DNA of 64,000 nt, from IMG/VR virus record IMGVR_UViG_3300029243_000160, positions 32,001 through 96,000 of that record, one strand, 5' to 3'. How positions within the stretch are numbered: position 1 is the first letter of the stretch; the number at the start of each line of letters is the position of its first letter. The notes beneath the pieces were generated by a model that was not told the origin of the DNA, did no database searches, and saw only the letters and a program-made list of their open reading frames with translations. Source of the stretch: a virus. Below, in pieces: positions 1 to 64,000 of the stretch. A program made the position numbers and the translations under genes.

Positions 1-781
1 GGCTTCGGAAAGCTTCAATTTCACCGCCCTTGATGCTGAATCTGGCGTAATCACCATTGACAGATGCCATGATAGGATAAACGACACCAAGGTCAACGCC
101 CATGATTTTTTCAGTGTCAAGCGTAGAAATGACATGGTTATCAAAAGAATAGCAAAGGTTCAGTTTCCACAGCTTTTTCTTCTTGTCATACATCAGCTTG
201 CTTGCACTGACTTTGTATTCATCGTTCATCAACCGTTCCAGAATTGTCCGGACAGACTTATCTCTTACCTGCATACGGAAACGCAGGTCATCTTTGATGC
301 CGTATTTTTCTTTTCCAGCACGATTCAGCATTTTCAGTGCAACAAAAAAGTTGCCGTTTTCATAGGAAAGCTTAATTGCTTTGTTGTGAATATCCAAAGG
401 CTGATTTGCCTTAAAAGAGAGTACAGACCGTTCCCCTTTCAGCATTTCCTTTTTGTAATTGCTGAATGCAGTACAGGTGTCTCTGGAAGATGTGGAGAGA
501 TTGGAAGAATACAGGTCGTTTCCGTTTTTGATACGGTCGTAAACGAATCCGCTTAACGTATATCCAAGAGTATCTTTCTCCTTCGGATATTCTTCTGACT
601 TTTTGTAGTAGTCGCTGGAGAAGTTCAGCCACTCCCAGCAGAGCTGTACGCATTTGTTCTTGATGTCTCGTGTCTGCCTCTGCAAGTTCCACAGCAATTC
701 GCTGATTTTCTTAAAATCAATCTTATTGCCGTCCTTGTCGATTTGCTCGCTAATCAGATAGACCTTTGTTACTTTGGTCAT
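1..781 (-). CDS. Miniature Cas12f/TnpB-like RNA-guided nuclease, N-terminal 260 aa (runs off the left edge)
   Basis: Own translation from ATG (rc of 779-781), RBS AAAGGTGA upstream, open to position 1: MTKVTKVYLISEQ...LWNLQRQTRDIKNKCVQLCWEWLNFSSDYYKKSEEYPKEKDTLGYT...ERLMNDEYKVSASKLMYDKKKKLWKLNLCYSFD...EKIMGVDLGVVYPIMASV...IKGGEIEAFRS. The GVDLG segment looks like a RuvC-I motif. Motif order recalls (from memory) Cas12f1-type effectors and related TnpB. RuvC-II/III and the Zn finger lie outside the window. Confidence 0.6.
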   Translation of the reverse strand, partial: MTKVTKVYLISEQIDKDGNKIDFKKISELLWNLQRQTRDIKNKCVQLCWEWLNFSSDYYKKSEEYPKEKDTLGYTLSGFVYDRIKNGNDLYSSNLSTSSRDTCTAFSNYKKEMLKGERSVLSFKANQPLDIHNKAIKLSYENGNFFVALKMLNRAGKEKYGIKDDLRFRMQVRDKSVRTILERLMNDEYKVSASKLMYDKKKKLWKLNLCYSFDNHVISTLDTEKIMGVDLGVVYPIMASVNGDYARFSIKGGEIEAFRS

Positions 782-786
782 AAATA

Positions 787-1641
787 TCACCTTTTATCCA
801 GAATATCGTATATTTGATTTTTCGATTTTTTATATTTCTTTGAGATTGCTTCAAGAGCAATGATTGCAACCACCGTGTCTGCAATCAAAAGAGTTGCCAA
901 TAAGAATACCGCTGGCAGAATAAATGGATTCTCTCTGGAGCGAACTAAGACCATGATGTCAGATACAGCAAATAAGCAGAATGCGATTGTCAGAATCAGT
1001 CCGGTGAATATACCACAGCGAATGTACTTGCCCTGTTTGCGTTTGGCACTGCGACCGATTCTCTTGTAAATGCTCTTATCTTCCATCGTGTTAGAATACC
1101 AGCTTAACAGATAGAGTTCTGGTTCAGATAGTGTGAAATCAATTTTCCGAAAGTCATAGCTTTCAATATTTCTGCCGAAGCAAAAGTTGATAAATGCAGT
1201 AATAACATTCAGATTCATCTCTGTCATGTCGAAATAGTTTATGAATGTGATGTAGTCCTCTCGGCTTGCATCACCACCTACAGCTCTGCGTGAGCTTGCC
1301 GGAACTTGCTCAATCAGTGCAGTCAGCACTTTCAAAATAGAAATTGTGCAGTATTCATCAAGCACCTGCTGCCAGTCGAACAAGTCGCATAAGTCGCACA
1401 AAAGCTTTACTCTGACTTTCTGTTCAACAGGCGGTTTCTGCATTATTCTATGAATTTCAGCCAGTACAAAGCGAATTTCTTCCGCAAATTCACCTGCCGT
1501 CCGAATATCTTTGGTATACACATGATTGCTGTAATGCAGATAGCCACAATTGCCACACCAATATCCTTTGATATATTTGTCTGGTGCATCAACTGTTGTT
1601 CCGCACTTATCGCAAATCAGTCTGCCGTCTGCAAGATTCAA
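787..1641 (-). CDS. Zinc-ribbon protein with C-terminal transmembrane segments, function unknown
   Basis: 284-aa ORF. N-terminal CDKCG...CGNCG four-Cys ribbon and hydrophobic C-terminal helices. Ends 5 nt before the Cas12f/TnpB-like start. Confidence 0.6.
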   Translation of the reverse strand: MNLADGRLICDKCGTTVDAPDKYIKGYWCGNCGYLHYSNHVYTKDIRTAGEFAEEIRFVLAEIHRIMQKPPVEQKVRVKLLCDLCDLFDWQQVLDEYCTISILKVLTALIEQVPASSRRAVGGDASREDYITFINYFDMTEMNLNVITAFINFCFGRNIESYDFRKIDFTLSEPELYLLSWYSNTMEDKSIYKRIGRSAKRKQGKYIRCGIFTGLILTIAFCLFAVSDIMVLVRSRENPFILPAVFLLATLLIADTVVAIIALEAISKKYKKSKNQIYDILDKR

Positions 1642-1829
1642 TCTGCATCACTCTTTTCAGGAGCAGGCTCTGTCGCCTCTCCTTCGTCTTCTTTTTTGGT
1701 GCAGTGAAATCTGCTGCGTTCCAGTTCCATTGCTTTTTCAAAGCCGTCTGCCTTGCCATTCTGATAGCCGTACCACACCGCACCGACCAGCATTGCGGTC
1801 ACTACAGTAAACTTGATGAATTTTTTCAT
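1638..1829 (-). CDS. Small membrane protein (63 aa)
   Basis: Single hydrophobic helix (FTVVTAMLVGAVWYGY). 4-nt overlaps with both neighbours suggest translational coupling. Confidence 0.45.
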   Translation of the reverse strand: MKKFIKFTVVTAMLVGAVWYGYQNGKADGFEKAMELERSRFHCTKKEDEGEATEPAPEKSDAD

Positions 1830-2083
1830 TCTTCCTCAGCTCCCTCGGATTCAGTCTCCGCTTCTTCTGCATCGTCTTCGTCTGTGCCGTTTTCGTACTC
1901 ATCAATGGTTGCACGGTAGACTGCCTTTGCTGCTTCAAAATTTGTCTTCACGCTTCCAGCCCCAGTTGAAACACCGTCCTGCACCTTCTGATACGCTTCC
2001 AAACCTCTTTTACTAAGTAAAACACAGGAAAGAATTACGCCGATAAAAAAGCCAACAACTCCTGACGCTAAATATCCTAACAT
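1826..2083 (-). CDS. Small membrane protein with acidic tail (85 aa)
   Basis: N-terminal TM helix (LGYLASGVVGFFIGVILSCVLL) and acidic C-terminus. Sits in the operon. Confidence 0.5.
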   Translation of the reverse strand: MLGYLASGVVGFFIGVILSCVLLSKRGLEAYQKVQDGVSTGAGSVKTNFEAAKAVYRATIDEYENGTDEDDAEEAETESEGAEEE

Positions 2084-2143
2084 GATTTATTCTCCTTTAC
2101 TCTGCTGTTTATTCGTTATTGTTAATCAAAAAAATATGATGAT

Positions 2144-2764
2144 TTAATCATCGCACTTATCATACTGTTCCTTCTGATACTTGGGCTTCTGATAATGCTT
2201 CCCATAAGATTTCTTGCCGTGGTCTGCTTTTCCAGCCCCATGATAATTTTTACCGTTCTGCTTCTTCCAAGTAGAATTTTTATCGTCCAGCGAAAGCCTT
2301 GTCGCATCAAACATCTGTATATGAGCATGGTCAGCAATTTCTTCCTGCTTTACGCCAAGCTCTTTCATATAAGCATTTTCGATTTCCCAGAACAAGTCCT
2401 TTGCATTCTTCATCAGAACGAACGCATCTGCCTTTGACACACACTTGTCGCCATACCGCAGTCCATTGAACGCTGACAGCGTTTGTGCATTATCTGCAAT
2501 AAACATATGCTCCTGAATGAAGTTAGGCGAAACACGCTCTGCCTGAAACAAAAGATGTTCCATGTTGTGAGCGTACATCGTTTCCTGTGGCGGCGGTTCA
2601 ACAGATTTCTCACTGATAATTGCCTTGATGCTTTTTTCGATTGCCTGAGCAAAGTGATACGCAGCCATGTTTACCATTATCGGATTGTCTTTCTGCTGCA
2701 TTGCAGTTCCGGCAATCATAATGTCTGCTCGAATCACTTCCAGTTCTTTTGCACTTACTGCCAT
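2144..2764 (-). CDS. HEPN-domain-like protein with lysine-rich tail
   Basis: AYHFAQAIEKSIKAIISEK ... HNMEHLL ... LSAFNGLRYGD matches the helix pattern and terminal RY motif of HEPN domains. Confidence 0.5.
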   Translation of the reverse strand: MAVSAKELEVIRADIMIAGTAMQQKDNPIMVNMAAYHFAQAIEKSIKAIISEKSVEPPPQETMYAHNMEHLLFQAERVSPNFIQEHMFIADNAQTLSAFNGLRYGDKCVSKADAFVLMKNAKDLFWEIENAYMKELGVKQEEIADHAHIQMFDATRLSLDDKNSTWKKQNGKNYHGAGKADHGKKSYGKHYQKPKYQKEQYDKCDD

Positions 2765-3184
2765 TTAACTTCTCTCCTTGTCGTAAATTGCATACACACG
2801 ACCTGCTCTGAGTTCTCCTAAGAGTTCTTTTTGCAAGCCATGAATCACGTTCTCGCCTTCCACAAAATCTTTGTCATAATCGTATACCACATCATTGTAG
2901 ATGATTTCAAAGATTTCATTGTGGAGCAGGATTCTTTCATATGTTCCCTTTGGAATGTCAGAACGAACCAGAATCTGCGGATTTCCCTCTTCATACTGTA
3001 ATCCAGAAAGATACCAGATACCTGTTACATTCTTTGGATTCAGTGCGTGAGGGTCATTCTCTTTCCGATTCAAAATAGTCTGCTGGAGCTTCTGAAAGCG
3101 TCCTGCAAGCTTTTCTCCAACTGCCCCCTTTGAAAAGAATGGTACAGTCAGTAATCTCTTTTCTGCATCTGTCATGTTTCCCAT
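2765..3184 (-). CDS. Hypothetical protein (139 aa)
   Basis: ORF abuts the downstream gene (stop/start adjacent). No recognisable motif, and no nucleotidyltransferase GS..D.D signature. Confidence 0.55.
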   Translation of the reverse strand: MGNMTDAEKRLLTVPFFSKGAVGEKLAGRFQKLQQTILNRKENDPHALNPKNVTGIWYLSGLQYEEGNPQILVRSDIPKGTYERILLHNEIFEIIYNDVVYDYDKDFVEGENVIHGLQKELLGELRAGRVYAIYDKERS

Positions 3185-3190
3185 AAATCA

Positions 3191-3346
3191 TCACTCCTTA
3201 TTTTCTTTCTCGTTATCTGATTTTTGCAAGCGTTCCGGACAGCGTTTCTGAATAAAATGCTGTTTTCCGATTTTCAGCCACCATATCAAAATACCGCCTA
3301 CGATTACAAACAGTATAGCACACACGATTATGATTATCCTATCCAT
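3191..3346 (-). CDS. Small membrane protein (51 aa), not in the supplied ORF track
   Basis: Own translation: MDRIIIIVCAILFVIVGGILIWWLKIGKQHFIQKRCPERLQKSDNEKENKE. One TM helix. It fills the gap between two genes. Confidence 0.4.
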   Translation of the reverse strand: MDRIIIIVCAILFVIVGGILIWWLKIGKQHFIQKRCPERLQKSDNEKENKE

Positions 3347-3364
3347 AACGCATTCCTCTTTTCA

Positions 3365-4087
3365 TCAATTCTGTTCTTCAAAGAAACCGTTCCACAAGCC
3401 AACCTTTTGCTCTGCTGCCGTATGTGCCAGTTCTGCAAAGTGGTCTGCGTGTTTCACGTTTGGTGGATAAGTGGCAGTATTGGCATACCCATTCTCCAGC
3501 AACCAGTCCTGAACCATTGTACCGTCTTCAAAGTACACATAAGCTAATGTTCTGCCATACTTGTCCGTAGGACTAACATCATACTCCACATATACAGTAT
3601 CAATATCCTGAAACTTCTCTTTGACTATCTGAGAAACTTCTTTTCCTTCTTCCGTATTCTCTGTACGATAATCTGACGGAGCAACGCTTTCCGGCGTATC
3701 TACGCCAATCAAGCGAACTTTTTGTTTTTCACCGCTGATTTCCAATTCGTATGTATCACCGTCTATCACACGAATCACAGTAGCCTGCTCTAAAGAAAGT
3801 TCGTCTGAACCGCTGGGAATTTCGCTGGATTGGTCTCCAGCTTCTTCCTTTGCGTACTCTTCTCGAATTTCTTTGTGCAGTTCATCTTTGTTTTCATCAT
3901 ACGCTTGATATGCTGTCTTTATATCATCTATCGGCAAGTCTTTCACGATTGCCTTAGAGCCAAATTTCACAGCATCTTTCAGCGGAGACAGAAAACAAGC
4001 TCCGCAAATCAAAACCGATACGCCAAGAGTAATCAGCACAGCACTTTCTTTTTGATTTCTTGTCCATTTTCGTTTTTTCTTTGCCAT
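3365..4087 (-). CDS. Membrane-anchored thermonuclease (staphylococcal nuclease family)
   Basis: VIDGDTYELEISGEKQKVRLIGVDTPES ... YGRTLAYVY ... NGYA are SNase signature segments. An N-terminal TM anchor is present. Confidence 0.85.
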   Translation of the reverse strand: MAKKKRKWTRNQKESAVLITLGVSVLICGACFLSPLKDAVKFGSKAIVKDLPIDDIKTAYQAYDENKDELHKEIREEYAKEEAGDQSSEIPSGSDELSLEQATVIRVIDGDTYELEISGEKQKVRLIGVDTPESVAPSDYRTENTEEGKEVSQIVKEKFQDIDTVYVEYDVSPTDKYGRTLAYVYFEDGTMVQDWLLENGYANTATYPPNVKHADHFAELAHTAAEQKVGLWNGFFEEQN

Positions 4088-4126
4088 AGTACACCTCTTT
4101 CACATCTTTCGATGTGACCATTCTCT

Positions 4127-4624
4127 TTAAGCGATGTAAAATTCCTTCGCTAATACTTCTCCTTTGTATCTTCTGTTTCTGCCTGTTTCTTCGTCTTTCT
4201 CCCAGAATTGTCTGTAAAAGCGATAAATCATGGGATTCTCTTTATCCTGCATTGCAACGCCGTAGTTGTAATTTGTGATTTTTCTTGCACACAGAATTGC
4301 CAGCAGGCTTTCGTTTTTATCGCACCCATCATCAAACCGTCTTATAAAGCTCATATCGCCAATCCCAGCCAAGATAAGCAATCCGTTCAGTGAAATGTCG
4401 CATACACGACAGGCAACCTTGCTTTTATAAGCGTTATAGAAATAAGAGCAAAACATCAAAACATATTCCGAATTGCTCTTGATGCGAATGCTTTCATTGT
4501 CATCTGAAATTGTATAATCAGTCAGATTGGTATACGTTCCTTTTTCGTTTCTCATATACACCGTTATATCACTGAACGCATATCTTGAAAGCCACGTCTT
4601 ATCTGTTTTGTCCACGAGATTCAC
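4127..4624 (-). CDS. Hypothetical protein (165 aa)
   Basis: ORF with RBS AGGAAGTGA upstream. No recognised motif. Confidence 0.55.
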   Translation of the reverse strand: MNLVDKTDKTWLSRYAFSDITVYMRNEKGTYTNLTDYTISDDNESIRIKSNSEYVLMFCSYFYNAYKSKVACRVCDISLNGLLILAGIGDMSFIRRFDDGCDKNESLLAILCARKITNYNYGVAMQDKENPMIYRFYRQFWEKDEETGRNRRYKGEVLAKEFYIA

Positions 4625-4640
4625 TTCCTATAATTTTGTA

Positions 4641-4707
4641 TGGTGGCAGGAGCAGGATTTGAACCTGCGTAAACTCTCATTGAGTGTTGTAATACCATAT
4701 TTCTGCC
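4641..4707 (-). other. tRNA 3'-half-like element with encoded CCA (not a foldable canonical tRNA)
   Basis: The minus strand reads ...GCAGGTTCAAATCCTGCTCCTGCCACCA, i.e. T-arm, 7-nt acceptor 3' strand, discriminator and CCA. The candidate 5' strand GGCAGAA gives only ~64 nt before CCA, with no D-arm pairing and a poor anticodon stem. Confidence 0.4.
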
Positions 4708-4755
4708 GTTTCTCTGTGAATATACACTGGACTTTTGTGAACTTCTGCTGACATG

Positions 4756-4798
4756 AAAAAAAGGCAACATACAGGGCTTTGGGTGCTTGCGTGTTGCC
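4756..4798 (-). terminator. Rho-independent terminator
   Basis: Minus strand: GGCAACA...(22-nt loop)...TGTTGCC followed by TTTTTTT. Confidence 0.6.
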
Positions 4799-4844
4799 CT
4801 CTTTCCATAAGGGTTTTGATGTATGAGGTTTTCATTGAGAATGT

Positions 4845-4935
4845 TGGTCGAGAAAAGCGGAATCGAACCGCTTTGCAGTACATCACTGCTATTCCTTATC
4901 CCCGATATTCGCCCCCTCACGAAGAGGGAGCATAT
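4845..4935 (-). other. Second tRNA 3'-half-like element with encoded CCA
   Basis: The minus strand ends AGCGGTTCGATTCCGCTTTTCTCGACCA (T-arm, acceptor 3' strand, A, CCA). It is preceded by hairpins GCAGT-GATGT-ACTGC and CCCTC-TTCGT-GAGGG. No matching acceptor 5' strand (CGAGAAA) was found. Confidence 0.35.
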
Positions 4936-4968
4936 TTACAGGAGGACTGTCAAATCAGTCGGTGCTGT

Positions 4969-5289
4969 TTAGTTGTTTCTGACACGCTTTGCTACCTTAG
5001 TTGCAAAGATTGTCATGGTCGGAATCTTATCGCCGTTCTTGTTGGTGTAGTCACCTACGGAGAATCTGCCCCAAACGTCTACAAAAGACTTAGCGTAGTC
5101 GTCCTGAACAATGTCGCACTGGTTGTCGCCTACGATGCTGCAAACAACATCAATGTAAATCGGTGCGGTATACTCGCCGTCATCGCCCTTACGATTCATC
5201 GAACACTTCAAGATAACACTCTTTTCTGTCATCTTCTGCTCGTAGCATCTCAGTCCCCAGTTTTCGCAAATGTTAAAATTGTTAGCCAT
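4969..5289 (-). CDS. SSB-like OB-fold single-stranded DNA-binding protein lacking an acidic tail
   Basis: 106 aa. The ...IYIDVVCS...FVDVWGRFSVGDYTNKNGDKIPTMTIFATKV pattern resembles the SSB OB-fold (short SsbB-like form). Confidence 0.55.
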   Translation of the reverse strand: MANNFNICENWGLRCYEQKMTEKSVILKCSMNRKGDDGEYTAPIYIDVVCSIVGDNQCDIVQDDYAKSFVDVWGRFSVGDYTNKNGDKIPTMTIFATKVAKRVRNN

Positions 5290-5369
5290 AATTACGCTCC
5301 TTTTTCAAAATATATTCCTGTGGCTACCGTAAGGCTTTGAACTGTTGTTCTCTGTACCTTACATTAACT

Positions 5370-5398
5370 ATTATAGCACTTTTATGGTGCGTTGTCAA
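5370..5398 (-). promoter_or_regulatory. Near-consensus sigma-70 promoter for the SSB-like operon
   Basis: Minus strand TTGACA (5393-5398), 17 nt, TATAAT (5370-5375). Confidence 0.7.
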
Positions 5399-5417
5399 TA
5401 GGAAAATAGGGTTTAAT

Positions 5418-5435
5418 CTGTAAAATATCCGTTAT
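5418..5435 (-). promoter_or_regulatory. ATAACGGATAT-type motif, copy a
   Basis: Minus strand ATAACGGATATTTTACAGATTAA, 15 nt upstream of the -35 box. Confidence 0.6.
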
Positions 5436-5467
5436 TTATTTTGTTGAAACTTGTATATTTTAACGAA

Positions 5468-5701
5468 TCAACCGTGAATCAAGCACTTCTCATCGAGCTT
5501 ACAAGTGTGTTGCATTTCCTCTTTGAGAGCATCTTCAAACGATTTTGTGCTTTTTATATCTTCATCTGCGTAAATCTGTTTTACCAGTTTTACGATTGAA
5601 CTTGTATCTTTATGAATGTATCTTTTGCAAAACCGATGCCATTGGGAATTTGTCATACGGCTGTCCTTTTTGAATAAAAGAACCAGTTCCTTTCCTGTCA
5701 T
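5468..5701 (-). CDS. Hypothetical protein (77 aa)
   Basis: ORF in the operon. No motif recognised. Confidence 0.45.
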   Translation of the reverse strand: MTGKELVLLFKKDSRMTNSQWHRFCKRYIHKDTSSIVKLVKQIYADEDIKSTKSFEDALKEEMQHTCKLDEKCLIHG

Positions 5702-5736
5702 CGTGGTTCACTCCTTTTTTCTCTTACCTGATATTT

Positions 5737-6975
5737 TTATTCTTTGTTGTTCTTTTTCTTAATGATGTAGCACACTCCTGCGATTATCAATACAATCAAG
5801 ATGCCACCGCCAATAAAAATGATTCGGTATTTCATCTGACTTTTTCGCAGTTCTTCTTTTTCTTTCTTTGACACAATTACAGATTCTTCTGGAATCTCTG
5901 TTGTTCCTGTTGCTGTTTTAGCTGTTGTTTCTCCAGTTTTACTGTTGCTGGAAAAATCCTTGTCAGAGCTTTCAGAAGGCAGCTCGGCTGTGTCTGTTGT
6001 ATTTTCTTTCGATTGCTCAGAATCGTAGTCCAGCTTAACCTTTCCGTTCTCATAGTCGTTCAAGCTAATATTGTTTCTGTTGTTCCACGAGAAGTCCGGT
6101 TTGTCAGATAAATCTATCGGCATGATGTCATATTTCTCTGTGAGTTTTGAAATGTCAAGCTGATATGGTTCATCAATCGTATTTTCCAGTTGCACCTGTA
6201 CATTGTTATCGTAGACCAATGTGTTTTCGCCCTCTTGAACGTCCTGCGTGTTGACAGTTCTCACATAATAACCGCCTGCTCTTACCTTTACAAGGAATGG
6301 TTCGTTCGCTTTCACATAGAACACATGATAAGTCCAATCGTTTCTATACTCCAGCTTTACCATAACATTTACTGGAGAATAAATCTCCAGAAAGCCTGTT
6401 TCACTCCACCAGTCCGGAATGTTATCATTGATTTCATATACAACAGTCTCTTTCCTGTCGTAATTGTCCCACACTGCATAATTCAGCACAACCGATGAAT
6501 CAATCAATTCTAATTCTGTTTCGATAGAAAAAGAACCGTCCTTTTTCATTTCTGAAATTGCATTGTCATATGTTTCCTTGTTGAGATACACTCTGTACTT
6601 TGTCCAGTACACTTCATTGTCCCTGTCCATATATCGGCTCAAAAAAGAATTGAACTCCTTCTGGAGCAGGTCATAATTTTCATCTGATATATCTTTGCTA
6701 TCAGTTGTAACAAGAACATATCCGGCACTTCTCAAATACTTTTCCAACGCTTCGCAGTCATTTCTTGTTGTGCATTGAATACCATTCAGTTCATTTACGC
6801 CGCCTGTCAAAATCTGATTACCGCTTAAAGAATGATAATACTTCAAGTTGTCAGGGTCAAATTCTTCGATGAATGTATCTTTCAGCTGTTCTTTTGCATG
6901 AACAGTTATTGTTGACATGGAAACACACATCGCAACCATAACGGCAGCAGCCAGTAGCCTTTTTCCAATCTTCAT
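5737..6975 (-). CDS. Secreted protein with C-terminal membrane anchor (412 aa)
   Basis: N-terminal signal peptide (LLAAAVMVAMCVSMSTITVHA), a Ser/Thr/Glu-rich stalk and a C-terminal TM helix followed by KKKNNKE. Confidence 0.65.
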   Translation of the reverse strand: MKIGKRLLAAAVMVAMCVSMSTITVHAKEQLKDTFIEEFDPDNLKYYHSLSGNQILTGGVNELNGIQCTTRNDCEALEKYLRSAGYVLVTTDSKDISDENYDLLQKEFNSFLSRYMDRDNEVYWTKYRVYLNKETYDNAISEMKKDGSFSIETELELIDSSVVLNYAVWDNYDRKETVVYEINDNIPDWWSETGFLEIYSPVNVMVKLEYRNDWTYHVFYVKANEPFLVKVRAGGYYVRTVNTQDVQEGENTLVYDNNVQVQLENTIDEPYQLDISKLTEKYDIMPIDLSDKPDFSWNNRNNISLNDYENGKVKLDYDSEQSKENTTDTAELPSESSDKDFSSNSKTGETTAKTATGTTEIPEESVIVSKKEKEELRKSQMKYRIIFIGGGILIVLIIAGVCYIIKKKNNKE

Positions 6976-7535
6976 TTGCTATTCCTTCCATTTTCTATCT
7001 GCTTTTTTGCAAGTGCATGATAGCGGTCACTTTCCAAAAGCATAGCATTATATGCTTTTATTTTTTTCAAGCAACGATTTCTGGTAGTCCGTTGTTTTCC
7101 TTCGGTTCTGCGAACAAAGCATTCCATCTGAGCCATCATGTCATAGCGATTATAGAGAATTTCCAAAATTACGTTGATGTCGCCTTCATCGTATTTGTAC
7201 AAGTAAATCTCATTGTCACCATATACGCCGATATAAATATGACGATTTTTCAGAAGGCTAACCAGCTTGTACTTTCGTAAAACCTCTTCTGTTGCCGAAG
7301 CCTCAGCTTCTTCGAGTGTTCTGCACCCAAGAACGTGCCGGAAGACACACCAAATAATATAAAGTGCAGTCTGCCTTTTGCGTTCTGCACTTGTTAGCTG
7401 TTCTTGCTCAGACTTTTCCTCTTCATCGCTGATGTGGATTTTTTCCATACAAAATCGACCACTACATTTTGCAAACCCCTTTGCGTATGTATACAGTAAA
7501 TTGCAGTCAAGTTCATCTAAGTAACCCCAATCCAT
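6972..7535 (-). CDS. Hypothetical protein (187 aa)
   Basis: ORF with a 4-nt overlap with the downstream gene. No motif recognised. Confidence 0.5.
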   Translation of the reverse strand: MDWGYLDELDCNLLYTYAKGFAKCSGRFCMEKIHISDEEEKSEQEQLTSAERKRQTALYIIWCVFRHVLGCRTLEEAEASATEEVLRKYKLVSLLKNRHIYIGVYGDNEIYLYKYDEGDINVILEILYNRYDMMAQMECFVRRTEGKQRTTRNRCLKKIKAYNAMLLESDRYHALAKKQIENGRNSK

Positions 7536-7551
7536 TCGTACCTTCCTTTCG

Positions 7552-9279
7552 TTATTCTGTTGTGTAGTAGTAAAGTTCCAGCTGTGACTTTGCTCTTGTC
7601 AGAGCTGTATACAGCATTCTCTTATCTACCAGTCGGTCATCTTTCGGAATAAAAACGATTACACGTTCTGCCTCACTGCCCTGCATCTTATGAATTGTGA
7701 TTGCATAAGCCAGCACAAGGTCTTCTCTGTGGGCAGCAGTAATGTCCACTTCCTTCCCGTCAATCTCAACAGTGATTGTTCCCTTACCGTTGATTTTTGT
7801 AACAATACCAATATCTCCGTTGCAATACTTCTTTGTGTTTTTGACAGTCATCACTTTATCGCCAACATTGAAGTCTGCTTCTCCCTTTTTCAGATACGCA
7901 TTTATCTGTGCGTTCAAATTGTTGTACGGTGACAGAATTTGTGTATCTTCATTATTCGTCATGATGATTTCTCCAATATCATCAAACCCAATCAATTCCA
8001 TATGAAAACCTGCTCCGTTTCGGAGAGGCTTCTCCTGCAAAACATTGTTTGCGTTCTGTAAAATATCAGTCCCTTCTTTTTGTCTGTGATTGATTTCCAG
8101 TCGATATACTTCCAGTTCCTTCATGAAATCAAAGAACGGTTCACCATACCCAACAGGGTAAAGCTGATTGTGGTCTCCCACAAAAATCACCTTGCAAGTC
8201 GGGTCAGTCGCACAGAGCAGGTCATACATTAAAGCCGTATCAATCATGCTGCTCTCATCGACAATAATCAGTCTGTAAGGCAATTTATTTTCTGCCGTAT
8301 AGAACGTGTACTCTTCTTCCGGATTCTTTCTCAAAGCCTTGTGAATCGTGGCAGCAGGCATATTTGTCTTTTCTGCAAGTCTTCTGCTGGCTTTTCCTGT
8401 TGGAGCAATCAGAAGTACATTCTTCTTTGCATAGTAAGTGGTATAGCAATCAATCAGTGTTTGAATCACTGTTGTCTTTCCTACGCCTGCACCGCCTGTA
8501 ATTACGCATGGAAGGCTTGTTCGCAATCCCCACAGCGTTCTGAGTTGTTCCTCTTCCAAGCCTTTATCTTTGACGGAATTAAAAAAGTTTTGTACCTCTT
8601 CTTCTGTCAAAAGCTCGTATTCCAGCTTCTTTCGACTTTGAATATCAGTACGAATAAAATCCTCTTTTTTCTTCATCTCAGAATCCCATACAGTGCCGTT
8701 TTTCAAGCCATATCGTTCTGCCTGCAAGCACATCATTTTCAGCGTAACCATCAATTGCTGATACGCACCTTCCTGCTCTACCGCAGAAAAATACCCAAGA
8801 AACTCTTCGATACCATAGGAGATTTTTCGCTTGTTTCTGGCATTCTGGATTATCTTGCGATTGATTGCATCTACTCTGGTCGGCTCTTTCGCATCGTCCA
8901 CAACTTCCTTGTGAACTCTATCTGCTTCGCCAAACGGTAACACAGAATAAATTTCTTCCAGCGAAAGTCTGGCAGTGTTCCACCCAATCCCATCACTTTT
9001 CAAAATGAGATGCCGTTCCAGAACAGCTTCGTATTCGTCTGGATTTACGTTTGCTCTCTCCAGAGCAGTGATATTTCTTTCGTCCAGAGTAAGCTCATAG
9101 TCCAAAACATTATCCGCTTCGTCCAGTTCCATTTGAATGAATATACCGTGATACAATTCCGGAATATTTCCTACAACACGGAAGCTCTTCTTTCTTGTGC
9201 CGTCCAAAGCAATAACAACAGCACTTCGACCATGTTTTGTGCCTCGTCCTGTTGCTTTCAGCACCATATAAGTATTCAA
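7552..9279 (-). CDS. RecD-like / SF1 DNA helicase
   Basis: Walker A GGAGVGKTT, Walker B LIIVDESSMID, VGDHNQLYPVGYG, TIHKMQGSE and LYTALTRAK. Alternative TTG start with RBS AAAGGTG. Confidence 0.85.
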   Translation of the reverse strand: MNTYMVLKATGRGTKHGRSAVVIALDGTRKKSFRVVGNIPELYHGIFIQMELDEADNVLDYELTLDERNITALERANVNPDEYEAVLERHLILKSDGIGWNTARLSLEEIYSVLPFGEADRVHKEVVDDAKEPTRVDAINRKIIQNARNKRKISYGIEEFLGYFSAVEQEGAYQQLMVTLKMMCLQAERYGLKNGTVWDSEMKKKEDFIRTDIQSRKKLEYELLTEEEVQNFFNSVKDKGLEEEQLRTLWGLRTSLPCVITGGAGVGKTTVIQTLIDCYTTYYAKKNVLLIAPTGKASRRLAEKTNMPAATIHKALRKNPEEEYTFYTAENKLPYRLIIVDESSMIDTALMYDLLCATDPTCKVIFVGDHNQLYPVGYGEPFFDFMKELEVYRLEINHRQKEGTDILQNANNVLQEKPLRNGAGFHMELIGFDDIGEIIMTNNEDTQILSPYNNLNAQINAYLKKGEADFNVGDKVMTVKNTKKYCNGDIGIVTKINGKGTITVEIDGKEVDITAAHREDLVLAYAITIHKMQGSEAERVIVFIPKDDRLVDKRMLYTALTRAKSQLELYYYTTE

Positions 9280-9410
9280 TTAGCACACCTTTTTTCACGT
9301 TATATTTGTATTATTATCTTATCATTTTGCACTTCTCATGTCGTGTATATCTGCTTTTATATACATAGAAAATACAATCCAAAATTGTGCAAATAATCGT
9401 CATTTGGGTA

Positions 9411-9456
9411 TAAAAAAATCCGCACAAGAAATAAGCCCTTGCACGGATTCTTTTTT
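9411..9456 (-). terminator. Rho-independent terminator (A-run/T-run flanked, potentially bidirectional)
   Basis: AATCCGCACAAG...CTTGCACGGATT imperfect 12-bp stem, with a T-run after it on both strands. Confidence 0.6.
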
Positions 9457-9478
9457 GTCATATTAAGGAGTGTCTGCT

Positions 9479-9736
9479 TTAGAGAAATGCAGAGCCGTCA
9501 TAGTCACTGTCGTCCTGCTCTTCTTCGTCCGGTGTTTCATAAGACAGTTCGTCAAACTGCCTGTAGCCCCGAAGGACTTCTTCACTGTAATCAGAAATTT
9601 TGCCGAGAATCTGTTTCACCTTGATTTCGTCTTCTACGTTTTTCAGTAAAGTGGCGTTGGACTGAATATCACGGAACTTATCTGCAATGTAGCTCCTTAT
9701 CTCGTAAGCCTTGTCTTCTAATTCGTGCTGTTTCAC
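9479..9736 (-). CDS. Small acidic protein (85 aa)
   Basis: ORF in the operon with an acidic C-terminus. Confidence 0.5.
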   Translation of the reverse strand: MKQHELEDKAYEIRSYIADKFRDIQSNATLLKNVEDEIKVKQILGKISDYSEEVLRGYRQFDELSYETPDEEEQDDSDYDGSAFL

Positions 9737-9751
9737 GTTGCATCACCTTTT

Positions 9752-11110
9752 TCAGTTATTTTCTTCTGTGCTTGATTCTGTATCAGGCAAGCTTTCCTGC
9801 TCCGTTTCTTCGGAAGATTCTTCACTGGTTGCGTCTGTTTCGGAATTTTCTCCAGTGTCAGCAGTATCTTCCGGAGATTGCGAAACCTTCGCTTCTTCTA
9901 CCACGCCGACCAGACTATTGATAACAACCATGTCTTCCAAGCTCTTTGTGATTGAGGAATCCGCATCAGAACGTGCATAAATGAAACGCTCATAGCTGTC
10001 AGAAAGCTTGTTGTAGGTAGTTGCCACCAGAATGCCGTCCTTGTAAACGATTGCCTGCTGGAGAGCCTTGTCTTCAAACACCCACTTTTCATTCATGTCC
10101 GCAGGAGCGTGGAAGAACATACTGTCTTTTTCTCCGTAGTAGAACGCAACGTCACCATACTCATTCATGAACGGATATTTCTGCATCAATTCGTTTTTCT
10201 TGATGTTTGCGTTCAATTCTGTAGCAGACGTGCTTTCAACTTCCGGAAGTTCTTCATAAGGCGTAAAAGTGCTTCTCATACCATCTTTCACAAGCTTAGA
10301 GTAGTAGAACTCTTTTACCTCACGATTTCGCATATCCACATACTGCACGGTATCAGATTTCTGCGAATCTTTCTTTTCTGTCTTTGTCGCCACTTCTGTT
10401 TTGTCGCCATTAACAGGCTTCAAAACAACAACCAGCCGTTCACGATTTGTCTGAATTGCAAAAGTGTCATCATCAACTCGCTGATACTCAAAAAGTTGCG
10501 TTGTGATGTCAGGTAACGTAGCATCTACTGTTGCAGTAGCATATGCCTTGCACCAATCCTTATCGCAGTCATATAAAATTCTGTAGTTTGCGGTTAAACC
10601 TGTAGAATTATCGCTCGACATAAGCAATGGGTCTGTGATGCTTACTCCGGCTACACTATAATCATCTTTCTCATTTCTTGTAACCTTTGCGGTAAGTCCC
10701 TCATCTCCACCTGCGGAAAAAGAACTTGTTTCACTTGCCATTTGAGAAATAACTGTGTCCCAGTCTGTTTCTTCCTCATTGAACCACTGTGTGTCTGTGA
10801 TGATTGGTGTGTCCAAAAAAGTGGACACAAAATCCTGATAGCCGTCTGCTGTCCAATATGAGTTAGGACTGGTTTCTCGTACAGCGGTGTTGTTGGATTT
10901 CATCTGCTCCATAACATTCAAAACGCTATCCTTCAATGTCAATGTGCGAATCACGCCACCACGATAGTCGTTCTGCTGTAATTCCTGACCTGTTTTGTCT
11001 GTGGCATTCGATGTCTGAGTGCCTGCACTGCCAGAGCCACAGCCAACAAGAGAAAACGTCAGACCTGCTGCCAAAACAGCAGAAGCAATCCGTTTGTTCC
11101 ATTTGTTCAT
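9752..11110 (-). CDS. Lipoprotein (452 aa), likely part of the transfer apparatus
   Basis: Signal peptide with lipobox LVGC (AAGLTFSLVGCGSGS). Acidic Ser/Thr/Glu tail. Confidence 0.7.
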   Translation of the reverse strand: MNKWNKRIASAVLAAGLTFSLVGCGSGSAGTQTSNATDKTGQELQQNDYRGGVIRTLTLKDSVLNVMEQMKSNNTAVRETSPNSYWTADGYQDFVSTFLDTPIITDTQWFNEEETDWDTVISQMASETSSFSAGGDEGLTAKVTRNEKDDYSVAGVSITDPLLMSSDNSTGLTANYRILYDCDKDWCKAYATATVDATLPDITTQLFEYQRVDDDTFAIQTNRERLVVVLKPVNGDKTEVATKTEKKDSQKSDTVQYVDMRNREVKEFYYSKLVKDGMRSTFTPYEELPEVESTSATELNANIKKNELMQKYPFMNEYGDVAFYYGEKDSMFFHAPADMNEKWVFEDKALQQAIVYKDGILVATTYNKLSDSYERFIYARSDADSSITKSLEDMVVINSLVGVVEEAKVSQSPEDTADTGENSETDATSEESSEETEQESLPDTESSTEENN

Positions 11111-11138
11111 ATAATTTCCTCGTTTCTGTTTAATAAGA

Positions 11139-11167
11139 AAGGGGCTAACTTTTTCAATTAGCCCCTT
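11139..11167 (-). terminator. Hairpin / weak terminator
   Basis: AAGGGGCTAA...TTAGCCCCTT 10-bp stem. The minus-strand tail TCTTATT is only moderately T-rich. Confidence 0.4.
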
Positions 11168-11239
11168 CCGTTGTGAAGTCTTACTTATTCACCCTGTCGT
11201 TTGGGTTTTCTTTTTGAATAAAAGAATGTATGCAAGTAT

Positions 11240-11620
11240 TTATTCACCCACAATCTTGATGGCAACCAGAATGGACTTCAATGCAGTCATAACAATGCCT
11301 GCCAGAGCCATGATAATGCCCTTGGTCTTTGCTTCCGGCTGGTTCTGCATAAAGGACATTACAACCTCATAAACGCCGTACACAACCAGTGCAACGCCGA
11401 CAAAGCGAGTAATGGTCAGCAAAATGCCGATAATCTTGCCCATCATCGTGCTTGCATCGGTGCCTCCATTCGCTGTCACCTTAACATCTTCGCCGAAGCT
11501 TGCAAATGCTGTTGTAGCACTCATGCTCGCCATAGCAGACATGATGCCTGCACCAGTCATAATCTTGCGGAACAGACCGCACTTCTTTTTCTTAGTAGTT
11601 GTCATTGCTGTAGTCTTCAT
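11240..11620 (-). CDS. VirB2/TrbC-like pilin candidate (small two-TM secreted protein)
   Basis: Start taken at the internal ATG with RBS AAAGGAA. Signal-like N-terminus ending AFASFG, then two hydrophobic helices. Confidence 0.35.
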   Translation of the reverse strand: MKTTAMTTTKKKKCGLFRKIMTGAGIMSAMASMSATTAFASFGEDVKVTANGGTDASTMMGKIIGILLTITRFVGVALVVYGVYEVVMSFMQNQPEAKTKGIIMALAGIVMTALKSILVAIKIVGE

Positions 11621-11672
11621 CTCAAACAATTCCTTTCTGTATGAAAAAATGTGTGTTAGAACAATCACAGCT

Positions 11673-12077
11673 TTATGAGATAAGCCGTTCTTTGTCCTGC
11701 TTATTTATCTTAGCTGGCGGTGCTGTTTGAATAACATTCCACTCATCAGCAGGGATAACATAGTCATCGCCGTATTCCTTTTTGATTTCTTCGGGGTCGT
11801 ACACAAAGTCTGTTTCATTGATGTAACATTGTGTACTCAGCTTTTCCCTTCCAACCGTTCGGAGAAAATCCCAAGCAGGCATTCCATACGGTTTGAAAAA
11901 ACCAAAGAACAAAATCAATCCGGCAGGCGGTATTGCAATTTCAATGCTTCCTGTCAGCTTGTAAGTCAAAAATCCTACAGCCGCACCAGCAGCAAGAAAC
12001 GCCGCTTCTTTGAAGGAGAAATTGCCAATATCCTTTGTTTTGTATTTTCTGATGTCTTGTCCAATCAGAATTTCCAT
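11673..12077 (-). CDS. PrgI-family / VirB3-like conjugation membrane protein
   Basis: DIRKYKTKDIGNFSFKEAAFLAAGAAVGFL resembles the PrgI-family N-terminus followed by TM helices. Confidence 0.5.
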   Translation of the reverse strand: MEILIGQDIRKYKTKDIGNFSFKEAAFLAAGAAVGFLTYKLTGSIEIAIPPAGLILFFGFFKPYGMPAWDFLRTVGREKLSTQCYINETDFVYDPEEIKKEYGDDYVIPADEWNVIQTAPPAKINKQDKERLIS

Positions 12078-12095
12078 TGCCTTTCACTCCTTTCA

Positions 12096-12127
12096 CTATA
12101 TATATGTAAGAATTAAAGGAAAAACGG
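12096..12127 (-). promoter_or_regulatory. 26-nt transfer-module motif, copy A (divergent)
   Basis: Minus strand GTTTTTCCTTTAATTCTTACATATATATAG, 18 nt upstream of the PrgI-like start. Confidence 0.5.
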
Positions 12128-12144
12128 AGCGTTTCTGCTCCGTT
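12118..12144 (-). terminator. Rho-independent terminator
   Basis: AACGGAGC-AGAAAC-GCTCCGTT followed by TTTTCC on the minus strand. Its T-tail merges into motif copy A. Confidence 0.6.
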
Positions 12145-12174
12145 TCTGAAAATTATTTTGTGAACTTTTTTCTT

Positions 12175-13032
12175 TTACGCTCCAAGTGCTTCTTTGCTCA
12201 CTTGTTTTGCAACATTAGATGCTGCAATTGCTGCAAACGGTGCTACCAGATACATCAGCAAGCAGCTCAATCCTGCCACGATGTCAGGGTCGCCACCAGC
12301 ACCTGTAAGAGCCGCCAGCTGTTCTGTTGTCATCGCAGTCGCAAGTGTTAAAGCAATCCGAGGCAACGCAACCAGTGCCACACCATAAAGCCCAAGTGCA
12401 AGGAATCCTTTGATATAGCGAATTGCGTTGGAGTGTCTGCCACCATAAATGTCAGCCACTGCAATCGGCAAAACAGAAAGTCTGAACAGCAGTTCCAACT
12501 TATACATCATGCCCTTGTACCACCATACCAATTTCAGTACCAATCCGATAATTGCTGTAAGCATTAGGATAATCAGCACAACAAGCAAAATGAAGAAACC
12601 AAGTTTCCCAAACATCTCCATCAGCTTTGTCATGACTTCTGCAAGGTCGGCTTGTGTTGTATCTCCGGCTTTTGCAAGATTTGAAATTTTTGTGATGAAT
12701 GTATCATTGAACATGATAATGCTCGAAACAATTTTTCCGCTTTGTGATATAACTGCAATTGCAACCATCAATTTCAAAAATGGTGCAAAGAAGCTCTTCA
12801 TCGTCAAATCTCTGCCTTCCAAGGCGAGCTTTTCGTTCATTTCCATCAGGAAATAGACCAAAGTAAAAGCAATGCCTGCAATAGCCAAATAGTTGTATAT
12901 TTCTTTGACAATAGAGGTCATTTTATCCCAGTCTCCACCGCCTTGAATTGTGACATACTTTGCGTCAAGGCTACACGCCTGTGCAATTACTGTTGTCACC
13001 AAGTTCAGCACCCACTCAACCGCTTTTTTCAT
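12175..13032 (-). CDS. Polytopic membrane protein, VirB6/TrbL-like candidate
   Basis: 285 aa with about 6 hydrophobic helices. Positioned between the coupling protein and the PrgI-like gene. Confidence 0.4.
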   Translation of the reverse strand: MKKAVEWVLNLVTTVIAQACSLDAKYVTIQGGGDWDKMTSIVKEIYNYLAIAGIAFTLVYFLMEMNEKLALEGRDLTMKSFFAPFLKLMVAIAVISQSGKIVSSIIMFNDTFITKISNLAKAGDTTQADLAEVMTKLMEMFGKLGFFILLVVLIILMLTAIIGLVLKLVWWYKGMMYKLELLFRLSVLPIAVADIYGGRHSNAIRYIKGFLALGLYGVALVALPRIALTLATAMTTEQLAALTGAGGDPDIVAGLSCLLMYLVAPFAAIAASNVAKQVSKEALGA

Positions 13033-13055
13033 ATGTTTTTGCTCCTTTCGTTGAA

Positions 13056-14903
13056 TTATGTTGTAGGCATTATGCCTGTAACATCTTTTTCTTCATCTGT
13101 ATTCAGATTCCTGTAATACAGCTCTGCATTGATTTTCTTCTTTTTGACTGCCTGAACGTCTTTCCAACGGCGATGCTCTGTCAAAAGAAGCTTTCTGCAA
13201 ACGTAAGGAGTAACATCACGAATAATGACAATCTCATCATCACGATTTTTCGCAGGGTCATTGATAGCACCGATTTCATCAATGCTCATGAGGTCTACTT
13301 CGGTCGGCGTGTATGACGTTGATACTCCTGATTGACTGGACGATGTTGACTTCTGACGAATTGTAGTCTTGCCAAGCATTTTCTGAATCTGTTCTTTATC
13401 TTCCTTTAAGATAGAACCAAGGAAAATCGTTGTATCTACATTGGCAAGCACGGTTTCATGTTCTCCGTCCTTATACATCGTTTTCAGCTGTCCAATATCC
13501 TGAATTACTACATGAGAGCCGATGCGGTACTTACGGCTTGTTGACAAAATCGTTAAGAAGTTCGGGATTTCACCGATATTCTTAAACTCGTCCAGCAAGA
13601 AGTTGATATGAATAGGAAGCGAAGGGTCGCCACCAGCAAACTCATCTCCAGCCCATATGTACATCTTGTCCATATCTTTGATAAGTGTTTCAAGCGGTTC
13701 TCGAAGAACGCTGGACTTGTAATACTTCATTCCTTTTCGTTTGCCGGAAGCATCTTTTTCCGGTGAATTGAAAGCAATGTGATAAATAGAAGTGTTATTC
13801 ACATAGGCTTCTTCAACAATATTATCCTCTGTCACAGTCTCATAAAACATCTTTGCTTCTTCTTCGGAATCGAAGTAATCGAACACCGGAGTTCCCACTC
13901 TGTACCCGATATGCCATTTTCCCCGAAGCTTTCGCTCTCCCAGTTCATAAAGCCGTCCATACAGCTGCGAATACAGCATCGCAATCAAGAAGTTGAACGC
14001 CTGATGCGACTGCGGAATACCAAGAAACAGATACGACTGCTGGGTTGCCATCTTGTCAATGTTGATATTCATGTTCTTGTACTTCTTATTGGTGCGAGTA
14101 ATCATGTCCACTTCATAAGTGGAGAATATCTGCAAATCGACCGCTGTAGTAATCAAGATGGTATTTGCTGTCTTCTGCGGAGCAATCAGGAACGTATCAT
14201 AATACAGCTTTGTTTTGTTGTTCGGGAAACGCTTGAAGAAATCGTCCAGCCGACAAGTAAGAGGTGATTTTGTTTTTCCATCATCGCTTACCTTTGCTTC
14301 CTGAACCAATTTCAAGATTGTAGAAAAGCATCTTCCACCGTTCAATCGCTGTGTTCTGCCACCTTTGATGCCTTCACAAGGGAATCCATCAAGGAGCAGG
14401 TCTTCATCTTCTTCCAGAACATAATAAATCAGTGCCGTCATGAATGCTTTTTCTGACTTGTCCCAGAAGGGGTCTCCACCGCCAGCTTCCTTGCCAGCCT
14501 TCGCATTTTTCATGTAAAGGTCTACCAGAATGTTGACCTGTGTTTCTGAGATGTTGCCATAGCTGTCAAACACATTCTCCAGCGGATTATAATTGTTAGA
14601 CAGCGTAAAGTCTGAGGCATTGAACAGGAATACGTTATATCCTTTGGAAAGCAGATACGGTGCAAACGAACGAAAAATATCTCCGGAAGGGTCTGTGACC
14701 ACCATAGAGCAGTTTTCCTGCAAGATGTTCGGTTTGATATATTTGAACGTCTTACCTGTACCAGTGCCACCGATAACCAGCACATTCGCTGAACGGTTGA
14801 CTTTCTTGTTATTTAACGACAGCCCCAAATATTCGCCTTTGTATACGCCAAACAGCATATTGTTGTCGATATAAGAGCTGTCTTGTACTTTACTTTTTGC
14901 CAA
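13056..14903 (-). CDS. Type IV coupling protein (VirD4/TraG family ATPase)
   Basis: Walker A VIGGTGTGKTF, MVVTDPSGD, and the C-terminal LLDEFKNIG / SHVVIQDIGQL pattern typical of TraG/VirD4. Confidence 0.85.
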   Translation of the reverse strand: MAKSKVQDSSYIDNNMLFGVYKGEYLGLSLNNKKVNRSANVLVIGGTGTGKTFKYIKPNILQENCSMVVTDPSGDIFRSFAPYLLSKGYNVFLFNASDFTLSNNYNPLENVFDSYGNISETQVNILVDLYMKNAKAGKEAGGGDPFWDKSEKAFMTALIYYVLEEDEDLLLDGFPCEGIKGGRTQRLNGGRCFSTILKLVQEAKVSDDGKTKSPLTCRLDDFFKRFPNNKTKLYYDTFLIAPQKTANTILITTAVDLQIFSTYEVDMITRTNKKYKNMNINIDKMATQQSYLFLGIPQSHQAFNFLIAMLYSQLYGRLYELGERKLRGKWHIGYRVGTPVFDYFDSEEEAKMFYETVTEDNIVEEAYVNNTSIYHIAFNSPEKDASGKRKGMKYYKSSVLREPLETLIKDMDKMYIWAGDEFAGGDPSLPIHINFLLDEFKNIGEIPNFLTILSTSRKYRIGSHVVIQDIGQLKTMYKDGEHETVLANVDTTIFLGSILKEDKEQIQKMLGKTTIRQKSTSSSQSGVSTSYTPTEVDLMSIDEIGAINDPAKNRDDEIVIIRDVTPYVCRKLLLTEHRRWKDVQAVKKKKINAELYYRNLNTDEEKDVTGIMPTT

Positions 14904-14922
14904 AACTTACCCTCTTTTCTCT

Positions 14923-15813
14923 TTATTTTTCCATGAACTTATTCTTGTACACCTTAAAATCCCTTGAAGTGCCAAGGTGAGAAGAACCATGCTCATGTCC
15001 AACACGAGATTTTTTCTTCGCATCAGAATCCAGCCAGATAAACAAGCCGATTACGCCAAGGATTCCTGCTCCGATTGCAAACGCTCCAAAGAATGTTGCC
15101 GTGTCAAGTGGTGTTACTGAAATCGGTAGATTTTCTACTGTAAGCCAACTAAATGTGCATGACATAACACCGTTTGTCTTGCCACCTTTATAGTTGTAAT
15201 AAGAATTTGCTTCCACGCCAAAGAAAATTCCTACTGCACAGCAGGCTATCAAAAACAGGAACAGCTTTTTCAAGCCACCGCCTTGCGTTGACGGCTTTGC
15301 AAAAGACACTTTCGGCATCACAGCTGAATTTTTGTACTGCCGAGCATGAGGGTCTTTCGGAGAAGTTCGCTCCAGTTCCTCTGTTGCTCCCTTTAACGCA
15401 TCGAGAGCAATTCGTTTTCCCTCAATTTCAAGAGCCTGCTTATTGTCTTCTGATTCTTTTTGCAATTTTTCATTCTGCAAATCTTCTGCCGTTGCATATC
15501 GCACTTCGTCCTCGTGAACAACGTCTTCTGCTTTTACAGATTCATCAAGGACATTCTGTACTGCATTTGTCTGTGATTGAGAATCCACAGACTTCTGTAA
15601 ATTTGCAACCGTGTCCATATGTTTCGCCTGTTCCTGTGAAAAGAATCCTTTCTTTTCCATGTTGGTCATGACAGAAGTATCACAAATATTGCCGATTGTT
15701 TCGTAATCTTCGTCCTCGTCATTTGAGGCAGCAGGCTGTTGCTCCGGCAAAGAACCAGTGGCGAATATGTCTTCATAATCTTCTGTGAAGTTGCTAAACT
15801 TTTTTTCGCTCAT
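14923..15813 (-). CDS. Membrane protein with acidic cytoplasmic N-terminal region
   Basis: Start at the ATG in an ATGA overlap with the upstream stop, RBS GGAGA. Two or more TM helices in the C-terminal third. Confidence 0.55.
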   Translation of the reverse strand: MSEKKFSNFTEDYEDIFATGSLPEQQPAASNDEDEDYETIGNICDTSVMTNMEKKGFFSQEQAKHMDTVANLQKSVDSQSQTNAVQNVLDESVKAEDVVHEDEVRYATAEDLQNEKLQKESEDNKQALEIEGKRIALDALKGATEELERTSPKDPHARQYKNSAVMPKVSFAKPSTQGGGLKKLFLFLIACCAVGIFFGVEANSYYNYKGGKTNGVMSCTFSWLTVENLPISVTPLDTATFFGAFAIGAGILGVIGLFIWLDSDAKKKSRVGHEHGSSHLGTSRDFKVYKNKFMEK

Positions 15814-16508
15814 TGATTTTTCTCCAATTTCCAAGTTTCTTCTGTGAAGTTGTCAGGTACAACTTCTTCGATGCTCTCTGCCGCCTTTTTGATGATGTAA
15901 AGCACCAGCTTAAATGTCGATGTCTGGTCAAGTTCCAATGCACGATACAGCAATTCTTTGTGCATCTGTTCATCAGAACCTTTTGAAGTGTAAAAGACGG
16001 AAAATTCTTTGTCCTTATAAGAAATTTCCCATGCTCCGATTTTGCATTCGCCATGAAGTACATAGTCCACAAAATACATAAAGCCGATGTCCTTCGCACT
16101 CTCCACTGGTTCAGCCAGATTGCTGGAAACAACACACTGTTCTGTAATTACCATCAGCTGAGAAATTACGCCCATGTCATTGATATACAATGGTTTGTTG
16201 GATTCCTTCGGCATATAGGTATGAATTACCTCTGTGTTGGAATACAACTCATAAGACTGCATCGAGCAAATTACTGGCGTATGGATTTCTGCCAGTTCTG
16301 CTTCGATTCGCTGAACGTCCACAAATTCACTGGTTACACCATAAATTTTCCTGAGTTCTACGCCAAACATTTTGTTTTGTACAGTTTCTACTGCACATTC
16401 CACCTTGTCCAAGTCGTATTTGTTTAGGATAAGATACAGCAGTAAGATTCGCTCTTTGTTGTCTTGCCTGCGGTATTTATTGAACATTTCTTCTGCCATA
16501 AGAAGCAC
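15810..16508 (-). CDS. Hypothetical protein (232 aa)
   Basis: First ORF downstream of 26-nt motif copy B. No motif recognised. Confidence 0.55.
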   Translation of the reverse strand: MLLMAEEMFNKYRRQDNKERILLLYLILNKYDLDKVECAVETVQNKMFGVELRKIYGVTSEFVDVQRIEAELAEIHTPVICSMQSYELYSNTEVIHTYMPKESNKPLYINDMGVISQLMVITEQCVVSSNLAEPVESAKDIGFMYFVDYVLHGECKIGAWEISYKDKEFSVFYTSKGSDEQMHKELLYRALELDQTSTFKLVLYIIKKAAESIEEVVPDNFTEETWKLEKNQ

Positions 16509-16546
16509 CTCTTTCTGTAAACAGGCATAACGATGCCTCTACCCTT

Positions 16547-16571
16547 TATATGTAAGGTTTAAGGGAAAAAC
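16547..16571 (-). promoter_or_regulatory. 26-nt transfer-module motif, copy B
   Basis: Minus strand GTTTTTCCCTTAAACCTTACATATAAAGGGTAGAGG, 47 nt upstream of the ATG. Confidence 0.55.
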
Positions 16572-16602
16572 AAAACAGCCCCTGTGGAATGATTCCACAA
16601 GG
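16572..16602 (-). terminator. Rho-independent terminator after the giant gene
   Basis: Minus strand CCTTGTGGAA-TCA-TTCCACAGGGG, then GCTGTTTTGTTTTT. Confidence 0.6.
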
Positions 16603-16623
16603 ACTGCCTTGCAACATTATTGC

Positions 16624-19600
16624 TTATTTTTCTTTACGAGCTTCCTCAAATGCCTTGTACTTGTCACAATCAAAACGATAAAGCCAAGTCTTGCCATCAG
16701 GATTCTTCACATAGTAGTATGTTTTTGTTTTACCGATATTGCAAAGTGACGTTGCATCGGTTCTACGCAGATAAATCGTGCCAATATCTTTGTTCGGACT
16801 AAGGTCTACCGTCAAAGACTGTCCTGCTTTAATGGTTGTACCATCAGACAATTCCAAATCTTCGTTCAGTTCACCGATGTAAACAACTGCCAAATCTCTC
16901 TTCATCATCAGCAGTGCTTCGTTTGAGCCAGAATTGTTGATTTCATTCACATCATTTGCATCAATATTTACATTATCGCTGCTCACCAATGCTCCAGCAC
17001 TAACGCTTCTGACATGACGGATAATGTCCGCTGGCAAATACAAGCTTGCACTCGGAGACTTGATTGCCTTCGAGTTATCAATCGTGTTGCTCTGAGTTGC
17101 TGTCTGTCCTGTCCATGAAGAATACATACGAATGAAATCCCATGCTGTTCCGGCAGTGCAGTTTGCATTAAAGTTTCTGTCAGCAGCTACACAATAGCTC
17201 TGAACCAGACCATGATTATGTCCATCTTCATCATTGTAATGAGCCTTGCCGACCCAGCTAAGAGCAATTCTTACCGCCTGTTCTCTGCTGTCATTAAAGC
17301 TTGAACCGTACTTCTTTTTCAAAGCATCTACGATTTTATCAATGTCTTCCTGACACAGGACTTTTGCACCGAGTTCAGTCGGAATGTCAAATTCATATAC
17401 ATCTTGCCAATCCATCGTCTGCCTCAAAACCGCAAGCGTCATGTTATCACCATTCCAGCCTTCGTAGTCGTCCCAATCCTTTGTACCAAAGCAGTTTGAA
17501 CCCTTCAAAACCATTTCATCAACGTCAAAGATGTCTCGGCATAGATACTGCTTATTTTCTTCACTGTCGGATTCACCAACAACATGGAAGCCTTCTTTCC
17601 AATTGCCACCTTCCACATACAAGTTCAGTCCATAGCTGTGTCCCATATAACTTCCTTGTACATCAGATGCTGGTGTTTCACTGCCACCAGACCAAGCCGC
17701 ATCAGAAACAGTGCCACTGTAGTTCACTTTATCCGTAATCACCTTGCCACGAATTTCATCATATCTGTCATCAGACCAATCCATCTGAACAGGGAACTGA
17801 TAATCTTCGTTGTATGTGCCAACAAGTGCAAGCTGTTCGTTTGTCATGGAGAATACGTTGCCTCTGGAGATAACACCAAGATGACCGCCACAATACTGGT
17901 AAGAATGTCCCTTACACTTTCTTGTCAGAGTAGTTGTACTATCTCGGTATATCTCAATAGAGCCATTCTCATAGCGATACTGTTTTTTATATTGTTTAAT
18001 GTTTGTATTCACTTGAATTGCAACTCTATACCAGATTACGCTTGTGAGCAAATCGTATTCATCTTGATACGATTGTCCAGTATATCCTCTCGCCGTCAAC
18101 ACTCTGCCAATCATGTAATTAAGGTCGTCCCAGCTCATGTAATTTGTAACAAAAGTAGTGTTGATATGATACACATTACCGCCTGCCTGATAACGATTTT
18201 TCACTTTTTGATATATTTTATCAATCGTTAGGTAGTTACCAGAGCTATCTTTCAAATAGTTATTGGCAAAATCATTCACGTCTTCATTTTTCGGAATTGG
18301 CATATAAAAATATGCTTTCTCTTTTCCGTTAATGTTATTGTAATTTGTCTGCTCTGCTGACACTTCGTCTTTCCAAGTATCGTTTGTCTTATCTGTAATC
18401 AAATGTGTGCTATCTGTATAATCAAGAATGGGAACTTCTGCTTTTCCGCCTTGCTCATACACATAGCCGTTTCCGGTTGTGTATTTTGTGGCATTTTGTA
18501 TGTATACACATCTTTTTTCCTGCTTGGACGATGTTTGAACTACATTGGTTTTCAATGTGCCAACATTCGGGTTGGAATTACTTTTGGTCGCAAAATCTTT
18601 TGTTAGTCTTGTGACAGAGTAATCTCCTTCCTCTCGGTAAATGTGATAAGCGTCATCTGGCAAATGGTATGTATCTCGATAGCTTCTCAATTTGTTCGAT
18701 ATATCTGTTTTCGCACCACTTTCAGAATCGAACCATTTGCCATTTTTGTTTTGCAAGTTGTAATTGAATATACCACCACTGATTCTAGCACTGCTCGGAT
18801 TAACAGTCTTGCTGCTCCAACACTTGCCACTGTGATTGCTTATCCAAGTAACAACTGCATCAAATGTTGTTTTGTTACTCGTCATACCAGACCATAAACA
18901 CAGGTCGTTCTTACTGCCGTTAAGGTTTTTGTTCGTATCAACAGTAATATCAAAAGCACCTGCATGATTGGTGTAATAGCGTTTGAAGTCAGAGCCAATG
19001 ATATAAGGCTGAGGGCTGTCGTCCGAACTACTTTCAATACCAACATAGAAATCTTCTACTTTTGGATTCGTGCAATAGCCCAGCTCTGCTGCCTCACTTT
19101 CTGACAAACTATCAATTTCGTACTTTGTCCCATCAACCTTTACAGTAGGATTGCCTAAGCGACTGCAATACTTCACGGTATAATCCCACGTCTGCTGATG
19201 TGATGCAGAAAACAGCGTTGCAGTATAGTTCTGCAATGTTTTGTAACTAAAGGTTGTTCCAGAAGCATCTGCCCATGTAATGTAATTCGGCTCAGTATCT
19301 TCTTTGCCACCAAACAAATTTTTGACAAACTCGCTGATGTTATTTCCTAACATCTTGAAAAATCCGGTGAATCTGTTTTTGAAGTTTTCCCAATTCAATT
19401 CCGCAGGAGACATTCCCAGAACATCGCCTAATTCTTTATCAGAATTTGCATCTGTTTCAAACTGGTACATTACATCAGTCATAGAGATAATATCTTTGAT
19501 ATTGCTGGTGTGTCCGCTTTCTGTTGAAGAATAGTACACTGCTTCATCGGCACTGGGACTGAGCTTTCCATAAAGGTTCGCATTTGCAGTCATTCTCAGC

Positions 19601-22600
19601 TCTTTTTCGCCATTGTAAGCATCAAGATAAGTAAGATACTTGGTGTTGTTTGACAATGATGCCACAGCATCTTTCTGATGCCACGGATTGATAGCGATTT
19701 GAGTGTCAGCTTCAAGCAGATTGTCAAAACGCTTCAAATAGTCGGAATAGCTCATGCCCTTTGTGCCATAGGTTACATTTGCTTTATCGTCCCACAAACC
19801 TTCATAGTCAACAATCGTGTCTTTCCATGAGGTTTCCTGTTCTTCCAGCGATTCATACAGCTTATAGCATACAGTATCTTTGTAGGTCTTTGCTGCAAGG
19901 AAGTTGGTGAAAGATTCAATAATAGTCATCACAACAACGAACATGGTCAAGGCTGTCGCAACAAACAAAATGCCGATTGCCACATATTTACCGATTACCA
20001 GCATCGCCTTTGAAACGCCTGCCTGTACTTTCTGCACCAGCATACCGACTTTGCTGTTCATAAACTTTGCTTTGATGCCGTTGATTTTGCCTCTTGCTTT
20101 ACCGAACACGCTGTTTTCAGAGCGTTGCAGTCGAGCCAACTTTTTTTCCTGCTTTGCAAGAAATCTTTCGTTACGCTTCGGATTCGGTTTTGCGGCTTTC
20201 TTTGTTGTCGGCTTCTTTTTCGGTGGCTTTACAGAATCTACATTTTTCAGCCTGTTTGTCTTTTTCACATTGGCAAACTTTGCTTTCATTGCATCTTGAT
20301 GCTTCTGAATCGCCTTGACGGTATTCTTTACACCGTCAGTGGTCTTTCTTGCATATCTGTAAGTCTTTGTACCACCGCTTATCATAGCTCGCATATCTTC
20401 ATCATTGCCAGCAAGCTTTGTAGCTCCAGACATACCTTTCTGAGCCAGCTTTGCGGCAACACCAATATCCAACGCTCCCCATGCTTTCGGATTATTTAAC
20501 TGCATCAGTGCGTTTCTGGTGCTGTTGCTGATTCCCAGTTCTTTCAGTTGCTTCGCTGTAAGATTACCCAGTGCTGCCACATCAAACTTGCCTGTAGCAG
20601 TGATAAACTGATAGCCTTTGCTCTCTGCTCTTTTCAGAAATGCCTCATTGATTTTCAGGACATCAGCTCTTGTAATGCCACCTGCAATAAAATCAAGGTT
20701 AAGGTCTTTTTTCAAGTTCTGAGCAAACTTGTCATATCTTGCGAAAATAGCTTTTTCACCGTCAGACAGCTTCACCTTATTGCCAAGTGATTTCAGCACT
20801 TCCGCATCATCATCAGACAATTTGATTTTGCCTGTTTCCGCAGCGTGTTTCATAGTCTCTGACCATTCAGACAGCACTTTTTTCTGGTGATATACCGAGA
20901 TGCTTTCACCTCTCATCACCTTTTCCAGCACTTTTCTCTGTTCGGCGGTAAACGAAGACTTATTCTTCCGGATAAAGTCAAGCTCCGGCTGTGACAATGC
21001 AATTGTTACAGATGCTCCTAGTGCAATTGCACCTGTGTTGATGGTGTTTTTAATCTCGTCCAGAGAGCCACCATCTCGGAAGCCAGACTTCGTAACGACT
21101 GGAGCAGCATATTCCTGCCGATACAGGTTGTTTTGAATGGTCTGTGCATTACGAACCATTCTCTCCTGCTTCTCGCTGATATGTTCTGTAGCAATTTTCT
21201 TCTTCTTTTTATAGAAGCCTCTTGCCTGATACTCACGGCGAATAAATTCGTCCGGATTTCTGCCACTTTTGATAAAGTCGGCATATCGCTTGTCTTCTTT
21301 CTTGTCGAAAGCGTCCTTACGTTTCTTCTCCTGCTTCGCAAAGTCAGCAAGTTCATCTTGATGTGTAGCATAATATTTGTCTTTCTTTACTTTGTACGCA
21401 TCATCGTATTCCCCTTGCTTTTCTTTTACCTTTTCTTTTCTTCGAGCAGATTCCTGCAAAATCTGTGCCGACTGTGCAACACGCTTATGATGTTCAGCCA
21501 GCACCTTGCCCTTGATTTTTTCATCAGTAACAATTTCGCCGTTGATTACAACCATATCATTGCCAAAAACAATTGCCTTGCCAATGCCACGATTTTTCTG
21601 AGCCGCACCCAGTCGCATTGAAGAACTGCTTCTTTCAAATGTTTCCTGTCGAAGTGTAGCCTCTTCAAAGATTCGCTTATTGGTCGCTACAGCACTGTAC
21701 TTTGCAAGGTCGTTTACAGCATTGATGCTCTTATTGACTGTTTTGCCGAACAGTCCCATCTGTCCAAACGTATATGTGAACAGCTTCTGCTCTTCACTTT
21801 CAACAGCTCGCAGTCCACCCTGTTCCTGTTCATCACGAAGTTCCTGTATTTCCTTGCTTTTATCAGACTGCCCATGAACGCCAGCTTGCTTGACATCTAT
21901 ATCTGTCTTTTCTGTAAAGTCTGCAATCAACTGTTCCGCAGATTTTGCCACATTTCGATAATGTTCCTGCGGTTTTGCAGAAGCACCATGTTTGTCATCA
22001 GTCTGAAACTTTTGATTCAGTGACTGAACAGCACTTTCCGTCCTCATAAAGCTTGCCTTGCTTGCCAAGCTCTTTGCTTCTAAACTGCCGTTAGAATCCC
22101 ACTCTGTACCAGTCTTCGCATGAAATTCAGTCGCAATATCGTGCATAGCATTCTGATAGTCCAGAAACATCTGCCGTTCATGCGGAGTGGTGATTTTTCC
22201 TTTTTCCTGAATCGTTTCCATTGCTTCTGCAACGTCAGGGCGGTCTTCCAGAAACTGCCCCATAAACGTAGAATCCATGCTCTTCTGAACAAACGATTTC
22301 TCATTTTCGTTCAGTCGAACCGATGTCATCTCAGGCTCTTTTTGCTGTGTCAAATTGACACTTTCAGCAGCAGAAACCGCACCGCCAAAAGAATTATTTG
22401 TCAAAGCCACAAACTCTTGCATGATTCTGCGGTCATTATCATTTCTTACTTCACCAGTTTCTACGATTCTTTCCAGCGTTTTCATGTTGTCGTAATTACT
22501 CAAAAAATCACTGTACGGAGTAGTTGGTGCTGTATTCTGCGATTCTGCTGATGTTTCTTCAAAACTTGAAGTGTACCCAGAATAAGAAGGAGATGGTTGA

Positions 22601-23658
22601 GACTGACTGTCTGTATGTACAGGCTCTGGAGCTGTACTCGGCATAGAAACAGGCTCATTGGAAAACGGATTCGTTTTTGCTTCCTGTGGCTCTGCTGTAG
22701 CTTTATCTGCAACCGTTGTCTGCTGTGATGTGAAATCTGGCTCTAAACCTTTGGGAATGTACCCTGTGTTATCATTGTGCTGTGTCGAACCATAATCAAC
22801 AGCTTCATCTGGTTGAACATCTCCATATGCAGAAAAAGGTTCTGTAGAAGACGTACTTTCCATGCCGAATGAGCTGTTATAGCTGTTTTCCGGAGCAGGT
22901 GCAACGGATTCTGCCTCAACCTGAGCATTTTCTGTAGTTTCTGCCTGCATCGGGTCTGCTACCGGAATATTCTGGTCATATACAGGCTCTGCTGTATCAG
23001 TATGCTCCGTATAAGAACTTTCGTAAGTGTCCGGCTCGCTATAGGCAGGTTCTGCTTCCGGAACAGGTTGGGCTGCTGCCTGCTGTGGTTCTGCGGTAAC
23101 ATCTGTAACAGCTTCCGTCATTTCCGGTTCAGCTGGCTTCGGCTTTTTTGCCTCTTCCTGTGCAGCAACATTCTCCAGTTGTCTGCGAAGGAAATCCTGC
23201 TCATCATGATTCAGCTTTGTTACCGTAGGCTGTTCCTGCTCCGGTTCAATCTTTTCACGAATCATAGCAGTTTTCGGAATTTCCACCATGTATTCGCCGT
23301 TGATTTTGACCGGAGATACCACGACATCATTTACGCCTTGGTCTTTCATGTACTGTGCAAAGTATAAAGCCTGATTCTTTGCACCGACAGCTCCGGAAAA
23401 AGCAACACGCTCATAGTCGTCCGGATTGTAACCACCACGCTGCTTTTGTTCCTGCTGACGTTCCTCATCTTCGTAAGGGTTGTAATCAGCTTTTTTCTTT
23501 GCAGCGTCTTCTCTTTCTTGTTCTTTTATATAGTCCTCATGAAGTCTGCCGAACATTTCGTCAGTTTCTTTTTGGACTTCGTTATTTGCAATCTTCTGCA
23601 ATTTGCTTGCAACCTCTGATGTAGCATTCACACCAAAGTTAAAAAATTCGATTGCCAC
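16624..23658 (-). CDS. Giant (2344 aa) conjugation-associated protein with a central TM segment and a C-terminal NlpC/P60- or CHAP-like hydrolase region
   Basis: Uninterrupted 7-kb ORF with a low-complexity Pro/Glu/Ser N-terminal third. TM stretch IGKYVAIGILFVATALTMFVVVMTII. C-terminal ALSWVGKAHY...NCTAGTAWDFIRMY...IIRHV...GTIYL resembles cysteine peptidoglycan hydrolases. Confidence 0.5.
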   Translation of the reverse strand: MAIEFFNFGVNATSEVASKLQKIANNEVQKETDEMFGRLHEDYIKEQEREDAAKKKADYNPYEDEERQQEQKQRGGYNPDDYERVAFSGAVGAKNQALYFAQYMKDQGVNDVVVSPVKINGEYMVEIPKTAMIREKIEPEQEQPTVTKLNHDEQDFLRRQLENVAAQEEAKKPKPAEPEMTEAVTDVTAEPQQAAAQPVPEAEPAYSEPDTYESSYTEHTDTAEPVYDQNIPVADPMQAETTENAQVEAESVAPAPENSYNSSFGMESTSSTEPFSAYGDVQPDEAVDYGSTQHNDNTGYIPKGLEPDFTSQQTTVADKATAEPQEAKTNPFSNEPVSMPSTAPEPVHTDSQSQPSPSYSGYTSSFEETSAESQNTAPTTPYSDFLSNYDNMKTLERIVETGEVRNDNDRRIMQEFVALTNNSFGGAVSAAESVNLTQQKEPEMTSVRLNENEKSFVQKSMDSTFMGQFLEDRPDVAEAMETIQEKGKITTPHERQMFLDYQNAMHDIATEFHAKTGTEWDSNGSLEAKSLASKASFMRTESAVQSLNQKFQTDDKHGASAKPQEHYRNVAKSAEQLIADFTEKTDIDVKQAGVHGQSDKSKEIQELRDEQEQGGLRAVESEEQKLFTYTFGQMGLFGKTVNKSINAVNDLAKYSAVATNKRIFEEATLRQETFERSSSSMRLGAAQKNRGIGKAIVFGNDMVVINGEIVTDEKIKGKVLAEHHKRVAQSAQILQESARRKEKVKEKQGEYDDAYKVKKDKYYATHQDELADFAKQEKKRKDAFDKKEDKRYADFIKSGRNPDEFIRREYQARGFYKKKKKIATEHISEKQERMVRNAQTIQNNLYRQEYAAPVVTKSGFRDGGSLDEIKNTINTGAIALGASVTIALSQPELDFIRKNKSSFTAEQRKVLEKVMRGESISVYHQKKVLSEWSETMKHAAETGKIKLSDDDAEVLKSLGNKVKLSDGEKAIFARYDKFAQNLKKDLNLDFIAGGITRADVLKINEAFLKRAESKGYQFITATGKFDVAALGNLTAKQLKELGISNSTRNALMQLNNPKAWGALDIGVAAKLAQKGMSGATKLAGNDEDMRAMISGGTKTYRYARKTTDGVKNTVKAIQKHQDAMKAKFANVKKTNRLKNVDSVKPPKKKPTTKKAAKPNPKRNERFLAKQEKKLARLQRSENSVFGKARGKINGIKAKFMNSKVGMLVQKVQAGVSKAMLVIGKYVAIGILFVATALTMFVVVMTIIESFTNFLAAKTYKDTVCYKLYESLEEQETSWKDTIVDYEGLWDDKANVTYGTKGMSYSDYLKRFDNLLEADTQIAINPWHQKDAVASLSNNTKYLTYLDAYNGEKELRMTANANLYGKLSPSADEAVYYSSTESGHTSNIKDIISMTDVMYQFETDANSDKELGDVLGMSPAELNWENFKNRFTGFFKMLGNNISEFVKNLFGGKEDTEPNYITWADASGTTFSYKTLQNYTATLFSASHQQTWDYTVKYCSRLGNPTVKVDGTKYEIDSLSESEAAELGYCTNPKVEDFYVGIESSSDDSPQPYIIGSDFKRYYTNHAGAFDITVDTNKNLNGSKNDLCLWSGMTSNKTTFDAVVTWISNHSGKCWSSKTVNPSSARISGGIFNYNLQNKNGKWFDSESGAKTDISNKLRSYRDTYHLPDDAYHIYREEGDYSVTRLTKDFATKSNSNPNVGTLKTNVVQTSSKQEKRCVYIQNATKYTTGNGYVYEQGGKAEVPILDYTDSTHLITDKTNDTWKDEVSAEQTNYNNINGKEKAYFYMPIPKNEDVNDFANNYLKDSSGNYLTIDKIYQKVKNRYQAGGNVYHINTTFVTNYMSWDDLNYMIGRVLTARGYTGQSYQDEYDLLTSVIWYRVAIQVNTNIKQYKKQYRYENGSIEIYRDSTTTLTRKCKGHSYQYCGGHLGVISRGNVFSMTNEQLALVGTYNEDYQFPVQMDWSDDRYDEIRGKVITDKVNYSGTVSDAAWSGGSETPASDVQGSYMGHSYGLNLYVEGGNWKEGFHVVGESDSEENKQYLCRDIFDVDEMVLKGSNCFGTKDWDDYEGWNGDNMTLAVLRQTMDWQDVYEFDIPTELGAKVLCQEDIDKIVDALKKKYGSSFNDSREQAVRIALSWVGKAHYNDEDGHNHGLVQSYCVAADRNFNANCTAGTAWDFIRMYSSWTGQTATQSNTIDNSKAIKSPSASLYLPADIIRHVRSVSAGALVSSDNVNIDANDVNEINNSGSNEALLMMKRDLAVVYIGELNEDLELSDGTTIKAGQSLTVDLSPNKDIGTIYLRRTDATSLCNIGKTKTYYYVKNPDGKTWLYRFDCDKYKAFEEARKEK

Positions 23659-23688
23659 GCAATTTCACGCTCCTTTCATACGTTACTG

Positions 23689-24315
23689 TTACTGTGGATT
23701 GGTAAACATATCTGTATTCAGGAAATCATCATTTGCATCGTAGTTTTCGTCTGCATCGTCCGGCTCATCAGAATAATCGCCTTCGTCTGCATCGGTGTTG
23801 ATGCTGCTTTCTTCTTCATTTTCCAGCTCGTATTCAATGTCATACATTGACACACTTTCGATTCCGCAAGCAACGCTTTCCAACGAAAAGACAAATGACA
23901 GGTCGGAATCACCTTCTCCAGACATGAAAATCGGCTGGAACGCAGACAAACAGTAAGCAGTTCCTTTATCCAGTTCAGAACGACACATATCCAGTACGAA
24001 GATATAATCGTTTGCTTCGCCTTTCTTGAACTGGTTCGTGCCTCTCTGCAAAACAGTGTTCCACATAGTTCTTGCCTTCTGAGAACTCTTTCTTCTGGAA
24101 TTGTGCAGTGTAATGAATACAAACTGTCCGTTAATCTGCACGGTAGTCCGGTTTTCTGTTACGGTCTGCTGTAAGTCTACATAGTTGTATTCACCATCTT
24201 TTCGCTGTACTGCCTGCTTCATGGTAATTACTGCGTGAGAATCATGAAGCTTGGACAAGATGGTTGAAAACTCTTCAAAATCACTGTCTGTAGACAGTTC
24301 TGTCAACTTTCTCAT
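23689..24315 (-). CDS. Hypothetical protein with strongly acidic tail
   Basis: Start moved to the ATG preceded by AAAGGAG. The C-terminal 45 aa are Asp/Glu-rich. Confidence 0.55.
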   Translation of the reverse strand: MRKLTELSTDSDFEEFSTILSKLHDSHAVITMKQAVQRKDGEYNYVDLQQTVTENRTTVQINGQFVFITLHNSRRKSSQKARTMWNTVLQRGTNQFKKGEANDYIFVLDMCRSELDKGTAYCLSAFQPIFMSGEGDSDLSFVFSLESVACGIESVSMYDIEYELENEEESSINTDADEGDYSDEPDDADENYDANDDFLNTDMFTNPQ

Positions 24316-24326
24316 GTATACTCCTT

Positions 24327-25397
24327 TCACTGGCGAACCAGATTGATTGCAACTTTATCCGCATGAACTTCGTAGTCTGCTCCATCTATGGCAATCAGTC
24401 CGGATTCCTGATATTCGGCTGTTTTTTCATTATCATTCCAAAGGGCATATTCATATGTGCCTCTGGTGTTTGGCTTTACAGGGAACAGAGAAACGCCACG
24501 CTTGACACGTTTTCCGAAGGAAGCAGGAATACAGTTTCCCTCATGCACATCAATCGTGATGTCACACTGTCCTTTGTTCTCTCGCTCTCCGAAGCAGGAC
24601 ACATTCATATGTCCTTCATTGTCGAATCTGGAAGAAATCATAAATTTCATACCATCAAATCCGAAGCTGACACTTGTGCCGCTGTAGATTCGTGTTTTTA
24701 CGAAGTCATCAACAACAACGACCATATTCAGAGATGCAAGACTTTCTTTATATTCAGTCGGGAACACATATGCTGTCACCGTTCTGGCAGCTGGCTCAGT
24801 CTCTTCCAGATGTACTGTGGCATACCACATTGTTTCCCTGTACTTACAGGTATCTGTTTCCTGCAAGTCAGCTGGGGTGTTGCCTTTGTTTCCGACAATC
24901 ACATCATCTCTGGCATCTGTATATGCCTTTCCAATTTTCTCTGCTTTATAGTGGTACATCATTTCTTTGCCACGTTCGCAGAGCTTCGTGTAGTTCTCTT
25001 TGGTTACATAGGTGTCTTCTACAATTCCATAGTAAACTGTAAAAAAATCCTCGTTTCCTGATTCCAGCATATTCTTCAACTTTGAGAACTCATTCTCCGT
25101 GACAAACAAATTGAATTTATTGCCACTGATTCGGAAAATATAAAAATTGTCTCTCAATTGAAGAAATGCTTTTCTTAACACACGAGAACCAAATCCATAC
25201 CCTTTTTTCTCATTGCTTCTGGTCACGTCTACACTGATGCAAGCAAGATAGTATTCAGCCGTAAGATGCTCCGCAAAATCACGAAAAGCGTTCTCATTCG
25301 GAAAGCCTTCGCTGTCTGTATAGAGCTTCCGTTTCGGGACTGTAATCATTGCTTCACCAGTATAGTCAATGTATCTGTTTTCCATTTGTCTTATCAC
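24327..25397 (-). CDS. Protein with N-terminal degenerate GGDEF-like (palm/cyclase fold) domain
   Basis: TDSEGFPNENAFRDF...LACISVDVTRSNEKKGYGFGSRVLRKAFLQLRDNFYIFRISGNKFNLFV follows the GGDEF-domain pattern (D.tGlpNr.aF ... DiD.FK..ND.yGh..GD.vL ... R.GGDEF). SGNKF replaces GGDEF. Confidence 0.45.
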   Translation of the reverse strand: MIRQMENRYIDYTGEAMITVPKRKLYTDSEGFPNENAFRDFAEHLTAEYYLACISVDVTRSNEKKGYGFGSRVLRKAFLQLRDNFYIFRISGNKFNLFVTENEFSKLKNMLESGNEDFFTVYYGIVEDTYVTKENYTKLCERGKEMMYHYKAEKIGKAYTDARDDVIVGNKGNTPADLQETDTCKYRETMWYATVHLEETEPAARTVTAYVFPTEYKESLASLNMVVVVDDFVKTRIYSGTSVSFGFDGMKFMISSRFDNEGHMNVSCFGERENKGQCDITIDVHEGNCIPASFGKRVKRGVSLFPVKPNTRGTYEYALWNDNEKTAEYQESGLIAIDGADYEVHADKVAINLVRQ

Positions 25398-25407
25398 CTT
25401 TTATTGA

Positions 25408-25902
25408 TTATTTCTGGTTCTTATCTTCAATCTCCTTATCTCTAAGGGCATCAAGACTTTCTTCCCATCTGCTATAGCCTTTATGCAAAGGCGTGTCGTT
25501 GGAAAGAAGTGCTGCCACTCCAGAAATACTGAAATTTCGGTCATTTAATATCGCTGCAATCTTATAAGCATTTTTGGGAATTGGGTCGATGCGATATTGC
25601 TCACAAACCGCCATTATTCTCTGATACTGTGATAGTTCAGCTTTATTGTTGAAAAACATCTTACTTCTCAGCTCGTAAATTTCAAATTTCGCAAGCTGAT
25701 ACAGGCTTGAAGCTTTCTTGCCTTCGTAAATGTCTTTTGCAACGTCCTGATGCTCACATAAGTACAGACAAACATTGGATATTACATCGTCCTTTTCAAT
25801 GCTCGCTATGTCCTTTGTTAGAGGAATCGACCTTACAGCTCTCGTCAAAGTTTCTAGTATCCATTGCCACATTGGTGTCACCCTTTCTTCTCTCGTTTTC
25901 AT
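25408..25902 (-). CDS. Possible sigma-70-family-like / HTH transcription factor
   Basis: 164 aa. The C-terminal NAYKIAAILNDRNFSISGVAALLS resembles a region-4-type HTH. The assignment is weak. Confidence 0.3.
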   Translation of the reverse strand: MKTREERVTPMWQWILETLTRAVRSIPLTKDIASIEKDDVISNVCLYLCEHQDVAKDIYEGKKASSLYQLAKFEIYELRSKMFFNNKAELSQYQRIMAVCEQYRIDPIPKNAYKIAAILNDRNFSISGVAALLSNDTPLHKGYSRWEESLDALRDKEIEDKNQK

Positions 25903-26026
25903 CTGCTAACTGCTTCAAAATCTTTCCTGCGTCTTCAAGCGTTTTGCCGAGACAAAAACATTCATTGTTTTTGTAAAAGGGAACATCATTGAGGAACGCT
26001 TCCATTTCATCTTTGTTAAGCTTCAT
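25796..26026 (-). CDS. Small hypothetical protein (76 aa), overlaps the next gene out of frame
   Basis: First ORF downstream of the 26.2-kb promoter. The overlap with 25408-25902 makes one of the two starts uncertain. Confidence 0.3.
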   Translation of the reverse strand: MKLNKDEMEAFLNDVPFYKNNECFCLGKTLEDAGKILKQLADENERRKGDTNVAMDTRNFDESCKVDSSNKGHSEH

Positions 26027-26193
26027 CTAATCACTCTCCTTATTCAGTTCCGATGGTGTTTCTGGAAAACACGCCAGATTAGGCTATTAGAAACGCACAT
26101 CGTCCTTGCAATCTCTAGTTATTGCAAAGCCCTTAAATGTGCCACGATATATCATTGTTCCGCATAAGAAATCAGGGAACGAGTACATCATAA

Positions 26194-26219
26194 ATTATAA
26201 CACATTCAAGGGTTTACAA
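26194..26219 (-). promoter_or_regulatory. Candidate extended -10 promoter
   Basis: Minus strand TTGTAA, 14 nt, TGTTATAAT (TGn-extended -10). The spacer is short. Confidence 0.4.
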
Positions 26220-26289
26220 GGGGTATATCAGTTCAAATAAACACTGCCAATTTTTTCCAGCAGGCTATGCCTTGCTTACAAATCAGCAC

Positions 26290-28863
26290 TTATTCTTCGT
26301 CTTCTTTTTCGCCATCAAACTCTTCATTTGCCTTGCGTTTGATAGCTGTTTTTCTTGCTTCATCGTTCGGGTTTGTGGACATGATGTGATACAGTTCACT
26401 ATCAGTCGGAAGCTTATAGTCAATCGGAATAATTACCGAGTTGTTGTAAATCAGACCAGTACCAGAAGGCTTATCCTTGATGTAATCAATCAGTGCATCA
26501 GAGATACCGTACAGGTTCTGGAGCTGCTGTCTGCCGATAGGAGACTGGTTCAGGAAAATGAAGAAGCCTGTGTTGTTGAACATTGCAGTACCCTGTCTGG
26601 TGGACAGCAAGTCGGCAACGTCCTGTGTGATACCTGTCATGATACCGCCGTACTTACGAACACGCTTGTAGTAAGCCATTACCGTAGAAGCAGAGCTTTC
26701 TGTTTTGAAGAAATGGTGGAACTCATCGAGGTACACCCAGATAGCCTTACCAGTGTGATACTTTTCGTTTTCCTCACGGTTCTTGACAATCTTTGTCCAG
26801 ATGTTCGACAGGCACACCTTCATTGCCATCTCTGTCATTTTTTCCGGCAGATAGAGCAGGTTGTAAATTGTCAGTCTGCTGTGTCCTTCAATGTTGGTGT
26901 GATGAGCGAATACGTTGTAGTTACCAATGCAATACTGCTCAACAGCCAGTGCAACCTTAGTGCCTTCCTGTGTACCGTCAGCCATCAGTTCGTTGTAGAA
27001 CTCAACCAGTGTCGGACAAATTTCAGTGTCCAGTTCGTCAGACTGTCCTTCTTCACAGCCATCTCTGTGTCGGCGTGTCATCTCTTCAATGTAGTCTTCA
27101 TACATACGAGTGCAGGCACGATGAATTGCATTTGTCTCATAGATGTTGCACTCTCTGCCTTTACCCAGAATAGATTCAACCAGACCTACCATGTAGTCGC
27201 ACTTTTCAGCCAGCGGAGTAGCCTTCGGGTCGTCCCATTCCATTGCCATATCGCAAGGATTGATGTGATACTGAGACTTCAATTCAAGGTCGATGGTTCT
27301 GCCACCAAAATGTTCTGCAACAACATGGTATTCGTTCTCAGGGTCGAGGATAATCATGTCATCGTTGCCATCGAGCAGGTTCGGGATAATCTCACCCTTT
27401 GTGATGAAGGACTTACCAGAACCAGACTGACCAAAGATAAGTCCGTTCGCCAGACGAGAACGCTTACGGTCGTACATAACCATGTTCTTGGAGATTGCAT
27501 TCGAGCCGTAGAAGTGTCCCTTCTTATCTGTCAGCTCCTGAATGTTGAATGGGAACAATGCACAGGCGTTATCTGATGTCAGCATACGGTCGATAATCAC
27601 TTTGCTGTTGCCACAAAGGATTGCTGTGTTCAGACCTGCGACCTGCTGCCCAATCAGATAAGAAGGAGTAACAGAATAGTCTGCACACTTTGCTGTGTAT
27701 TGAGCTGTGATATTTTTGATTTCGTCATCGTCCTTGCCGAAGATAGAAACAACCATTGTAGCGAAGAACAGCTTCTTGCCTTCGTTTACAACATCATGAC
27801 GAAGCTTACCGGCATCTTCTCTTGCCTGAATCAAATCCTCATTGATAAGGTCGGTGGAGTAACCACTCTTATACGCCTGCTGAGAAGCTTTGATAACGTC
27901 AGCCTTTACAGAAGTGTTCTGCATCTTTACAAGCTGGAGAGCCTTCTTACGAGGAACAGGCTTGAACTGAATTACCGTTACCATCTCATAAGGAAGGTTG
28001 GTTACGTTGGTAAGAAACGAAGTGTCCAGCTGCTGAGGCAGGTTTGCATAAGCGTAGCTCTTGCAGTATCTTTCATCGTCAAGCTGAATGCACTGTCTTG
28101 TCTTTGCAATTACCTGCGGTGCAATCAAGTCCTTGACAGACACACCGGATTTTCTAAGAGCAGGCAAATCGAGGGACAGCTTTTCGTTGCCTTCATCGTC
28201 TTTGTGCTTTGCAAAGTAACGCTCAAATTCCTTGTGGAACGGAACGCAGTCAGAGCCACGAAGAATCTTCTGCATTACTGCCAGACGGTCAATTGCGTCC
28301 AGCTGTTTCACGCCGACCTTGTTGATGGTCTTTACAGCTTCCTGTAAGGAAACATCTGCGGAGTTAAATTCCATCTCTGCCTGAGACAAACCGTTGGCAG
28401 TACGAATGGTAAGCATGATGTATTTTTCCTTGCTGATTTCGTTGTGACCCTCTTCGATTTTCTTGTCGATGATATGGTTATAGTCAGTACGATATTCGTC
28501 CAGACCATCGCCAGCTTCTTTCAGATGATAAGCCGCTGTGATGTCTTCCTTTGTGTTACGTTCATTGATAATGATAACGGAAATATCCACATTATCAGGG
28601 AAGCGGTTCATCAGCTTTGTGTAGTTGACCAGATAATCAACCTGTTTATCTTCCGGTTCAGTAACAAAGTTACTGTCTATCAGTTTATAAAGCTTGCTGT
28701 AGTAGTTGCCGGAAATAATGATACCGTCTTCGGTGATGTAATCGAAGTCGATAATTTCCTGTGCAGTGCGAGCAATTTTCATCGGCTTTTTTCTTGCCTT
28801 TGCAGGTGTGTTTTCTCCACCTTTGGTATTCTTCTTTGCAGGGGCTTTCTTCATAAATGCCAT
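26290..28863 (-). CDS. VirB4-family conjugative ATPase
   Basis: 857 aa. Walker A GQSGSGKSF, ILDPENEY and VYLDEFHHFF (Walker B-like). Size and position match Gram-positive VirB4 homologues. Confidence 0.85.
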   Translation of the reverse strand: MAFMKKAPAKKNTKGGENTPAKARKKPMKIARTAQEIIDFDYITEDGIIISGNYYSKLYKLIDSNFVTEPEDKQVDYLVNYTKLMNRFPDNVDISVIIINERNTKEDITAAYHLKEAGDGLDEYRTDYNHIIDKKIEEGHNEISKEKYIMLTIRTANGLSQAEMEFNSADVSLQEAVKTINKVGVKQLDAIDRLAVMQKILRGSDCVPFHKEFERYFAKHKDDEGNEKLSLDLPALRKSGVSVKDLIAPQVIAKTRQCIQLDDERYCKSYAYANLPQQLDTSFLTNVTNLPYEMVTVIQFKPVPRKKALQLVKMQNTSVKADVIKASQQAYKSGYSTDLINEDLIQAREDAGKLRHDVVNEGKKLFFATMVVSIFGKDDDEIKNITAQYTAKCADYSVTPSYLIGQQVAGLNTAILCGNSKVIIDRMLTSDNACALFPFNIQELTDKKGHFYGSNAISKNMVMYDRKRSRLANGLIFGQSGSGKSFITKGEIIPNLLDGNDDMIILDPENEYHVVAEHFGGRTIDLELKSQYHINPCDMAMEWDDPKATPLAEKCDYMVGLVESILGKGRECNIYETNAIHRACTRMYEDYIEEMTRRHRDGCEEGQSDELDTEICPTLVEFYNELMADGTQEGTKVALAVEQYCIGNYNVFAHHTNIEGHSRLTIYNLLYLPEKMTEMAMKVCLSNIWTKIVKNREENEKYHTGKAIWVYLDEFHHFFKTESSASTVMAYYKRVRKYGGIMTGITQDVADLLSTRQGTAMFNNTGFFIFLNQSPIGRQQLQNLYGISDALIDYIKDKPSGTGLIYNNSVIIPIDYKLPTDSELYHIMSTNPNDEARKTAIKRKANEEFDGEKEDEE

Positions 28864-28881
28864 TGCAGTTTCTCCTTTCGG

Positions 28882-30228
28882 TTATGCTTTTTCCTGTGCT
28901 TGTTCCTGTGAATCGTTTGCTTTTTCCTTTTCATCTTCCAGATGAATGAAGTAAGATGCTTCAATGTGATTCTTTTCCAGAATTGCACGAGCAAGGTCGT
29001 ATTCATCGGTTTCCATTTTGTCCATGTAAACACGGCGACCTTTGCAGTCCATAGCTTTCAGTTGGTGTTCCAGCAGAATCAGATTTTCCATCGTTTCCTT
29101 TGGACTATCTGTCTTAATGAAAACCAAACTTCTTTTGCTGGTTCTGGACGGTCGAACCGTGATAGGTCTGGACGAGGAACGTGCAAACGATGCTTGTCTT
29201 TCCGAATCCATGTCTTCGTCCAAAAACTTTTGCTGAGGCAAAGAACGTGGAGCTTGATTCGGAAGTTCGATGATGACGATTGCATCATCTTCTATCTCAG
29301 CGTCCACAAGTGAACCGCTGTAGAAATTCACTGGAGTTGCTTTTGCAGGAACATATTTCTTTGCCTGCATTGCAACAAGTTCGTCTTTTTTCCACGAGTA
29401 CCCTTGTCTGGTAATCAGACTTTTTAGAACGTCATTCTGATTTTCAAGGTCTGCAATTCTTTGCAGCAACGGATAAATTCCGATGTCGTTTTTTTCAATT
29501 CCATAATTCTTTGCAACTGTCAGCATAGAGTTCAGTTCTTTTGCCAGATGCTCCTTCTGCTCTTCCATTTGTCCGATTTGTTTTTTCAGACTTTCGACTT
29601 TCATCTGGAGAACAGTTTTGTTGCCACCGTTCGTTGCACCGTTCAAAATTTCTGTCTTATATCCCAGATAGCTTTGAACATAATCACTCAGTCGCTGGTG
29701 CATCGTTGAAAGATATTTTCGGGAAATCAAATCCTTGCAGCAGATTCTTTCGGTCGGCATTTCACCGCCGTGGTTTGCCTTCCAATCTTCCAGCGACTTC
29801 AAGCATTCATTGCTTGTGAACTGTGGCTGCTCACCTTTCAACACTGGAACAAAATCCAAGTGCATATGCGGTGTCGTTTCATCTTTGTGAACAACTGCAT
29901 TGACAATGTTTTCTTCTCCAAGGTCATTGCAATAAAAATCATAAACGGCTTGAAAAAAATCTCTTTCATCTTCGTCTTTGACATCTTTCGGGAGTGTCAC
30001 AACGAACTCTCCAACCACAGTTGTGTTGTTTCGTTTTTTTGCGATAAACACTTCTGACAATCGCTCCTTGACATCTTCCGGTGTCCCTTTTTTGAAGTGA
30101 TAGTTTTGGTAAGTTCGTTCATTGTCGATGGATTCATTGCTGTGTACAACGCCGTCATTTTGCATACGGTTGTTGTGTAAGAACAGTCGTCCAATGCTGG
30201 CAGGCGAGTATTTACTGAATTGTGCCAT
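28882..30228 (-). CDS. MOBV-family relaxase (Mob/Pre plasmid recombination enzyme)
   Basis: The N-terminal domain has the HxDExxPHxH signature (VVHKDETTPHMHLDFVP). A coiled-coil C-terminal half follows. Confidence 0.8.
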   Translation of the reverse strand: MAQFSKYSPASIGRLFLHNNRMQNDGVVHSNESIDNERTYQNYHFKKGTPEDVKERLSEVFIAKKRNNTTVVGEFVVTLPKDVKDEDERDFFQAVYDFYCNDLGEENIVNAVVHKDETTPHMHLDFVPVLKGEQPQFTSNECLKSLEDWKANHGGEMPTERICCKDLISRKYLSTMHQRLSDYVQSYLGYKTEILNGATNGGNKTVLQMKVESLKKQIGQMEEQKEHLAKELNSMLTVAKNYGIEKNDIGIYPLLQRIADLENQNDVLKSLITRQGYSWKKDELVAMQAKKYVPAKATPVNFYSGSLVDAEIEDDAIVIIELPNQAPRSLPQQKFLDEDMDSERQASFARSSSRPITVRPSRTSKRSLVFIKTDSPKETMENLILLEHQLKAMDCKGRRVYMDKMETDEYDLARAILEKNHIEASYFIHLEDEKEKANDSQEQAQEKA

Positions 30229-30278
30229 TCGGTCTGCTTACCGCCTTTCCGCAGGTATATATCTATACCCTCTACCCT

Positions 30279-30304
30279 CTATATGTAAGGTTTAAGGGAA
30301 AAAC
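30279..30304 (-). promoter_or_regulatory. 26-nt transfer-module motif, copy C
   Basis: Minus strand GTTTTTCCCTTAAACCTTACATATAGAGGGTAGAGGG, 50 nt upstream of the relaxase ATG. Confidence 0.55.
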
Positions 30305-30456
30305 AGCATCGTACTGCCCTATATTTTTAATATGTATGTATCTTGACATGAAAGGGGTATGTAAAACGGAATGTTTTTGGTGGTTTCTACATAGGTACAG
30401 GTATAGCAAGGTATACTTAAAGCTGCTTTCAGGCTGTCCTCGGAGAAAAGAAAGCA

Positions 30457-30496
30457 CAAAAAAGGGAACAGGTGAATTTTTCCTGTTCCCTTTTTC
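30457..30496 (-). terminator. Rho-independent terminator (bidirectional geometry)
   Basis: GGGAACAGG...CCTGTTCCC 9-bp stem, flanked by an A-run and a T-run. Confidence 0.7.
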
Positions 30497-30516
30497 TGTC
30501 GGACTGTATTCCGTAT

Positions 30517-30891
30517 TCAGCAAGCTCGTTCCTGATGTGCTTTCAGCCGTTCCACGTCATCACGCAGAGCCATGACCGCTTCTCTTAGCAACTTGTTTTC
30601 TTGTTTCAGCAACGTGTTCTGCTGTTTGACCAGACGCTTTTCTTCACGATTTCTTTTCCGAAAATTCTTCTGCCGGATTGCTGTTTGCTCCCGAATAATT
30701 TTCTCTCGACAGCTCGGACAACACTCCTGCTTTATCAGCTTATACCAGTTGGTATCTGTTTCACAGCCGATGTACGTTCCACACTGTGTACAGTAGCTGT
30801 AAATGACACCGTTGACTTTGCAAAGAGCAGGATTGTTGAAGTCGTAATCAATCTCATATCCATTGTCTGGGTACTGCTTCAACTGGCTCAT
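30517..30891 (-). CDS. Zinc-ribbon plus coiled-coil protein (124 aa)
   Basis: CTQCG...CCPSC four-Cys cluster followed by a basic, heptad-like segment. Confidence 0.5.
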   Translation of the reverse strand: MSQLKQYPDNGYEIDYDFNNPALCKVNGVIYSYCTQCGTYIGCETDTNWYKLIKQECCPSCREKIIREQTAIRQKNFRKRNREEKRLVKQQNTLLKQENKLLREAVMALRDDVERLKAHQERAC

Positions 30892-31351
30892 CTTCGCACT
30901 CCCCTTCCGTTTTAATTTCTTCTGAATCTGGCGGTTCTTCTTCCCTTTGCGTTACTGTTTCCGTTATGCCGTTACGTCTTAAATCGCACAAAAGGTCGAT
31001 GTCAGAAACAATCTCCGAGCGAAGCTTTTCTCGTTCCTCAACAGCCATATCAGTAAAGTGATTTGCTGTTTCATTCAGTGTGAATGTGTACCCTTCTTTA
31101 TTCTCGGCACTGCTCCAAACACACTTGATGTTTTGCTCGTGTTCATCATCGCACAACTGAGATGATGTGAGTAAATCTTCAATGCTTTTCAAACGATTCT
31201 GATTCAGATTCAGTCGTTCAATGATACTCATTGCCTGAACAAAATCAAGTGGCGGATATTCTTTTTCTGTCCGAAAAAATTTATACCAAACAAAGATGCC
31301 GAGAGGGATTCCATACACACAAATCACAATCAAAAAATCGTGCAGTGACAT
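30854..31351 (-). CDS. Membrane-anchored hypothetical protein (165 aa)
   Basis: N-terminal TM helix and acidic C-terminus. Confidence 0.5.
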   Translation of the reverse strand: MSLHDFLIVICVYGIPLGIFVWYKFFRTEKEYPPLDFVQAMSIIERLNLNQNRLKSIEDLLTSSQLCDDEHEQNIKCVWSSAENKEGYTFTLNETANHFTDMAVEEREKLRSEIVSDIDLLCDLRRNGITETVTQREEEPPDSEEIKTEGECEDEPVEAVPRQWI

Positions 31352-31375
31352 GAATGTCTCCTTTCAGATTTCACA

Positions 31376-31415
31376 TAAAGAAAACAGGGCATCGCTTTGA
31401 TTCTGCAACGCCCTG
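31376..31415 (-). terminator. Rho-independent terminator after the HU gene
   Basis: Minus strand CAGGGC...(19-nt loop)...GCCCTG followed by TTTTCTTTAT. Confidence 0.5.
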
Positions 31416-31451
31416 CTCTTTCACTTTGTTATTTTCTTTATGCAGTTGTGG

Positions 31452-31736
31452 TTAGGCGTTGTGAGATGCAACCTTTTCCTTGAAAATAGTCCCAGCATTG
31501 AACTTCGGAACAATCTTTTCCGGAACTTCAATCGTTTCATTGGTATACATATTGGTAGCAGTTCGTGCTGCTCTCTTGACAGGTGTGAATGTGCCGAAGC
31601 CAACAAAAGTAATCTTGTCACCACTGGCGACACACTCTTCAATTTCTTCCAGAAAAGTATTGATGACAGCCTCGGTCTGAACCTTAGTCATGTTGTTCTT
31701 CTCTGCTACCTTGCGAATCATTTCTTTCTTGTTCAT
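31452..31736 (-). CDS. HU/IHF-family DNA-binding protein
   Basis: MNKKEMIRKVAEK...GDKITFVGFGTFTPVKRAARTATN...VPKFNAG is the classic HU pattern. Start set at the ATG with AAGGAG 9 nt upstream. Confidence 0.85.
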   Translation of the reverse strand: MNKKEMIRKVAEKNNMTKVQTEAVINTFLEEIEECVASGDKITFVGFGTFTPVKRAARTATNMYTNETIEVPEKIVPKFNAGTIFKEKVASHNA

Positions 31737-31806
31737 TTTGAAAAACTCCTTCATGAAAATTATAATTTATAAGAGCCACGATAATTTTTTGTGGCAGTTA
31801 TTACGT

Positions 31807-33993
31807 TTACTTTTTACCCCAGCCAGATGATTTTCCCCAGCCGGAAGAACCGCTTGACGGTTTGGAATTGCCCCAGCTGTTTCCAGAACTCTTTGCTTTT
31901 TCGGAAGATTTTCCGGCAGCAGTTTTCTTCTGAGGCGTGTCCACAAACTCAAAGGTTGTTTTGTGATTTTGCTTATCCAAAAGCAGTCTTGCCTTGAAAC
32001 TTTTTCCTGCCTTAGACTTGAAAGTGTACGCTTTGGTTTTGCCTTTGGCAATCAAATCTGCAAGGTCAGTTTCTTTCATTTTGTGTCCGCAGATTTCCAG
32101 CCCGAATGAGAACTTACAGTCACAATACCAACCGTATCTTCCGAACTTCAACTGCTTGCCACAAGCAGGGCAATCGTATGTGTTGCTCGAACCACTCTTG
32201 CCAAATCCGGCAAGATTTTCTTTGTTGCCGGAAATAATTTTCTTGGTCGTGTCAGCCACATACTGATTGACGATTTCCATGTACTCCGGAAACGCAAGCT
32301 CTCCAGATGCAACTGCATTCAGCTTTGCTTCCATGTCTGCCGTTTTCAAAGGACTGATAAGAGCTTCATCGTATCGTTCTACAATCGGAATGACTGCCTT
32401 ACCGAACTCAGTTGGAGAAACTTTCTGCTTTTTGTCAACATCAATAAAGCCTTTGTCCTGTAGCTTCTCGATGATGGCAGCTCTGGTTGCCGATGTGCCA
32501 ATGCCACAAGTCTTAATCTGCTCTCGAAGTTCTTCATCTTCAATCAGCTTTCCGGCTTTTTCCATTGCCATGACAAGTGTACCAGTCGTGTAAGCAACAG
32601 GTGGTTTTGTTTCCAGATTTCTGAGTGTAAATATTGCCGGAATCGTGTTGCCTTTTAACGGAACTTCTCTGTCTGCCACATCTTCTTCATTGACAGATTC
32701 CTTGAATCCAGTCTGCTTGATTTTTCGGAATGAATCGAAGAATCGTTCTTTGTTGGAATGCAGATATGTGATAGAAACTGCATCATAGACAAACGGTGGT
32801 TTCATCGTGTCCATGAAGCGTTTAAGAACTGCCTGATACACTTTTTCTTCCAGTCCGGACAGCATCGAAGCATTTCCGTGAAAGGTCGGAATGATAGCAT
32901 AGTGGTCTGTCACTTTGCTGTCATCAATGTATCTCTGAGGAACATTGTACCCCTTTGATTTCAGTTCAACAGCAACCGCAGATGAAAGGAAACGGCAATC
33001 TGTTCGGGGATAGGTTGTAAACTTTTTCTCGTAAAGGCTCTGAGCAATCGACAGTGCGTTTGCCGGAGAAATTTTGTAAGTCTTTGAACAATACGCCTGC
33101 AAGTCTGCAAGGTTGAACAGATACGGTGCATACTCTGTCTTCTGCTGCACCTTTACATCTTCGACTGTCAGCTTCTGGTCTTGCATCAGTTCAGTAACCA
33201 GAGCATCTGCTTTTTCCTTTTTCAGAAAACCGTTTTCATTGTACAGGTCGTCACTCTCAAAAAAGCGACTTCTCTTTTCTGCTTTCCAGAAGATATTTTC
33301 TCCAGCCTTGATTCCATAGTAGTAGGTCTTCGTGAAATTTTCAATTTCTTTCTGACGCTGCACAATCATTGCCAGCGTTGGTGTCATAACACGACCTGTA
33401 TTGAGTGTCTTGCCACTGGTCAATGTAAACGCTTCTGTGAAATTCATTCCAATCAGCCAGTCTGACATTGCTCGTGCGTAACCGCTGTCAACCATATGCT
33501 GATAGCTGTTGTATGGCTTTGCATCTCGGATTCCACCCAGAATTGATTCTTCTGTGTAACTGTCAATCCAAACAACACGTTCATCAAGCTTCGGTGCAGT
33601 CTTAAAAATCTGATTTCGGATAAGAGCCTGAATGTAGATTCCTTCTCGTCCGCTATCACCTGCGTAGTAAATTGCACCAACATCTTTTCTGGTGTACAGT
33701 GACTTTACAATCTTGAACTGCTTGTATGTAGATTTCTGTGGTTCATACTTGAACTGCTGAGGAATCATCGGCAGTTTATCCGTACTCCATCTACCACCCC
33801 ATTCCGGATTTTGCTCTTCCGGAGAAGAAATGCCAATCAAGTGACCAACTGCCCATGTGATAATGACATCTTTTTTCAGAACAGGGGAATAGCCTTCGAT
33901 ATAACCGTCCGTTTTCTCGTGGCTCTGAATCTGTAACACTTTACGATATTCCTGAGCAACAGACGGCTTTTCCGTAATAAAAATCGTTTTCAT
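31807..33993 (-). CDS. Type IA DNA topoisomerase (TopB/Topo III-like) with C-terminal zinc ribbon
   Basis: Toprim start MKTIFITEKPS, DSGREG, active-site TYPRTDCRFL, and YDCPACGKQ...WYCDC zinc ribbon. Confidence 0.9.
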   Translation of the reverse strand: MKTIFITEKPSVAQEYRKVLQIQSHEKTDGYIEGYSPVLKKDVIITWAVGHLIGISSPEEQNPEWGGRWSTDKLPMIPQQFKYEPQKSTYKQFKIVKSLYTRKDVGAIYYAGDSGREGIYIQALIRNQIFKTAPKLDERVVWIDSYTEESILGGIRDAKPYNSYQHMVDSGYARAMSDWLIGMNFTEAFTLTSGKTLNTGRVMTPTLAMIVQRQKEIENFTKTYYYGIKAGENIFWKAEKRSRFFESDDLYNENGFLKKEKADALVTELMQDQKLTVEDVKVQQKTEYAPYLFNLADLQAYCSKTYKISPANALSIAQSLYEKKFTTYPRTDCRFLSSAVAVELKSKGYNVPQRYIDDSKVTDHYAIIPTFHGNASMLSGLEEKVYQAVLKRFMDTMKPPFVYDAVSITYLHSNKERFFDSFRKIKQTGFKESVNEEDVADREVPLKGNTIPAIFTLRNLETKPPVAYTTGTLVMAMEKAGKLIEDEELREQIKTCGIGTSATRAAIIEKLQDKGFIDVDKKQKVSPTEFGKAVIPIVERYDEALISPLKTADMEAKLNAVASGELAFPEYMEIVNQYVADTTKKIISGNKENLAGFGKSGSSNTYDCPACGKQLKFGRYGWYCDCKFSFGLEICGHKMKETDLADLIAKGKTKAYTFKSKAGKSFKARLLLDKQNHKTTFEFVDTPQKKTAAGKSSEKAKSSGNSWGNSKPSSGSSGWGKSSGWGKK

Positions 33994-34361
33994 TCTTCCG
34001 TATTCCTTTCTGCGATTTTTTCAAGTTCAGCAACACAGTCCAAGTATGGCTTGTGTTGTTTTTTCTGAACTTCCGGTTTTTTTTCTGTCGGCGTATCTTT
34101 GGAAAGCACGTCCCACTTTTCCTGCACATTTTCAAAGAAATGCACGAACTTATCCAGTGCTTCTTTGTTGCAGAAATGCAGTGTTGACCATTGCCCTTCA
34201 ATATCTGCTAAGTCAATTTTTGCATCGTCTTCTTCTGCTCCGGCATACTCACAAATCGCCACACTGATACCGCCAAGCATTTTGTTGTGATACCCGACAA
34301 GGCATTTCTTGTGTCCTTTGACACCAAACAGAATCATCGTTGGATATGTTTTTCTGCTCAT
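33990..34361 (-). CDS. Hypothetical protein (123 aa)
   Basis: 4-nt overlaps with both neighbours. No motif recognised. Confidence 0.5.
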   Translation of the reverse strand: MSRKTYPTMILFGVKGHKKCLVGYHNKMLGGISVAICEYAGAEEDDAKIDLADIEGQWSTLHFCNKEALDKFVHFFENVQEKWDVLSKDTPTEKKPEVQKKQHKPYLDCVAELEKIAERNTEE

Positions 34362-34777
34362 TCGTCCACCTCGTCTTCGTCATACTCTTCATATTCATCG
34401 AAGTCACCGAGTTCGTGTTCCAGATTCTCCAGAAACTGTCCGTACTCCTGCTTTCTCTGCTTACGGTCTTTTGATGACATTTTTGTCATATCAGCTCTCT
34501 GGAGCAATTCGTTCCGGTCTGTGTCATCATCTTCTTCTGCAAAACCGTTGATAATGTCGTCAAGCTTTTCTTCTTTTCTTTTGTGTCTGATATACAGCCA
34601 GATAGAAACGCCCATACAGGCAAAGAAAATGATTGCGAACAGCCAAAGTTGTCGGATTCTCAACAAACAAAGTACGCCAATAATGCCATACAGAATTGCC
34701 TGTTTCAAATTGCTGGAAGAACGAACTGTTTTCGGCTTATACCGATTTCTGTTTTCGATAGGATTATCAAAAAACAA
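34358..34777 (-). CDS. Membrane protein with acidic tail (139 aa)
   Basis: Two hydrophobic helices followed by an Asp/Glu-rich C-terminus. Confidence 0.5.
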   Translation of the reverse strand: MFFDNPIENRNRYKPKTVRSSSNLKQAILYGIIGVLCLLRIRQLWLFAIIFFACMGVSIWLYIRHKRKEEKLDDIINGFAEEDDDTDRNELLQRADMTKMSSKDRKQRKQEYGQFLENLEHELGDFDEYEEYDEDEVDE

Positions 34778-34798
34778 CTTTTTCTCTCCTTTCTACGC

Positions 34799-35152
34799 TT
34801 AAAACGGAAGCTCTCCCTCTGAGATGATTTCTTCAAAATCCCCAAGGTTTCCAAGTTCGGAAAGCTGCTGTTCCGTAAGCTGATTGTTTTTCGCAGGGCT
34901 TTGTGCAACTGGCTTCCAACCGGAAACCGCATTTGTTTGTTTTGGCTTTCCCCAGCTGGAAGGCTTTTCAGCAGCTGGTGCAGAAGTTGTCGAAGGCGTT
35001 GAAGCTTTTGCAGGCTGTGCCTTGCTCGCTCCATTTACCCACGCTGAAACACGCTGGGCGTTTTTTGCTTTCTTTATGATGTCCTGCTCTGATGCAGACG
35101 GATTCTCAATTGTGATAATTGTTGCTCCGTCTTTTTCTGTAATTGTCAACAT
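34799..35152 (-). CDS. Small protein ending in an SSB-C-terminal-tip-like peptide
   Basis: 117 aa, RBS AAGGAGAG. A low-complexity Pro/Ala/Ser linker ends in DFEEIISEGELPF, resembling the acidic ...D(I/L)PF tip of bacterial SSBs. No obvious OB-fold. Confidence 0.5.
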   Translation of the reverse strand: MLTITEKDGATIITIENPSASEQDIIKKAKNAQRVSAWVNGASKAQPAKASTPSTTSAPAAEKPSSWGKPKQTNAVSGWKPVAQSPAKNNQLTEQQLSELGNLGDFEEIISEGELPF

Positions 35153-35164
35153 TTACATCTCTCC

Positions 35165-35506
35165 TTATGCTTTGAAGCATCTGTTGCGGTCGATGGTGAA
35201 ACGGCTTGTGTTCCCAACTTTTCCGATTGTCACAAGGTCGGTGTATCGCTCTCGGAACAACCGAATTGCTCGTGCTACAGAAGCTTTTGAGTAATGCAGT
35301 GCCTGTGCAATCGTGTCAAGACTGCATACAAGCTCGTTTTCATCGTCCATTTTGGAAATAATGAATGCCAGTACCATGCCTTCCCTTGTGTCATTCATCA
35401 GCAACTCTTCATAGCGTTCCTGATAACCATGCTCCATGATAAGAGCATTCTCGTACTGCCGTTCCTGAAATGTCCCATCTGGAAGCAATATCCGATTATT
35501 TTTCAT
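35165..35506 (-). CDS. RepL-like winged-helix protein (paralogue 2)
   Basis: Start set at the ATG with RBS GGGGTGA. ...VCSLDTIAQALHYSKASVARAIRLFRE...VTIGKVGNTSRFTIDRN matches the wHTH layout of the adjacent RepL-like protein. Confidence 0.45.
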   Translation of the reverse strand: MKNNRILLPDGTFQERQYENALIMEHGYQERYEELLMNDTREGMVLAFIISKMDDENELVCSLDTIAQALHYSKASVARAIRLFRERYTDLVTIGKVGNTSRFTIDRNRCFKA

Positions 35507-35984
35507 CGTTATCACCCCATTCTTTCTTTGTAAGGATAATGTTTCCTTCAAACTCACAATACTGTACCTGATTTCCTTTGCCTTTCCACACTACATCAGG
35601 ATTGAGCAAGTACACGCTTGCACCGCCGCTTCTCTTGATTTGCAGAATGTTTTCTGATTCTAGCAAAGAGATTGCTCTCCTTACCGAAGACTTGGAAACA
35701 CCAAAGTATTCCATGAAAAACTGATAAGAAGTGACCAGTGCGTTTTTCTGATTCATCTTCTTCACAATCAAAAGATAAATTCTTGTTGCCAACGGAGAAT
35801 CTGCAATCTTCATCAGAACATCAAGCCTGTCAATGTTCTGCTGTGCAAATCTGCTGTATGCAGACTTTTCAGCTTGCTTTCTTTTTCGCATTTCTTCCTT
35901 TTCAGTTTCTCTCAGATACCGTTCTCGTTGCTCGAAAGTCATGTCAAAATCCTTTGTCTTTCCGACTGTGATTTCTTCTGCCAT
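35496..35984 (-). CDS. RepL-family plasmid replication/maintenance protein
   Basis: 162 aa. ...LLIVKKMNQKNALVTSYQFFMEYFGVSKSSVRRAISLLESENILQIKRSGGASVYLLNPDVVWKG parallels the firmicute RepL (pSN2-type) core as recalled. It lies next to the iterons. Confidence 0.6.
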   Translation of the reverse strand: MAEEITVGKTKDFDMTFEQRERYLRETEKEEMRKRKQAEKSAYSRFAQQNIDRLDVLMKIADSPLATRIYLLIVKKMNQKNALVTSYQFFMEYFGVSKSSVRRAISLLESENILQIKRSGGASVYLLNPDVVWKGKGNQVQYCEFEGNIILTKKEWGDNDEK

Positions 35985-36044
35985 GCCATTTCTCCCTTGT
36001 ATCTATATGTCAGAGATGACAAACATCTGTTCACCTCTGATATT

Positions 36045-36073
36045 ATTATAGCATAGCAGTGTACATTTGTCAA
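36045..36073 (-). promoter_or_regulatory. Consensus sigma-70 promoter for the RepL-like genes
   Basis: Minus strand TTGACA (36068-36073), 17 nt, TATAAT (36045-36050). Confidence 0.7.
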
Positions 36074-36081
36074 CTGTTAAT

Positions 36082-36099
36082 CTGTATAATATCCGTTAT
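36082..36099 (-). promoter_or_regulatory. ATAACGGATAT-type motif, copy b
   Basis: Minus strand ATAACGGATATTATACAGATTAA, 3 nt upstream of the -35 box. Confidence 0.6.
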
Positions 36100-36168
36100 C
36101 ATTGATGAATCCATTTTTGTACACTATGACTATTGACTTTTCTGAAAAAATCGCTACACCCACAAGTA

Positions 36169-36207
36169 AGTAGTCACAGTATGAACACGTTAGTAGTCAC
36201 AGTATGA
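36169..36207 (+). repeat. Pair of 16-nt direct repeats
   Basis: AGTAGTCACAGTATGA at 36169-36184 and at 36192-36207, 23-bp register. Confidence 0.8.
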
Positions 36208-36267
36208 CTACTCACTTTTCCGAAAACAACGCAATTTCGCCATTCTTCAAAAACGCCCTCTTATATC

Positions 36268-37060
36268 TATAGACTTCTATATCATAGCCGGACATTCCAG
36301 TCCTCTCCTATCAGTTTTATTGTCCGGTTGCTATACAGATTCCATAGACTTCTATTTCGCTGTCGAACATATCGCATTCCAATAGACATCGAACATTCGA
36401 CTTCTACTAGAAATCTATGATATAGACTTCTCAAACGAAGCTACGCTTCGTGCTTCGCCTTCCGGCTCAGCGACTGTTTGTCTGTGAGGCAGGTGTCCCT
36501 TCTATCTATGGTTTACAATGTCAAGTGAGGTTGCAGTCTTTGGGACAGGAATAGAAGTCGATGACACAGCACTCCCTCTCTCAAAGAGCAGGGGTCAAGG
36601 GCTACTCCCTTGTCGCTGAAAGCGAAATTGCTTTCTTATCTCACAGACAGCACCATAGACACAACTTTCAGTAAACTTGCACATTGCTGTTAATCTCATA
36701 GACTGCATCATAGACACCCTTAGACTTCGTGACACCGGAGAATGCTGGTTCATAGACTGTACCATAGAATACACGAAATAAATTAAGACAGCAGATAATA
36801 ATAATTACGAATGTCTATGAGTAATTATTATTATCTAAACTAGACTTCTAAATAGCATTCTATATAGACTTCTAACTAGACTATGTATTCTATGATTTAG
36901 ACTTCTATTAGACTTCTAATAGATAACTATATAGCTTTCTATTAGACTTCTATATCTTATTTTCTATATAGATTGCTATATATAAATATCTATATAGATT
37001 TCTATTAGCTTTCTATTATTTCACTTGCTATATAGCATTCTATATAGATTTCTATGAGGA
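36268..37060. repeat. Iteron field (candidate oriV or centromere-like site)
   Basis: More than 20 copies of (A)TAGACTTCTA and variants (TAGATTTCTA, TAGCTTTCTA, TAGCATTCTA, CATAGAC). They are densest at 36838-37056 and flank a GC-richer core at 36430-36650. No long ORF, and gene orientation flips here. Confidence 0.75.
36794..36835. repeat. Perfect 15-bp AT-rich inverted repeat
   Basis: GATAATAATAATTAC, 12 nt, GTAATTATTATTATC. Confidence 0.85.
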
Positions 37061-37309
37061 AAGCTGTTCTTTTTGATATATATCTATGTTATTTCATATC
37101 ATCGTTATGTGATTGTTTATAAATATCACTGCTTGTGTATGTCGTTTCTAAAGCTTCTTAGAGCCGTTCTGAGGGCTTCTGAAAGCTATCTGCTAAATTT
37201 CATCACAAACACTACAGAAAGCATTACAGACCGCCTGTGGACGTTCTGAACGGCTTTTGGATTATCTCGAACTTCCTGCGTTGGAAAAAGATGCTCGTGG
37301 CGTAAATCC

Positions 37310-37335
37310 GTTTTTCCCTTAAACCTTACATATAG
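37310..37335 (+). promoter_or_regulatory. 26-nt transfer-module motif, copy D
   Basis: Plus strand GTTTTTCCCTTAAACCTTACATATAG, upstream of the first plus-strand gene. Confidence 0.55.
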
Positions 37336-37413
37336 CAAGTGAGAACACGTTGAAGCCGTCCGTTGGTAAAGCGAATGGTTCTTGGAGATTTTACAAAGAA
37401 AGGAAGTTGTGAT

Positions 37414-37719
37414 ATGTGTTTGTCCCCTGATATTTATAAATACGGTTATCTCAAACAGGCTGATAAAGACAAGGTAGATATTGTGGAAATCGTGAAGCAG
37501 AGAACAATGGACGATTCCCTTGTGGAAGATTTCCTTGAAGCCAATCCTGCGGTCAGCTCTACGATGGAAAGTGTTTATGCAGAGTGCATCAGAAAGTTCC
37601 TTGCATATCAGCGTGAACGTGCGGAATATTACAAGGTCGATATAATTGTCGATTCCATTGATGGATATTCCGATGAAGAGTACCAAGCTCTCTGCGATAT
37701 GGCAGCAGCTGAAAAATGA
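37414..37719 (+). CDS. Hypothetical protein (about 101 aa)
   Basis: Start placed at the ATG preceded by AAAGGAAG. The track ORF begins at 37363. Confidence 0.5.
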   Translation: MCLSPDIYKYGYLKQADKDKVDIVEIVKQRTMDDSLVEDFLEANPAVSSTMESVYAECIRKFLAYQRERAEYYKVDIIVDSIDGYSDEEYQALCDMAAAEK

Positions 37720-38279
37720 AAGGATTTATCGTGATGAATAATTATAAATTAAACTGTGTCCCGATTCGGCAGGAACTGCTGGAGAAACTGGCGACTTTTG
37801 TAAGAGAAATGCTTCATGACATCAAAGGTTCTACTTCTCATGCGTATATCAATATGACTGCTGACGAGTTCTTATCGGTGTCTGATTCACACCTGAACTG
37901 GGAGAAAAGATGCCTGTCCAGTGAAGAAGACAAAGAACTCAGTGATAAGAGTTTTGATGATTTAGCTCTGATTAAGGACGCTATTATGCAGGAAGCTGAC
38001 TGCATTCCGGTTTTCCAGAATGATGAAGGCGAATGGTTCTACAATGTTCCGATTCCAGTTGTATGGAATGTTCCTGATACAGATAATGCGGTAATTCACG
38101 AACCGGAATACCTGTCTGACATAATGGAAACTATCTCCGAACTAAAAAACCCAGAAGCCAAAGAAACAACAGCACACAAAAAGGAAGGTAAAAACATGAA
38201 AAAGGCAATTATAATTACAACTGGCGTTTTAGCCATTATCGGCACTGTTGGTGCAATCGTTTACAAGAAAAGAAAGTAA
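37716..38279 (+). CDS. C-terminally membrane-anchored protein (187 aa)
   Basis: ATGA overlap with the upstream gene. C-terminal TM helix IIITTGVLAIIGTVGAIVY followed by KKRK. Confidence 0.55.
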   Translation: MKGFIVMNNYKLNCVPIRQELLEKLATFVREMLHDIKGSTSHAYINMTADEFLSVSDSHLNWEKRCLSSEEDKELSDKSFDDLALIKDAIMQEADCIPVFQNDEGEWFYNVPIPVVWNVPDTDNAVIHEPEYLSDIMETISELKNPEAKETTAHKKEGKNMKKAIIITTGVLAIIGTVGAIVYKKRK

Positions 38280-38280
38280 G

Positions 38281-38481
38281 TGCGAACCGGAAGTTCCAGA
38301 AAAATGCTGGGACGTTCGCAGTTCAAACTAAGGCGACTTAACGTCTTTGAGCCGAGATAGTGTGCGTAATCCTCTCTCTGGAGAGTAGCATTCACTCTCG
38401 GCAAGGTAAACTGCAAGACGCAGTTTGAAATCCTGCACATAAAATCCGTGCAGGCATCTTGTAAATATGTGCATCTTTGCT
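38281..38481. ncRNA. Structured ~200-nt region flanking the CRISPR array (candidate leader, tracrRNA-like or other ncRNA)
   Basis: Four successive stems: TGCGAAC/GTTCGCA (38282-38321), GCCGAGA/TCTCGGC (38352-38403), AAACTGC/GCAGTTT (38409-38427) and CCTGCAC/GTGCAGG (38433-38455). Contains GTGTGCGTAATC, resembling the repeat core TGTGCGTATC. No ORF. Confidence 0.35.
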
Positions 38482-38713
38482 GTTGCAACTTGTGCGTATC
38501 TGCGAGATGTAAGTTACCCGACCTGCCCTCGTCGGTGAACTCCCCGAGTTGCAACTTGTGCGTATCTGCGAGATGTAAGTTAAATGACAGCTTTTGTTTT
38601 TTACCGTTGATAAGTTGCAACTTGTGCGTATCTGCGAGATGTAAGGAGAATACAAAAGACACGATACTGCCAGCAACACCGGTTGCAACTTGTGCGTATC
38701 TGCGAGATGTAAG
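38482..38713. CRISPR. Orphan CRISPR mini-array, 4 repeats and 3 spacers
   Basis: Identical 32-nt repeats GTTGCAACTTGTGCGTATCTGCGAGATGTAAG at 38482, 38548, 38614 and 38682. Unique spacers of 34, 34 and 36 nt. The repeat holds the small palindrome ATCT-GCG-AGAT and the terminal palindrome GTTGCAAC. Confidence 0.85.
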
Positions 38714-38769
38714 CTATAAGGAGTTAAAGCCTTTAACAAAACAAAATAACAAGAAAGCAGGAATATAAA

Positions 38770-39141
38770 ATGAATGTTGCTGAAAAGACAATTGCAAAAA
38801 TTGCAAAGGAGCAGAAAAAGCTTGACACTTTGGTTGCCAAGCGTAATGAATACAATGCCAATGTTCAGGCGAAGCTGGACAGCATGAATGAGGACATCAA
38901 AGAGCAGAAAGCGGTTATTGCTGAACTCCGCAAGCAGGAAAAGGCTGAGAAGCTGGAAGCTATCAGCACTATGATGAATGACAAGGGCATTTCTGTAGAC
39001 GACCTGCTCAATGCGGTTGCAAACAACGACTTGTATGCAATTCAGGAATCAATGGAATCTTCCGAAAAGTCTGCAAGCGATTCCGAAAATACCGCTGGTG
39101 ATGACACTGCTGAAACGGTAAGTGCAAGCGATATTTTTTAA
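38770..39141 (+). CDS. Coiled-coil protein with acidic tail (123 aa)
   Basis: Heptad-rich, Lys/Glu-rich sequence. Function unknown. Confidence 0.55.
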   Translation: MNVAEKTIAKIAKEQKKLDTLVAKRNEYNANVQAKLDSMNEDIKEQKAVIAELRKQEKAEKLEAISTMMNDKGISVDDLLNAVANNDLYAIQESMESSEKSASDSENTAGDDTAETVSASDIF

Positions 39142-39170
39142 GAAAAATCACTCAAAAAAAGGATTGATAT

Positions 39171-40967
39171 ATGAAAAAGCCAACTAAGAAAAGAAAAGCT
39201 CTGCTTGCTCTTGTGATTGGCACAGTCCTTGTAAGTGGTTCGGCGTGGTTTGTCCACAGTCAGAGCAGTAGCAATGATATTGAGAAAATCACTTACACAG
39301 AATACATGGATTTAGTGAAAAAGGGCGATGTTGATACCGTGTTCTACAACGAGAACGATGAGTATATGACAGTTGCCCTTTTTTCTGATAAAACCAGAAA
39401 AATGACTGTCGAAGAACGAGAGAAGTACAAATACGATGATAACGATTATCTTCGAGAGGTAATCTATCCGGATAATGATGACTTCAAAGTCGATTTGCTG
39501 AAACAAGGCGTTTTGGTAAGAAAATCAAATAATAAGGCAACAGAATTTTTAGACCGATACGGTGATATTACACTGTTCTTTTTCCTTGCCGTTTTGATGT
39601 TCTGGATAATTTCTAAGAACTCCCCTGCTTCCAGCAAAGACTTCGCCCATATTATCAACGCCAAAGATATTGATGTTTCTTTTGACGATGTGATTGGACA
39701 TGACGAAATCAAGGACGACCTCAAACTGCTGGTAAAGCAACTGAAAAACGGTGCTGATGCCAAAGACTTATCTCATGGTGTTTTGTTTGAAGGCGGTGCT
39801 GGCACAGGTAAAACCATGCTTGCAAAAGCAATTGCTCATGAGGCAGGTGTCAATTTTATTTCTGCAAATTCCAGTGAATTTATCGAAATGTATGTTGGTC
39901 TGGGTGCAAAACGTGTCCGTGACCTGTTCAAGATGGCAAGAAAGCTTGCACCTTGCGTTCTGTTCTTTGATGAGATTGATGCTGTTGGTGCAGAACGTGG
40001 TTCTCAGAGAAGCAATCGTGAGAACGACCAAACTATCAATGCTATGCTGACAGAACTGGACGGCTTCGATGCCAGAGGCGATATTCTGGTGATTGCAGCA
40101 ACCAACCGAGCAGACACTCTTGACCCTGCCCTGCTCCGTTCCGGACGTTTTGACCGTCAAATCAGAATTGATATTCCAAAGAAATGGGAAACCCGAAAAG
40201 AACTCTTCCAGCTGTACCTGAAAGGAAATCCTATGGAAGAATCTTCGATTGATACGCTGGCAAAACAGACAGTCGGCTTTTCTGGGGCTGATATTGCTGC
40301 TGTATGCCGTGAAGCAAAAATGATTGCATTCCGTGAGGACAGCAAAACTATCACGCCTGACTTTTTGGAAGAAGCAATCGACAAAAAAGTCTTCAAAGGG
40401 AATCGTTCTGACGACAAGCAGCATGAAGATGACCTTGCCATTGTTGCCTATCATGAGGCAGGACACGCTGTCATGACACTTCTCTGCGGTAAAGAAGTGT
40501 CCAGAATTTCCATTATGGGTATGACAAGTGGCGTTGGCGGTGCAGTCTTCCAATCTGACAGTGACCGTTTCTTTGAAACAAAACACGAATACGAAAGTCA
40601 TGTGATGATTGCCTATGCAGGCAGAGCTTCTGAACAAATTCACTTTGGTTCTGATAACATCACGCAAGGAGCTTGCAACGATATTTCTCAGGCAACAAAA
40701 ACACTGATTGCTTATGTTGCAAAGTTCGGTTTTGACAGTGAGTATGGTCTGGTTGATATGGAAGCATTCCAGTCAACGTCATACGGTGACGATGTGCGGA
40801 AGCGTGTTTCGGAGCTTTCAAACAAGTTCTATGAAAAAGCACTGCATCTTCTTTCTGAAAATTACAATGCTGTAGAAGTTCTGGCACAGCATCTTTTGGA
40901 AGTAAAAACAATGTCCGGAGACGAAGCAAAGGAATTGATAGACCATGTTACGAAGAATCAAGCATAG
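39171..40967 (+). CDS. FtsH-like membrane AAA+ zinc metalloprotease
   Basis: Two N-terminal TM helices. Walker A GGAGTGKT, Walker B LFFDEIDA, SRH ATNRADTLDPALLRSGRFD, and zinc site HEAGHAV. Confidence 0.85.
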   Translation: MKKPTKKRKALLALVIGTVLVSGSAWFVHSQSSSNDIEKITYTEYMDLVKKGDVDTVFYNENDEYMTVALFSDKTRKMTVEEREKYKYDDNDYLREVIYPDNDDFKVDLLKQGVLVRKSNNKATEFLDRYGDITLFFFLAVLMFWIISKNSPASSKDFAHIINAKDIDVSFDDVIGHDEIKDDLKLLVKQLKNGADAKDLSHGVLFEGGAGTGKTMLAKAIAHEAGVNFISANSSEFIEMYVGLGAKRVRDLFKMARKLAPCVLFFDEIDAVGAERGSQRSNRENDQTINAMLTELDGFDARGDILVIAATNRADTLDPALLRSGRFDRQIRIDIPKKWETRKELFQLYLKGNPMEESSIDTLAKQTVGFSGADIAAVCREAKMIAFREDSKTITPDFLEEAIDKKVFKGNRSDDKQHEDDLAIVAYHEAGHAVMTLLCGKEVSRISIMGMTSGVGGAVFQSDSDRFFETKHEYESHVMIAYAGRASEQIHFGSDNITQGACNDISQATKTLIAYVAKFGFDSEYGLVDMEAFQSTSYGDDVRKRVSELSNKFYEKALHLLSENYNAVEVLAQHLLEVKTMSGDEAKELIDHVTKNQA

Positions 40968-41280
40968 AATTTGCGGTGTGTATGACATCGGCTACAGTTA
41001 CACTTTGGACACTTATGTGCTGGCAGTCAATGTACTTGCTCTTTGGCGGTATACTCGTTATTACTCCATCACAAAGGAAGAATACGATTTGCACAGAACA
41101 GCCAAAGGATTAAAAGAGCTGGACAATATTGCGTGGCAGTGTATCAGTGCAGAAAATCAGCATAAGCGTTTTCTTTGTTCTGATATGATGCCAGAAAATA
41201 CGCCGGAGCAGGAAAGCACTCATGCCAAACTGAGCGAAAGCCTCCAGAGGTATGACGCATCAAAAATCAAATTTATTTGA
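40945..41280 (+). CDS. Hypothetical protein (111 aa)
   Basis: ORF overlaps the FtsH-like stop by 23 nt. AAGGAA lies upstream. Confidence 0.4.
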   Translation: MLRRIKHRICGVYDIGYSYTLDTYVLAVNVLALWRYTRYYSITKEEYDLHRTAKGLKELDNIAWQCISAENQHKRFLCSDMMPENTPEQESTHAKLSESLQRYDASKIKFI

Positions 41281-41287
41281 AAGGAGA

Positions 41288-41857
41288 ATGATTGTGATTA
41301 CACATCTCAACCGTTTGGAATATATTCGTCTTCAAGTGGAAATAAAGCTATTTCCAACAAGAAAGCCAATCCGAGAATTTCACAATTATTTCCGCACTTT
41401 CAAACGACCAGAAGAATCTCTGGAAGATGACAGCTTCTGCTCTCCTTTCTTCGCAAACGGAGCAACGCTCACTCTCGGAGATTATTACGGCGACAGGGCA
41501 AATGCCATGCTTACAATTTTGCGTGAGTTGCAAACCAAAAGCTACATTTCCATGTACCTGTCGTATGACTTTCGATTTGTAAAGCCAAATACAGAGTACG
41601 ACACTGCCGGAGCTTTTCAAGAGATTCGGCAGTTCCTTGAAAATGCACTGTGGGGAACAGACCTGTATCTGTTCTTCATGGTATCGCATTTCAATCAGCT
41701 TATTGGAAAATCAGAAGAAGCCAAACCGGAACATTATCACGTTCTGCTTCGTCCTTGTGAAATGAAGGTTGACTTTTTGTCTGCTGCCAACAAGCTGTCT
41801 GAACATCTAAAGAAAAGCCCAATCATCGACCATATAAATATTGACGTGTCAATTTGA
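41288..41857 (+). CDS. Hypothetical protein (about 190 aa)
   Basis: RBS AAGGAG at 41281-41286. Start is either ATG 41288 or GTG 41294. Confidence 0.5.
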   Translation: MIVITHLNRLEYIRLQVEIKLFPTRKPIREFHNYFRTFKRPEESLEDDSFCSPFFANGATLTLGDYYGDRANAMLTILRELQTKSYISMYLSYDFRFVKPNTEYDTAGAFQEIRQFLENALWGTDLYLFFMVSHFNQLIGKSEEAKPEHYHVLLRPCEMKVDFLSAANKLSEHLKKSPIIDHINIDVSI

Positions 41858-41963
41858 CACAGAAAGGCTGAACACAATGGCTCATGTTGACTTATGCTTA
41901 CTGGAAGACTTCGTACACCCAAAGTTTCAAGAATTTTGGACTGAATAACGGCGGTGATAAGCT

Positions 41964-42500
41964 ATGAACGGTAACTGCCACTTCGTTTATGGTGCTTCCG
42001 TAGCCACTGCCCTGTCCATGAATATGGATAAGCTATCCGCAATCGTTCCCACCCTTGCCGTTTCTCCTGAAAACATCACATTGTTTATCTTTGGTGGCTT
42101 GATAGGCGGTATTTTTCCTGACCTTGACAACCCTACCAGCTATGTCGGAAAGCTATCCTCTCCATTAAGCAAGCTGTTTGGTGTGTTGGGAACAGCATCT
42201 GGTAAAACAGGAGCAAATCACAGAGGCATCTTGCATGACCCTCTTGTCTATCTTGTAGGACTATTTCTCTGCTGCCAGCACTTCACTCCACTCATCGGTT
42301 TTTTTATCGGTTGCTTATCACATCTGTTTTTAGATATGTTTAATCCGGCAGGTGTGCCATTCTTATTCGGTGTGAAGCATTTGCACCTGATGAAAATACC
42401 GTCCGGCAGTCGAGAAAGCGTGATTTTTACTTGGTTGAACGTAGTGCTGGTGCTGGTAGTTGGATTCGTACTCCAACTAAATCTTTTTCCTTTAACATAA
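41964..42500 (+). CDS. YdjM/DUF457-like membrane-bound metal-dependent hydrolase
   Basis: 178 aa polytopic protein with H..Y.., PDLD, HRGILHDP and SHLFLDMFN motifs typical of the family. Confidence 0.65.
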   Translation: MNGNCHFVYGASVATALSMNMDKLSAIVPTLAVSPENITLFIFGGLIGGIFPDLDNPTSYVGKLSSPLSKLFGVLGTASGKTGANHRGILHDPLVYLVGLFLCCQHFTPLIGFFIGCLSHLFLDMFNPAGVPFLFGVKHLHLMKIPSGSRESVIFTWLNVVLVLVVGFVLQLNLFPLT

Positions 42501-42518
42501 TAACGGATATTTAACAGA
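42499..42518 (+). promoter_or_regulatory. ATAACGGATAT-type motif, copy c
   Basis: ATAACGGATATTTAACAGAATAA, 3 nt upstream of the -35 box. Confidence 0.6.
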
Positions 42519-42525
42519 ATAAACA

Positions 42526-42554
42526 TTGACCTATATTGATATAAATGATATAAT
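42526..42554 (+). promoter_or_regulatory. Near-consensus sigma-70 promoter
   Basis: TTGACC (42526-42531), 17 nt, TATAAT (42549-42554). Confidence 0.7.
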
Positions 42555-42560
42555 AAAAAG

Positions 42561-42737
42561 CAGAGAATCCCTTTGTTGCAGGTAGCAACATAATTATGCG
42601 GTAGCACCTTATCTTTTTTCAAGGAAAATCCGTTTTTATGCTTTTACAACCTGCTTGTGATATAGCAGGAAATGAAAAAGGGAATAGAAACGAACGATTT
42701 TACAGGTATGGTGTAGCTCACTGTACCTGTTTTTTTA
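42561..42737 (+). promoter_or_regulatory. Structured 5' leader L1 ending in an intrinsic terminator
   Basis: Contains GTTGC-AGGTA-GCAAC, the conserved ATGCGGTAGCACCTT (42596-42610), CCTGCT...AGCAGG, then ACAGGTA...TACCTGT plus T7 (42702-42737) just before the RBS of the 42761 gene. Confidence 0.5.
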
Positions 42738-42760
42738 TTTGCTGAGAAAGGAATTAAACT

Positions 42761-44461
42761 ATGGCTTGGGACAATAATGCAGAAACATTACTTGGCGAGG
42801 AACTGACCAATATTTTGGATAGCAATGATATTTCGGTCTATTCTGCCGAGCAAACCGAAAACGGTATGTCAATCGGTCTGGAGTTCTATTCAGACTTGGG
42901 CGAAGATGTAATCGTTGACATCGACTGCAAGGATAAGGACGACTTCGTAAAGAAGTTCGGAGAATATGCTCAGGACTTTGATGTAAACGAACACGCTGAA
43001 ATGTGGATTGAGGGACGTGGCACAAATGGTGTGCCGGAAAGTATCGCCGACTTGCTGGAAGATGCTCAATCCATTAAAAACTTTTTGGAACAGGTTTCCG
43101 ATGAACTGGAAGGAAAAGAACACACTCGTGAATCTGCGGAAGTTACCGTTTCCTTTGACAAAGAGGAACTGGATAAAATCGCAGCATTTGCAGAGCTGGA
43201 CGTTGACACGATGAGCGTAGAAGATTTAGCCGAAGCATTGCATAGCATCGTTGCTGAAATGGAAGCTCCGGAGCAGGAACAGACGGTTTCCAAAGAAGAA
43301 GTTATTGCGTGGGGCAAAGAAACGCTTAGTGACTTGACGAACGGAACAAACCAACTTGTAATTACACCGTCTGGATATGACGACTTCATTTCTTCTTCGA
43401 CTATTTTGAATGCTTTTCAGGAGTATTCAGGAAGCAAGCCGAAAGTCATACGACCAGAAAACACGTCTTTTTCAGACTATCTGTACGATGAGGTTCAGGA
43501 TTCCTTGTTTGATAATGTTATGTATCTGGAAGAAGACCTTGCATCACAGATAAAAACACTTGCCGAAGAAAAAGGCGATGCGTTCGTAGAGGCTCTTGAA
43601 AATCTGGACGAAGACTTGCCTTATGAGTTACTGGAACAGTTCGGCTATGAAGGAGCAACTGTAGATATGTCAGAGTTCCTTGACCACGATTATAAGGTAA
43701 ATCTCCTTCTGGCAACGGAACAGGAACTCAATTACGACAATACTTCTATTTCCAGAATGGCACACGGCATCATAGGCGAAGACGGCAAGCTGACATTGAA
43801 GGACTATAATGATTTTCATGATAAGACAGTCACTGCTGCCGACCAGCTTGAAACATATTCTGACAATGCCCTTTCCTACCTTGTACATCAGCAGGGGTAT
43901 ACCGTTGAAGAAATGATGCACACAGTACAGGCAAGAATCGCTGAAAGCAACTACGATACATCAGAATTTATTGAAAGCGTTGTCAATGAACTGGACGGCA
44001 CATATTCTGACTATAATGAACAGCTCACTGCTCTCATAAGCATCAATGGTAACAACCTTGTGGAGATGCTAGACAAGGTTGCAGAGGGCAAGGATAATAT
44101 TGTTCTTGGAACTGATACTGTAATCGGTCTGTATGACCGTATGAACGGTGCAGGTTCGGACTTTGAAATTCAATTGGAAGAAGATATGGTGATTCCGACT
44201 ACAATGGTTCAAATTGTTCAAATGGAATCCTCTGGAAGAAGTGATGTTGTAAGTTCAAAGGATAACATTGGATATTCTGTTGATGATACCTATGGCTTTG
44301 TAGGCACTCAGTGGCAGGATTCCTACAAAGGAATTACAGATAAAGCTCCGACTTTAGTACAAGAAAACATGAAGGAAACATACGAGAAGCTGAACAACTT
44401 CGAGCCTGAGAAAGACGATGTAATCAAAGATGACAAGGAAGACGATTTTGGACTGGATTAA
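42761..44461 (+). CDS. Acidic protein of unknown function (566 aa)
   Basis: Long ORF with RBS GAAAGGAA. Asp/Glu-rich throughout. Confidence 0.65.
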   Translation: MAWDNNAETLLGEELTNILDSNDISVYSAEQTENGMSIGLEFYSDLGEDVIVDIDCKDKDDFVKKFGEYAQDFDVNEHAEMWIEGRGTNGVPESIADLLEDAQSIKNFLEQVSDELEGKEHTRESAEVTVSFDKEELDKIAAFAELDVDTMSVEDLAEALHSIVAEMEAPEQEQTVSKEEVIAWGKETLSDLTNGTNQLVITPSGYDDFISSSTILNAFQEYSGSKPKVIRPENTSFSDYLYDEVQDSLFDNVMYLEEDLASQIKTLAEEKGDAFVEALENLDEDLPYELLEQFGYEGATVDMSEFLDHDYKVNLLLATEQELNYDNTSISRMAHGIIGEDGKLTLKDYNDFHDKTVTAADQLETYSDNALSYLVHQQGYTVEEMMHTVQARIAESNYDTSEFIESVVNELDGTYSDYNEQLTALISINGNNLVEMLDKVAEGKDNIVLGTDTVIGLYDRMNGAGSDFEIQLEEDMVIPTTMVQIVQMESSGRSDVVSSKDNIGYSVDDTYGFVGTQWQDSYKGITDKAPTLVQENMKETYEKLNNFEPEKDDVIKDDKEDDFGLD

Positions 44462-44550
44462 GCAAGCTCAACAGATTCCCTTTGCAAGTTGCCACTGCGT
44501 TTCAAACATGGTACACTCAAAGAACAAAATCGTGTGAAAGGGGAATACAT

Positions 44551-45603
44551 ATGAGTGACACTTCTTTTTTTAAGAACCATACTATTAAAGTTTCTGTAGA
44601 TAATGTTGACCAGCAGCTAAGACGCTATTTAACTGCTTGCGAAAATGAAAAGGCTACTTATCGCATTGTAGAAGATGCTATTTCTGAACGACTGATACCG
44701 ATAGTAGAAAACATGATGTCAGATGATGCGATGGAAGGTGGTGTTCACCCGATGAAGCATCATACTTATCAGGGACAGCCTGCCCTCTTCTGCTCTCACT
44801 CATGCTATGTTGCGAATTACACCTTTGCGAGAGGATTCGTTTATGATGAACTCAAAAAAATTGGCGATTTGCCGTTTTATGATGCTGGTAATATGATTGA
44901 TGAAGGCAATCGTTTACTGGATATGATTGACGACTTGGAGCAAGGCATGAAATACGAAAGCTTCAACAAGAAGTATTATCGTGTTCCAAAGTTGAAAGGC
45001 GTTGACCGCCTGCTCTCTGGAATAGAGCGTATGGTTGATGATGCAATCAAAAACGATTTCCATTGGAGTAAAGTCTCTGACGTGATGCCTTTTTATAATA
45101 CTGCAACAGGTGAATGCGGAATGTTTGTTGATTTACAGCCGGATAAAAGAATAACAGACTATACGATGTTTCCTTTTTTAAGCCAGAATAGACAAGCGTT
45201 AGGCGTTGGTGTCCCTGCATTAAAAAATGATATGCTGTATATGAATGGGAGCAATCCTGTTCAGCGGTATAATTTACATCTGTTCTTCACACTTACAAAT
45301 CCTTTGAAAAACAAGGAAGAATTTGAATTGAAATATGCGAAATTTGATTTTGTAAGAAAAGATGTTCCTATCAGCGGCATATATATGCTGGATAATTTTG
45401 TTGGCACTGTTGTCGATGTCAATTTATCCGCAGTAAACACAAAAGAATTTGCGTCAAAGCTGTTAAATGACAAGATATTTCACCAAAAATACGCTACACT
45501 TGGCAGCGAAGAAATTGGGAAATATTTTGTAAGAGAGTATGAGGCAGGAATAAAAGCCCTTACTTCAAACGAAAAAGTAATTCAAAGTGAGGTAGAACGA
45601 TGA
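44551..45603 (+). CDS. Hypothetical protein (about 350 aa)
   Basis: Start placed at the ATG preceded by GAAAGGGGA. The track ORF begins at 44482. Confidence 0.6.
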   Translation: MSDTSFFKNHTIKVSVDNVDQQLRRYLTACENEKATYRIVEDAISERLIPIVENMMSDDAMEGGVHPMKHHTYQGQPALFCSHSCYVANYTFARGFVYDELKKIGDLPFYDAGNMIDEGNRLLDMIDDLEQGMKYESFNKKYYRVPKLKGVDRLLSGIERMVDDAIKNDFHWSKVSDVMPFYNTATGECGMFVDLQPDKRITDYTMFPFLSQNRQALGVGVPALKNDMLYMNGSNPVQRYNLHLFFTLTNPLKNKEEFELKYAKFDFVRKDVPISGIYMLDNFVGTVVDVNLSAVNTKEFASKLLNDKIFHQKYATLGSEEIGKYFVREYEAGIKALTSNEKVIQSEVER

Positions 45604-46577
45604 ACGAAGATATGTTCACACTGAATGATGAACGTACCATTCAGGAGATGCTTGACGATTATGACAAGCTAAAAGAAGAAGTTGCTCTTCTGCCCTCTGA
45701 TGTTCCAAAAGAAGAACTTACAGAGAAACAGTCACAACTTTTGGACGACTACGAACAAAATCGTGACTTTTTGAATCACGCACGGAATGCTCTGGATTTT
45801 ACCAGAGCGTCCACTGTGAATATTGTCACTGGAGATGCACGAGAAGGCAATACGCAGGTACAGTCTCTGTACAAAGATGCTGACGAGTACAGTGAAGCTG
45901 TAACAACGCTGACTGCCGGATTTGATGACAGACTATCAGAAGCAATGGAATCCACACGAGAGACCCCAGTGTACAAAGAGCTGGAAATCCCTGTGGGACA
46001 ATTCAATTCCATTGCAAATGCTCCGCTGAACAATCCAGAAATCTCGCAGATGATTGATGAGAAACTTCCGGATAAAGAAGCTGATGTACTTACTGTTGGT
46101 GAAATGGTCGCTGTAATCGACTACACCAACCAGCTTTTTTCTGAATACGATATTCGAGAAGACAGTGTTCTGAAAGATACGATGGACGAGATTCAGCTGA
46201 ATATTGAGTTTGACAAAGCAAATAAACTTTCCGAAGAACGATATGAGCATGAAGCAGAACATTCAGAAGACAAAGAGCGTAACGGCGATGATGAAGTTGT
46301 TATTGTGGAAAGCAGTGATGGCTATGTTATGAATACTTCCGAAGAAATCACTGCTGAGAATTATCACGAGGTTTCCAGTAAAATTGAAAATGGAAATGAA
46401 GTTGTTCACAACGAACCGCCCAGATACACCACCAATGATTTATCCGAAGTTGGCGGTAATATTGAATTGGAAGAGGTTGATGACCTCGGAACAATTGAAG
46501 AGGCTCAGGGTGTTCTCTCCGAAGAAGAACAGGAACAGCAAGAACAAGACAACTCCGATTATGATATGGATAGATAA
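45600..46577 (+). CDS. Highly acidic protein (325 aa)
   Basis: ATGA overlap with the upstream gene. Very Asp/Glu-rich. Confidence 0.6.
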   Translation: MNEDMFTLNDERTIQEMLDDYDKLKEEVALLPSDVPKEELTEKQSQLLDDYEQNRDFLNHARNALDFTRASTVNIVTGDAREGNTQVQSLYKDADEYSEAVTTLTAGFDDRLSEAMESTRETPVYKELEIPVGQFNSIANAPLNNPEISQMIDEKLPDKEADVLTVGEMVAVIDYTNQLFSEYDIREDSVLKDTMDEIQLNIEFDKANKLSEERYEHEAEHSEDKERNGDDEVVIVESSDGYVMNTSEEITAENYHEVSSKIENGNEVVHNEPPRYTTNDLSEVGGNIELEEVDDLGTIEEAQGVLSEEEQEQQEQDNSDYDMDR

Positions 46578-46579
46578 GT

Positions 46580-46605
46580 GCAGGCACTCTCCTGCTATTT
46601 TATTT
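46580..46605 (+). terminator. Rho-independent terminator
   Basis: GCAGG-CACTCT-CCTGC followed by TATTTTATTT. Confidence 0.5.
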
Positions 46606-46612
46606 CGCCACA

Positions 46613-46636
46613 AATAACGGATATTTCGCAGAGTAA
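46613..46636 (+). promoter_or_regulatory. ATAACGGATAT-type motif, copy d
   Basis: ATAACGGATATTTCGCAGAGTAA lies between the terminator and the RBS. No sigma-70 boxes follow. Confidence 0.5.
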
Positions 46637-46655
46637 ATAGAAAGGCGTTGTTTAT

Positions 46656-46946
46656 ATGGAAAAGTTCAATGTAAAAAAGATTGAAAACGCAATTCTTACA
46701 GATTGCCCTGATGATGCAATTCAGGAAGTCATTGAAACGGCTGATATTCCGATTTACGGACAACTATTGCTTGATGTGAACAACAATGACAGTTTTCTGC
46801 ACTTCTCTTTCAGAGCAAGAGATTGCAACATTGTTTATAGCTTCGATGTAATTGGCTTCACCATTTCTCCTGTAGCAGAAAATGATGAGACTGAATATAG
46901 TTTTGAAACAAGTGACGGCACATACACTTTCGTTTGTAAAGATTAA
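46656..46946 (+). CDS. Small hypothetical protein (96 aa)
   Basis: ORF with RBS GAAAGG upstream. Confidence 0.5.
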   Translation: MEKFNVKKIENAILTDCPDDAIQEVIETADIPIYGQLLLDVNNNDSFLHFSFRARDCNIVYSFDVIGFTISPVAENDETEYSFETSDGTYTFVCKD

Positions 46947-46960
46947 GGAAGGAGTACCAC

Positions 46961-49900
46961 ATGGCAAAGAAGAAAATCGAAGATTTCGGCGAAGAAATAT
47001 TCGGTGCAAGAAAACATCTTGCTCAATTGAATCGTGAACTTCGTGCTACAGACATCGGCGATTGGACAGATGCTGAAAGAGAACAAAATGTAACGAAGAA
47101 TACTGCATTCCCGAAAGTTGACTACAAGAAAGAGTATGCAGACGGCAAAGACAGAGAAGTTTTGTATTTCATTAAGACACTTCGTGACAAATTACCTACA
47201 CAGCCGCTTTATCCCTTAAAAAGTCTTTATACGCCAGAACAGCTTCCAGAAGCGAAAAGGCAGGCTCAGGAAGATTATCTGACGACTGTTTCCTATGTGT
47301 ATCAAAAAGCGATGCAGTTGGAAAAGCCAGAGGATTTCAAAAAGTTCTTTAATGAAGTGTCTGCTGCCAAACTCCCTAAGAGCGATAAAATCTTAAAAGA
47401 TGCAAAGAAAGTTCTGGATTTTGACGGTAGATGGGGAGAATACACTTATCAAAGATTTCAGAGCAAACTTGAAAAAAATAAATTCTGCTTTTCCGACAAG
47501 GAAAAATTGCTGAGTAATTATGAGATTTACAAATATGATGGGAAGAACGTCAAACGTGACGAGCAGCTTTCTAAAGCTTATCACAAAGATTACATGAACG
47601 TGTCATTCGGGTACGGTAAGCGAATATTTCTTGCTAATAACGAAACCGAGGCAAACCCTGACAACTGGAAGCAGGACACATATTTTGCGATTGCTAAAAG
47701 CAAAGTAGACTTGATTGCAATGAACATTCCGTCAAGAGAAGCCATAGAAGAAAAACTTGTTGCGATAGAGCAGGAAAAGCCACAGACAGAGAAGACAAAA
47801 AAAGCTGGTAAGAAGGCGTTGAAGCCACTGCAATTACAGCATATCCGACCGACCACAGAAGATTACAGACAGGGTAAGCCCGTGGTTGAAAACGATTTTA
47901 TGAAAGATAGCTCTACTGCTACTTTTCCGTTCCGTGGCGTACAGTTCGGCAACTGGACAAACCAGAATGACAGACAGGAAAATCTGAATATGTCATTTGA
48001 TGCTTTCAAAGACCTTGCCAAAGCTCTGCACATTCACGATGAAGATGTTACCCTTGGTGGACAGCTGGCAATTGCATATGGTGCAAGAGGTCACAGCGGA
48101 GCAGTTGCTCATTACGAACCAGCAGAAAATGTTATCAACCTCACAAAAATGAGAGGTGCTGGCTCTCTGGGACATGAATGGGGACACGCTCTCGACAATT
48201 ATATTGCCAAGCAAATTGGTTCTCATGAGATGTTCGCATCAGATGGTGCTTCGATAGACCACATTTACGGCGTAGATAATCCAATGGTAAATCTGCTGAA
48301 CACAATGAAGTATGACAATAGTGATACTGGCAGAACACAGTTTTATCGTGATGCTAAGGCACTGGACGGTGCTTACAGCACAACAGGAAACCAGAAAGGC
48401 AGCAATAAAAAAGGGCTGTACTGGTCGAGCGAAACAGAAATGTTTGCTCGTGCTTTTGCATCTTATGTACATGATAAATTGGGCGAATCTGATTATCTGG
48501 TAGGTCATTCAGAAGGCAATTATCCCATCACTAAAAAAGATGGGACAGAAACCACAGTTTCCATTTCTCCACAGGGCAAAGAAAGAGAACGCATCAACGA
48601 TGCTTTCGATAAGCTTTTTGAACGGCTGAAAGAAATGGAGATTCTTCATGACAGTGGCAGAGAGCTACCGAAAGAGCAAACGAATACTGTGCAAAAAGAC
48701 GCTCAGGAAGAACAGATTCAGTCCTCTCCTGCTATATCTCCTACCTCTGAAAGCCAAAAAACAAGCACAGAATCCAAACAGACCTTGCAGCAACTTGTTG
48801 AAAATGCAATGCAGAAAGCAAAGATGATGGTCGATGCGGAAAGTTTGAAGGAAGGGGATATTGTTCGCCTTTATGGTGATACCGCCATAGATTCCAGAAC
48901 CATGAAACCTACCGAATTGCCACCAACATATGCAAAAGTGGATTCTGTTAGTGAATCTTCTATCAGTTTCAAAACATATTCTGATGAAGAATGCACAAAA
49001 ATGAATGGTATCAGTTCTTATTTTTCTACACCGGACGAACCGTGGACAAAGAAACTCGCCACACAGGGCTTCGATGTGATTCAGACAAAAGAACAACAGC
49101 TTGCAGAGCAAATGGCTGCTGAACAGGAAACATCACAGCAGAAAGAACGTCCAGTTACAATTACCTGCATTTATTCCGAAAGCCTTGGAATTGAAAGTGG
49201 TAAAACGTATTCCGTATCAGAGTTTGATGCGACCATGAAACAGCTTGACGATGAACGTGTCAGCAACCGCAAAGAAGGCTTGGAAAAGTACGGCAGTGAG
49301 AGGGCTTGGGAGCAACAAGATGAACAGTCTTATTATGCCAGCCTCGGCTATGATAAAACATCATTTACGATAAATTTGAATGACGGCACACAGGAAACTT
49401 TCCGTCAAGACATTGGCGATGGAGATGGTGGTGTCATAGATTTTGTAAAGTCGATTGGCAGAGATGACCTTGCTGAAATTCTCCAGAATGCAGTTGTCGC
49501 CGAACAGCAGATGGCACAGGAACAAGCAGAGCCTGCTCCGGAAGTAACTGAACCGAAAGAAGATGTTCAGAACACAGAACAGGCAGATGCTCAGTCAGCG
49601 ACAAACGACCATTCGTATGAGTATATGCTTCTTGACCGTTTGCGTTCGGACTGTGAATACTTCCTTGGTACAGGCGAAACCGCAGAAAACAATCATCTGT
49701 GTGCTGGTAATCCGGAAGCTCAGATTGAAAAAATGCAGGAGCTTTATGATATGCTCCCTGAAAAACCAGAATGGCTAACACAGGAAGACATCAATCAATA
49801 TGCACAGCAAATGATTCCGGAAAAAGAGGCTGAAAAGACTGAACCACCCTCTCCTGCTGTTTCAGAACAAGAATCTGAAACAAATCGGATTGCTGATGAA

Positions 49901-50539
49901 GCAAGACTTTCTGCTTTAGAAGCACAAAAGACTGCTCTTGACAGCATGATGAAAACGCTGGAAGTCAGCAGAAATGTACTGAATCCGCAGGCAATCACAG
50001 CAATTGAACAGGCTATCGCATCAATCACAGCCGACATTGAACGGCTTTCTGAACCTGATGCGGAAAAGACAGCTCACGCAGAGCAAGAAACGCAGAAAAA
50101 TGCTGAACAGCCTGCTCCAGAACATTCAGAATCTGTTGCAATTGATTGTGATATTGCTGACATCACAAGAACTGATGATGGCTTCTATGAATTTGAGCTG
50201 TCCATTGAGACAGTTGTGGAAGCCTTGAATCGGGCAGCAGACGTTTCCGAAGACCTTCAAAACTTCTTTGTTGAAAATGGTGTGCCGGAAAAGTCAGTAA
50301 TTGAAGCAGATGAACCATATATGGTTTATGGCGAGATGAATCCGGATATTGACGATGGTATTTCCATGCGGTTACAGCTGATAAATCCGGATATTGATGT
50401 AGAAATTCCGCTTTACAAAGAAGAATGCCATGCGTTATCTGAAAAAATTGCAATTCTGGACAAAGCTGAACCAGAGCTGCCGAAGGAAGATAACGAGAAA
50501 GAATTTGTGCAGTTGGAATTTGATTTTGACAAGGAGTGA
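46961..50539 (+). CDS. Large multidomain (polyvalent-type) protein with HExxH zincin metallopeptidase-like domain
   Basis: 1192 aa. GAGSLGHEWGHALDNY with downstream SETEMFARAFASYV is a zincin-like signature of the kind seen in large polyvalent proteins of phages and conjugative elements. Long acidic, low-complexity C-terminal half. Confidence 0.6.
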   Translation: MAKKKIEDFGEEIFGARKHLAQLNRELRATDIGDWTDAEREQNVTKNTAFPKVDYKKEYADGKDREVLYFIKTLRDKLPTQPLYPLKSLYTPEQLPEAKRQAQEDYLTTVSYVYQKAMQLEKPEDFKKFFNEVSAAKLPKSDKILKDAKKVLDFDGRWGEYTYQRFQSKLEKNKFCFSDKEKLLSNYEIYKYDGKNVKRDEQLSKAYHKDYMNVSFGYGKRIFLANNETEANPDNWKQDTYFAIAKSKVDLIAMNIPSREAIEEKLVAIEQEKPQTEKTKKAGKKALKPLQLQHIRPTTEDYRQGKPVVENDFMKDSSTATFPFRGVQFGNWTNQNDRQENLNMSFDAFKDLAKALHIHDEDVTLGGQLAIAYGARGHSGAVAHYEPAENVINLTKMRGAGSLGHEWGHALDNYIAKQIGSHEMFASDGASIDHIYGVDNPMVNLLNTMKYDNSDTGRTQFYRDAKALDGAYSTTGNQKGSNKKGLYWSSETEMFARAFASYVHDKLGESDYLVGHSEGNYPITKKDGTETTVSISPQGKERERINDAFDKLFERLKEMEILHDSGRELPKEQTNTVQKDAQEEQIQSSPAISPTSESQKTSTESKQTLQQLVENAMQKAKMMVDAESLKEGDIVRLYGDTAIDSRTMKPTELPPTYAKVDSVSESSISFKTYSDEECTKMNGISSYFSTPDEPWTKKLATQGFDVIQTKEQQLAEQMAAEQETSQQKERPVTITCIYSESLGIESGKTYSVSEFDATMKQLDDERVSNRKEGLEKYGSERAWEQQDEQSYYASLGYDKTSFTINLNDGTQETFRQDIGDGDGGVIDFVKSIGRDDLAEILQNAVVAEQQMAQEQAEPAPEVTEPKEDVQNTEQADAQSATNDHSYEYMLLDRLRSDCEYFLGTGETAENNHLCAGNPEAQIEKMQELYDMLPEKPEWLTQEDINQYAQQMIPEKEAEKTEPPSPAVSEQESETNRIADEARLSALEAQKTALDSMMKTLEVSRNVLNPQAITAIEQAIASITADIERLSEPDAEKTAHAEQETQKNAEQPAPEHSESVAIDCDIADITRTDDGFYEFELSIETVVEALNRAADVSEDLQNFFVENGVPEKSVIEADEPYMVYGEMNPDIDDGISMRLQLINPDIDVEIPLYKEECHALSEKIAILDKAEPELPKEDNEKEFVQLEFDFDKE

Positions 50540-50545
50540 TATTTT

Positions 50546-51028
50546 ATGGGCAACAGACATGGCTCTATGGGCGTTACAATCAACTATGACGCAGATTTGC
50601 AGGCAAGCGTAGAAACCGCTTCTGTAGATAAAGCAATAGACATTGAAGCTGATTTGAAGGATAAGCTTCAATGTAAAATCAAAGAGAATGAGGGCGTTGA
50701 AGCGACTGTAACTGTAGACTTGGATTACTACGATAAAGTAGACGAGGTTGCTACATTCAACGTCAACATTCAATTTGAAGATGAAGGCACGGTGAAGTTC
50801 GCTGAGTTTGATGGGGACTATTATCAGCCGCCTGATGCTGATGACCTGATTCACGAAGAACGTGATTTAGAAGGTATCATTGATAAGGCAATGGCAGACC
50901 TTGGTTATCCTGATGCAAACGCAGAAATCACTGCTGACAGGTCAGATGACGTGGACAAAATTTTTGAAAAAGCTTATGAATCATACGATAATCCGGAATA
51001 TGATGAAATCGAACCTGACTTTGATTAA
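50546..51028 (+). CDS. Acidic hypothetical protein (160 aa)
   Basis: ORF 6 nt downstream of the previous stop. Confidence 0.55.
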   Translation: MGNRHGSMGVTINYDADLQASVETASVDKAIDIEADLKDKLQCKIKENEGVEATVTVDLDYYDKVDEVATFNVNIQFEDEGTVKFAEFDGDYYQPPDADDLIHEERDLEGIIDKAMADLGYPDANAEITADRSDDVDKIFEKAYESYDNPEYDEIEPDFD

Positions 51029-51055
51029 GCAATAAGAAAGGACAAAAAGACGAGT

Positions 51056-51922
51056 ATGTGGACGAAAACAAGCGTTGACGCTTCAAATGCCACTGCTTCG
51101 CAAATCTATTCTCCGGAAGAGGCACAAGAAATTCTGGCAATGCAGGATAAAGCTCTGATGCGGAATCCAAAAGAATATGAATTGACCGATGCAGAATGGA
51201 ATCGAATCCCTTTGAACTATGCAACGCTTGTTGCTTCACATGAGTTCAGAGATGAAGAAACAAACAAGAATTACATTGACCAGTTGTTCCAGCTGAATGA
51301 TAAGTATTATCACTCTGCTACTGATACAGAGTGGAACTTGGAAATTTACAAAGAGCTGAATCGTGATGCAGCCGAAGATTTGCTTCGAGATTCTTCTTTG
51401 GAACTTACAGATGCAGGAAAAAAACTTTTTCCTGATATTCCTGTAATTTCTGATAAAGGAACGGTATTGACCTTCCCAGAAGAATCATTAAAAGACGAAG
51501 AACCGATTGACTTTTCAAACGTAGAAATGGAACGGTTTAGCGAAACGGAAAAAGGCAGCTATCTTCTGATGCCGACCGCAGAATTGCTTGACCAGATTCT
51601 TGACCGTATGTCAACTGTAAATGTTGTAGTATCAAAAAAAGAAGCTACGCTTCCAATGCCGAAACGTGAAGAACTTGATGAGAGTGAGTGTATTCTGTAT
51701 GTAGATACTAACGAAGAGCAAACCGCAGCTGACCTTCACTTTGCTGACCCGAAATCTGGCTTTCAAACTGCTGTTCCGCTTTTGCAACCAGAAGAAGCGA
51801 CATTGATAGCAATTGCCAACAATTTAGAAAAGCAAATTGAAAATTTCGAGAAAGCAATTGATGTTGTTGCTGATGCAATCAACACACACGCTACAGAACA
51901 AGATGCTATTGAAAAAGCATAG
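51056..51922 (+). CDS. Acidic hypothetical protein (288 aa)
   Basis: ORF in the operon. Carries one copy of the (V/I)PL module near the C-terminus. Confidence 0.55.
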   Translation: MWTKTSVDASNATASQIYSPEEAQEILAMQDKALMRNPKEYELTDAEWNRIPLNYATLVASHEFRDEETNKNYIDQLFQLNDKYYHSATDTEWNLEIYKELNRDAAEDLLRDSSLELTDAGKKLFPDIPVISDKGTVLTFPEESLKDEEPIDFSNVEMERFSETEKGSYLLMPTAELLDQILDRMSTVNVVVSKKEATLPMPKREELDESECILYVDTNEEQTAADLHFADPKSGFQTAVPLLQPEEATLIAIANNLEKQIENFEKAIDVVADAINTHATEQDAIEKA

Positions 51923-51936
51923 AAAGGAAATACTTT

Positions 51937-53421
51937 ATGGAAAACGAAAGCAAAATCATGTTGGACGAAAATGCCGGAATCATGATTGATGACGGAAAGA
52001 TAAATGCTGTTGCCTTTCTTTTTGATGCACAGTACAAGGAATTTGCCGAACGTACAAACTTACTGAAAGACGCTGAGGCTACCTTTGAAGAGCTTCTGGA
52101 AGACGGCGACACATTTCTTGATATGTACGTCAATTTTTCGCCGAACGGTGAAGTGTCTGCAACATTGAATATGCAGAGTGACACTTATGGCTACGAAAGC
52201 TATGCTGTACCGTTGGAAGACAACGAAAAACAGGCGTTAAAGAACGAACTTGACCGTATTGCCAGATACAATGAAATGACAATTGATGAATTGATGGAAG
52301 AAGCAATGGCTACGGTTCAAGTCAGAAATATGTTGGTAAATGAGGACGGCAATCTCTTTGCCACGATGGAAGTGAATCGTTCTCGTATGGAAGAGATGCT
52401 AAATGATGCCAACTCGCCCTTGCTGAAAGGAAAAGACATTCACGAGCTGGTTTATTTCAATGATGCAGCCTCTCCTATTTTGACAGCAGAAATAAATCGT
52501 GATGAATCCGTGCAGGCTTCTGCAATCATGAGGGACGGTTACGAGGAAATTGAAGTACCCTTGTCTCTTGATGATAATACAATTGCAGAAATCAAAGATG
52601 CTGTCAAAGAAAACGTGGAACAGAGCCTTGATGTTTCTGTCCAGCATTTTTTTGAAACTGCCGAGCCGAATCATAATTACTCGCAGGAAGAAGTTCATGC
52701 TCTTGCCGAAACGGTCGGTAAATTCGTGACAGCATATCAGGAGTATCAAGAGCCGGAAAAAGAATTTTCTCTGGAAAAGAATATTCAGCGTATCGAAGAG
52801 GGACTTACTTCTCCGGAAATTCTGCCTAGACTTACTGCGGAACTGGACAAAGCGATTGATGTTTCGCAACGGACAACCAGTGAAGGCATCTTCCTTCTTC
52901 CTGACAGAATCGTGGAACAGGCAGTAGAAGTTGCACAGCAGATGGAAATGTACACAAAACCGCTGGAATTTGAAAAAAGCGAGATTGTACAGTTTGACAG
53001 CGAAGTTATTATGGACACCGAGACTGCCGATGGAGAAACAAAGGCAACCATCAATCTGGCGTTGTACATGACAGACGATTTTATGGAACAGGCTCTGGAC
53101 AGAGCCGGAGCTTTTGAGCTTGGCAATCCATCATATCAGGCAGAGAATTTTGAAACACTGATGTATGATGCAGACGGTGCTTTTAAGACAGCAGTCAACG
53201 GATATATTGACATCAATCAGGATAAAGAAGTTTCCTTTACACTGTATACCAGCGATGATGTGGAACTTACTGTTCCACTTTCTGACACAGAGCAGCGTAT
53301 TGTTCTGGACGAGGCAGACAAGTATATTCAGAAAGAAAATGGTGTAACACTTGACCAGAATCTTGACGAAGCAATAAAAGAATCAAAAGAATTGTCAGAG
53401 ATTGATGAACCAGAGATTTGA
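51937..53421 (+). CDS. Acidic protein with three copies of a ~60-aa (V/I)PL module (494 aa)
   Basis: Internal repeats: ...EVSATLNMQSDTYGYESYAVPLEDNEKQALKNELD; ...VQASAIMRDGYEEIEVPLSLDDNTIAEIKDAV; ...EVSFTLYTSDDVELTVPLSDTEQRIVLDEAD. Confidence 0.6.
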   Translation: MENESKIMLDENAGIMIDDGKINAVAFLFDAQYKEFAERTNLLKDAEATFEELLEDGDTFLDMYVNFSPNGEVSATLNMQSDTYGYESYAVPLEDNEKQALKNELDRIARYNEMTIDELMEEAMATVQVRNMLVNEDGNLFATMEVNRSRMEEMLNDANSPLLKGKDIHELVYFNDAASPILTAEINRDESVQASAIMRDGYEEIEVPLSLDDNTIAEIKDAVKENVEQSLDVSVQHFFETAEPNHNYSQEEVHALAETVGKFVTAYQEYQEPEKEFSLEKNIQRIEEGLTSPEILPRLTAELDKAIDVSQRTTSEGIFLLPDRIVEQAVEVAQQMEMYTKPLEFEKSEIVQFDSEVIMDTETADGETKATINLALYMTDDFMEQALDRAGAFELGNPSYQAENFETLMYDADGAFKTAVNGYIDINQDKEVSFTLYTSDDVELTVPLSDTEQRIVLDEADKYIQKENGVTLDQNLDEAIKESKELSEIDEPEI

Positions 53422-53442
53422 TTTTTGTACACCTAACCAAAA

Positions 53443-53453
53443 ATAACGGATAT
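53443..53453 (+). promoter_or_regulatory. ATAACGGATAT-type motif, copy e
   Basis: ATAACGGATATGTATTGACAGTAACGGATT. The motif abuts the -35 box, and a second TAACGGAT lies in the spacer. Confidence 0.55.
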
Positions 53454-53456
53454 GTA

Positions 53457-53486
53457 TTGACAGTAACGGATTGTTTGTGCTATAAT
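53457..53486 (+). promoter_or_regulatory. Consensus sigma-70 promoter with TGn-extended -10
   Basis: TTGACA (53457-53462), 18 nt, TATAAT (53481-53486), preceded by TGC. Confidence 0.7.
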
Positions 53487-53492
53487 ATAAAG

Positions 53493-53724
53493 GAAGTATA
53501 TAGTAGCACTTCTATGCTGTCCAATCCGTGACGGCAGATAATGATACAAATGCGGTAGCACCTTCACAAGGGAAGGAAAGTCCGATTATATTATTTATTA
53601 GCTGTTACCTGCTGTTCTTTTCTTGTCACGCAACATTTGTGAATGGAAAGAGCAAAACATCAGCAGGCTTAATAAATATACAAAGGACGTTCTGAGAATC
53701 ATTTTCTGAGAGCGTCCTTTTTCT
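53493..53724 (+). promoter_or_regulatory. Structured 5' leader L2 (paralogue of L1)
   Basis: Carries ATGCGGTAGCACCTT (53550-53564), a CCTT...AAGG hairpin plus AAAGTCCG, the long-range stem CCTGCTG...CAGCAGG, and the AGGACG...CGTCCT hairpin followed by TTTTCTT (53684-53724). Confidence 0.45.
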
Positions 53725-53735
53725 TAACCTCAAAA

Positions 53736-53759
53736 ATAACGGATATTTTACAGAGTAAT
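53736..53759 (+). promoter_or_regulatory. ATAACGGATAT-type motif, copy f
   Basis: ATAACGGATATTTTACAGAGTAAT lies directly upstream of the RBS AAAGGAG of the 53777 gene. Confidence 0.5.
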
Positions 53760-53776
53760 CAAAAAGGAGTGACACC

Positions 53777-54157
53777 ATGAAAAACACAGTTGACCTATTT
53801 CGCATCTTCCAGCACGAACAGAAACGTGTTGGCGATAGCATGACAGTTTACTACAACATTGAAGAAAATTCCCTGCAATACAAAAACACCAAAGGCACTC
53901 TCACAGTGATATTTCATGCTTCTGATGCAGGCGAAGATTTCTATTATCAGAAGTTCGGGGAGCTTGTTTCAGAAAATGGCAAAAAGCTCGGAATCCTTGT
54001 GCAGAAAACTTATCATAACGGACAAAATGCACATTTGTTTCAAAACCCGATGACTGGCGGCTTGAAAATGTTTGAGATTCCGCAGGAGTTCATTGATATT
54101 GCAAGAGCATATCAATTCGACCGTGAATCTATTGGCTTGAAAGGAGAAACTGCATGA
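53777..54157 (+). CDS. Hypothetical protein (126 aa)
   Basis: Strong RBS AAAGGAG. ATGA overlap with the next gene. Confidence 0.6.
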   Translation: MKNTVDLFRIFQHEQKRVGDSMTVYYNIEENSLQYKNTKGTLTVIFHASDAGEDFYYQKFGELVSENGKKLGILVQKTYHNGQNAHLFQNPMTGGLKMFEIPQEFIDIARAYQFDRESIGLKGETA

Positions 54158-56547
54158 AAGGTAAATTCTACGCTTCCGGCGATTTGAAACAGCTGGAAAG
54201 CACATTGAAAGAACACGAACCATACGCTGTCCTTGTGGTGTCTACCACAGGGATTGACAAAGAGAACGAGTTTGAAGGACACTTTCCTACTCGTGTTGTT
54301 ATGAAGCAGTTTGAGTTTGATGACGAAACCAAAAGCTATCAGAGTGGCTTCACATTTGATAAGCTGGTGCAAGCTCCGCAAGAGGCAATCCAAGAGGCGT
54401 TGAAGAATGAAAGTTCTTACGATGTTTTTGCAAACGGTGGAATCGACAAAGAGGCGTATCTCCGTGGTGAAAATGTGCTGCCTGTTGCGGAATTTCAGAA
54501 AGAGTTTCAGACCGCAATTTCTGCGGTTCAGGAATCCAATGCTACCCTTATCATCAACAATCAAACTCACGCATTTCATTTCATGGACAAAATCCAGTCG
54601 GCTGATACGCTTCGTGAAATCAGGGAACAGGGCAAGACACTTGACCAAGTGAATCTGACCAGAGCATATTTCCGAAAGCACGATGTACAGGGACAGGCAA
54701 CATTGGAAGCTTTGCGGAATTATCGCATGAGTTCTCCTAAGAGTTCATTTCTTGCAACTGCGGATAAAGCAACACTGAAAGATTTGAGTGGTATGACAAA
54801 AGATGCTTTCATGGAAGCTCACCCAGATATTTCAGAATCCTCATACGATGTGACGAAGAAAGATTTTGACAGAAAATCTGCAAAAATCATCGGTGGAGAC
54901 CAGCGGATTCAGGTAATCAGCAACTTTATTACAGAGTATGGCAGAGAAGAAAAGATTCTGGAAAACGAATACCTCACCAGTATGCGTGAAAGCGATGCTG
55001 CCAAGACACGTCAGTGGTCTGAACGTGGTAAGGAAAAGTACCGTGAAAGCAATGTTGATGAGAAGTTCCAGACACTTATTAACAAGCACGTTATCAATCC
55101 GGAAAAAATTCTTGCAGGCGACAGTCAGTTCCACAAATTGATTGATGCAATTGAACACGGCGAAAACAAGGGCATTATGATGATTCATACTGCTACTACC
55201 GGATTCGAGAGAAAGGGGAACAGAACTGACACTGGATTCCCGATTCAGTTTGCAACAGCGGTTTATAAGCGTGGCGAAGAAGGCAAAATTGATATGTCAC
55301 ATAAAGCTGCTACAACCATGCTGATTCAAGCTCCTGCAAGAAGCATGGCAAACGCCGAAGAAAATATTCGTACCGGAAAATACGATACTTTCGCAGAATC
55401 CGGTATCAATATAGACGATTACAAAGCTGGCAAAGATGTCCTCAGCCAGTCAGAAGCACAGGAACGGATTCATAAAGTGTTCCAGATGTTTCCACCAGAA
55501 GACTATACCATTGTTACGTTCAGCAAAGACTTTGCTCAGAGAAGTCTCCAGCATCTTGGCAACTTCTCTGTAATCAATGAGCCGTCCATTGATGCTACAC
55601 AAGCAATCAAAGAATATGCCTATCTTGCAAGCCACGATGAGGCATATCATGGCGATGTTGCTCTGTTTGACATGAACAAAATGCAGGCTTTTGGCTTGAA
55701 TGATGTGGCTGAGAGCCGTGGTGCTGATGCTCCGAAATCTGCTATTTCAAAATGCTTACTGATGGGACAGCTCCTTGATGAAGCTGAACAACAGCAAATT
55801 GAACTCTTCCACCCACAGGATAAAGAGCAGACCTCGAAAGAATCCGATATTCCTCAGCAGAAAGAACCTGCTACGGAAAATGTGAAAGAATCTCCGGCAC
55901 AGGAATCTTCTCCTGTTCAGAAAGCACCAAAGGAACAGCCTGCTTCCGTTACTCCGCAAGAGGTTGCCGATGCAGAAGCAGCAATTCGGAAAGAATTTGA
56001 AAATGCTGCCAGTGAAAAAGCACAGCAGGAAACTGGAAAGGTTCGCAGATACCGCCGTGGGGAACAGCAAGAAGGAAATCGCAGAACAATTACTCGTGAG
56101 CCGTCAGAAAGTCGCCAGAAGCCTTCTCCTGCTCCACAGCAAACTATGCAAGCAGAAAACCTCGCCAAGACAAACGAAGCCTTAAACGGCGTTGTAGCGT
56201 CTCTGTCTGAGGCGTTGAGCAAGCAGACACAAAGCATGATTCAGATGCAATCAGAACTGATGCGGACAAATCAGCAGTTAATGGAAACCAATCAGCGTTT
56301 GGTATCGGCATTGGAGAAACAAAATGAAATCCTGCAATCTCTCACCGGAGAGCGTTCCGTTTCCAGAAAGCAGAATCCTGTGGAGAAAATTGAAAGCTTG
56401 AAGGAAGAGATTTCGGAAATGTCTGAAAATTTTCCTCGTTCGGCAGCAGCTTACATGACTTCTGCGAACAAAGCTCTGACAACAGCACAGCATGAATACG
56501 AGAAAAACGAACGAAATCTTGAAGTCGCTGACCGTTCGGCAAGCTAA
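54154..56547 (+). CDS. 797-aa protein with two DnaQ/DEDD-exonuclease-like segments lacking catalytic acids, plus a coiled-coil tail
   Basis: VLVVSTTGID...LIINNQTHAFHFMD and MMIHTATTGFE...IVTFSKDFAQRSL mimic the ExoI (DxETTG) and ExoII (hNa.FD..FL) layout, but the Asp/Glu positions are substituted. The C-terminus is Gln/Glu-rich coiled coil. Confidence 0.3.
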   Translation: MKGKFYASGDLKQLESTLKEHEPYAVLVVSTTGIDKENEFEGHFPTRVVMKQFEFDDETKSYQSGFTFDKLVQAPQEAIQEALKNESSYDVFANGGIDKEAYLRGENVLPVAEFQKEFQTAISAVQESNATLIINNQTHAFHFMDKIQSADTLREIREQGKTLDQVNLTRAYFRKHDVQGQATLEALRNYRMSSPKSSFLATADKATLKDLSGMTKDAFMEAHPDISESSYDVTKKDFDRKSAKIIGGDQRIQVISNFITEYGREEKILENEYLTSMRESDAAKTRQWSERGKEKYRESNVDEKFQTLINKHVINPEKILAGDSQFHKLIDAIEHGENKGIMMIHTATTGFERKGNRTDTGFPIQFATAVYKRGEEGKIDMSHKAATTMLIQAPARSMANAEENIRTGKYDTFAESGINIDDYKAGKDVLSQSEAQERIHKVFQMFPPEDYTIVTFSKDFAQRSLQHLGNFSVINEPSIDATQAIKEYAYLASHDEAYHGDVALFDMNKMQAFGLNDVAESRGADAPKSAISKCLLMGQLLDEAEQQQIELFHPQDKEQTSKESDIPQQKEPATENVKESPAQESSPVQKAPKEQPASVTPQEVADAEAAIRKEFENAASEKAQQETGKVRRYRRGEQQEGNRRTITREPSESRQKPSPAPQQTMQAENLAKTNEALNGVVASLSEALSKQTQSMIQMQSELMRTNQQLMETNQRLVSALEKQNEILQSLTGERSVSRKQNPVEKIESLKEEISEMSENFPRSAAAYMTSANKALTTAQHEYEKNERNLEVADRSAS

Positions 56548-56552
56548 GGAGT

Positions 56553-57671
56553 GTGCAACATATGGCAAAGAACAATTGGAACAACAGCCCAAAGAAGAAT
56601 CTCCCCAGTGATATGCCGTCCTTGAAGTACAATTCGAGAGAGATAAACAAGGATATTCCTATCGAAGAAGTTATGTCTCGCTATGCTGGCAGTACAATGC
56701 AACGCAACAAAAAATTCCATTGCCCGAATCCTCAGCACCCTGACAAGAACCCTTCTGCCACTGTAAACCATGACAGAAACACTTGCAGATGCTGGTCGTG
56801 TGCTACCACTTTCACGCCTATCACAGTTGTAATGCAAAACTGCGATTTGCCATTTCCGCAGGCGTGTGAACGATTGGTTGAGGATTTTGGATTGGACAAG
56901 TACCGTTATTCCAATCTTGCAGAAGTTGAAGAGTACTGGAAGCCTGCCAGCGAACGGAAGTTTATTGATTCGTGGTATTTAGAAAATAGTGAGATTGAAA
57001 ACATCGGATTGATTCCAAACGCACAGTTCAAAGTTACGCTTGATGCAGATGAATACTTCAAAGTGGTTTGCGGTGATGTTCCGATGGAAGGCAAAGACGG
57101 CGGTACAATCTCAGTGTCGTTTGAGGAAGCAGCAAAATACGATTTTCTTCCGCAATCTTTTGCTAATGAGGAAAATCAGAAAGGTTTCTCATTACGGCAG
57201 ATGTGGCTGGACGGAAACTGGGAAGACAAAATCAGCATTGAAGATATGATTATCGGAAAATGCGATGAAACATTCCTGAACAACAAAAAGAATAAAGAGT
57301 TTATGGAACAAAAAGTTGCTTCTTATGATGCTTCTTACTCTCCTGATTTACAGAATCGTCTGAAAGAACTTTGCATGGAATATATCGAACGAGGACTGGA
57401 GCGTGTGGAAAATGGCTCAGACATTTCTTTGCCTGCTGTAAAAAGTCCAAAGGTAGAACGTGCTATGGCTGAAACTATGCAGGTTTACAACTATCGTGAA
57501 ATCCTGCGTTCCGGTTATTTTGAAGCAAGAAATGAAAAGGCTGAGGCAACTTATAAAAAAGTCATGGGAAGACGTGCAGAGCGAGAAAAAGATATGAAAA
57601 AGCACCCACAGAACTATCGCTCTACTGTGGAAGAACCCACCAAAAACACAGATGACAGAGATGATATATGA
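56553..57671 (+). CDS. CHC2 zinc-finger (primase-type) protein without recognisable Toprim domain
   Basis: KFHCPNPQHPDKNPSATVNHDRNTCRCWSCATTF matches the DnaG/TraC-type CHC2 finger. Confidence 0.55.
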   Translation: MQHMAKNNWNNSPKKNLPSDMPSLKYNSREINKDIPIEEVMSRYAGSTMQRNKKFHCPNPQHPDKNPSATVNHDRNTCRCWSCATTFTPITVVMQNCDLPFPQACERLVEDFGLDKYRYSNLAEVEEYWKPASERKFIDSWYLENSEIENIGLIPNAQFKVTLDADEYFKVVCGDVPMEGKDGGTISVSFEEAAKYDFLPQSFANEENQKGFSLRQMWLDGNWEDKISIEDMIIGKCDETFLNNKKNKEFMEQKVASYDASYSPDLQNRLKELCMEYIERGLERVENGSDISLPAVKSPKVERAMAETMQVYNYREILRSGYFEARNEKAEATYKKVMGRRAEREKDMKKHPQNYRSTVEEPTKNTDDRDDI

Positions 57672-58777
57672 GATACGCAATTGACAGCAAAGGAACAGTG
57701 CTTCCTCTCCCACCAAACCAAAATATGATACGTTTCATTCCGATTGAAGTTCGTGCAAAGGAACTTGTGAGATTCACTTCTGAATTTGCAGAACTCTTGA
57801 ACGGTGCAGGTATCAACACGCAAAATGCTAAGTATTGCTACATGATACAACCTCTCTACGCTTCGGAACGACTGGTTTATTTCACAAGAACAGAATTGTC
57901 TTCCAGTTCACAGGCAGTCCGCATGGCAAATGAGCTGGATAAGCACCCAGAATTGCTGAATCAGCCGGATATGCTCGAACTGCTCCAGAGCATCTTTCAG
58001 GACACTCGTGGCACTCCACGCTGGTATTTGATTTCTGTGGGATATGTTGAACTGGAACGCAATCTGTATGACTGCAAACGTATCAATTTGACATACCACC
58101 AACCAGTTTTCTTTCACAGATTTCAAAAAGTGATACAGAAAGAACAAATCACAAAGGAAGAACTGGAACTTGCTGTTCCGTGCGAGAAATATCGCTTTTT
58201 TTCAAATGATATAAACTTTTCCGACCGAGAAATGCTGATAGATATTGCTCTTGAAAGAGATATAGTTGGCGGTAAAGAATCTGTTTTTGATATGAAAGTA
58301 TATCAAGCCGTGAAGCAGTATCGGCAGATGAAGTTCTCTCAAAAGGACGTTTTCAGCAACACTGCCGCAAAATGCTTAAAGGACTTGAACACACACACCT
58401 CATGGAAAAAGAAAGATGTCTATATCGCTTATGACACAGCCAAAAAGCTGATAAAGAGCGTTTATAAAAATGCTTATGGCATCTGCTATAAAGATACCAG
58501 AATCACTGCTTACCTTACACCGGAGCGTTTTCTGACAATGTATGTTGGTGGTACACGAGACAGACCGTTGTACATCATTGACGGAAATTTTTTAACAATA
58601 GAACAGTTAAAAGATTATCTAATGAGCTTACAAGAGCTGCCTGTTGTTCCGTGGTTTGCGGATAAGGTGCAACCTTATATCGAAGTGAGGAAGCCTCAGA
58701 AGGCTTCCAAAGCCCAGAGAAACGTACTTCAATGGAACAAAAAGCGAAAAAAGAAGAAACCCAGAAAGGAAAAATAA
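57668..58777 (+). CDS. Hypothetical protein with basic tail (369 aa)
   Basis: ATGA overlap with the upstream gene. C-terminal KKRKKKKPRKEK. Confidence 0.55.
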   Translation: MRYAIDSKGTVLPLPPNQNMIRFIPIEVRAKELVRFTSEFAELLNGAGINTQNAKYCYMIQPLYASERLVYFTRTELSSSSQAVRMANELDKHPELLNQPDMLELLQSIFQDTRGTPRWYLISVGYVELERNLYDCKRINLTYHQPVFFHRFQKVIQKEQITKEELELAVPCEKYRFFSNDINFSDREMLIDIALERDIVGGKESVFDMKVYQAVKQYRQMKFSQKDVFSNTAAKCLKDLNTHTSWKKKDVYIAYDTAKKLIKSVYKNAYGICYKDTRITAYLTPERFLTMYVGGTRDRPLYIIDGNFLTIEQLKDYLMSLQELPVVPWFADKVQPYIEVRKPQKASKAQRNVLQWNKKRKKKKPRKEK

Positions 58778-58779
58778 CT

Positions 58780-61620
58780 ATGGCGAATCAAGTGAGACCT
58801 GCTTCCGAAGAGGACAAGAACAAACTGAAAGAAGCGTTCACAAAGCTATGGAACGCACTTCGCTCTATCTTCAATAAGAGAAGTGTTGTGGAGCGAATGG
58901 AAAAAATGCAACAGGAAATGGACTATATGCTGGCTCAGAACGGCATGACCGAAGATGCAGTGAAGGAACTGACAGAAACATTCAATACAATGTCTGGTCG
59001 CCTGCATACGCTTACTCCGGAAAATGTCGATGCGTTTGTAGACGAGTTGCAGCAGTCTATCAGAATTGTTGCTGAAAGGAATGAAGAATCTTATACTTCT
59101 CCGGAATTTTCAGATGATTTTATCAAAAAAATCGCATATTATGTCAAGGCTGACCCCAGCGAAGCTTTTGCTGAGGACTTGATGAAGAACGCACAGGTTG
59201 TCAAGATTGATGGCGACAACGAAAATGCCATCTTATCATACAAAGGACACTGCATGATGGCGAGACTTGATGAAAGACAAAAGCAAATCGTTCTGATAAT
59301 GAGTGCTATCCCACCGGAACAATCTGTTTTCACTGAAAACGGAGAACTTGCACAAGGATATTCTTTTGCGGAAATTCCAGAAGATATGCAGGGAAATGCA
59401 AAGCTTGTTTTGCTAAATGCACTTTGCGAACAAAGCGATAAAACTTTTGTGTACGACAAAGAAAAGGAACAACGCCGGATTCTTGAAGAAGCAAAGAAAA
59501 AAGTTTCTCCGCAGGCAAGATTCCTTGGTGAACGGTACGAAACTGCTGTACAGGAATCAGACAATCTGGAGAGTATTTATAAGCGTGATGATGCAACTTT
59601 CCGGATTCGTGACAAAGCAACTGGCGAAATGCTCCGTATCAAGTCTGACAAAGACAAAATGCAGGTATTCCTTTCTCAGGACACCCAGAGTTTCGATGTG
59701 CCAAAAGGCAGTAAAGAAATTCTGCTTGGACAGTGGGAACAGAAAGAAAAAGGAATCCTTGCAGGCAAATTCCGTCTTTCTCTTGGCAGTGACAACGTAA
59801 CATCTATGCTCCGAAGTGACGCTGTTCAGAAATGGTTTGAAATGAACGGTATCTCTCTGGAAGCACAAAACCAGTCCTTCCACCACAGAACAGACAGCAA
59901 GGCAACATGGAGCAAAGTAGACGAAGCGAAAATGTCCAACGTAATTGCTCTTCAAGAATCGTGTGCAAGGTCGATTGCTAAAAATCACCCTGATGAAAAG
60001 ATTATCGCTTCGGTTTACGAAACAACTCCGAAGAAGAAAAACCACAACAAAACATACACATTCCTGAATGTCGTGAAAGATGAAGGGAAAGGTGAAGAAA
60101 ACCCGAAGCTTTCTATCTCCTTCAATTCAGACGGCACACCGCTGACAATCAATTACAACAATCAGTTCGCATACAATATCGCAGCTCGTACTACTTCTGA
60201 GAACTATCATACGATTCTGTGGAACGACCCTGCATTCCGTGAATTGTACAATATTGCTGTTGACGCTTTACAGGAACAGGGCTTGGACAGAGGCATCTTG
60301 AAGTTCGGCGATGTTCCTTACGAGAAACAGGAAACTGCAAAGCCAGAATCTTCTTACACAGCAATCTACACTGCTGTTCCGCTTGAAGAACGTGGCTTGA
60401 CCAAACAGGATATGGATTCTTGGATTCCATTACATGAAAAAAATGATGCAAAAATCATCAACCAGCTTGCTCTGAGTGCAATTCGGAACGGAAGCATTTC
60501 CATGAAGGAAATCAAGCAAGAAACCAAAGGACACACTATCAAGACAAAGCAGGCATTGGACACTTTAGTGAAATTGGGAGTGGTTTCTGAAAGTTTGAAA
60601 CATGAAAGTCTGATGTCCGAAGAAGACTATGCAAAGGCAATCAGTGACCTTGCCAGAAATCCGCAGGCAAGAGCAGAATTTGCATCGCTTTCCAATTCTG
60701 ATGCTGAACAGAACAATTTCACAACCTATCTGACTGATTCCTATGAAGATGCTTGTCAGTATGACTGGAATCCGTATCTTGTTCTGAATAAAACAGAATA
60801 CGGTCTGGCTGATGTTGTCATGTCTGCCATCGAAACCAGACTGAACAACGGACACGACAGCATCGACTTGGCAAAGCTCCAGAGATTGACCGGAAAATCA
60901 TCACAAGAGGCAAGCAATATTATGGTTGAGCTGGAACGCATGGGTATTGTGGAAGGCGAAAACGATAAAAAGATTCTCGTTTCCAGTGATGATATTGCTC
61001 ATCTGAAAGAAGTTGCTCTCCAGCATGAAATGTCTCACGATATGGGTACACTGGAGTATGCAGAAGCAATCACTGAACTGGTTATGGAAACTATTGAAAA
61101 AGGCAGCATTTCCGTTGATGACATAATCATAAATCCTTCGATGGCTGAAAAGAATGTTAATGCAAGCAGTGCAATTCACACGCTGGAAGAACTCGGCGTA
61201 ATTTCCGGCGATGATGCTCATACCTGCCTTGTTACACAGGAAGAATACGCTCAGAAGTTCAAGGAAGGCAATTCTGATGCCTTCACAAATCTGCTTGCTA
61301 TCAGCTACGCAGAGTACACACGAGAAGAAAAGGCAGACCGTGACGAATCTATCCCTGAAAAAACAGACAGCAAGGAAGAAATTTCTTCTCCGACTGAGCC
61401 TGAACATGATGAAATTCCGGAAATGCCACCGTTCGATGAACACGACCCCTATGAAGATTATCCGGAGCAGGAAGATGCTGCGTTCGACCCGAACTATCCG
61501 TCAGATGAACTGCCAGAAGACCCTTATAGTGACGTAGAGGACAACTTCCAATTTGAAAATATGCCTGAACCGCCGGAAGAACCAGATATGAATAACGACC
61601 TTGACATGAGCTTAGACTGA
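58780..61620 (+). CDS. Large protein with three tandem FtsK-gamma-like winged-helix modules and an acidic tail
   Basis: Start at the ATG after AAAGGAAAA. Three similar segments: ...ISMKEIKQETKGHTIKTKQALDTLVKLGVVSE; ...IDLAKLQRLTGKSSQEASNIMVELERMGIVEGE; ...ISVDDIIINPSMAEKNVNASSAIHTLEELGVISGD. Confidence 0.5.
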   Translation: MANQVRPASEEDKNKLKEAFTKLWNALRSIFNKRSVVERMEKMQQEMDYMLAQNGMTEDAVKELTETFNTMSGRLHTLTPENVDAFVDELQQSIRIVAERNEESYTSPEFSDDFIKKIAYYVKADPSEAFAEDLMKNAQVVKIDGDNENAILSYKGHCMMARLDERQKQIVLIMSAIPPEQSVFTENGELAQGYSFAEIPEDMQGNAKLVLLNALCEQSDKTFVYDKEKEQRRILEEAKKKVSPQARFLGERYETAVQESDNLESIYKRDDATFRIRDKATGEMLRIKSDKDKMQVFLSQDTQSFDVPKGSKEILLGQWEQKEKGILAGKFRLSLGSDNVTSMLRSDAVQKWFEMNGISLEAQNQSFHHRTDSKATWSKVDEAKMSNVIALQESCARSIAKNHPDEKIIASVYETTPKKKNHNKTYTFLNVVKDEGKGEENPKLSISFNSDGTPLTINYNNQFAYNIAARTTSENYHTILWNDPAFRELYNIAVDALQEQGLDRGILKFGDVPYEKQETAKPESSYTAIYTAVPLEERGLTKQDMDSWIPLHEKNDAKIINQLALSAIRNGSISMKEIKQETKGHTIKTKQALDTLVKLGVVSESLKHESLMSEEDYAKAISDLARNPQARAEFASLSNSDAEQNNFTTYLTDSYEDACQYDWNPYLVLNKTEYGLADVVMSAIETRLNNGHDSIDLAKLQRLTGKSSQEASNIMVELERMGIVEGENDKKILVSSDDIAHLKEVALQHEMSHDMGTLEYAEAITELVMETIEKGSISVDDIIINPSMAEKNVNASSAIHTLEELGVISGDDAHTCLVTQEEYAQKFKEGNSDAFTNLLAISYAEYTREEKADRDESIPEKTDSKEEISSPTEPEHDEIPEMPPFDEHDPYEDYPEQEDAAFDPNYPSDELPEDPYSDVEDNFQFENMPEPPEEPDMNNDLDMSLD

Positions 61621-61634
61621 GAAAGGAGCATTGC

Positions 61635-63437
61635 ATGGCAAAACTTACACTCGATGAAATGCTTGACGATGTGAAAGCGAGAGAAGCTATCACAGAAGAA
61701 GCACAAGAAACCACAGAAATGATTCACAATGCTACAGAAAAACTGATTGATGCAGCTGTGTCTGGAAAAGTGACGATTCTCTCTGACTACGATGCAGACG
61801 GTATTTGCTCTGCATACATTCTGGAACACACCGTCAAGGCGATTGCTCCGGACTGCGATGTAGATGTGCAGCTGAATGACAGGCGTGGTTCTTACGGCTT
61901 GTCTCCAGATTTACAGGGTGAAGATGACCGTCATTATATCATCTCTGATATGGGAAGCAATCAGCTTCCCTTTGCCAGAGAACAGCTCGGTGATGATGTT
62001 ATTATCATCGACCATCATCTAATTGAAGACGATGCAATCCGCAATGCTTTTGTGGACAACACTGACAATAACAAAGGACTTCTGAATCCCCATGCCCTGC
62101 ATGAAAACGATGAAATGAATGCACAATATTGTGCAACCGGACTTGCGTATCGTGTTTTTCAAGAAATGCCTGCTCTGGCACAGAACAAATCCATTCAACC
62201 GCAAATTACAGAAAAGCTGGAAAACACGATGGCTGTCATGGCTGCTATCGGTACAGCCACGGATATGGTTGATGTGTTGGACACACACAGCAACAATCGT
62301 GAAATCCTCAAAGACGGACTACGCAGAATCGACAACGCAGATGAAAAGAATCTGGATTTTGTAATCGGCAATATGCTTGCACGAAACAATATTCCGGACG
62401 GTGTGACTGCACACCAGTTGGCATTCAATGTTGGTGCGTTCTTAAATTCCGCATCACGCATGAGTGAAATTGCTGGCGAGAATGGTGCAGCAAGAATGTA
62501 CAAAGCTATCACTGGCGATGAATCGTCAGCAAAAACCTATCGGGAGCTTGATTTCTTGCAGGAACAAAACACACAGCGTAAAGCTCTGATTGGAGAACTG
62601 ACGACCTCGGACGAATACAAGGCGTTTGTGCAGGAACAACGCTACGGCAATGACAAGGACAACAACATTGCTGTCTATCAGCTTCCGGATAACGTGCCTC
62701 ACGCATTTGCCGGACTGGTTGCAGGAAAACTTGCCGAAGCAACGGACAAAGCAATTCTGTGCGTGACCTACGAAGATAAAACGCAGTCTTACTCCGGCAG
62801 TGGCAGAAATACTGCAAACAACGAAACCAGTCTGAAAGCGTTTGTGGATTCCATTGTTGCCAGAGAAGCAGAAGCGTTCGGAGACCAGCAGCTTCAAATG
62901 ACCTATGGTGGACACAGCGATGCAATCGGCATTTCTGCTCTGAATGACATCACACGTCTGGAGCAGTTGGTTGATAAGTTTCAGGACGATATGAAACAAA
63001 AGCCACTGGAAGACCGGACATATCTTGACATGAAGCTCAGTGATATTTCCTCGCAGGAAACACTTGCAAAAGTAATGGCTCTTGAACCGACTGGTACTGG
63101 ACTGCAACTGCCGTCTGTTGTTGTGGAAGGCAAGGAAAATAATCGTAACCAGCTCTATAAAAGACAACGACCGGATTGGAAATCTGTTCGTATTGTCGAT
63201 GATGAAACCAAAGAAAAATTCGATATTGCAGACTGGGCATATAACGAAAAATCTTATCCGCAGTTTGAGGGCAACAGAATCGCTCTGGTAGCAGAACTTG
63301 GTATCAGCGATTACAAGGGAATCCATGTAGAGCTGACAGCAAAAACTGACCGTGCTTTTTCTGCGGAACTTGAAAAAACACATTTTCAGGAAAAGAATCA
63401 TTCGACACCTGAAAAAGATACATCAAGCGAACGGTGA
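61635..63437 (+). CDS. RecJ-like DHH/DHHA1 single-strand DNA exonuclease
   Basis: ILSDYDADGICSA (motif I/II), IIIDHH (DHH) and YGGHSDAIG (DHHA1 GGH..A.G). Confidence 0.8.
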   Translation: MAKLTLDEMLDDVKAREAITEEAQETTEMIHNATEKLIDAAVSGKVTILSDYDADGICSAYILEHTVKAIAPDCDVDVQLNDRRGSYGLSPDLQGEDDRHYIISDMGSNQLPFAREQLGDDVIIIDHHLIEDDAIRNAFVDNTDNNKGLLNPHALHENDEMNAQYCATGLAYRVFQEMPALAQNKSIQPQITEKLENTMAVMAAIGTATDMVDVLDTHSNNREILKDGLRRIDNADEKNLDFVIGNMLARNNIPDGVTAHQLAFNVGAFLNSASRMSEIAGENGAARMYKAITGDESSAKTYRELDFLQEQNTQRKALIGELTTSDEYKAFVQEQRYGNDKDNNIAVYQLPDNVPHAFAGLVAGKLAEATDKAILCVTYEDKTQSYSGSGRNTANNETSLKAFVDSIVAREAEAFGDQQLQMTYGGHSDAIGISALNDITRLEQLVDKFQDDMKQKPLEDRTYLDMKLSDISSQETLAKVMALEPTGTGLQLPSVVVEGKENNRNQLYKRQRPDWKSVRIVDDETKEKFDIADWAYNEKSYPQFEGNRIALVAELGISDYKGIHVELTAKTDRAFSAELEKTHFQEKNHSTPEKDTSSER

Positions 63438-63447
63438 GTGACAAAAG

Positions 63448-64000
63448 ATGAATCGAATCACATATATTTCTGAAAACACAAGGCAACTGATGCAGGGAAG
63501 TACAGAAGTGCAAGAGCTTGCCAGTATTGCATACCGCACAGCTGTTTCTTTAGAAGAGAAACTGCATCGTTTTTCTCTCCTGACAAGTTCTATTGAGCAA
63601 AACGGCATCTGCGTTTCTGTTGAAGAATCTGAAAAGCTTGACTGCTACAATACGTCTATCAGATTAAAGCATCATTCTGATTCCCTGACACTCGGAATTG
63701 CATCTGACGGAGCAATTTTTATGTTAATCGCTTCCACATGGGACTACTCCGGTGATACGCCAAAGCTTCACTTGTTTCATCTGGACGAGATGCTGACATC
63801 TTCTCTCAGCAATGAACTGAAAGCTGTTGCTCGTGTTGTCATTTATATTGGACTGATGGACGAATACCTTGCGGATTTTCTGGACAGCGTTGATGACATT
63901 CTGACCAAAGAAAAACTATCGGCAGAAATCGAAACTGTTGATGGTCGCACACAGGCAATTCTTGCCGATACAGAAAGCACAGAAGACGAACTTTCTGTTT
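63448..64000 (+). CDS. Hypothetical protein, N-terminal 184 aa (runs off the right edge)
   Basis: Own translation from ATG 63448: MNRITYISENTRQLMQGSTEVQELASIAYR... It stays open to the window end and is not in the ORF track. Confidence 0.5.
   Translation, partial: MNRITYISENTRQLMQGSTEVQELASIAYRTAVSLEEKLHRFSLLTSSIEQNGICVSVEESEKLDCYNTSIRLKHHSDSLTLGIASDGAIFMLIASTWDYSGDTPKLHLFHLDEMLTSSLSNELKAVARVVIYIGLMDEYLADFLDSVDDILTKEKLSAEIETVDGRTQAILADTESTEDELSV

Follow-up and report, generated by a model that had tools for sequence, protein, structure and literature searches.

A minus-strand reading frame runs off the left edge of the window (the whole stretch analysed, 64,000 nt), which raises the question of whether it encodes a miniature CRISPR effector or a TnpB nuclease, and how it relates to a mini-array that lies far away in the same DNA. 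The preliminary description favoured a minimal, split, adaptation-less type V-like module on a conjugative element, and named a domesticated, for example nuclease-dead, TnpB as the alternative. Our analysis points to a genuine CRISPR-Cas12f system of type V-F1 (V-U3 branch), cargo of an integrative conjugative element of gut Lachnospiraceae, with a probability of about 0.88. It is a known V-U3-type Cas12f, a new member of that group rather than a new system, and does not overturn current understanding.

The cas12f gene and its carrier

Translation from position 781 to position 1 revealed an open frame of 260 codons that leaves the stretch at the window edge, in agreement with the truncated gene described before, and the peptide strings LWNLQRQTR, QLCWEWLNFSSDYY, EYPKEKDTLGYT, EYKVSASKLMYDKKKKLWKLNLCYSFD and GVDLG were all found in it. 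The remaining 177 codons and stop, the cognate tracrRNA and an adjacent two-spacer array lie beyond window coordinate 1 and were read from positions 10861-12500 of L014, a public metagenome contig that is 100% identical to the window across 11,641 nt and extends past its edge. The complete product has 437 aa, within the range of about 400-550 aa of compact Cas12f1-like effectors, which combine a WED/REC N-terminal half with a split RuvC and a zinc-finger (TNB) domain towards the C terminus.

The 260-aa fragment was compared with protein structures, matching those of AsCas12f1 (8j12, 7wju and 8dzj) with E 2e-49 over residues 20-259. The full-length protein matched AsCas12f1 (8j12) with E 1.4e-117 and 396 bits over residues 20-427, with 47% identity over its full length, and OsCas12f (9nzq) with E 2e-108 over residues 22-425. 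The PADLOC Cas12f (CAS-V-F) profile gave 446 bits (E 4e-134, profile positions 4-397 of 399) and the Cas12u3 profile 429 bits (E 7e-129), whereas the NCBIfam models IS200_TnpB (57.7 bits, cut-off 425) and IS607_TnpB (32.3 bits, cut-off 350) were both missed. These scores uphold the earlier assignment to the Cas12f1 type rather than the usual TnpB. Pfam returned zero matches for the 260-aa fragment alone; the diagnostic domains sit in the off-window half, and Cas12f1-like_TNB is on record for the gene.

Recovery of the full gene also allowed the catalytic residues to be checked, as had been proposed. The GVDLG segment, previously read as RuvC-I, aligns to the RuvC-I aspartate D225 of AsCas12f1 and places D230 in the window protein, while E329, R388 and D406 align to E324, R383 and D401, leaving the D230/E329/D406 triad intact. 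The CxxC..CxxC zinc finger is also intact, with C377/C380 and C396/C399 aligned to the AsCas12f1 pairs; all residues past 260, including E329, R388, D406 and the cysteines, were read from L014. Alanine at AsCas12f1 D225, E324, R383 or D401 abolishes cleavage (bioRxiv 10.1101/2023.07.03.547593).

The gene follows a 284-aa gene of the same operon at a gap of exactly 5 nt, as claimed earlier, and an AGGTGA ribosome-binding site overlaps the stop of that upstream gene. The same synteny was found in L001 and L009-L017. The proposed conjugative carrier was borne out by type IV secretion genes and a Mob_Pre relaxase (Table 1), beside which the carrier has RepL and Tn916-like Int/Xis. In our reading, the cas12f system travels as cargo of an integrative conjugative element whose host is a gut Lachnospiraceae bacterium. 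One carrier strain is Coprococcus sp. AF38-1, which encodes RJW77539.1.

Searches with Pfam across the window and ~10 kb on each side revealed no Cas1, Cas2 or Cas4 match in any called gene, so the adaptation-less character reported before stands. The lack of cas1, cas2 and cas4 sets the V-U3 branch apart from Cas14-type loci. V-U3 systems, known from Clostridia and Bacilli, comprise a nuclease, a tracrRNA and an array with 33-39-nt spacers, and have no genes for adaptation (PMC7229846). A minimal, adaptation-less locus is therefore not special to the present element, being the published norm of V-U3. Plasmids, for their part, are enriched in subtype V-F (PMC9071438).

Table 1 Features of the cas12f system and its carrier (window coordinates unless L014 is given).
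Feature	Position	Strand	Evidence or description
cas12f, codons 1-260 of 437	1..781	minus	Translation; AsCas12f1 matches; ATG at 781-779
Upstream 284-aa gene, same operon as cas12f	787..1641	minus	Stop codon 787-789
Type IV coupling protein, VirD4/TraG family	13056..14903	minus	Pfam T4SS-DNA_transf, E 1e-46
VirB4/TraG-like P-loop ATPase	26290..28863	minus	Carrier gene
Mob_Pre relaxase	28882..30228	minus	Pfam PF01076, E 1.4e-23
Second complete tracrRNA-like gene	38280..38481	plus	BLAST match in the window to the L014 tracr region, alignments, covariation
Mini CRISPR array	38482..38713	plus	Four 32-nt repeats GTTGCAACTTGTGCGTATCTGCGAGATGTAAG at 38482, 38548, 38614, 38682; three spacers
Spacers of the 38.5-kb array	38514-38547, 38580-38613, 38646-38681	plus	Lengths 34, 34, 36 nt
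Spacer 1 of the 38.5-kb array	38514..38547	plus	Perfect 34/34 protospacer with 5'-GTTT flank in L098-L100
Adjacent mini-array	L014 12349-12500		Begins 175 nt past the cas12f stop; two full 32-nt repeats, two 34-nt spacers, degenerate third (terminal) repeat

Two tracrRNA-plus-array cassettes

Directly 3' of cas12f, where a structured RNA or an array had been suggested as worth looking for, L014 carries a tracrRNA homologue of ~175-200 nt followed by a mini-array. Between the stop and the array, the sequence can be aligned with the published sgRNA scaffold of AsCas12f1. Comparison of seven sequences revealed compensatory changes at 21 of the 27 predicted pairs, with 93.5% of cells paired; none of 500 shuffles equalled the observed result, and pairing in slid registers was 35-46%. 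The anti-repeat:repeat duplex of this adjacent cassette has a predicted energy of -17.8 kcal/mol, and the 5' stem of the tracrRNA straddles the cas12f stop codon. The order of gene, tracrRNA and array is common to every relative examined. An Rfam search (evalue mode) that covered the tracrRNA and the array returned nothing relevant, and no curated Cas12f tracrRNA family was matched. Since the effector gene is directly followed by a tracrRNA and its own mini-array, the module is not split as had been supposed.

The mini-array reported at 38.5 kb is also present, starting 37,701 nt from the cas12f ATG. It is preceded by a second tracrRNA-like gene that opens with the 5' stem arm GUGCGAAC; the two tracrRNA copies are identical at 163 of 209 positions (78%, pairwise), and the anti-repeat:repeat duplex of the 38.5-kb cassette is predicted at -26.9 kcal/mol. 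Judged from these features, the 38.5-kb locus is a second, apparently self-contained tracrRNA-plus-array cassette, 37.5 kb from the first in the same element. The array taken earlier to be that of the effector is thus not the only one, and belongs to this second cassette. A consensus promoter scan of the 38.5-kb cassette gave nothing convincing, and promoter scans performed no better than on shuffled sequence.

One shared array on a circular element of ~39 kb, drawn from two Logan contigs with arrays bounding both ends, was considered and rejected. The two arrays do not share one repeat sequence (26 of 34 aligned positions agree), and long ENA contigs span both loci.

Spacers, targets and proposed function

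The spacer content of both arrays varies between samples at the leader-proximal (tracrRNA-proximal) end. In one contig (L103), both leader-proximal spacers of the 38.5-kb array are swapped for different ones.

Type V-F1 systems are characterised by a 5' T- or C-rich PAM. Here the only perfect protospacer is that of spacer 1 of the 38.5-kb array (Table 1), and the candidate PAM is accordingly taken from one site. The three contigs that contain it are small and carry Rep and resolvase genes. In L010, a different copy of the element, one spacer matches the rep-like gene of these contigs at 31 of 35 positions, with a flank of ATAC or ATGC, not T-rich. The Rep-like protein of this target replicon had no match by tblastn in plasmids or phages, and none in PHROGs; its lone match was the sub-threshold Pfam REP_ORF2-G2P.

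Further target searches gave no additional source. Six spacers, concatenated, had zero blastn matches in GenBank phages and PLSDB plasmids; exact-match scans of IMG/VR found no credible target for six of the eight spacers searched; and a metagenome scan with the conserved adjacent-array spacer gave no match. Searching IMG/VR with the 16-nt core of a seventh spacer returned 82 matches, none extending past 25/34, so that they represent chance or a common promoter-like motif. As such core matches reach 25/34, a 25/34 match of L103 spacer 1 to L098 was downgraded.

The most likely role of the Cas12f system is in conflict among mobile elements. Homology with AsCas12f1 suggests that a Cas12f dimer, in type V-F1 an asymmetric homodimer, would bind the tracrRNA:crRNA duplex, recognise a 5' T-rich PAM and cut matching double-stranded DNA through a single RuvC site. 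On the same model, one effector could load guides from both cassettes, and the element would thereby keep competing small replicons out of its host. New spacers may be gained in trans through Cas1-Cas2 encoded elsewhere in the host.

A wider proposition holds that one element-borne Cas12f is served by two diverged tracrRNA/crRNA cassettes with co-varied repeats and anti-repeats, and that both arrays renew their leader-end spacers without Cas1-Cas2 of the element. We regard it as tentative and on balance unlikely. If true, leader-end renewal without Cas1-Cas2 would mean that an unrelated adaptation module of the host serves a V-U3 array in trans, or that spacers are gained by an undescribed route. 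The effector-less cassette could also pass as a unit from one related element to another and re-arm or hijack the Cas12f found there.

On the assignment to V-F1, a widespread gut-microbiome gene labelled "transposase" or "TnpB" would be a complete miniature CRISPR-Cas12f system, and the element would exemplify how an integrative conjugative element can bear a class 2 CRISPR weapon directed against a small co-resident replicon. Spacer turnover without adaptation genes of the element would make it a usable model for spacer acquisition in V-U3. For genome editing, a natural 437-aa orthologue with two alternative candidate guide scaffolds joins the AsCas12f/OsCas12f clade of compact editors.

Alternative readings and known relatives

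The alternative that survives best, at low probability, is a decaying relic, in which a once-active Cas12f locus is now non-functional and its arrays are shrinking to one to three spacers. The very short arrays and the absent adaptation module fit such decay, but V-U3 systems (PMC7229846) and plasmid-carried CRISPR loci (PMC9071438) typically have short arrays and lack cas1-cas2. Similarly, a degenerate terminal repeat in the adjacent array, a second cassette with no effector gene of its own and partly deleted element copies such as L015 have to be set against an ORF that is intact across a 311-member protein cluster, with contigs from many human-gut samples. Among close copies of cas12f, dN/dS is 0.10-0.29 (for distant copies dS is saturated and dN is 0.13-0.26), and purifying selection on the gene is evident. 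The tracrRNA structure is held by compensatory change, also between the two cassettes, and leader-proximal spacers are replaced or added in both arrays. We consider a relic quite improbable.

Still less probable is a regulatory role, in which a domesticated Cas12f or TnpB with a dead nuclease (TldR- or dCas12f-like) would control transcription in the element under RNA guidance. A D230N substitution in RuvC-I does occur in one near-identical copy (P0002, locus L001), but it is the sole exception, since the window allele retains D230, as do 22 of 23 near-identical copies that were read, and E329, R388, D406 and the zinc finger are retained in 23/23. The position of the fourth 38.5-kb repeat, which abuts the 5' untranslated region of a plus-strand operon, would suit a regulator; however, no spacer matches the element itself, and one matches a foreign replicon perfectly. 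The deactivated Cas12f structure 9n9c is distant (E 2e-18 vs 1e-117 for AsCas12f1). With D-E-R-D and the zinc finger intact, the nuclease-dead TnpB offered in the preliminary description is not supported.

An ordinary IS200/IS605-family TnpB with its omega-RNA, acting as the accessory nuclease of a transposon inside the conjugative element, is effectively refuted: it shares the RuvC-plus-zinc-finger superfamily with the present protein, which passes the umbrella subfamily model guided_TnpB (191.6 bits, cut-off 100) and bears the database label "transposase" or "TnpB", and the 5' stem of the RNA gene overlaps the 3' end of the ORF in the manner of an omega-RNA gene, whose start lies within its nuclease ORF or at the 3' end of it, but the specific TnpB models score far below the Cas12f profiles, Pfam finds no Y1 transposase (TnpA, whose absence had been noted before) or serine transposase in the window and ~10 kb on each side, tblastn detects a single cas12f copy in the 64-kb window, the operon position 5 nt past the upstream gene is fixed in every element copy, and the RNA runs into a repeat-spacer array with varying spacers rather than a single fixed guide and a transposon right end.

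Among known systems, the V-F1 effector described here is closest in documented likeness to AsCas12f1 of Acidibacillus sulfuroxidans (V-F1, former V-U3). The two proteins are of the same size class (422 aa in AsCas12f1) and alike over their whole length, including the D-E-R-D catalytic residues and the CxxC..CxxC zinc finger. The tracrRNAs are homologous, with the CUCGGUAAGGUA box and covarying helices, the loci share the order of nuclease, tracrRNA and array without cas1, cas2 or cas4, and the flank of the single perfect protospacer is T-rich on the 5' side. In contrast to AsCas12f1, the present system belongs to a gut Lachnospiraceae host, is carried as cargo of a conjugative element, and has a second tracrRNA-plus-array cassette elsewhere in that element. 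Its tracrRNA has an extra 5' stem straddling the stop codon, and stem 3 is longer; its repeat has another sequence, and Y340 stands where AsCas12f1 has R335.

OsCas12f1 (Oscillibacter sp.; 9nzq, 9nzs, 9nzt) and RuCas12f1 (Ruminococcus sp.; Karvelis et al. 2020) are distinct orthologues of the same V-U3 clade from gut and rumen Clostridia, and likewise come from minimal loci without adaptation genes. The mini-arrays and adaptation-less systems of plasmids and phages (plasmid V-F, IV-A3; PMC9071438) have in common with the present locus a mobile carrier, short arrays, no cas1-cas2, spacers against another mobile replicon and acquisition presumed to occur in trans. The present locus differs from them in being carried by an integrative conjugative element instead of a free plasmid, and in that two diverged tracrRNA-plus-array cassettes would serve a single class 2 effector. 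A back-translated protein-pattern scan of genome contigs returned mostly haloarchaeal TnpBs together with two true relatives, from a Ruminococcus sp. and a Lachnospiraceae MAG.

The cas12f gene and its product

The best-supported reading of this locus is a functional type V-F1 (V-U3 branch) CRISPR-Cas12f system that a conjugative element bears as cargo and directs against rival small replicons. The sequence evidence comprises homology, an intact active site, a covarying tracrRNA, two arrays, spacer polymorphism and protospacer matches.

Coordinates of the features (window positions unless a public contig, L014 or L105, is named)
Feature	Position	Strand	Remarks
cas12f, partial ORF	781-1	minus	260 open codons; ATG at 781-779; cut at window edge
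Upstream gene, 284 aa	787-1641	minus	Stop 5 nt before cas12f ATG
VirD4/TraG coupling protein	13056-14903		Pfam
2,344-aa ORF	16624-23658	minus	Zero Pfam matches
VirB4-like ATPase	26290-28863		Pfam
Mob_Pre relaxase	28882-30228		Pfam
RepL-family replication gene	35496-35984	minus	Pfam
Iteron-like tandem repeats	36841-37055		AT-rich, 11-12 nt, ~18 copies, consensus near TTAGATTTCTA
Second complete tracrRNA gene	38280-38481		78% identical to first (163/209 aligned positions)
38.5-kb array	38482-38713	plus	Four 32-nt repeats GTTGCAACTTGTGCGTATCTGCGAGATGTAAG, three spacers
cas12f stop codon	L014 12172-12174		Followed by 174 nt non-coding
Adjacent mini-array	L014 12349-12500		32-nt repeat GTTGCAATCTGCGTATAGGCGTAAGATGTGAG, two 34-nt spacers
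Tn916-type integrase (Integrase_DNA + Phage_integrase) and Tn916-Xis	L105 20634-22237		~0.8-2.2 kb past window end

All peptide strings quoted in the preliminary description, including GVDLG, were found in the translation, and the tight spacing to the upstream gene was confirmed, with the AGGTGA ribosome-binding site of cas12f overlapping the stop codon of that gene. The N-terminus is Cas12f1-like, as had been proposed: the 260-aa fragment matched structures of AsCas12f1, a V-F1 protein of Acidibacillus sulfuroxidans (8j12, 7wju and 8dzj; E 2e-49, residues 20-259), and OsCas12f (9nzq; E 1e-37), and Un1Cas12f1 at E 4e-4 only. Searches of the fragment gave a sub-threshold guided_TnpB match in NCBIfam and no match in Pfam.

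The whole gene was recovered by querying public assemblies with the exact 284-aa neighbor protein, which yielded nine long contigs that share this gene order. Two of these, L014 and L016, match the window without a difference across the region compared (for L014, all 11,641 overlapping bases), and L014 serves as its continuation past coordinate 1. The complete protein has 437 aa, and an identical protein (P0121) is encoded by five contigs, the longest 146 kb. It aligns with AsCas12f1 (8j12) over residues 20-427 at 47% identity (E 1.4e-117, 396 bits) and with OsCas12f (9nzq) at E 2e-108. The PADLOC model Cas12f (CAS-V-F) matched end to end (E 4e-134, 446 bits), and Cas12u3 matched at E 7e-129 (429 bits). 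A transposon-encoded TnpB could claim the umbrella NCBIfam model guided_TnpB, which the protein passed (191.6 bits, cut-off 100), but the specific models IS200_TnpB (57.7 bits, cut-off 425) and IS607_TnpB (32.3 bits, cut-off 350) failed and, in line with the reported lack of TnpA, no Y1-transposase family was recorded for called genes in the window and flanks. PDB entry 9nzp is labelled "TnpB" and is actually RhCas12f.

Cleavage by AsCas12f1 is abolished by alanine at D225, E324, R383 or D401 (bioRxiv 10.1101/2023.07.03.547593). Their aligned counterparts here, the RuvC triad D230, E329 and D406 plus R388, are intact, and both CxxC pairs of AsCas12f1 are conserved. A nuclease-dead regulator is contradicted by D230 being kept in 22 of 23 near-identical copies read; the sole exception, P0002 from locus L001 (Logan SRR31227279), carries D230N, with GVNLG replacing GVDLG (L001 10681-10695, ~window 92-94), and may reflect either a naturally nuclease-dead allele or an error in sequencing. 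Close cas12f copies gave dN/dS values of 0.10-0.29; for comparisons with 80% and 67% relatives, dS was saturated and dN was 0.13-0.23. A decaying relic likewise fails a tested feature.

Two tracrRNA and array cassettes

The non-coding stretch after cas12f in L014 aligns to the AsCas12f1 sgRNA scaffold (bioRxiv 10.1101/2022.10.20.513037), shares with it an invariant CUCGGUAAGGUA box and hairpins, and is, judged by sequence, a tracrRNA homologue; the mini-array follows. In an alignment of seven sequences (both cassettes of the element, four relatives and AsCas12f1), RNAalifold predicted 27 pairs in five helices, with 93.5% of cells paired and compensatory changes in 21 of the 27 pairs. None of 500 shuffles matched this, and slid registers were 35-46% paired. 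An extra 5' stem, GUGCGAA...UUCGCAC, spans the cas12f stop codon in L014, L002 and L003 and lies just past it in L018. This first stem (L014 12146-12195; window 38280-38320) makes the RNA gene overlap the 3' end of the cas12f ORF, similar to the overlap of omega-RNA and tnpB, and the overlap may be an evolutionary vestige. The tracrRNA 3' end and repeat form an extended duplex of -17.8 kcal/mol. In the adjacent array, the 3' half of the third repeat has degenerated; beyond the array lie genes for an ERF recombinase, a PIF1-like helicase, an integrase and RusA.

A BLAST search of the window with the L014 tracrRNA region revealed a counterpart directly upstream of the 38.5-kb array, the two copies matching at ~90% in their 3' halves. 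About 20 nt at 38280-38297 resemble leftover 3' sequence of cas12f and are the 5' arm of the stem that straddles the stop codon; the cassette thus has a complete tracrRNA and no other part of the gene. Anti-repeat and repeat of this cassette form a duplex of -26.9 kcal/mol, with a compensatory change (CAUCUUAU:GUAAGAUG beside cas12f vs CAUCUUGU:GCGAGAUG here), and cross-combinations of the two cassettes also pair (-18.5 and -20.8 kcal/mol). Since tblastn found no second cas12f in the window and each array has its own tracrRNA, the split module envisaged in the preliminary description gives way to one effector with two tracrRNA-plus-array cassettes. By analogy with AsCas12f1 and the mobile-element CRISPR literature (PMC7229846, PMC9071438), a Cas12f dimer would use guides from both cassettes and cleave in a PAM-dependent manner, with spacers presumably acquired in trans.

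The ~39-kb Logan contigs L001 and L002 end on the cas12f side in a Cas12f-type repeat, and, from their size, the other end falls at the 38.5-kb array, a pattern consistent with assemblies breaking at both arrays. At 38682-38770, the fourth repeat of the 38.5-kb array is intact, whereas the last one of the adjacent array is degenerate, and it leads straight into a ribosome-binding site and the ATG (38770) of the first plus-strand-block gene; the array is therefore probably within the 5' leader of that operon.

In every relative examined, the gene precedes a tracrRNA region of ~150-190 nt, which precedes an array; these relatives are the 80% relative L002, a Ruminococcus sp. genome, a Lachnospiraceae MAG and P0016, a chromosomal family (67% identical) with 5-8 repeats and spacers that differ among samples, whose loci lack cas1, cas2 and cas4. 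The same layout has been published for V-U3 (PMC7229846). As minimal, adaptation-less Clostridia V-U3 loci (PMC7229846) and enrichment of V-F on plasmids (PMC9071438) have been described, the system falls within a known type. Modestly new are the integrative conjugative carrier, the second, diverged effector-less cassette 37.5 kb from cas12f, and evidence that spacers turn over with no adaptation module present.

The carrier element

Carrier genes were identified by Pfam matches, run directly or precomputed. The coupling protein, VirB4-like ATPase and relaxase bear out the suggested conjugative element; PrgI, topoisomerase III, HU, an FtsH-like protease and a large polyvalent LPD protein were also matched, and the 2,344-aa ORF lies mid type IV secretion block. 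The module is adaptation-less, as stated earlier, with no Cas1, Cas2 or Cas4 family recorded for called genes in the window and flanks. The cluster member RJW77539.1, annotated "transposase", lies on a 503-kb contig of Coprococcus sp. AF38-1 (Lachnospiraceae), so this is an integrated element and can be called an integrative conjugative element. The Tn916-type Int/Xis genes probably mark its right end; on the opposite side, beyond cas12f, there is a second integrase, of phage type (L014 17162-18205). RepL, ~0.85 kb from the iteron-like repeats, forms with them an apparent plasmid-type origin within the element, located 1.4 kb upstream of the second cassette.

In one sample (L015 1-5905), a decayed element has lost ~53 kb (window ~6.6-59.9 kb), comprising type IV secretion genes, relaxase, repL and the 38.5-kb cassette. 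The remnant, which adjoins a tRNA-synthetase gene, keeps cas12f with its tracrRNA and adjacent array.

Spacer turnover and targets

The adjacent array holds one or two spacers among element copies, with an additional one at the tracrRNA-proximal end in L010. In the 38.5-kb array of L103, two proximal spacers are swapped for others and the distal one is kept. This tracrRNA-proximal variation is the polarity produced by leader-end acquisition.

No spacer matched within the element itself, and none of the searches in GenBank phages, PLSDB plasmids and IMG/VR turned up a target. In a scan of a metagenome collection, using a pattern that demands non-A at position -2 to exclude the array itself, the conserved adjacent-array spacer had no match, and the spacer at 38514-38547 matched a protospacer perfectly (34/34), with ...ACGTTT just 5' of it, in three contigs of 3.4-4.8 kb (L098-L100). 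Besides a serine recombinase or resolvase, these encode a 406-aa protein whose HUH Rep-like match (REP_ORF2-G2P) is weak and below threshold, and for which the plasmid and phage collections gave no relative. The extra L010 spacer matches this rep-like gene at 31/35, without a T-rich flank. Spacer 1 of L103 was discounted as a third match, at only 25/34 and with a motif common in viral contigs. L098 (ERZ772831 NODE_8542) comes from the same gut metagenome as an element copy with the matching spacer (L102/L104, ERZ772831 NODE_114). Coverage there is ~4x for the target replicon and ~15x for the element copy.

Follow-up and report, generated by a model that had tools for sequence, protein, structure and literature searches.

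A tracrRNA-plus-CRISPR module on a gut conjugative element, probably part of a type V-F1 Cas12f system whose effector gene lies 37.7 kb away

The region 38280–38713 of the 64 000 nt stretch of DNA analysed here (the window) is very probably a self-contained tracrRNA-plus-CRISPR module of an ICE-borne type V-F1 (V-U3) Cas12f system. The array most likely serves the Cas12f gene located 37.7 kb away on the same element, which was the first of the readings offered in the original prediction and is the one favoured by the common repeat family and by the scaffold copy described below. More specifically, the window module appears to be a paralogue of the tracrRNA–array unit found directly 3' of cas12f1. 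The system itself is of a known type, with its parts arranged in an unusual, divided way, and the array is not, as had been supposed, an orphan: the same element encodes Cas12f1, and a tracrRNA copy (38280–38481), previously overlooked, abuts the first repeat. Those features of V-F1 membership that can be read from sequence appear to be present, namely a compact RuvC/Zn-ribbon effector, a structured tracrRNA with an anti-repeat, and a co-directional array with variable spacers.

The array (38482–38713, plus strand) consists of four exact copies of the 32 nt repeat GTTGCAACTTGTGCGTATCTGCGAGATGTAAG at start-to-start distances of 66, 66 and 68 nt, which bears out the earlier description of identical repeats separated by three spacers of 34, 34 and 36 nt, with no degenerate repeat. 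No further copy of the repeat with three or fewer mismatches occurs in the window, and none of 100 dinucleotide-preserving shuffles gave a repeat match at ≤3 mismatches. The surroundings reported for the array, a plus-strand gene 56 nt downstream with an FtsH-like protease nearby and an iteron field about 1.4 kb away, were likewise found in place (Table 1), and the module heads a plus-strand block that includes the genes for the H-NS-like, FtsH-like and polyvalent (LPD) proteins. A candidate promoter 1.2 kb upstream was the only promoter-like site found, in a region that has fewer such matches than shuffled sequence; no terminator-like site was detected on the plus strand between it and the array, and it could conceivably drive the tracrRNA, the array and the H-NS-like and FtsH-like genes as one transcript. 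Pfam scans of about 50 window ORFs, systematic for ORFs of about 95 aa and above (Cas2 is of the size below this limit), revealed no Cas1, Cas2, Cas4 or multi-subunit effector, in agreement with the original prediction, and none of cas1, cas2 and cas4 was found in the 10 kb adjoining the window on the left or in the ±10 kb surrounding the loci of chromosomal relatives. Absence of these three genes from the locus is the trait by which V-U3 is told apart from Cas14-type V-F loci. Rfam searches of the whole window with the gathering cut-offs, and of 38250–38780 with E ≤ 10, returned chance matches only: a snoRNA, and mir-M7, whose score of 21.5 bits is below its 91-bit cut-off. ARAGORN found no tRNA in the window or in the related contigs L016 and L029 (see below), megablast of 36000–42000 against plasmid and phage collections gave no match, and the exact repeat had no match in IMG/VR. 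A hairpin formed by the whole repeat was considered as a Cas6-type processing signal, but variants of the repeat disrupt it and the system is tracrRNA-dependent; the anti-repeat duplex was preferred for these reasons.

Table 1. Features of the window around the array and at the effector gene
Feature	Position	Strand	Remarks
cas12f1, 5' part (260 codons)	1–781	−	Remainder of gene, with its own tracrRNA and mini-array, just left of window
RepL-type replication protein	35496–35984	−	Upstream of array
AT-rich tandem-repeat ('iteron') field	36841–37055		1.43 kb upstream of array
Candidate sigma-70-type promoter, TTGATA-18-TATCAT	37073–37102	+	Consensus match only; upstream of two small ORFs
Small ORFs upstream of scaffold	37363–37719, 37716–38279		Downstream of candidate promoter
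5' hairpin of duplicated module (GTGCGAACCGGAAGTTCC...)	38280–38321	+	Homologous to cas12f 3' coding end
tracrRNA-like scaffold core	38322–38481	+	Stem-loops, anti-repeat CATCTTGTAAATATGTGCA, 8 nt linker TCTTTGCT before first repeat
Anti-repeat CATCTTGTAAATATGTGCA	38455–38473	+	Complementary to repeat nt 10–28
Repeats	38482–38513, 38548–38579, 38614–38645, 38682–38713	+	Exact copies
Spacers	38514–38547, 38580–38613, 38646–38681	+	Unique; 34/34/36 nt
H-NS N-terminal-like domain protein, 123 aa	ATG at 38770	+	56 nt after last repeat
FtsH-like AAA+/M41 protease	39171–40967		After H-NS-like gene

The sequence immediately to the left of the array (38279–38481) shows 78% identity over about 205 nt (E = 8e-38) to the scaffold adjoining cas12f in contig L016. 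The similarity starts with AGTGCGAACCGGAAGTTCC, the sequence coding for the Cas12f C-terminus in the copy next to the gene, and we therefore take the window unit to have arisen by copying of the scaffold and array together with the 3' end of cas12f. The hairpin sequence GTGCGAACCGGAAGTTCC... encodes, in the cas12f-proximal copy, the last codons of cas12f and the stop region, and 38280–38321 thus appears to be the footprint of a duplication in which the 3' end of cas12f was carried along with the tracrRNA and array; a third module, beside an ERF recombinase gene (see below), is without a 5' hairpin of this type. The scaffold is predicted to fold with a minimum free energy of −102 kcal/mol (z = −6.4 versus shuffles). 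Between anti-repeat and repeat, 18 of 19 positions pair, five of them as G-U, and the energy of this duplex is −23.3 kcal/mol for the plus-strand RNAs versus −9.8 kcal/mol for the minus-strand RNAs. In an alignment of 20 scaffold homologues, 24 of the 31 stem pairs change on both sides, the proportion of paired cells is 92.6% versus 29–49% when the partners are slid by 1–3 columns, and no shuffle out of 500 matched the observed pairing values; all of the positions invariant in this 20-sequence family are retained by the window scaffold. A hidden Markov model of the same 20 sequences aligns to nt 18–114 of the published AsCas12f1 sgRNA (18 bits; sequence from the supplement of PMC8548392), with the motifs CGAGA and CTCGGTAAGGTA common to both, a relationship missed by nhmmer with a narrower nine-sequence model. 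With a gap of only 8 nt between the anti-repeat and the first repeat, a read-through transcript would constitute a natural single-guide RNA for the first spacer. In one relative (L002) a rearrangement leaves just the last 55 nt of the scaffold before the array, with its junction exactly within the stem-4 hairpin, so that the module is incomplete in some carriers.

The original prediction had entertained a minus-strand reading of the repeat, from its ...GTTGCAAC 3' end, but several observations point to the plus strand as the one transcribed. Homologous arrays are co-oriented with cas12f, the tracrRNA/leader lies to the left of the array, spacer turnover is on the leader side, and in relatives the degenerate terminal repeats are at the right end. 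In addition, the G-U pairs of the anti-repeat duplex exist in plus-strand RNA only, and the T-rich flank of the one perfect protospacer is where it should be if the crRNA is read from the plus strand.

The gene read from 781 to 1 on the minus strand, correctly predicted to encode a Cas12f/TnpB-like nuclease, is best described as a Cas12f1 of the AsCas12f/type V-U3 clade. Contigs fetched via a neighbouring gene contain the complete ORF, of 437 aa. A search of PDB sequences matched residues 20–427 to AsCas12f (8J12, E = 1.3e-117; 7WJU and 8DZJ also ~1e-117), with Al3Cas12f (9NZQ) at 1.4e-109 and TnpB (9NZP) at 4e-34; LaTranC reached only 1e-5, and identity as a TranC or TnpB intermediate was rejected on this comparison with AsCas12f. 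The RuvC D/E/D residues and the CxxC..CxxC zinc ribbon are conserved, and GVDLG, IQMEKL and NADYNAS are kept. In contigs L015–L018, the cas12f stop codon is followed by about 200 nt of noncoding scaffold and then by 32 nt repeats GTTGCAATCTGCGTATAGGCGTAAGATGTGAG, this array comprising one or two full repeats and a truncated copy. The third module, with a single repeat GTTGCAGCTCGTGCGTAAGTGCAAGATGTAAG, is found 1.5 kb further on, between the ERF recombinase gene and the next gene, and both of these modules are co-oriented with cas12f. Of the 32 repeat positions, 11 are different between the cas12f-proximal and the window copies; the common scaffold suggests that one Cas12f may serve both repeat types.

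A profile search of one genome per species yielded 41 cas12f loci, mostly from Ruminococcus, Oscillospiraceae, Lachnospiraceae and other Clostridia, with some from Bacilli. In most of them nhmmer detected a scaffold homologue directly 3' of cas12f, followed by co-oriented 32 nt repeats of the form GTTGCAA...GCGAG/GTAAG; arrays beside cas12f in most of the loci have a period of 65–68 nt, with degenerate last repeats. V-U3 systems from Clostridia and Bacilli without adaptation genes have been described (PMC7229846), and in AsCas12f1 a 169 nt tracrRNA with an anti-repeat is located between gene and array, the crRNA consisting of part of the repeat and the spacer (PMC8548392). One relative (L029) encodes a Cas12f that is 57% identical, on an unrelated backbone; its cas12f gene has a terminator-like hairpin on the 3' side and no adjacent scaffold or array, and two scaffold-plus-array modules are located 4.2 kb upstream and 3 kb downstream of the gene. 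Separation of guide modules from the effector gene is therefore not unique to the window's element. Module copies number three on the window's element and two on the unrelated L029 element.

The H-NS-like protein recurs with an identical sequence in 681 blocks of an assembly collection, most of them from human-gut metagenomes. Ten of these contigs, with near-identical flanks, have arrays that comprise one, two or four repeats and differ in their spacers, as the claim of a genuine CRISPR array, and not a conserved intergenic repeat structure with unchanged spacers, would predict; thirteen sibling arrays contain 11 distinct spacers. The H-NS-side spacer (GAGAATAC...) is common to the window, L004, L008 and L010; in L004/L008 and L010/L013 the middle spacer is also common and only the upstream-side spacer differs, and the sibling arrays with a single spacer each carry a different one. 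This polarized pattern appears to be that of a living CRISPR array with its leader on the left, the last window spacer, at the trailer end, being the oldest. All 10 relatives examined, the rearranged L002 among them, retain the linkage of the array to the H-NS-like gene. Spacer turnover thus seems clear, in a system with no visible Cas1–Cas2.

The three spacers of the window itself had no match in phage, plasmid or IMG/VR collections; 13 spacers of the element, searched as a concatenate, gave no phage or plasmid match at E ≤ 0.5, and the first 24 nt of six out of seven spacers, including all three from the window, had no match in IMG/VR. The seventh spacer, leader-proximal in siblings L010/L013, matched three IMG/VR contigs (L067–L069) at 33 of 33 positions, with the 5' flank AATCTT. 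The protospacer is situated in the gene for a 418 aa Mob_Pre (MobV-type) relaxase, only remotely related to the ICE's own relaxase, on an element with three or four large serine recombinases and a Rep-like protein; the target therefore looks like a competing mobilizable element and not a phage. From related systems 145 spacers were collected and about 97 were queried, and a spacer of an L029 detached array matched a human-faecal phage at 32 of 33 positions, with the 5' flank ATATTC. These two protospacers, from two different orthologues, make a T-rich 5' PAM a candidate; AsCas12f1 uses a 5'-NTTR PAM and a 20 nt guide (PMC11662939), and T-rich PAMs are found with Al3Cas12f-type enzymes (PMC13186708).

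The conjugative backbone of the original prediction was confirmed and is of the Firmicutes type, with a Mob_Pre relaxase, coupling protein, PrgI, topoisomerase III and an LPD polyvalent protein. In one contig the window's right end is followed, after about 0.6 kb, by genes for lysyl-tRNA synthetase, GreA, trigger factor and NrdD; with chromosomal housekeeping genes in this position the element is therefore considered to be integrated, i.e. an ICE and not a free plasmid. The 90%-identity cluster of the Cas12f includes a GenBank protein, RJW77539.1 of Coprococcus sp. AF38-1, annotated as 'transposase'. The host probably belongs to the human-gut Clostridia and is probably a Coprococcus.

Our working model, in which transcription and processing of the RNAs, the PAM, cleavage and the origin of new spacers are all inferred, is as follows. 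Plus-strand transcription would proceed through the scaffold into the array, and the anti-repeat (38455–38473) would pair with nt 10–28 of the repeat. With the first repeat it would do so in cis, which would produce a natural single-guide RNA; pairing with the subsequent repeats would be in trans. A Cas12f dimer would bind the scaffold and duplex, with about 20 nt after each repeat serving as guide, and the complex would cut dsDNA bearing a T-rich 5' PAM. The targets would be other mobile elements and phages, and the element would thereby protect both its host cell and its own place in it from competitors. A bolder reading, which we consider rather unlikely, is that the tracrRNA-plus-array cassette is an autonomous, duplicating guide module that is copied around the element, undergoes its own repeat/anti-repeat evolution, drives large rearrangements through recombination, and gains spacers without linked Cas1–Cas2; the whole cassette could be copied in this way because the tracrRNA gene doubles as the array leader. 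On this reading the window copy, at the head of its plus-strand block, might also be co-expressed with genes that are required soon after conjugative transfer, and so equip the element to fight competitors already present in the cell.

The module might, on the other hand, be a decaying or non-functional duplicate, a relic or recombination substrate that guides no interference. The cas12f coding footprint at 38280–38321, which is useless as such, would fit this explanation, as would the tiny arrays of one to four repeats, the L002 rearrangement junction in the stem-4 hairpin and the failure of the window's three spacers to find targets in the collections searched. We nevertheless think decay unlikely, as the four repeats are identical and every family-invariant scaffold position is kept, spacer differences among near-identical elements are polarized towards the leader, a sibling spacer matches perfectly a co-occurring type of mobile element, and the detached array of L029 carries a phage-matching spacer. 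The original prediction had also raised the possibility that a mobile-element array might use host-encoded Cas proteins in trans. The lack of cas genes beside the array would be in keeping with such borrowing, spacer acquisition probably does need machinery from elsewhere, and mobile-element arrays that rely on host machinery are known (discussed in PMC9071438). However, the repeat family, tracrRNA and geometry are those of the Cas12f on the same element, and a relaxed repeat pattern (GTTGCAACNNGTGCGNNNNNGCNNGNTGTAAG) had no match in 185 579 GTDB species genomes (one each; an exact-pattern scan, by which diverged repeats are missed) and four matches in a metagenome contig collection, all of them copies of the window's module. 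Dependence on a host system is thus highly improbable.

Equally improbable, in our view, is a regulatory function, in which the scaffold and first repeat would act as a natural sgRNA, or the array transcript as a 5' leader, to control the H-NS-like/FtsH-like operon or cas12f. The co-orientation of the array with the H-NS-like gene 56 nt downstream, with no terminator between them, and the constancy of this linkage in the relatives would be expected of such a role, and Cas9 systems are known in which a natural guide derived from the tracrRNA represses a cas promoter. Against this, neither the spacers nor the trailing sequence have even a partial match in the rest of the element, the spacers vary between strains as a fixed guide would not, and the RuvC site of the Cas12f is intact. 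The last suggestion of the original prediction, a repeat-decoy RNA acting as an anti-CRISPR by sequestering a host Cas protein, draws on the resemblance of a short array of perfect repeats on a mobile element to the solitary-repeat decoys that have been reported. It has very little indeed to recommend it, given that the cognate effector is encoded on the same element, the module comes with a complete tracrRNA, there is spacer turnover with one sibling spacer directed at a competitor element, and no host genome in the exact-pattern scan of 185 579 species carries the repeat pattern.

Under the preferred reading, an array that seemed an orphan becomes interpretable as part of a very common human-gut conjugative element with a hypercompact Cas12f and dispersed guide modules. 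With the effector labelled 'transposase' in GenBank and the tracrRNA outside any Rfam family, such arrays can be expected to be labelled orphan as a matter of routine. What goes beyond the routine is the multi-copy, dispersed tracrRNA–array architecture, the turnover of spacers with no visible Cas1–Cas2, and the wide occurrence of the carrier element in the gut. In this element the renewal of spacers by type V-F systems devoid of adaptation genes could be studied in a natural setting, and it strengthens the case that CRISPR is turned against other mobile elements by integrative elements as well as by plasmids. A further use is as a source of a Cas12f1 orthologue with a defined tracrRNA and repeat and a candidate T-rich PAM, from a gut organism living at 37 °C; AsCas12f1 prefers 45–55 °C.

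Compared with the V-F1/V-U3 systems of AsCas12f1 and Al3Cas12f, the effector is homologous over its full length (~1e-117 and 1e-109), and there is the same long, structured tracrRNA with an anti-repeat between gene and array, a crRNA made of the 3' part of the repeat and the spacer, no adaptation module in the regions scanned here, and Clostridia or Bacilli as hosts (PMC8548392, PMC7229846, PMC13186708). The present system differs from these in being carried on an ICE with at least three tracrRNA-plus-repeat modules, one of them at 37.7 kb from the gene, in the distance of just 8 nt between anti-repeat and first repeat, in its arrays of one to four repeats, and in being known from sequence alone. 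The TnpB–omegaRNA systems of IS200/IS605 involve the same protein fold family, and, in the manner of an omegaRNA, the scaffold next to cas12f begins within the ORF, sharing its last ~29 nt; unlike those systems, however, the locus described here has arrays in all three modules, spacer turnover and an anti-repeat duplex, and the closest solved relatives of the effector are Cas12f1 proteins.

Guide units located away from their effector and serving it in trans are also seen in the delocalized or atypical crRNAs of type V-K transposons and in type I loci with multiple arrays, but those are fixed homing guides without a tracrRNA of their own, in contrast to the full tracrRNA and variable spacers found here. 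The solitary mini-arrays of viruses and plasmids that use host Cas proteins are similarly small, borne on mobile elements and without adjacent cas genes; in this case, however, no host-system repeat match was found in the genome collection, and a cognate effector and tracrRNA are present on the element. Type V-F systems are enriched on plasmids, plasmid systems often lack adaptation modules, and plasmid spacers are biased towards plasmids (PMC9071438). The element described here shares with plasmid-borne CRISPR-Cas systems involved in competition between elements (type IV, V-F; Pinilla-Redondo et al., PMC9071438, PMC7038947) a conjugative carrier, the absence of cas1–cas2 (here from the regions scanned), short arrays and at least one sibling spacer directed against the relaxase gene of another element. 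Its effector, though, is a Cas12f nuclease and not a type IV complex, and one mobile-element target together with one phage target, the latter from a relative, are too few to state a bias. The relaxase target of the L010/L013 spacer fits the trends reported for plasmid CRISPR systems (PMC9071438).

The chromosomal relatives L063-L065, whose Cas12f is 69% identical, retain the order of gene, tracrRNA and array found elsewhere in the clade, and both the first spacer and the length of the array vary from sample to sample. No cas1 or cas2 gene was found inside 10 kb in these three relatives, so turnover of spacers at loci lacking linked adaptation genes seems to be general in the clade. At the window-array site (positions 38514 and 38580, together with the siblings, near-identical elements from human gut metagenomes), the first spacer nucleotide is T in nine of the 11 distinct spacers and G in the remaining two. 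This bias can be read in either of two ways: as a sign that the functional repeat measures 33 nt, or as the result of co-integration of a PAM-derived nucleotide along with the spacer. Within the repeat, a 5 bp hairpin (helix 7, at about 38491-38505) covaries across the family (columns 264-278 of the scaffold and repeat alignment A4), and its overlap with the segment of the repeat that pairs with the anti-repeat suggests two alternative repeat conformations.

The third guide module, in L016, a contig carrying the complete cas12f (see table), consists of a scaffold lacking the 5' hairpin, a single repeat and a 31 nt 'spacer', GGTGAGGTATGTTGCTCATGGCAACAGGAAA, followed by a chimeric piece in which the stem-4 hairpin is joined to the 3' end of a repeat. 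The 'spacer' has the same sequence in four contigs, and no target for it was found in the DNA examined. This module could be an array that has decayed, or else a fixed guide. A tRNA-like stretch, GCCGACATAGCTCAATGGCAGAGCG...GGTTCGATTCCTGTTGTTGGC (L016:13520-13590), follows the ERF gene on its downstream side; it was not called by ARAGORN and may be a tRNA fragment or the remnant of an attachment site.

In L002, a rearranged relative, all that is left of the scaffold ahead of the array is its final 55 nt (L002:9700-9850; compare L016:13976-14090 and window 38426-38481). The junction falls exactly within the stem-4 hairpin of the scaffold, CTGCACATAAAATCCGTGCAG. On its other side the 5' region of the 80 aa gene follows in inverted orientation; the usual place of this gene is beyond cas12f and ERF. 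About 40 kb has thus been deleted or inverted, and two guide modules appear to have recombined to bring this about.

Features of the element in the window and just to its left (unprefixed coordinates refer to the window)
Feature	Coordinates	Strand	Context
HEPN-domain protein (weak)	2144-2764	-	within 3.5 kb of cas12f
Staphylococcal-nuclease-domain protein	3365-4087	-	within 3.5 kb of cas12f
2344 aa ORF	16624-23658	-	conjugation region
RepL-family gene	35496-35984	-	next to AT-rich field
AT-rich field, 11-12 nt and 63 nt tandem repeats	36841-37055		next to RepL-family gene
566 aa ORF	42761-44461		
797 aa ORF	54154-56547		
962 aa ORF	58732-61620		
Third guide module	L016:13784-14046		just left of window, between ERF gene and 80 aa gene

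The AT-rich repeat field and the RepL-family gene are presumed to form the replication origin of the element, which nevertheless occurs integrated in a chromosome. Past the right end of the window, chromosomal housekeeping genes come next in one contig, but a Tn916-type integrase/Xis and more mobile-element genes in another (L060:13153-14756 versus L061:12945 onwards); the element therefore occupies different contexts, or adjoins another element, in different samples.

The longest ORF listed has no match whatever in Pfam, and the other three are without significant match. The synteny of the HEPN and staphylococcal-nuclease genes is preserved in L062, a relative with an 82% identical Cas12f, and these genes may constitute an additional defence or nuclease module.
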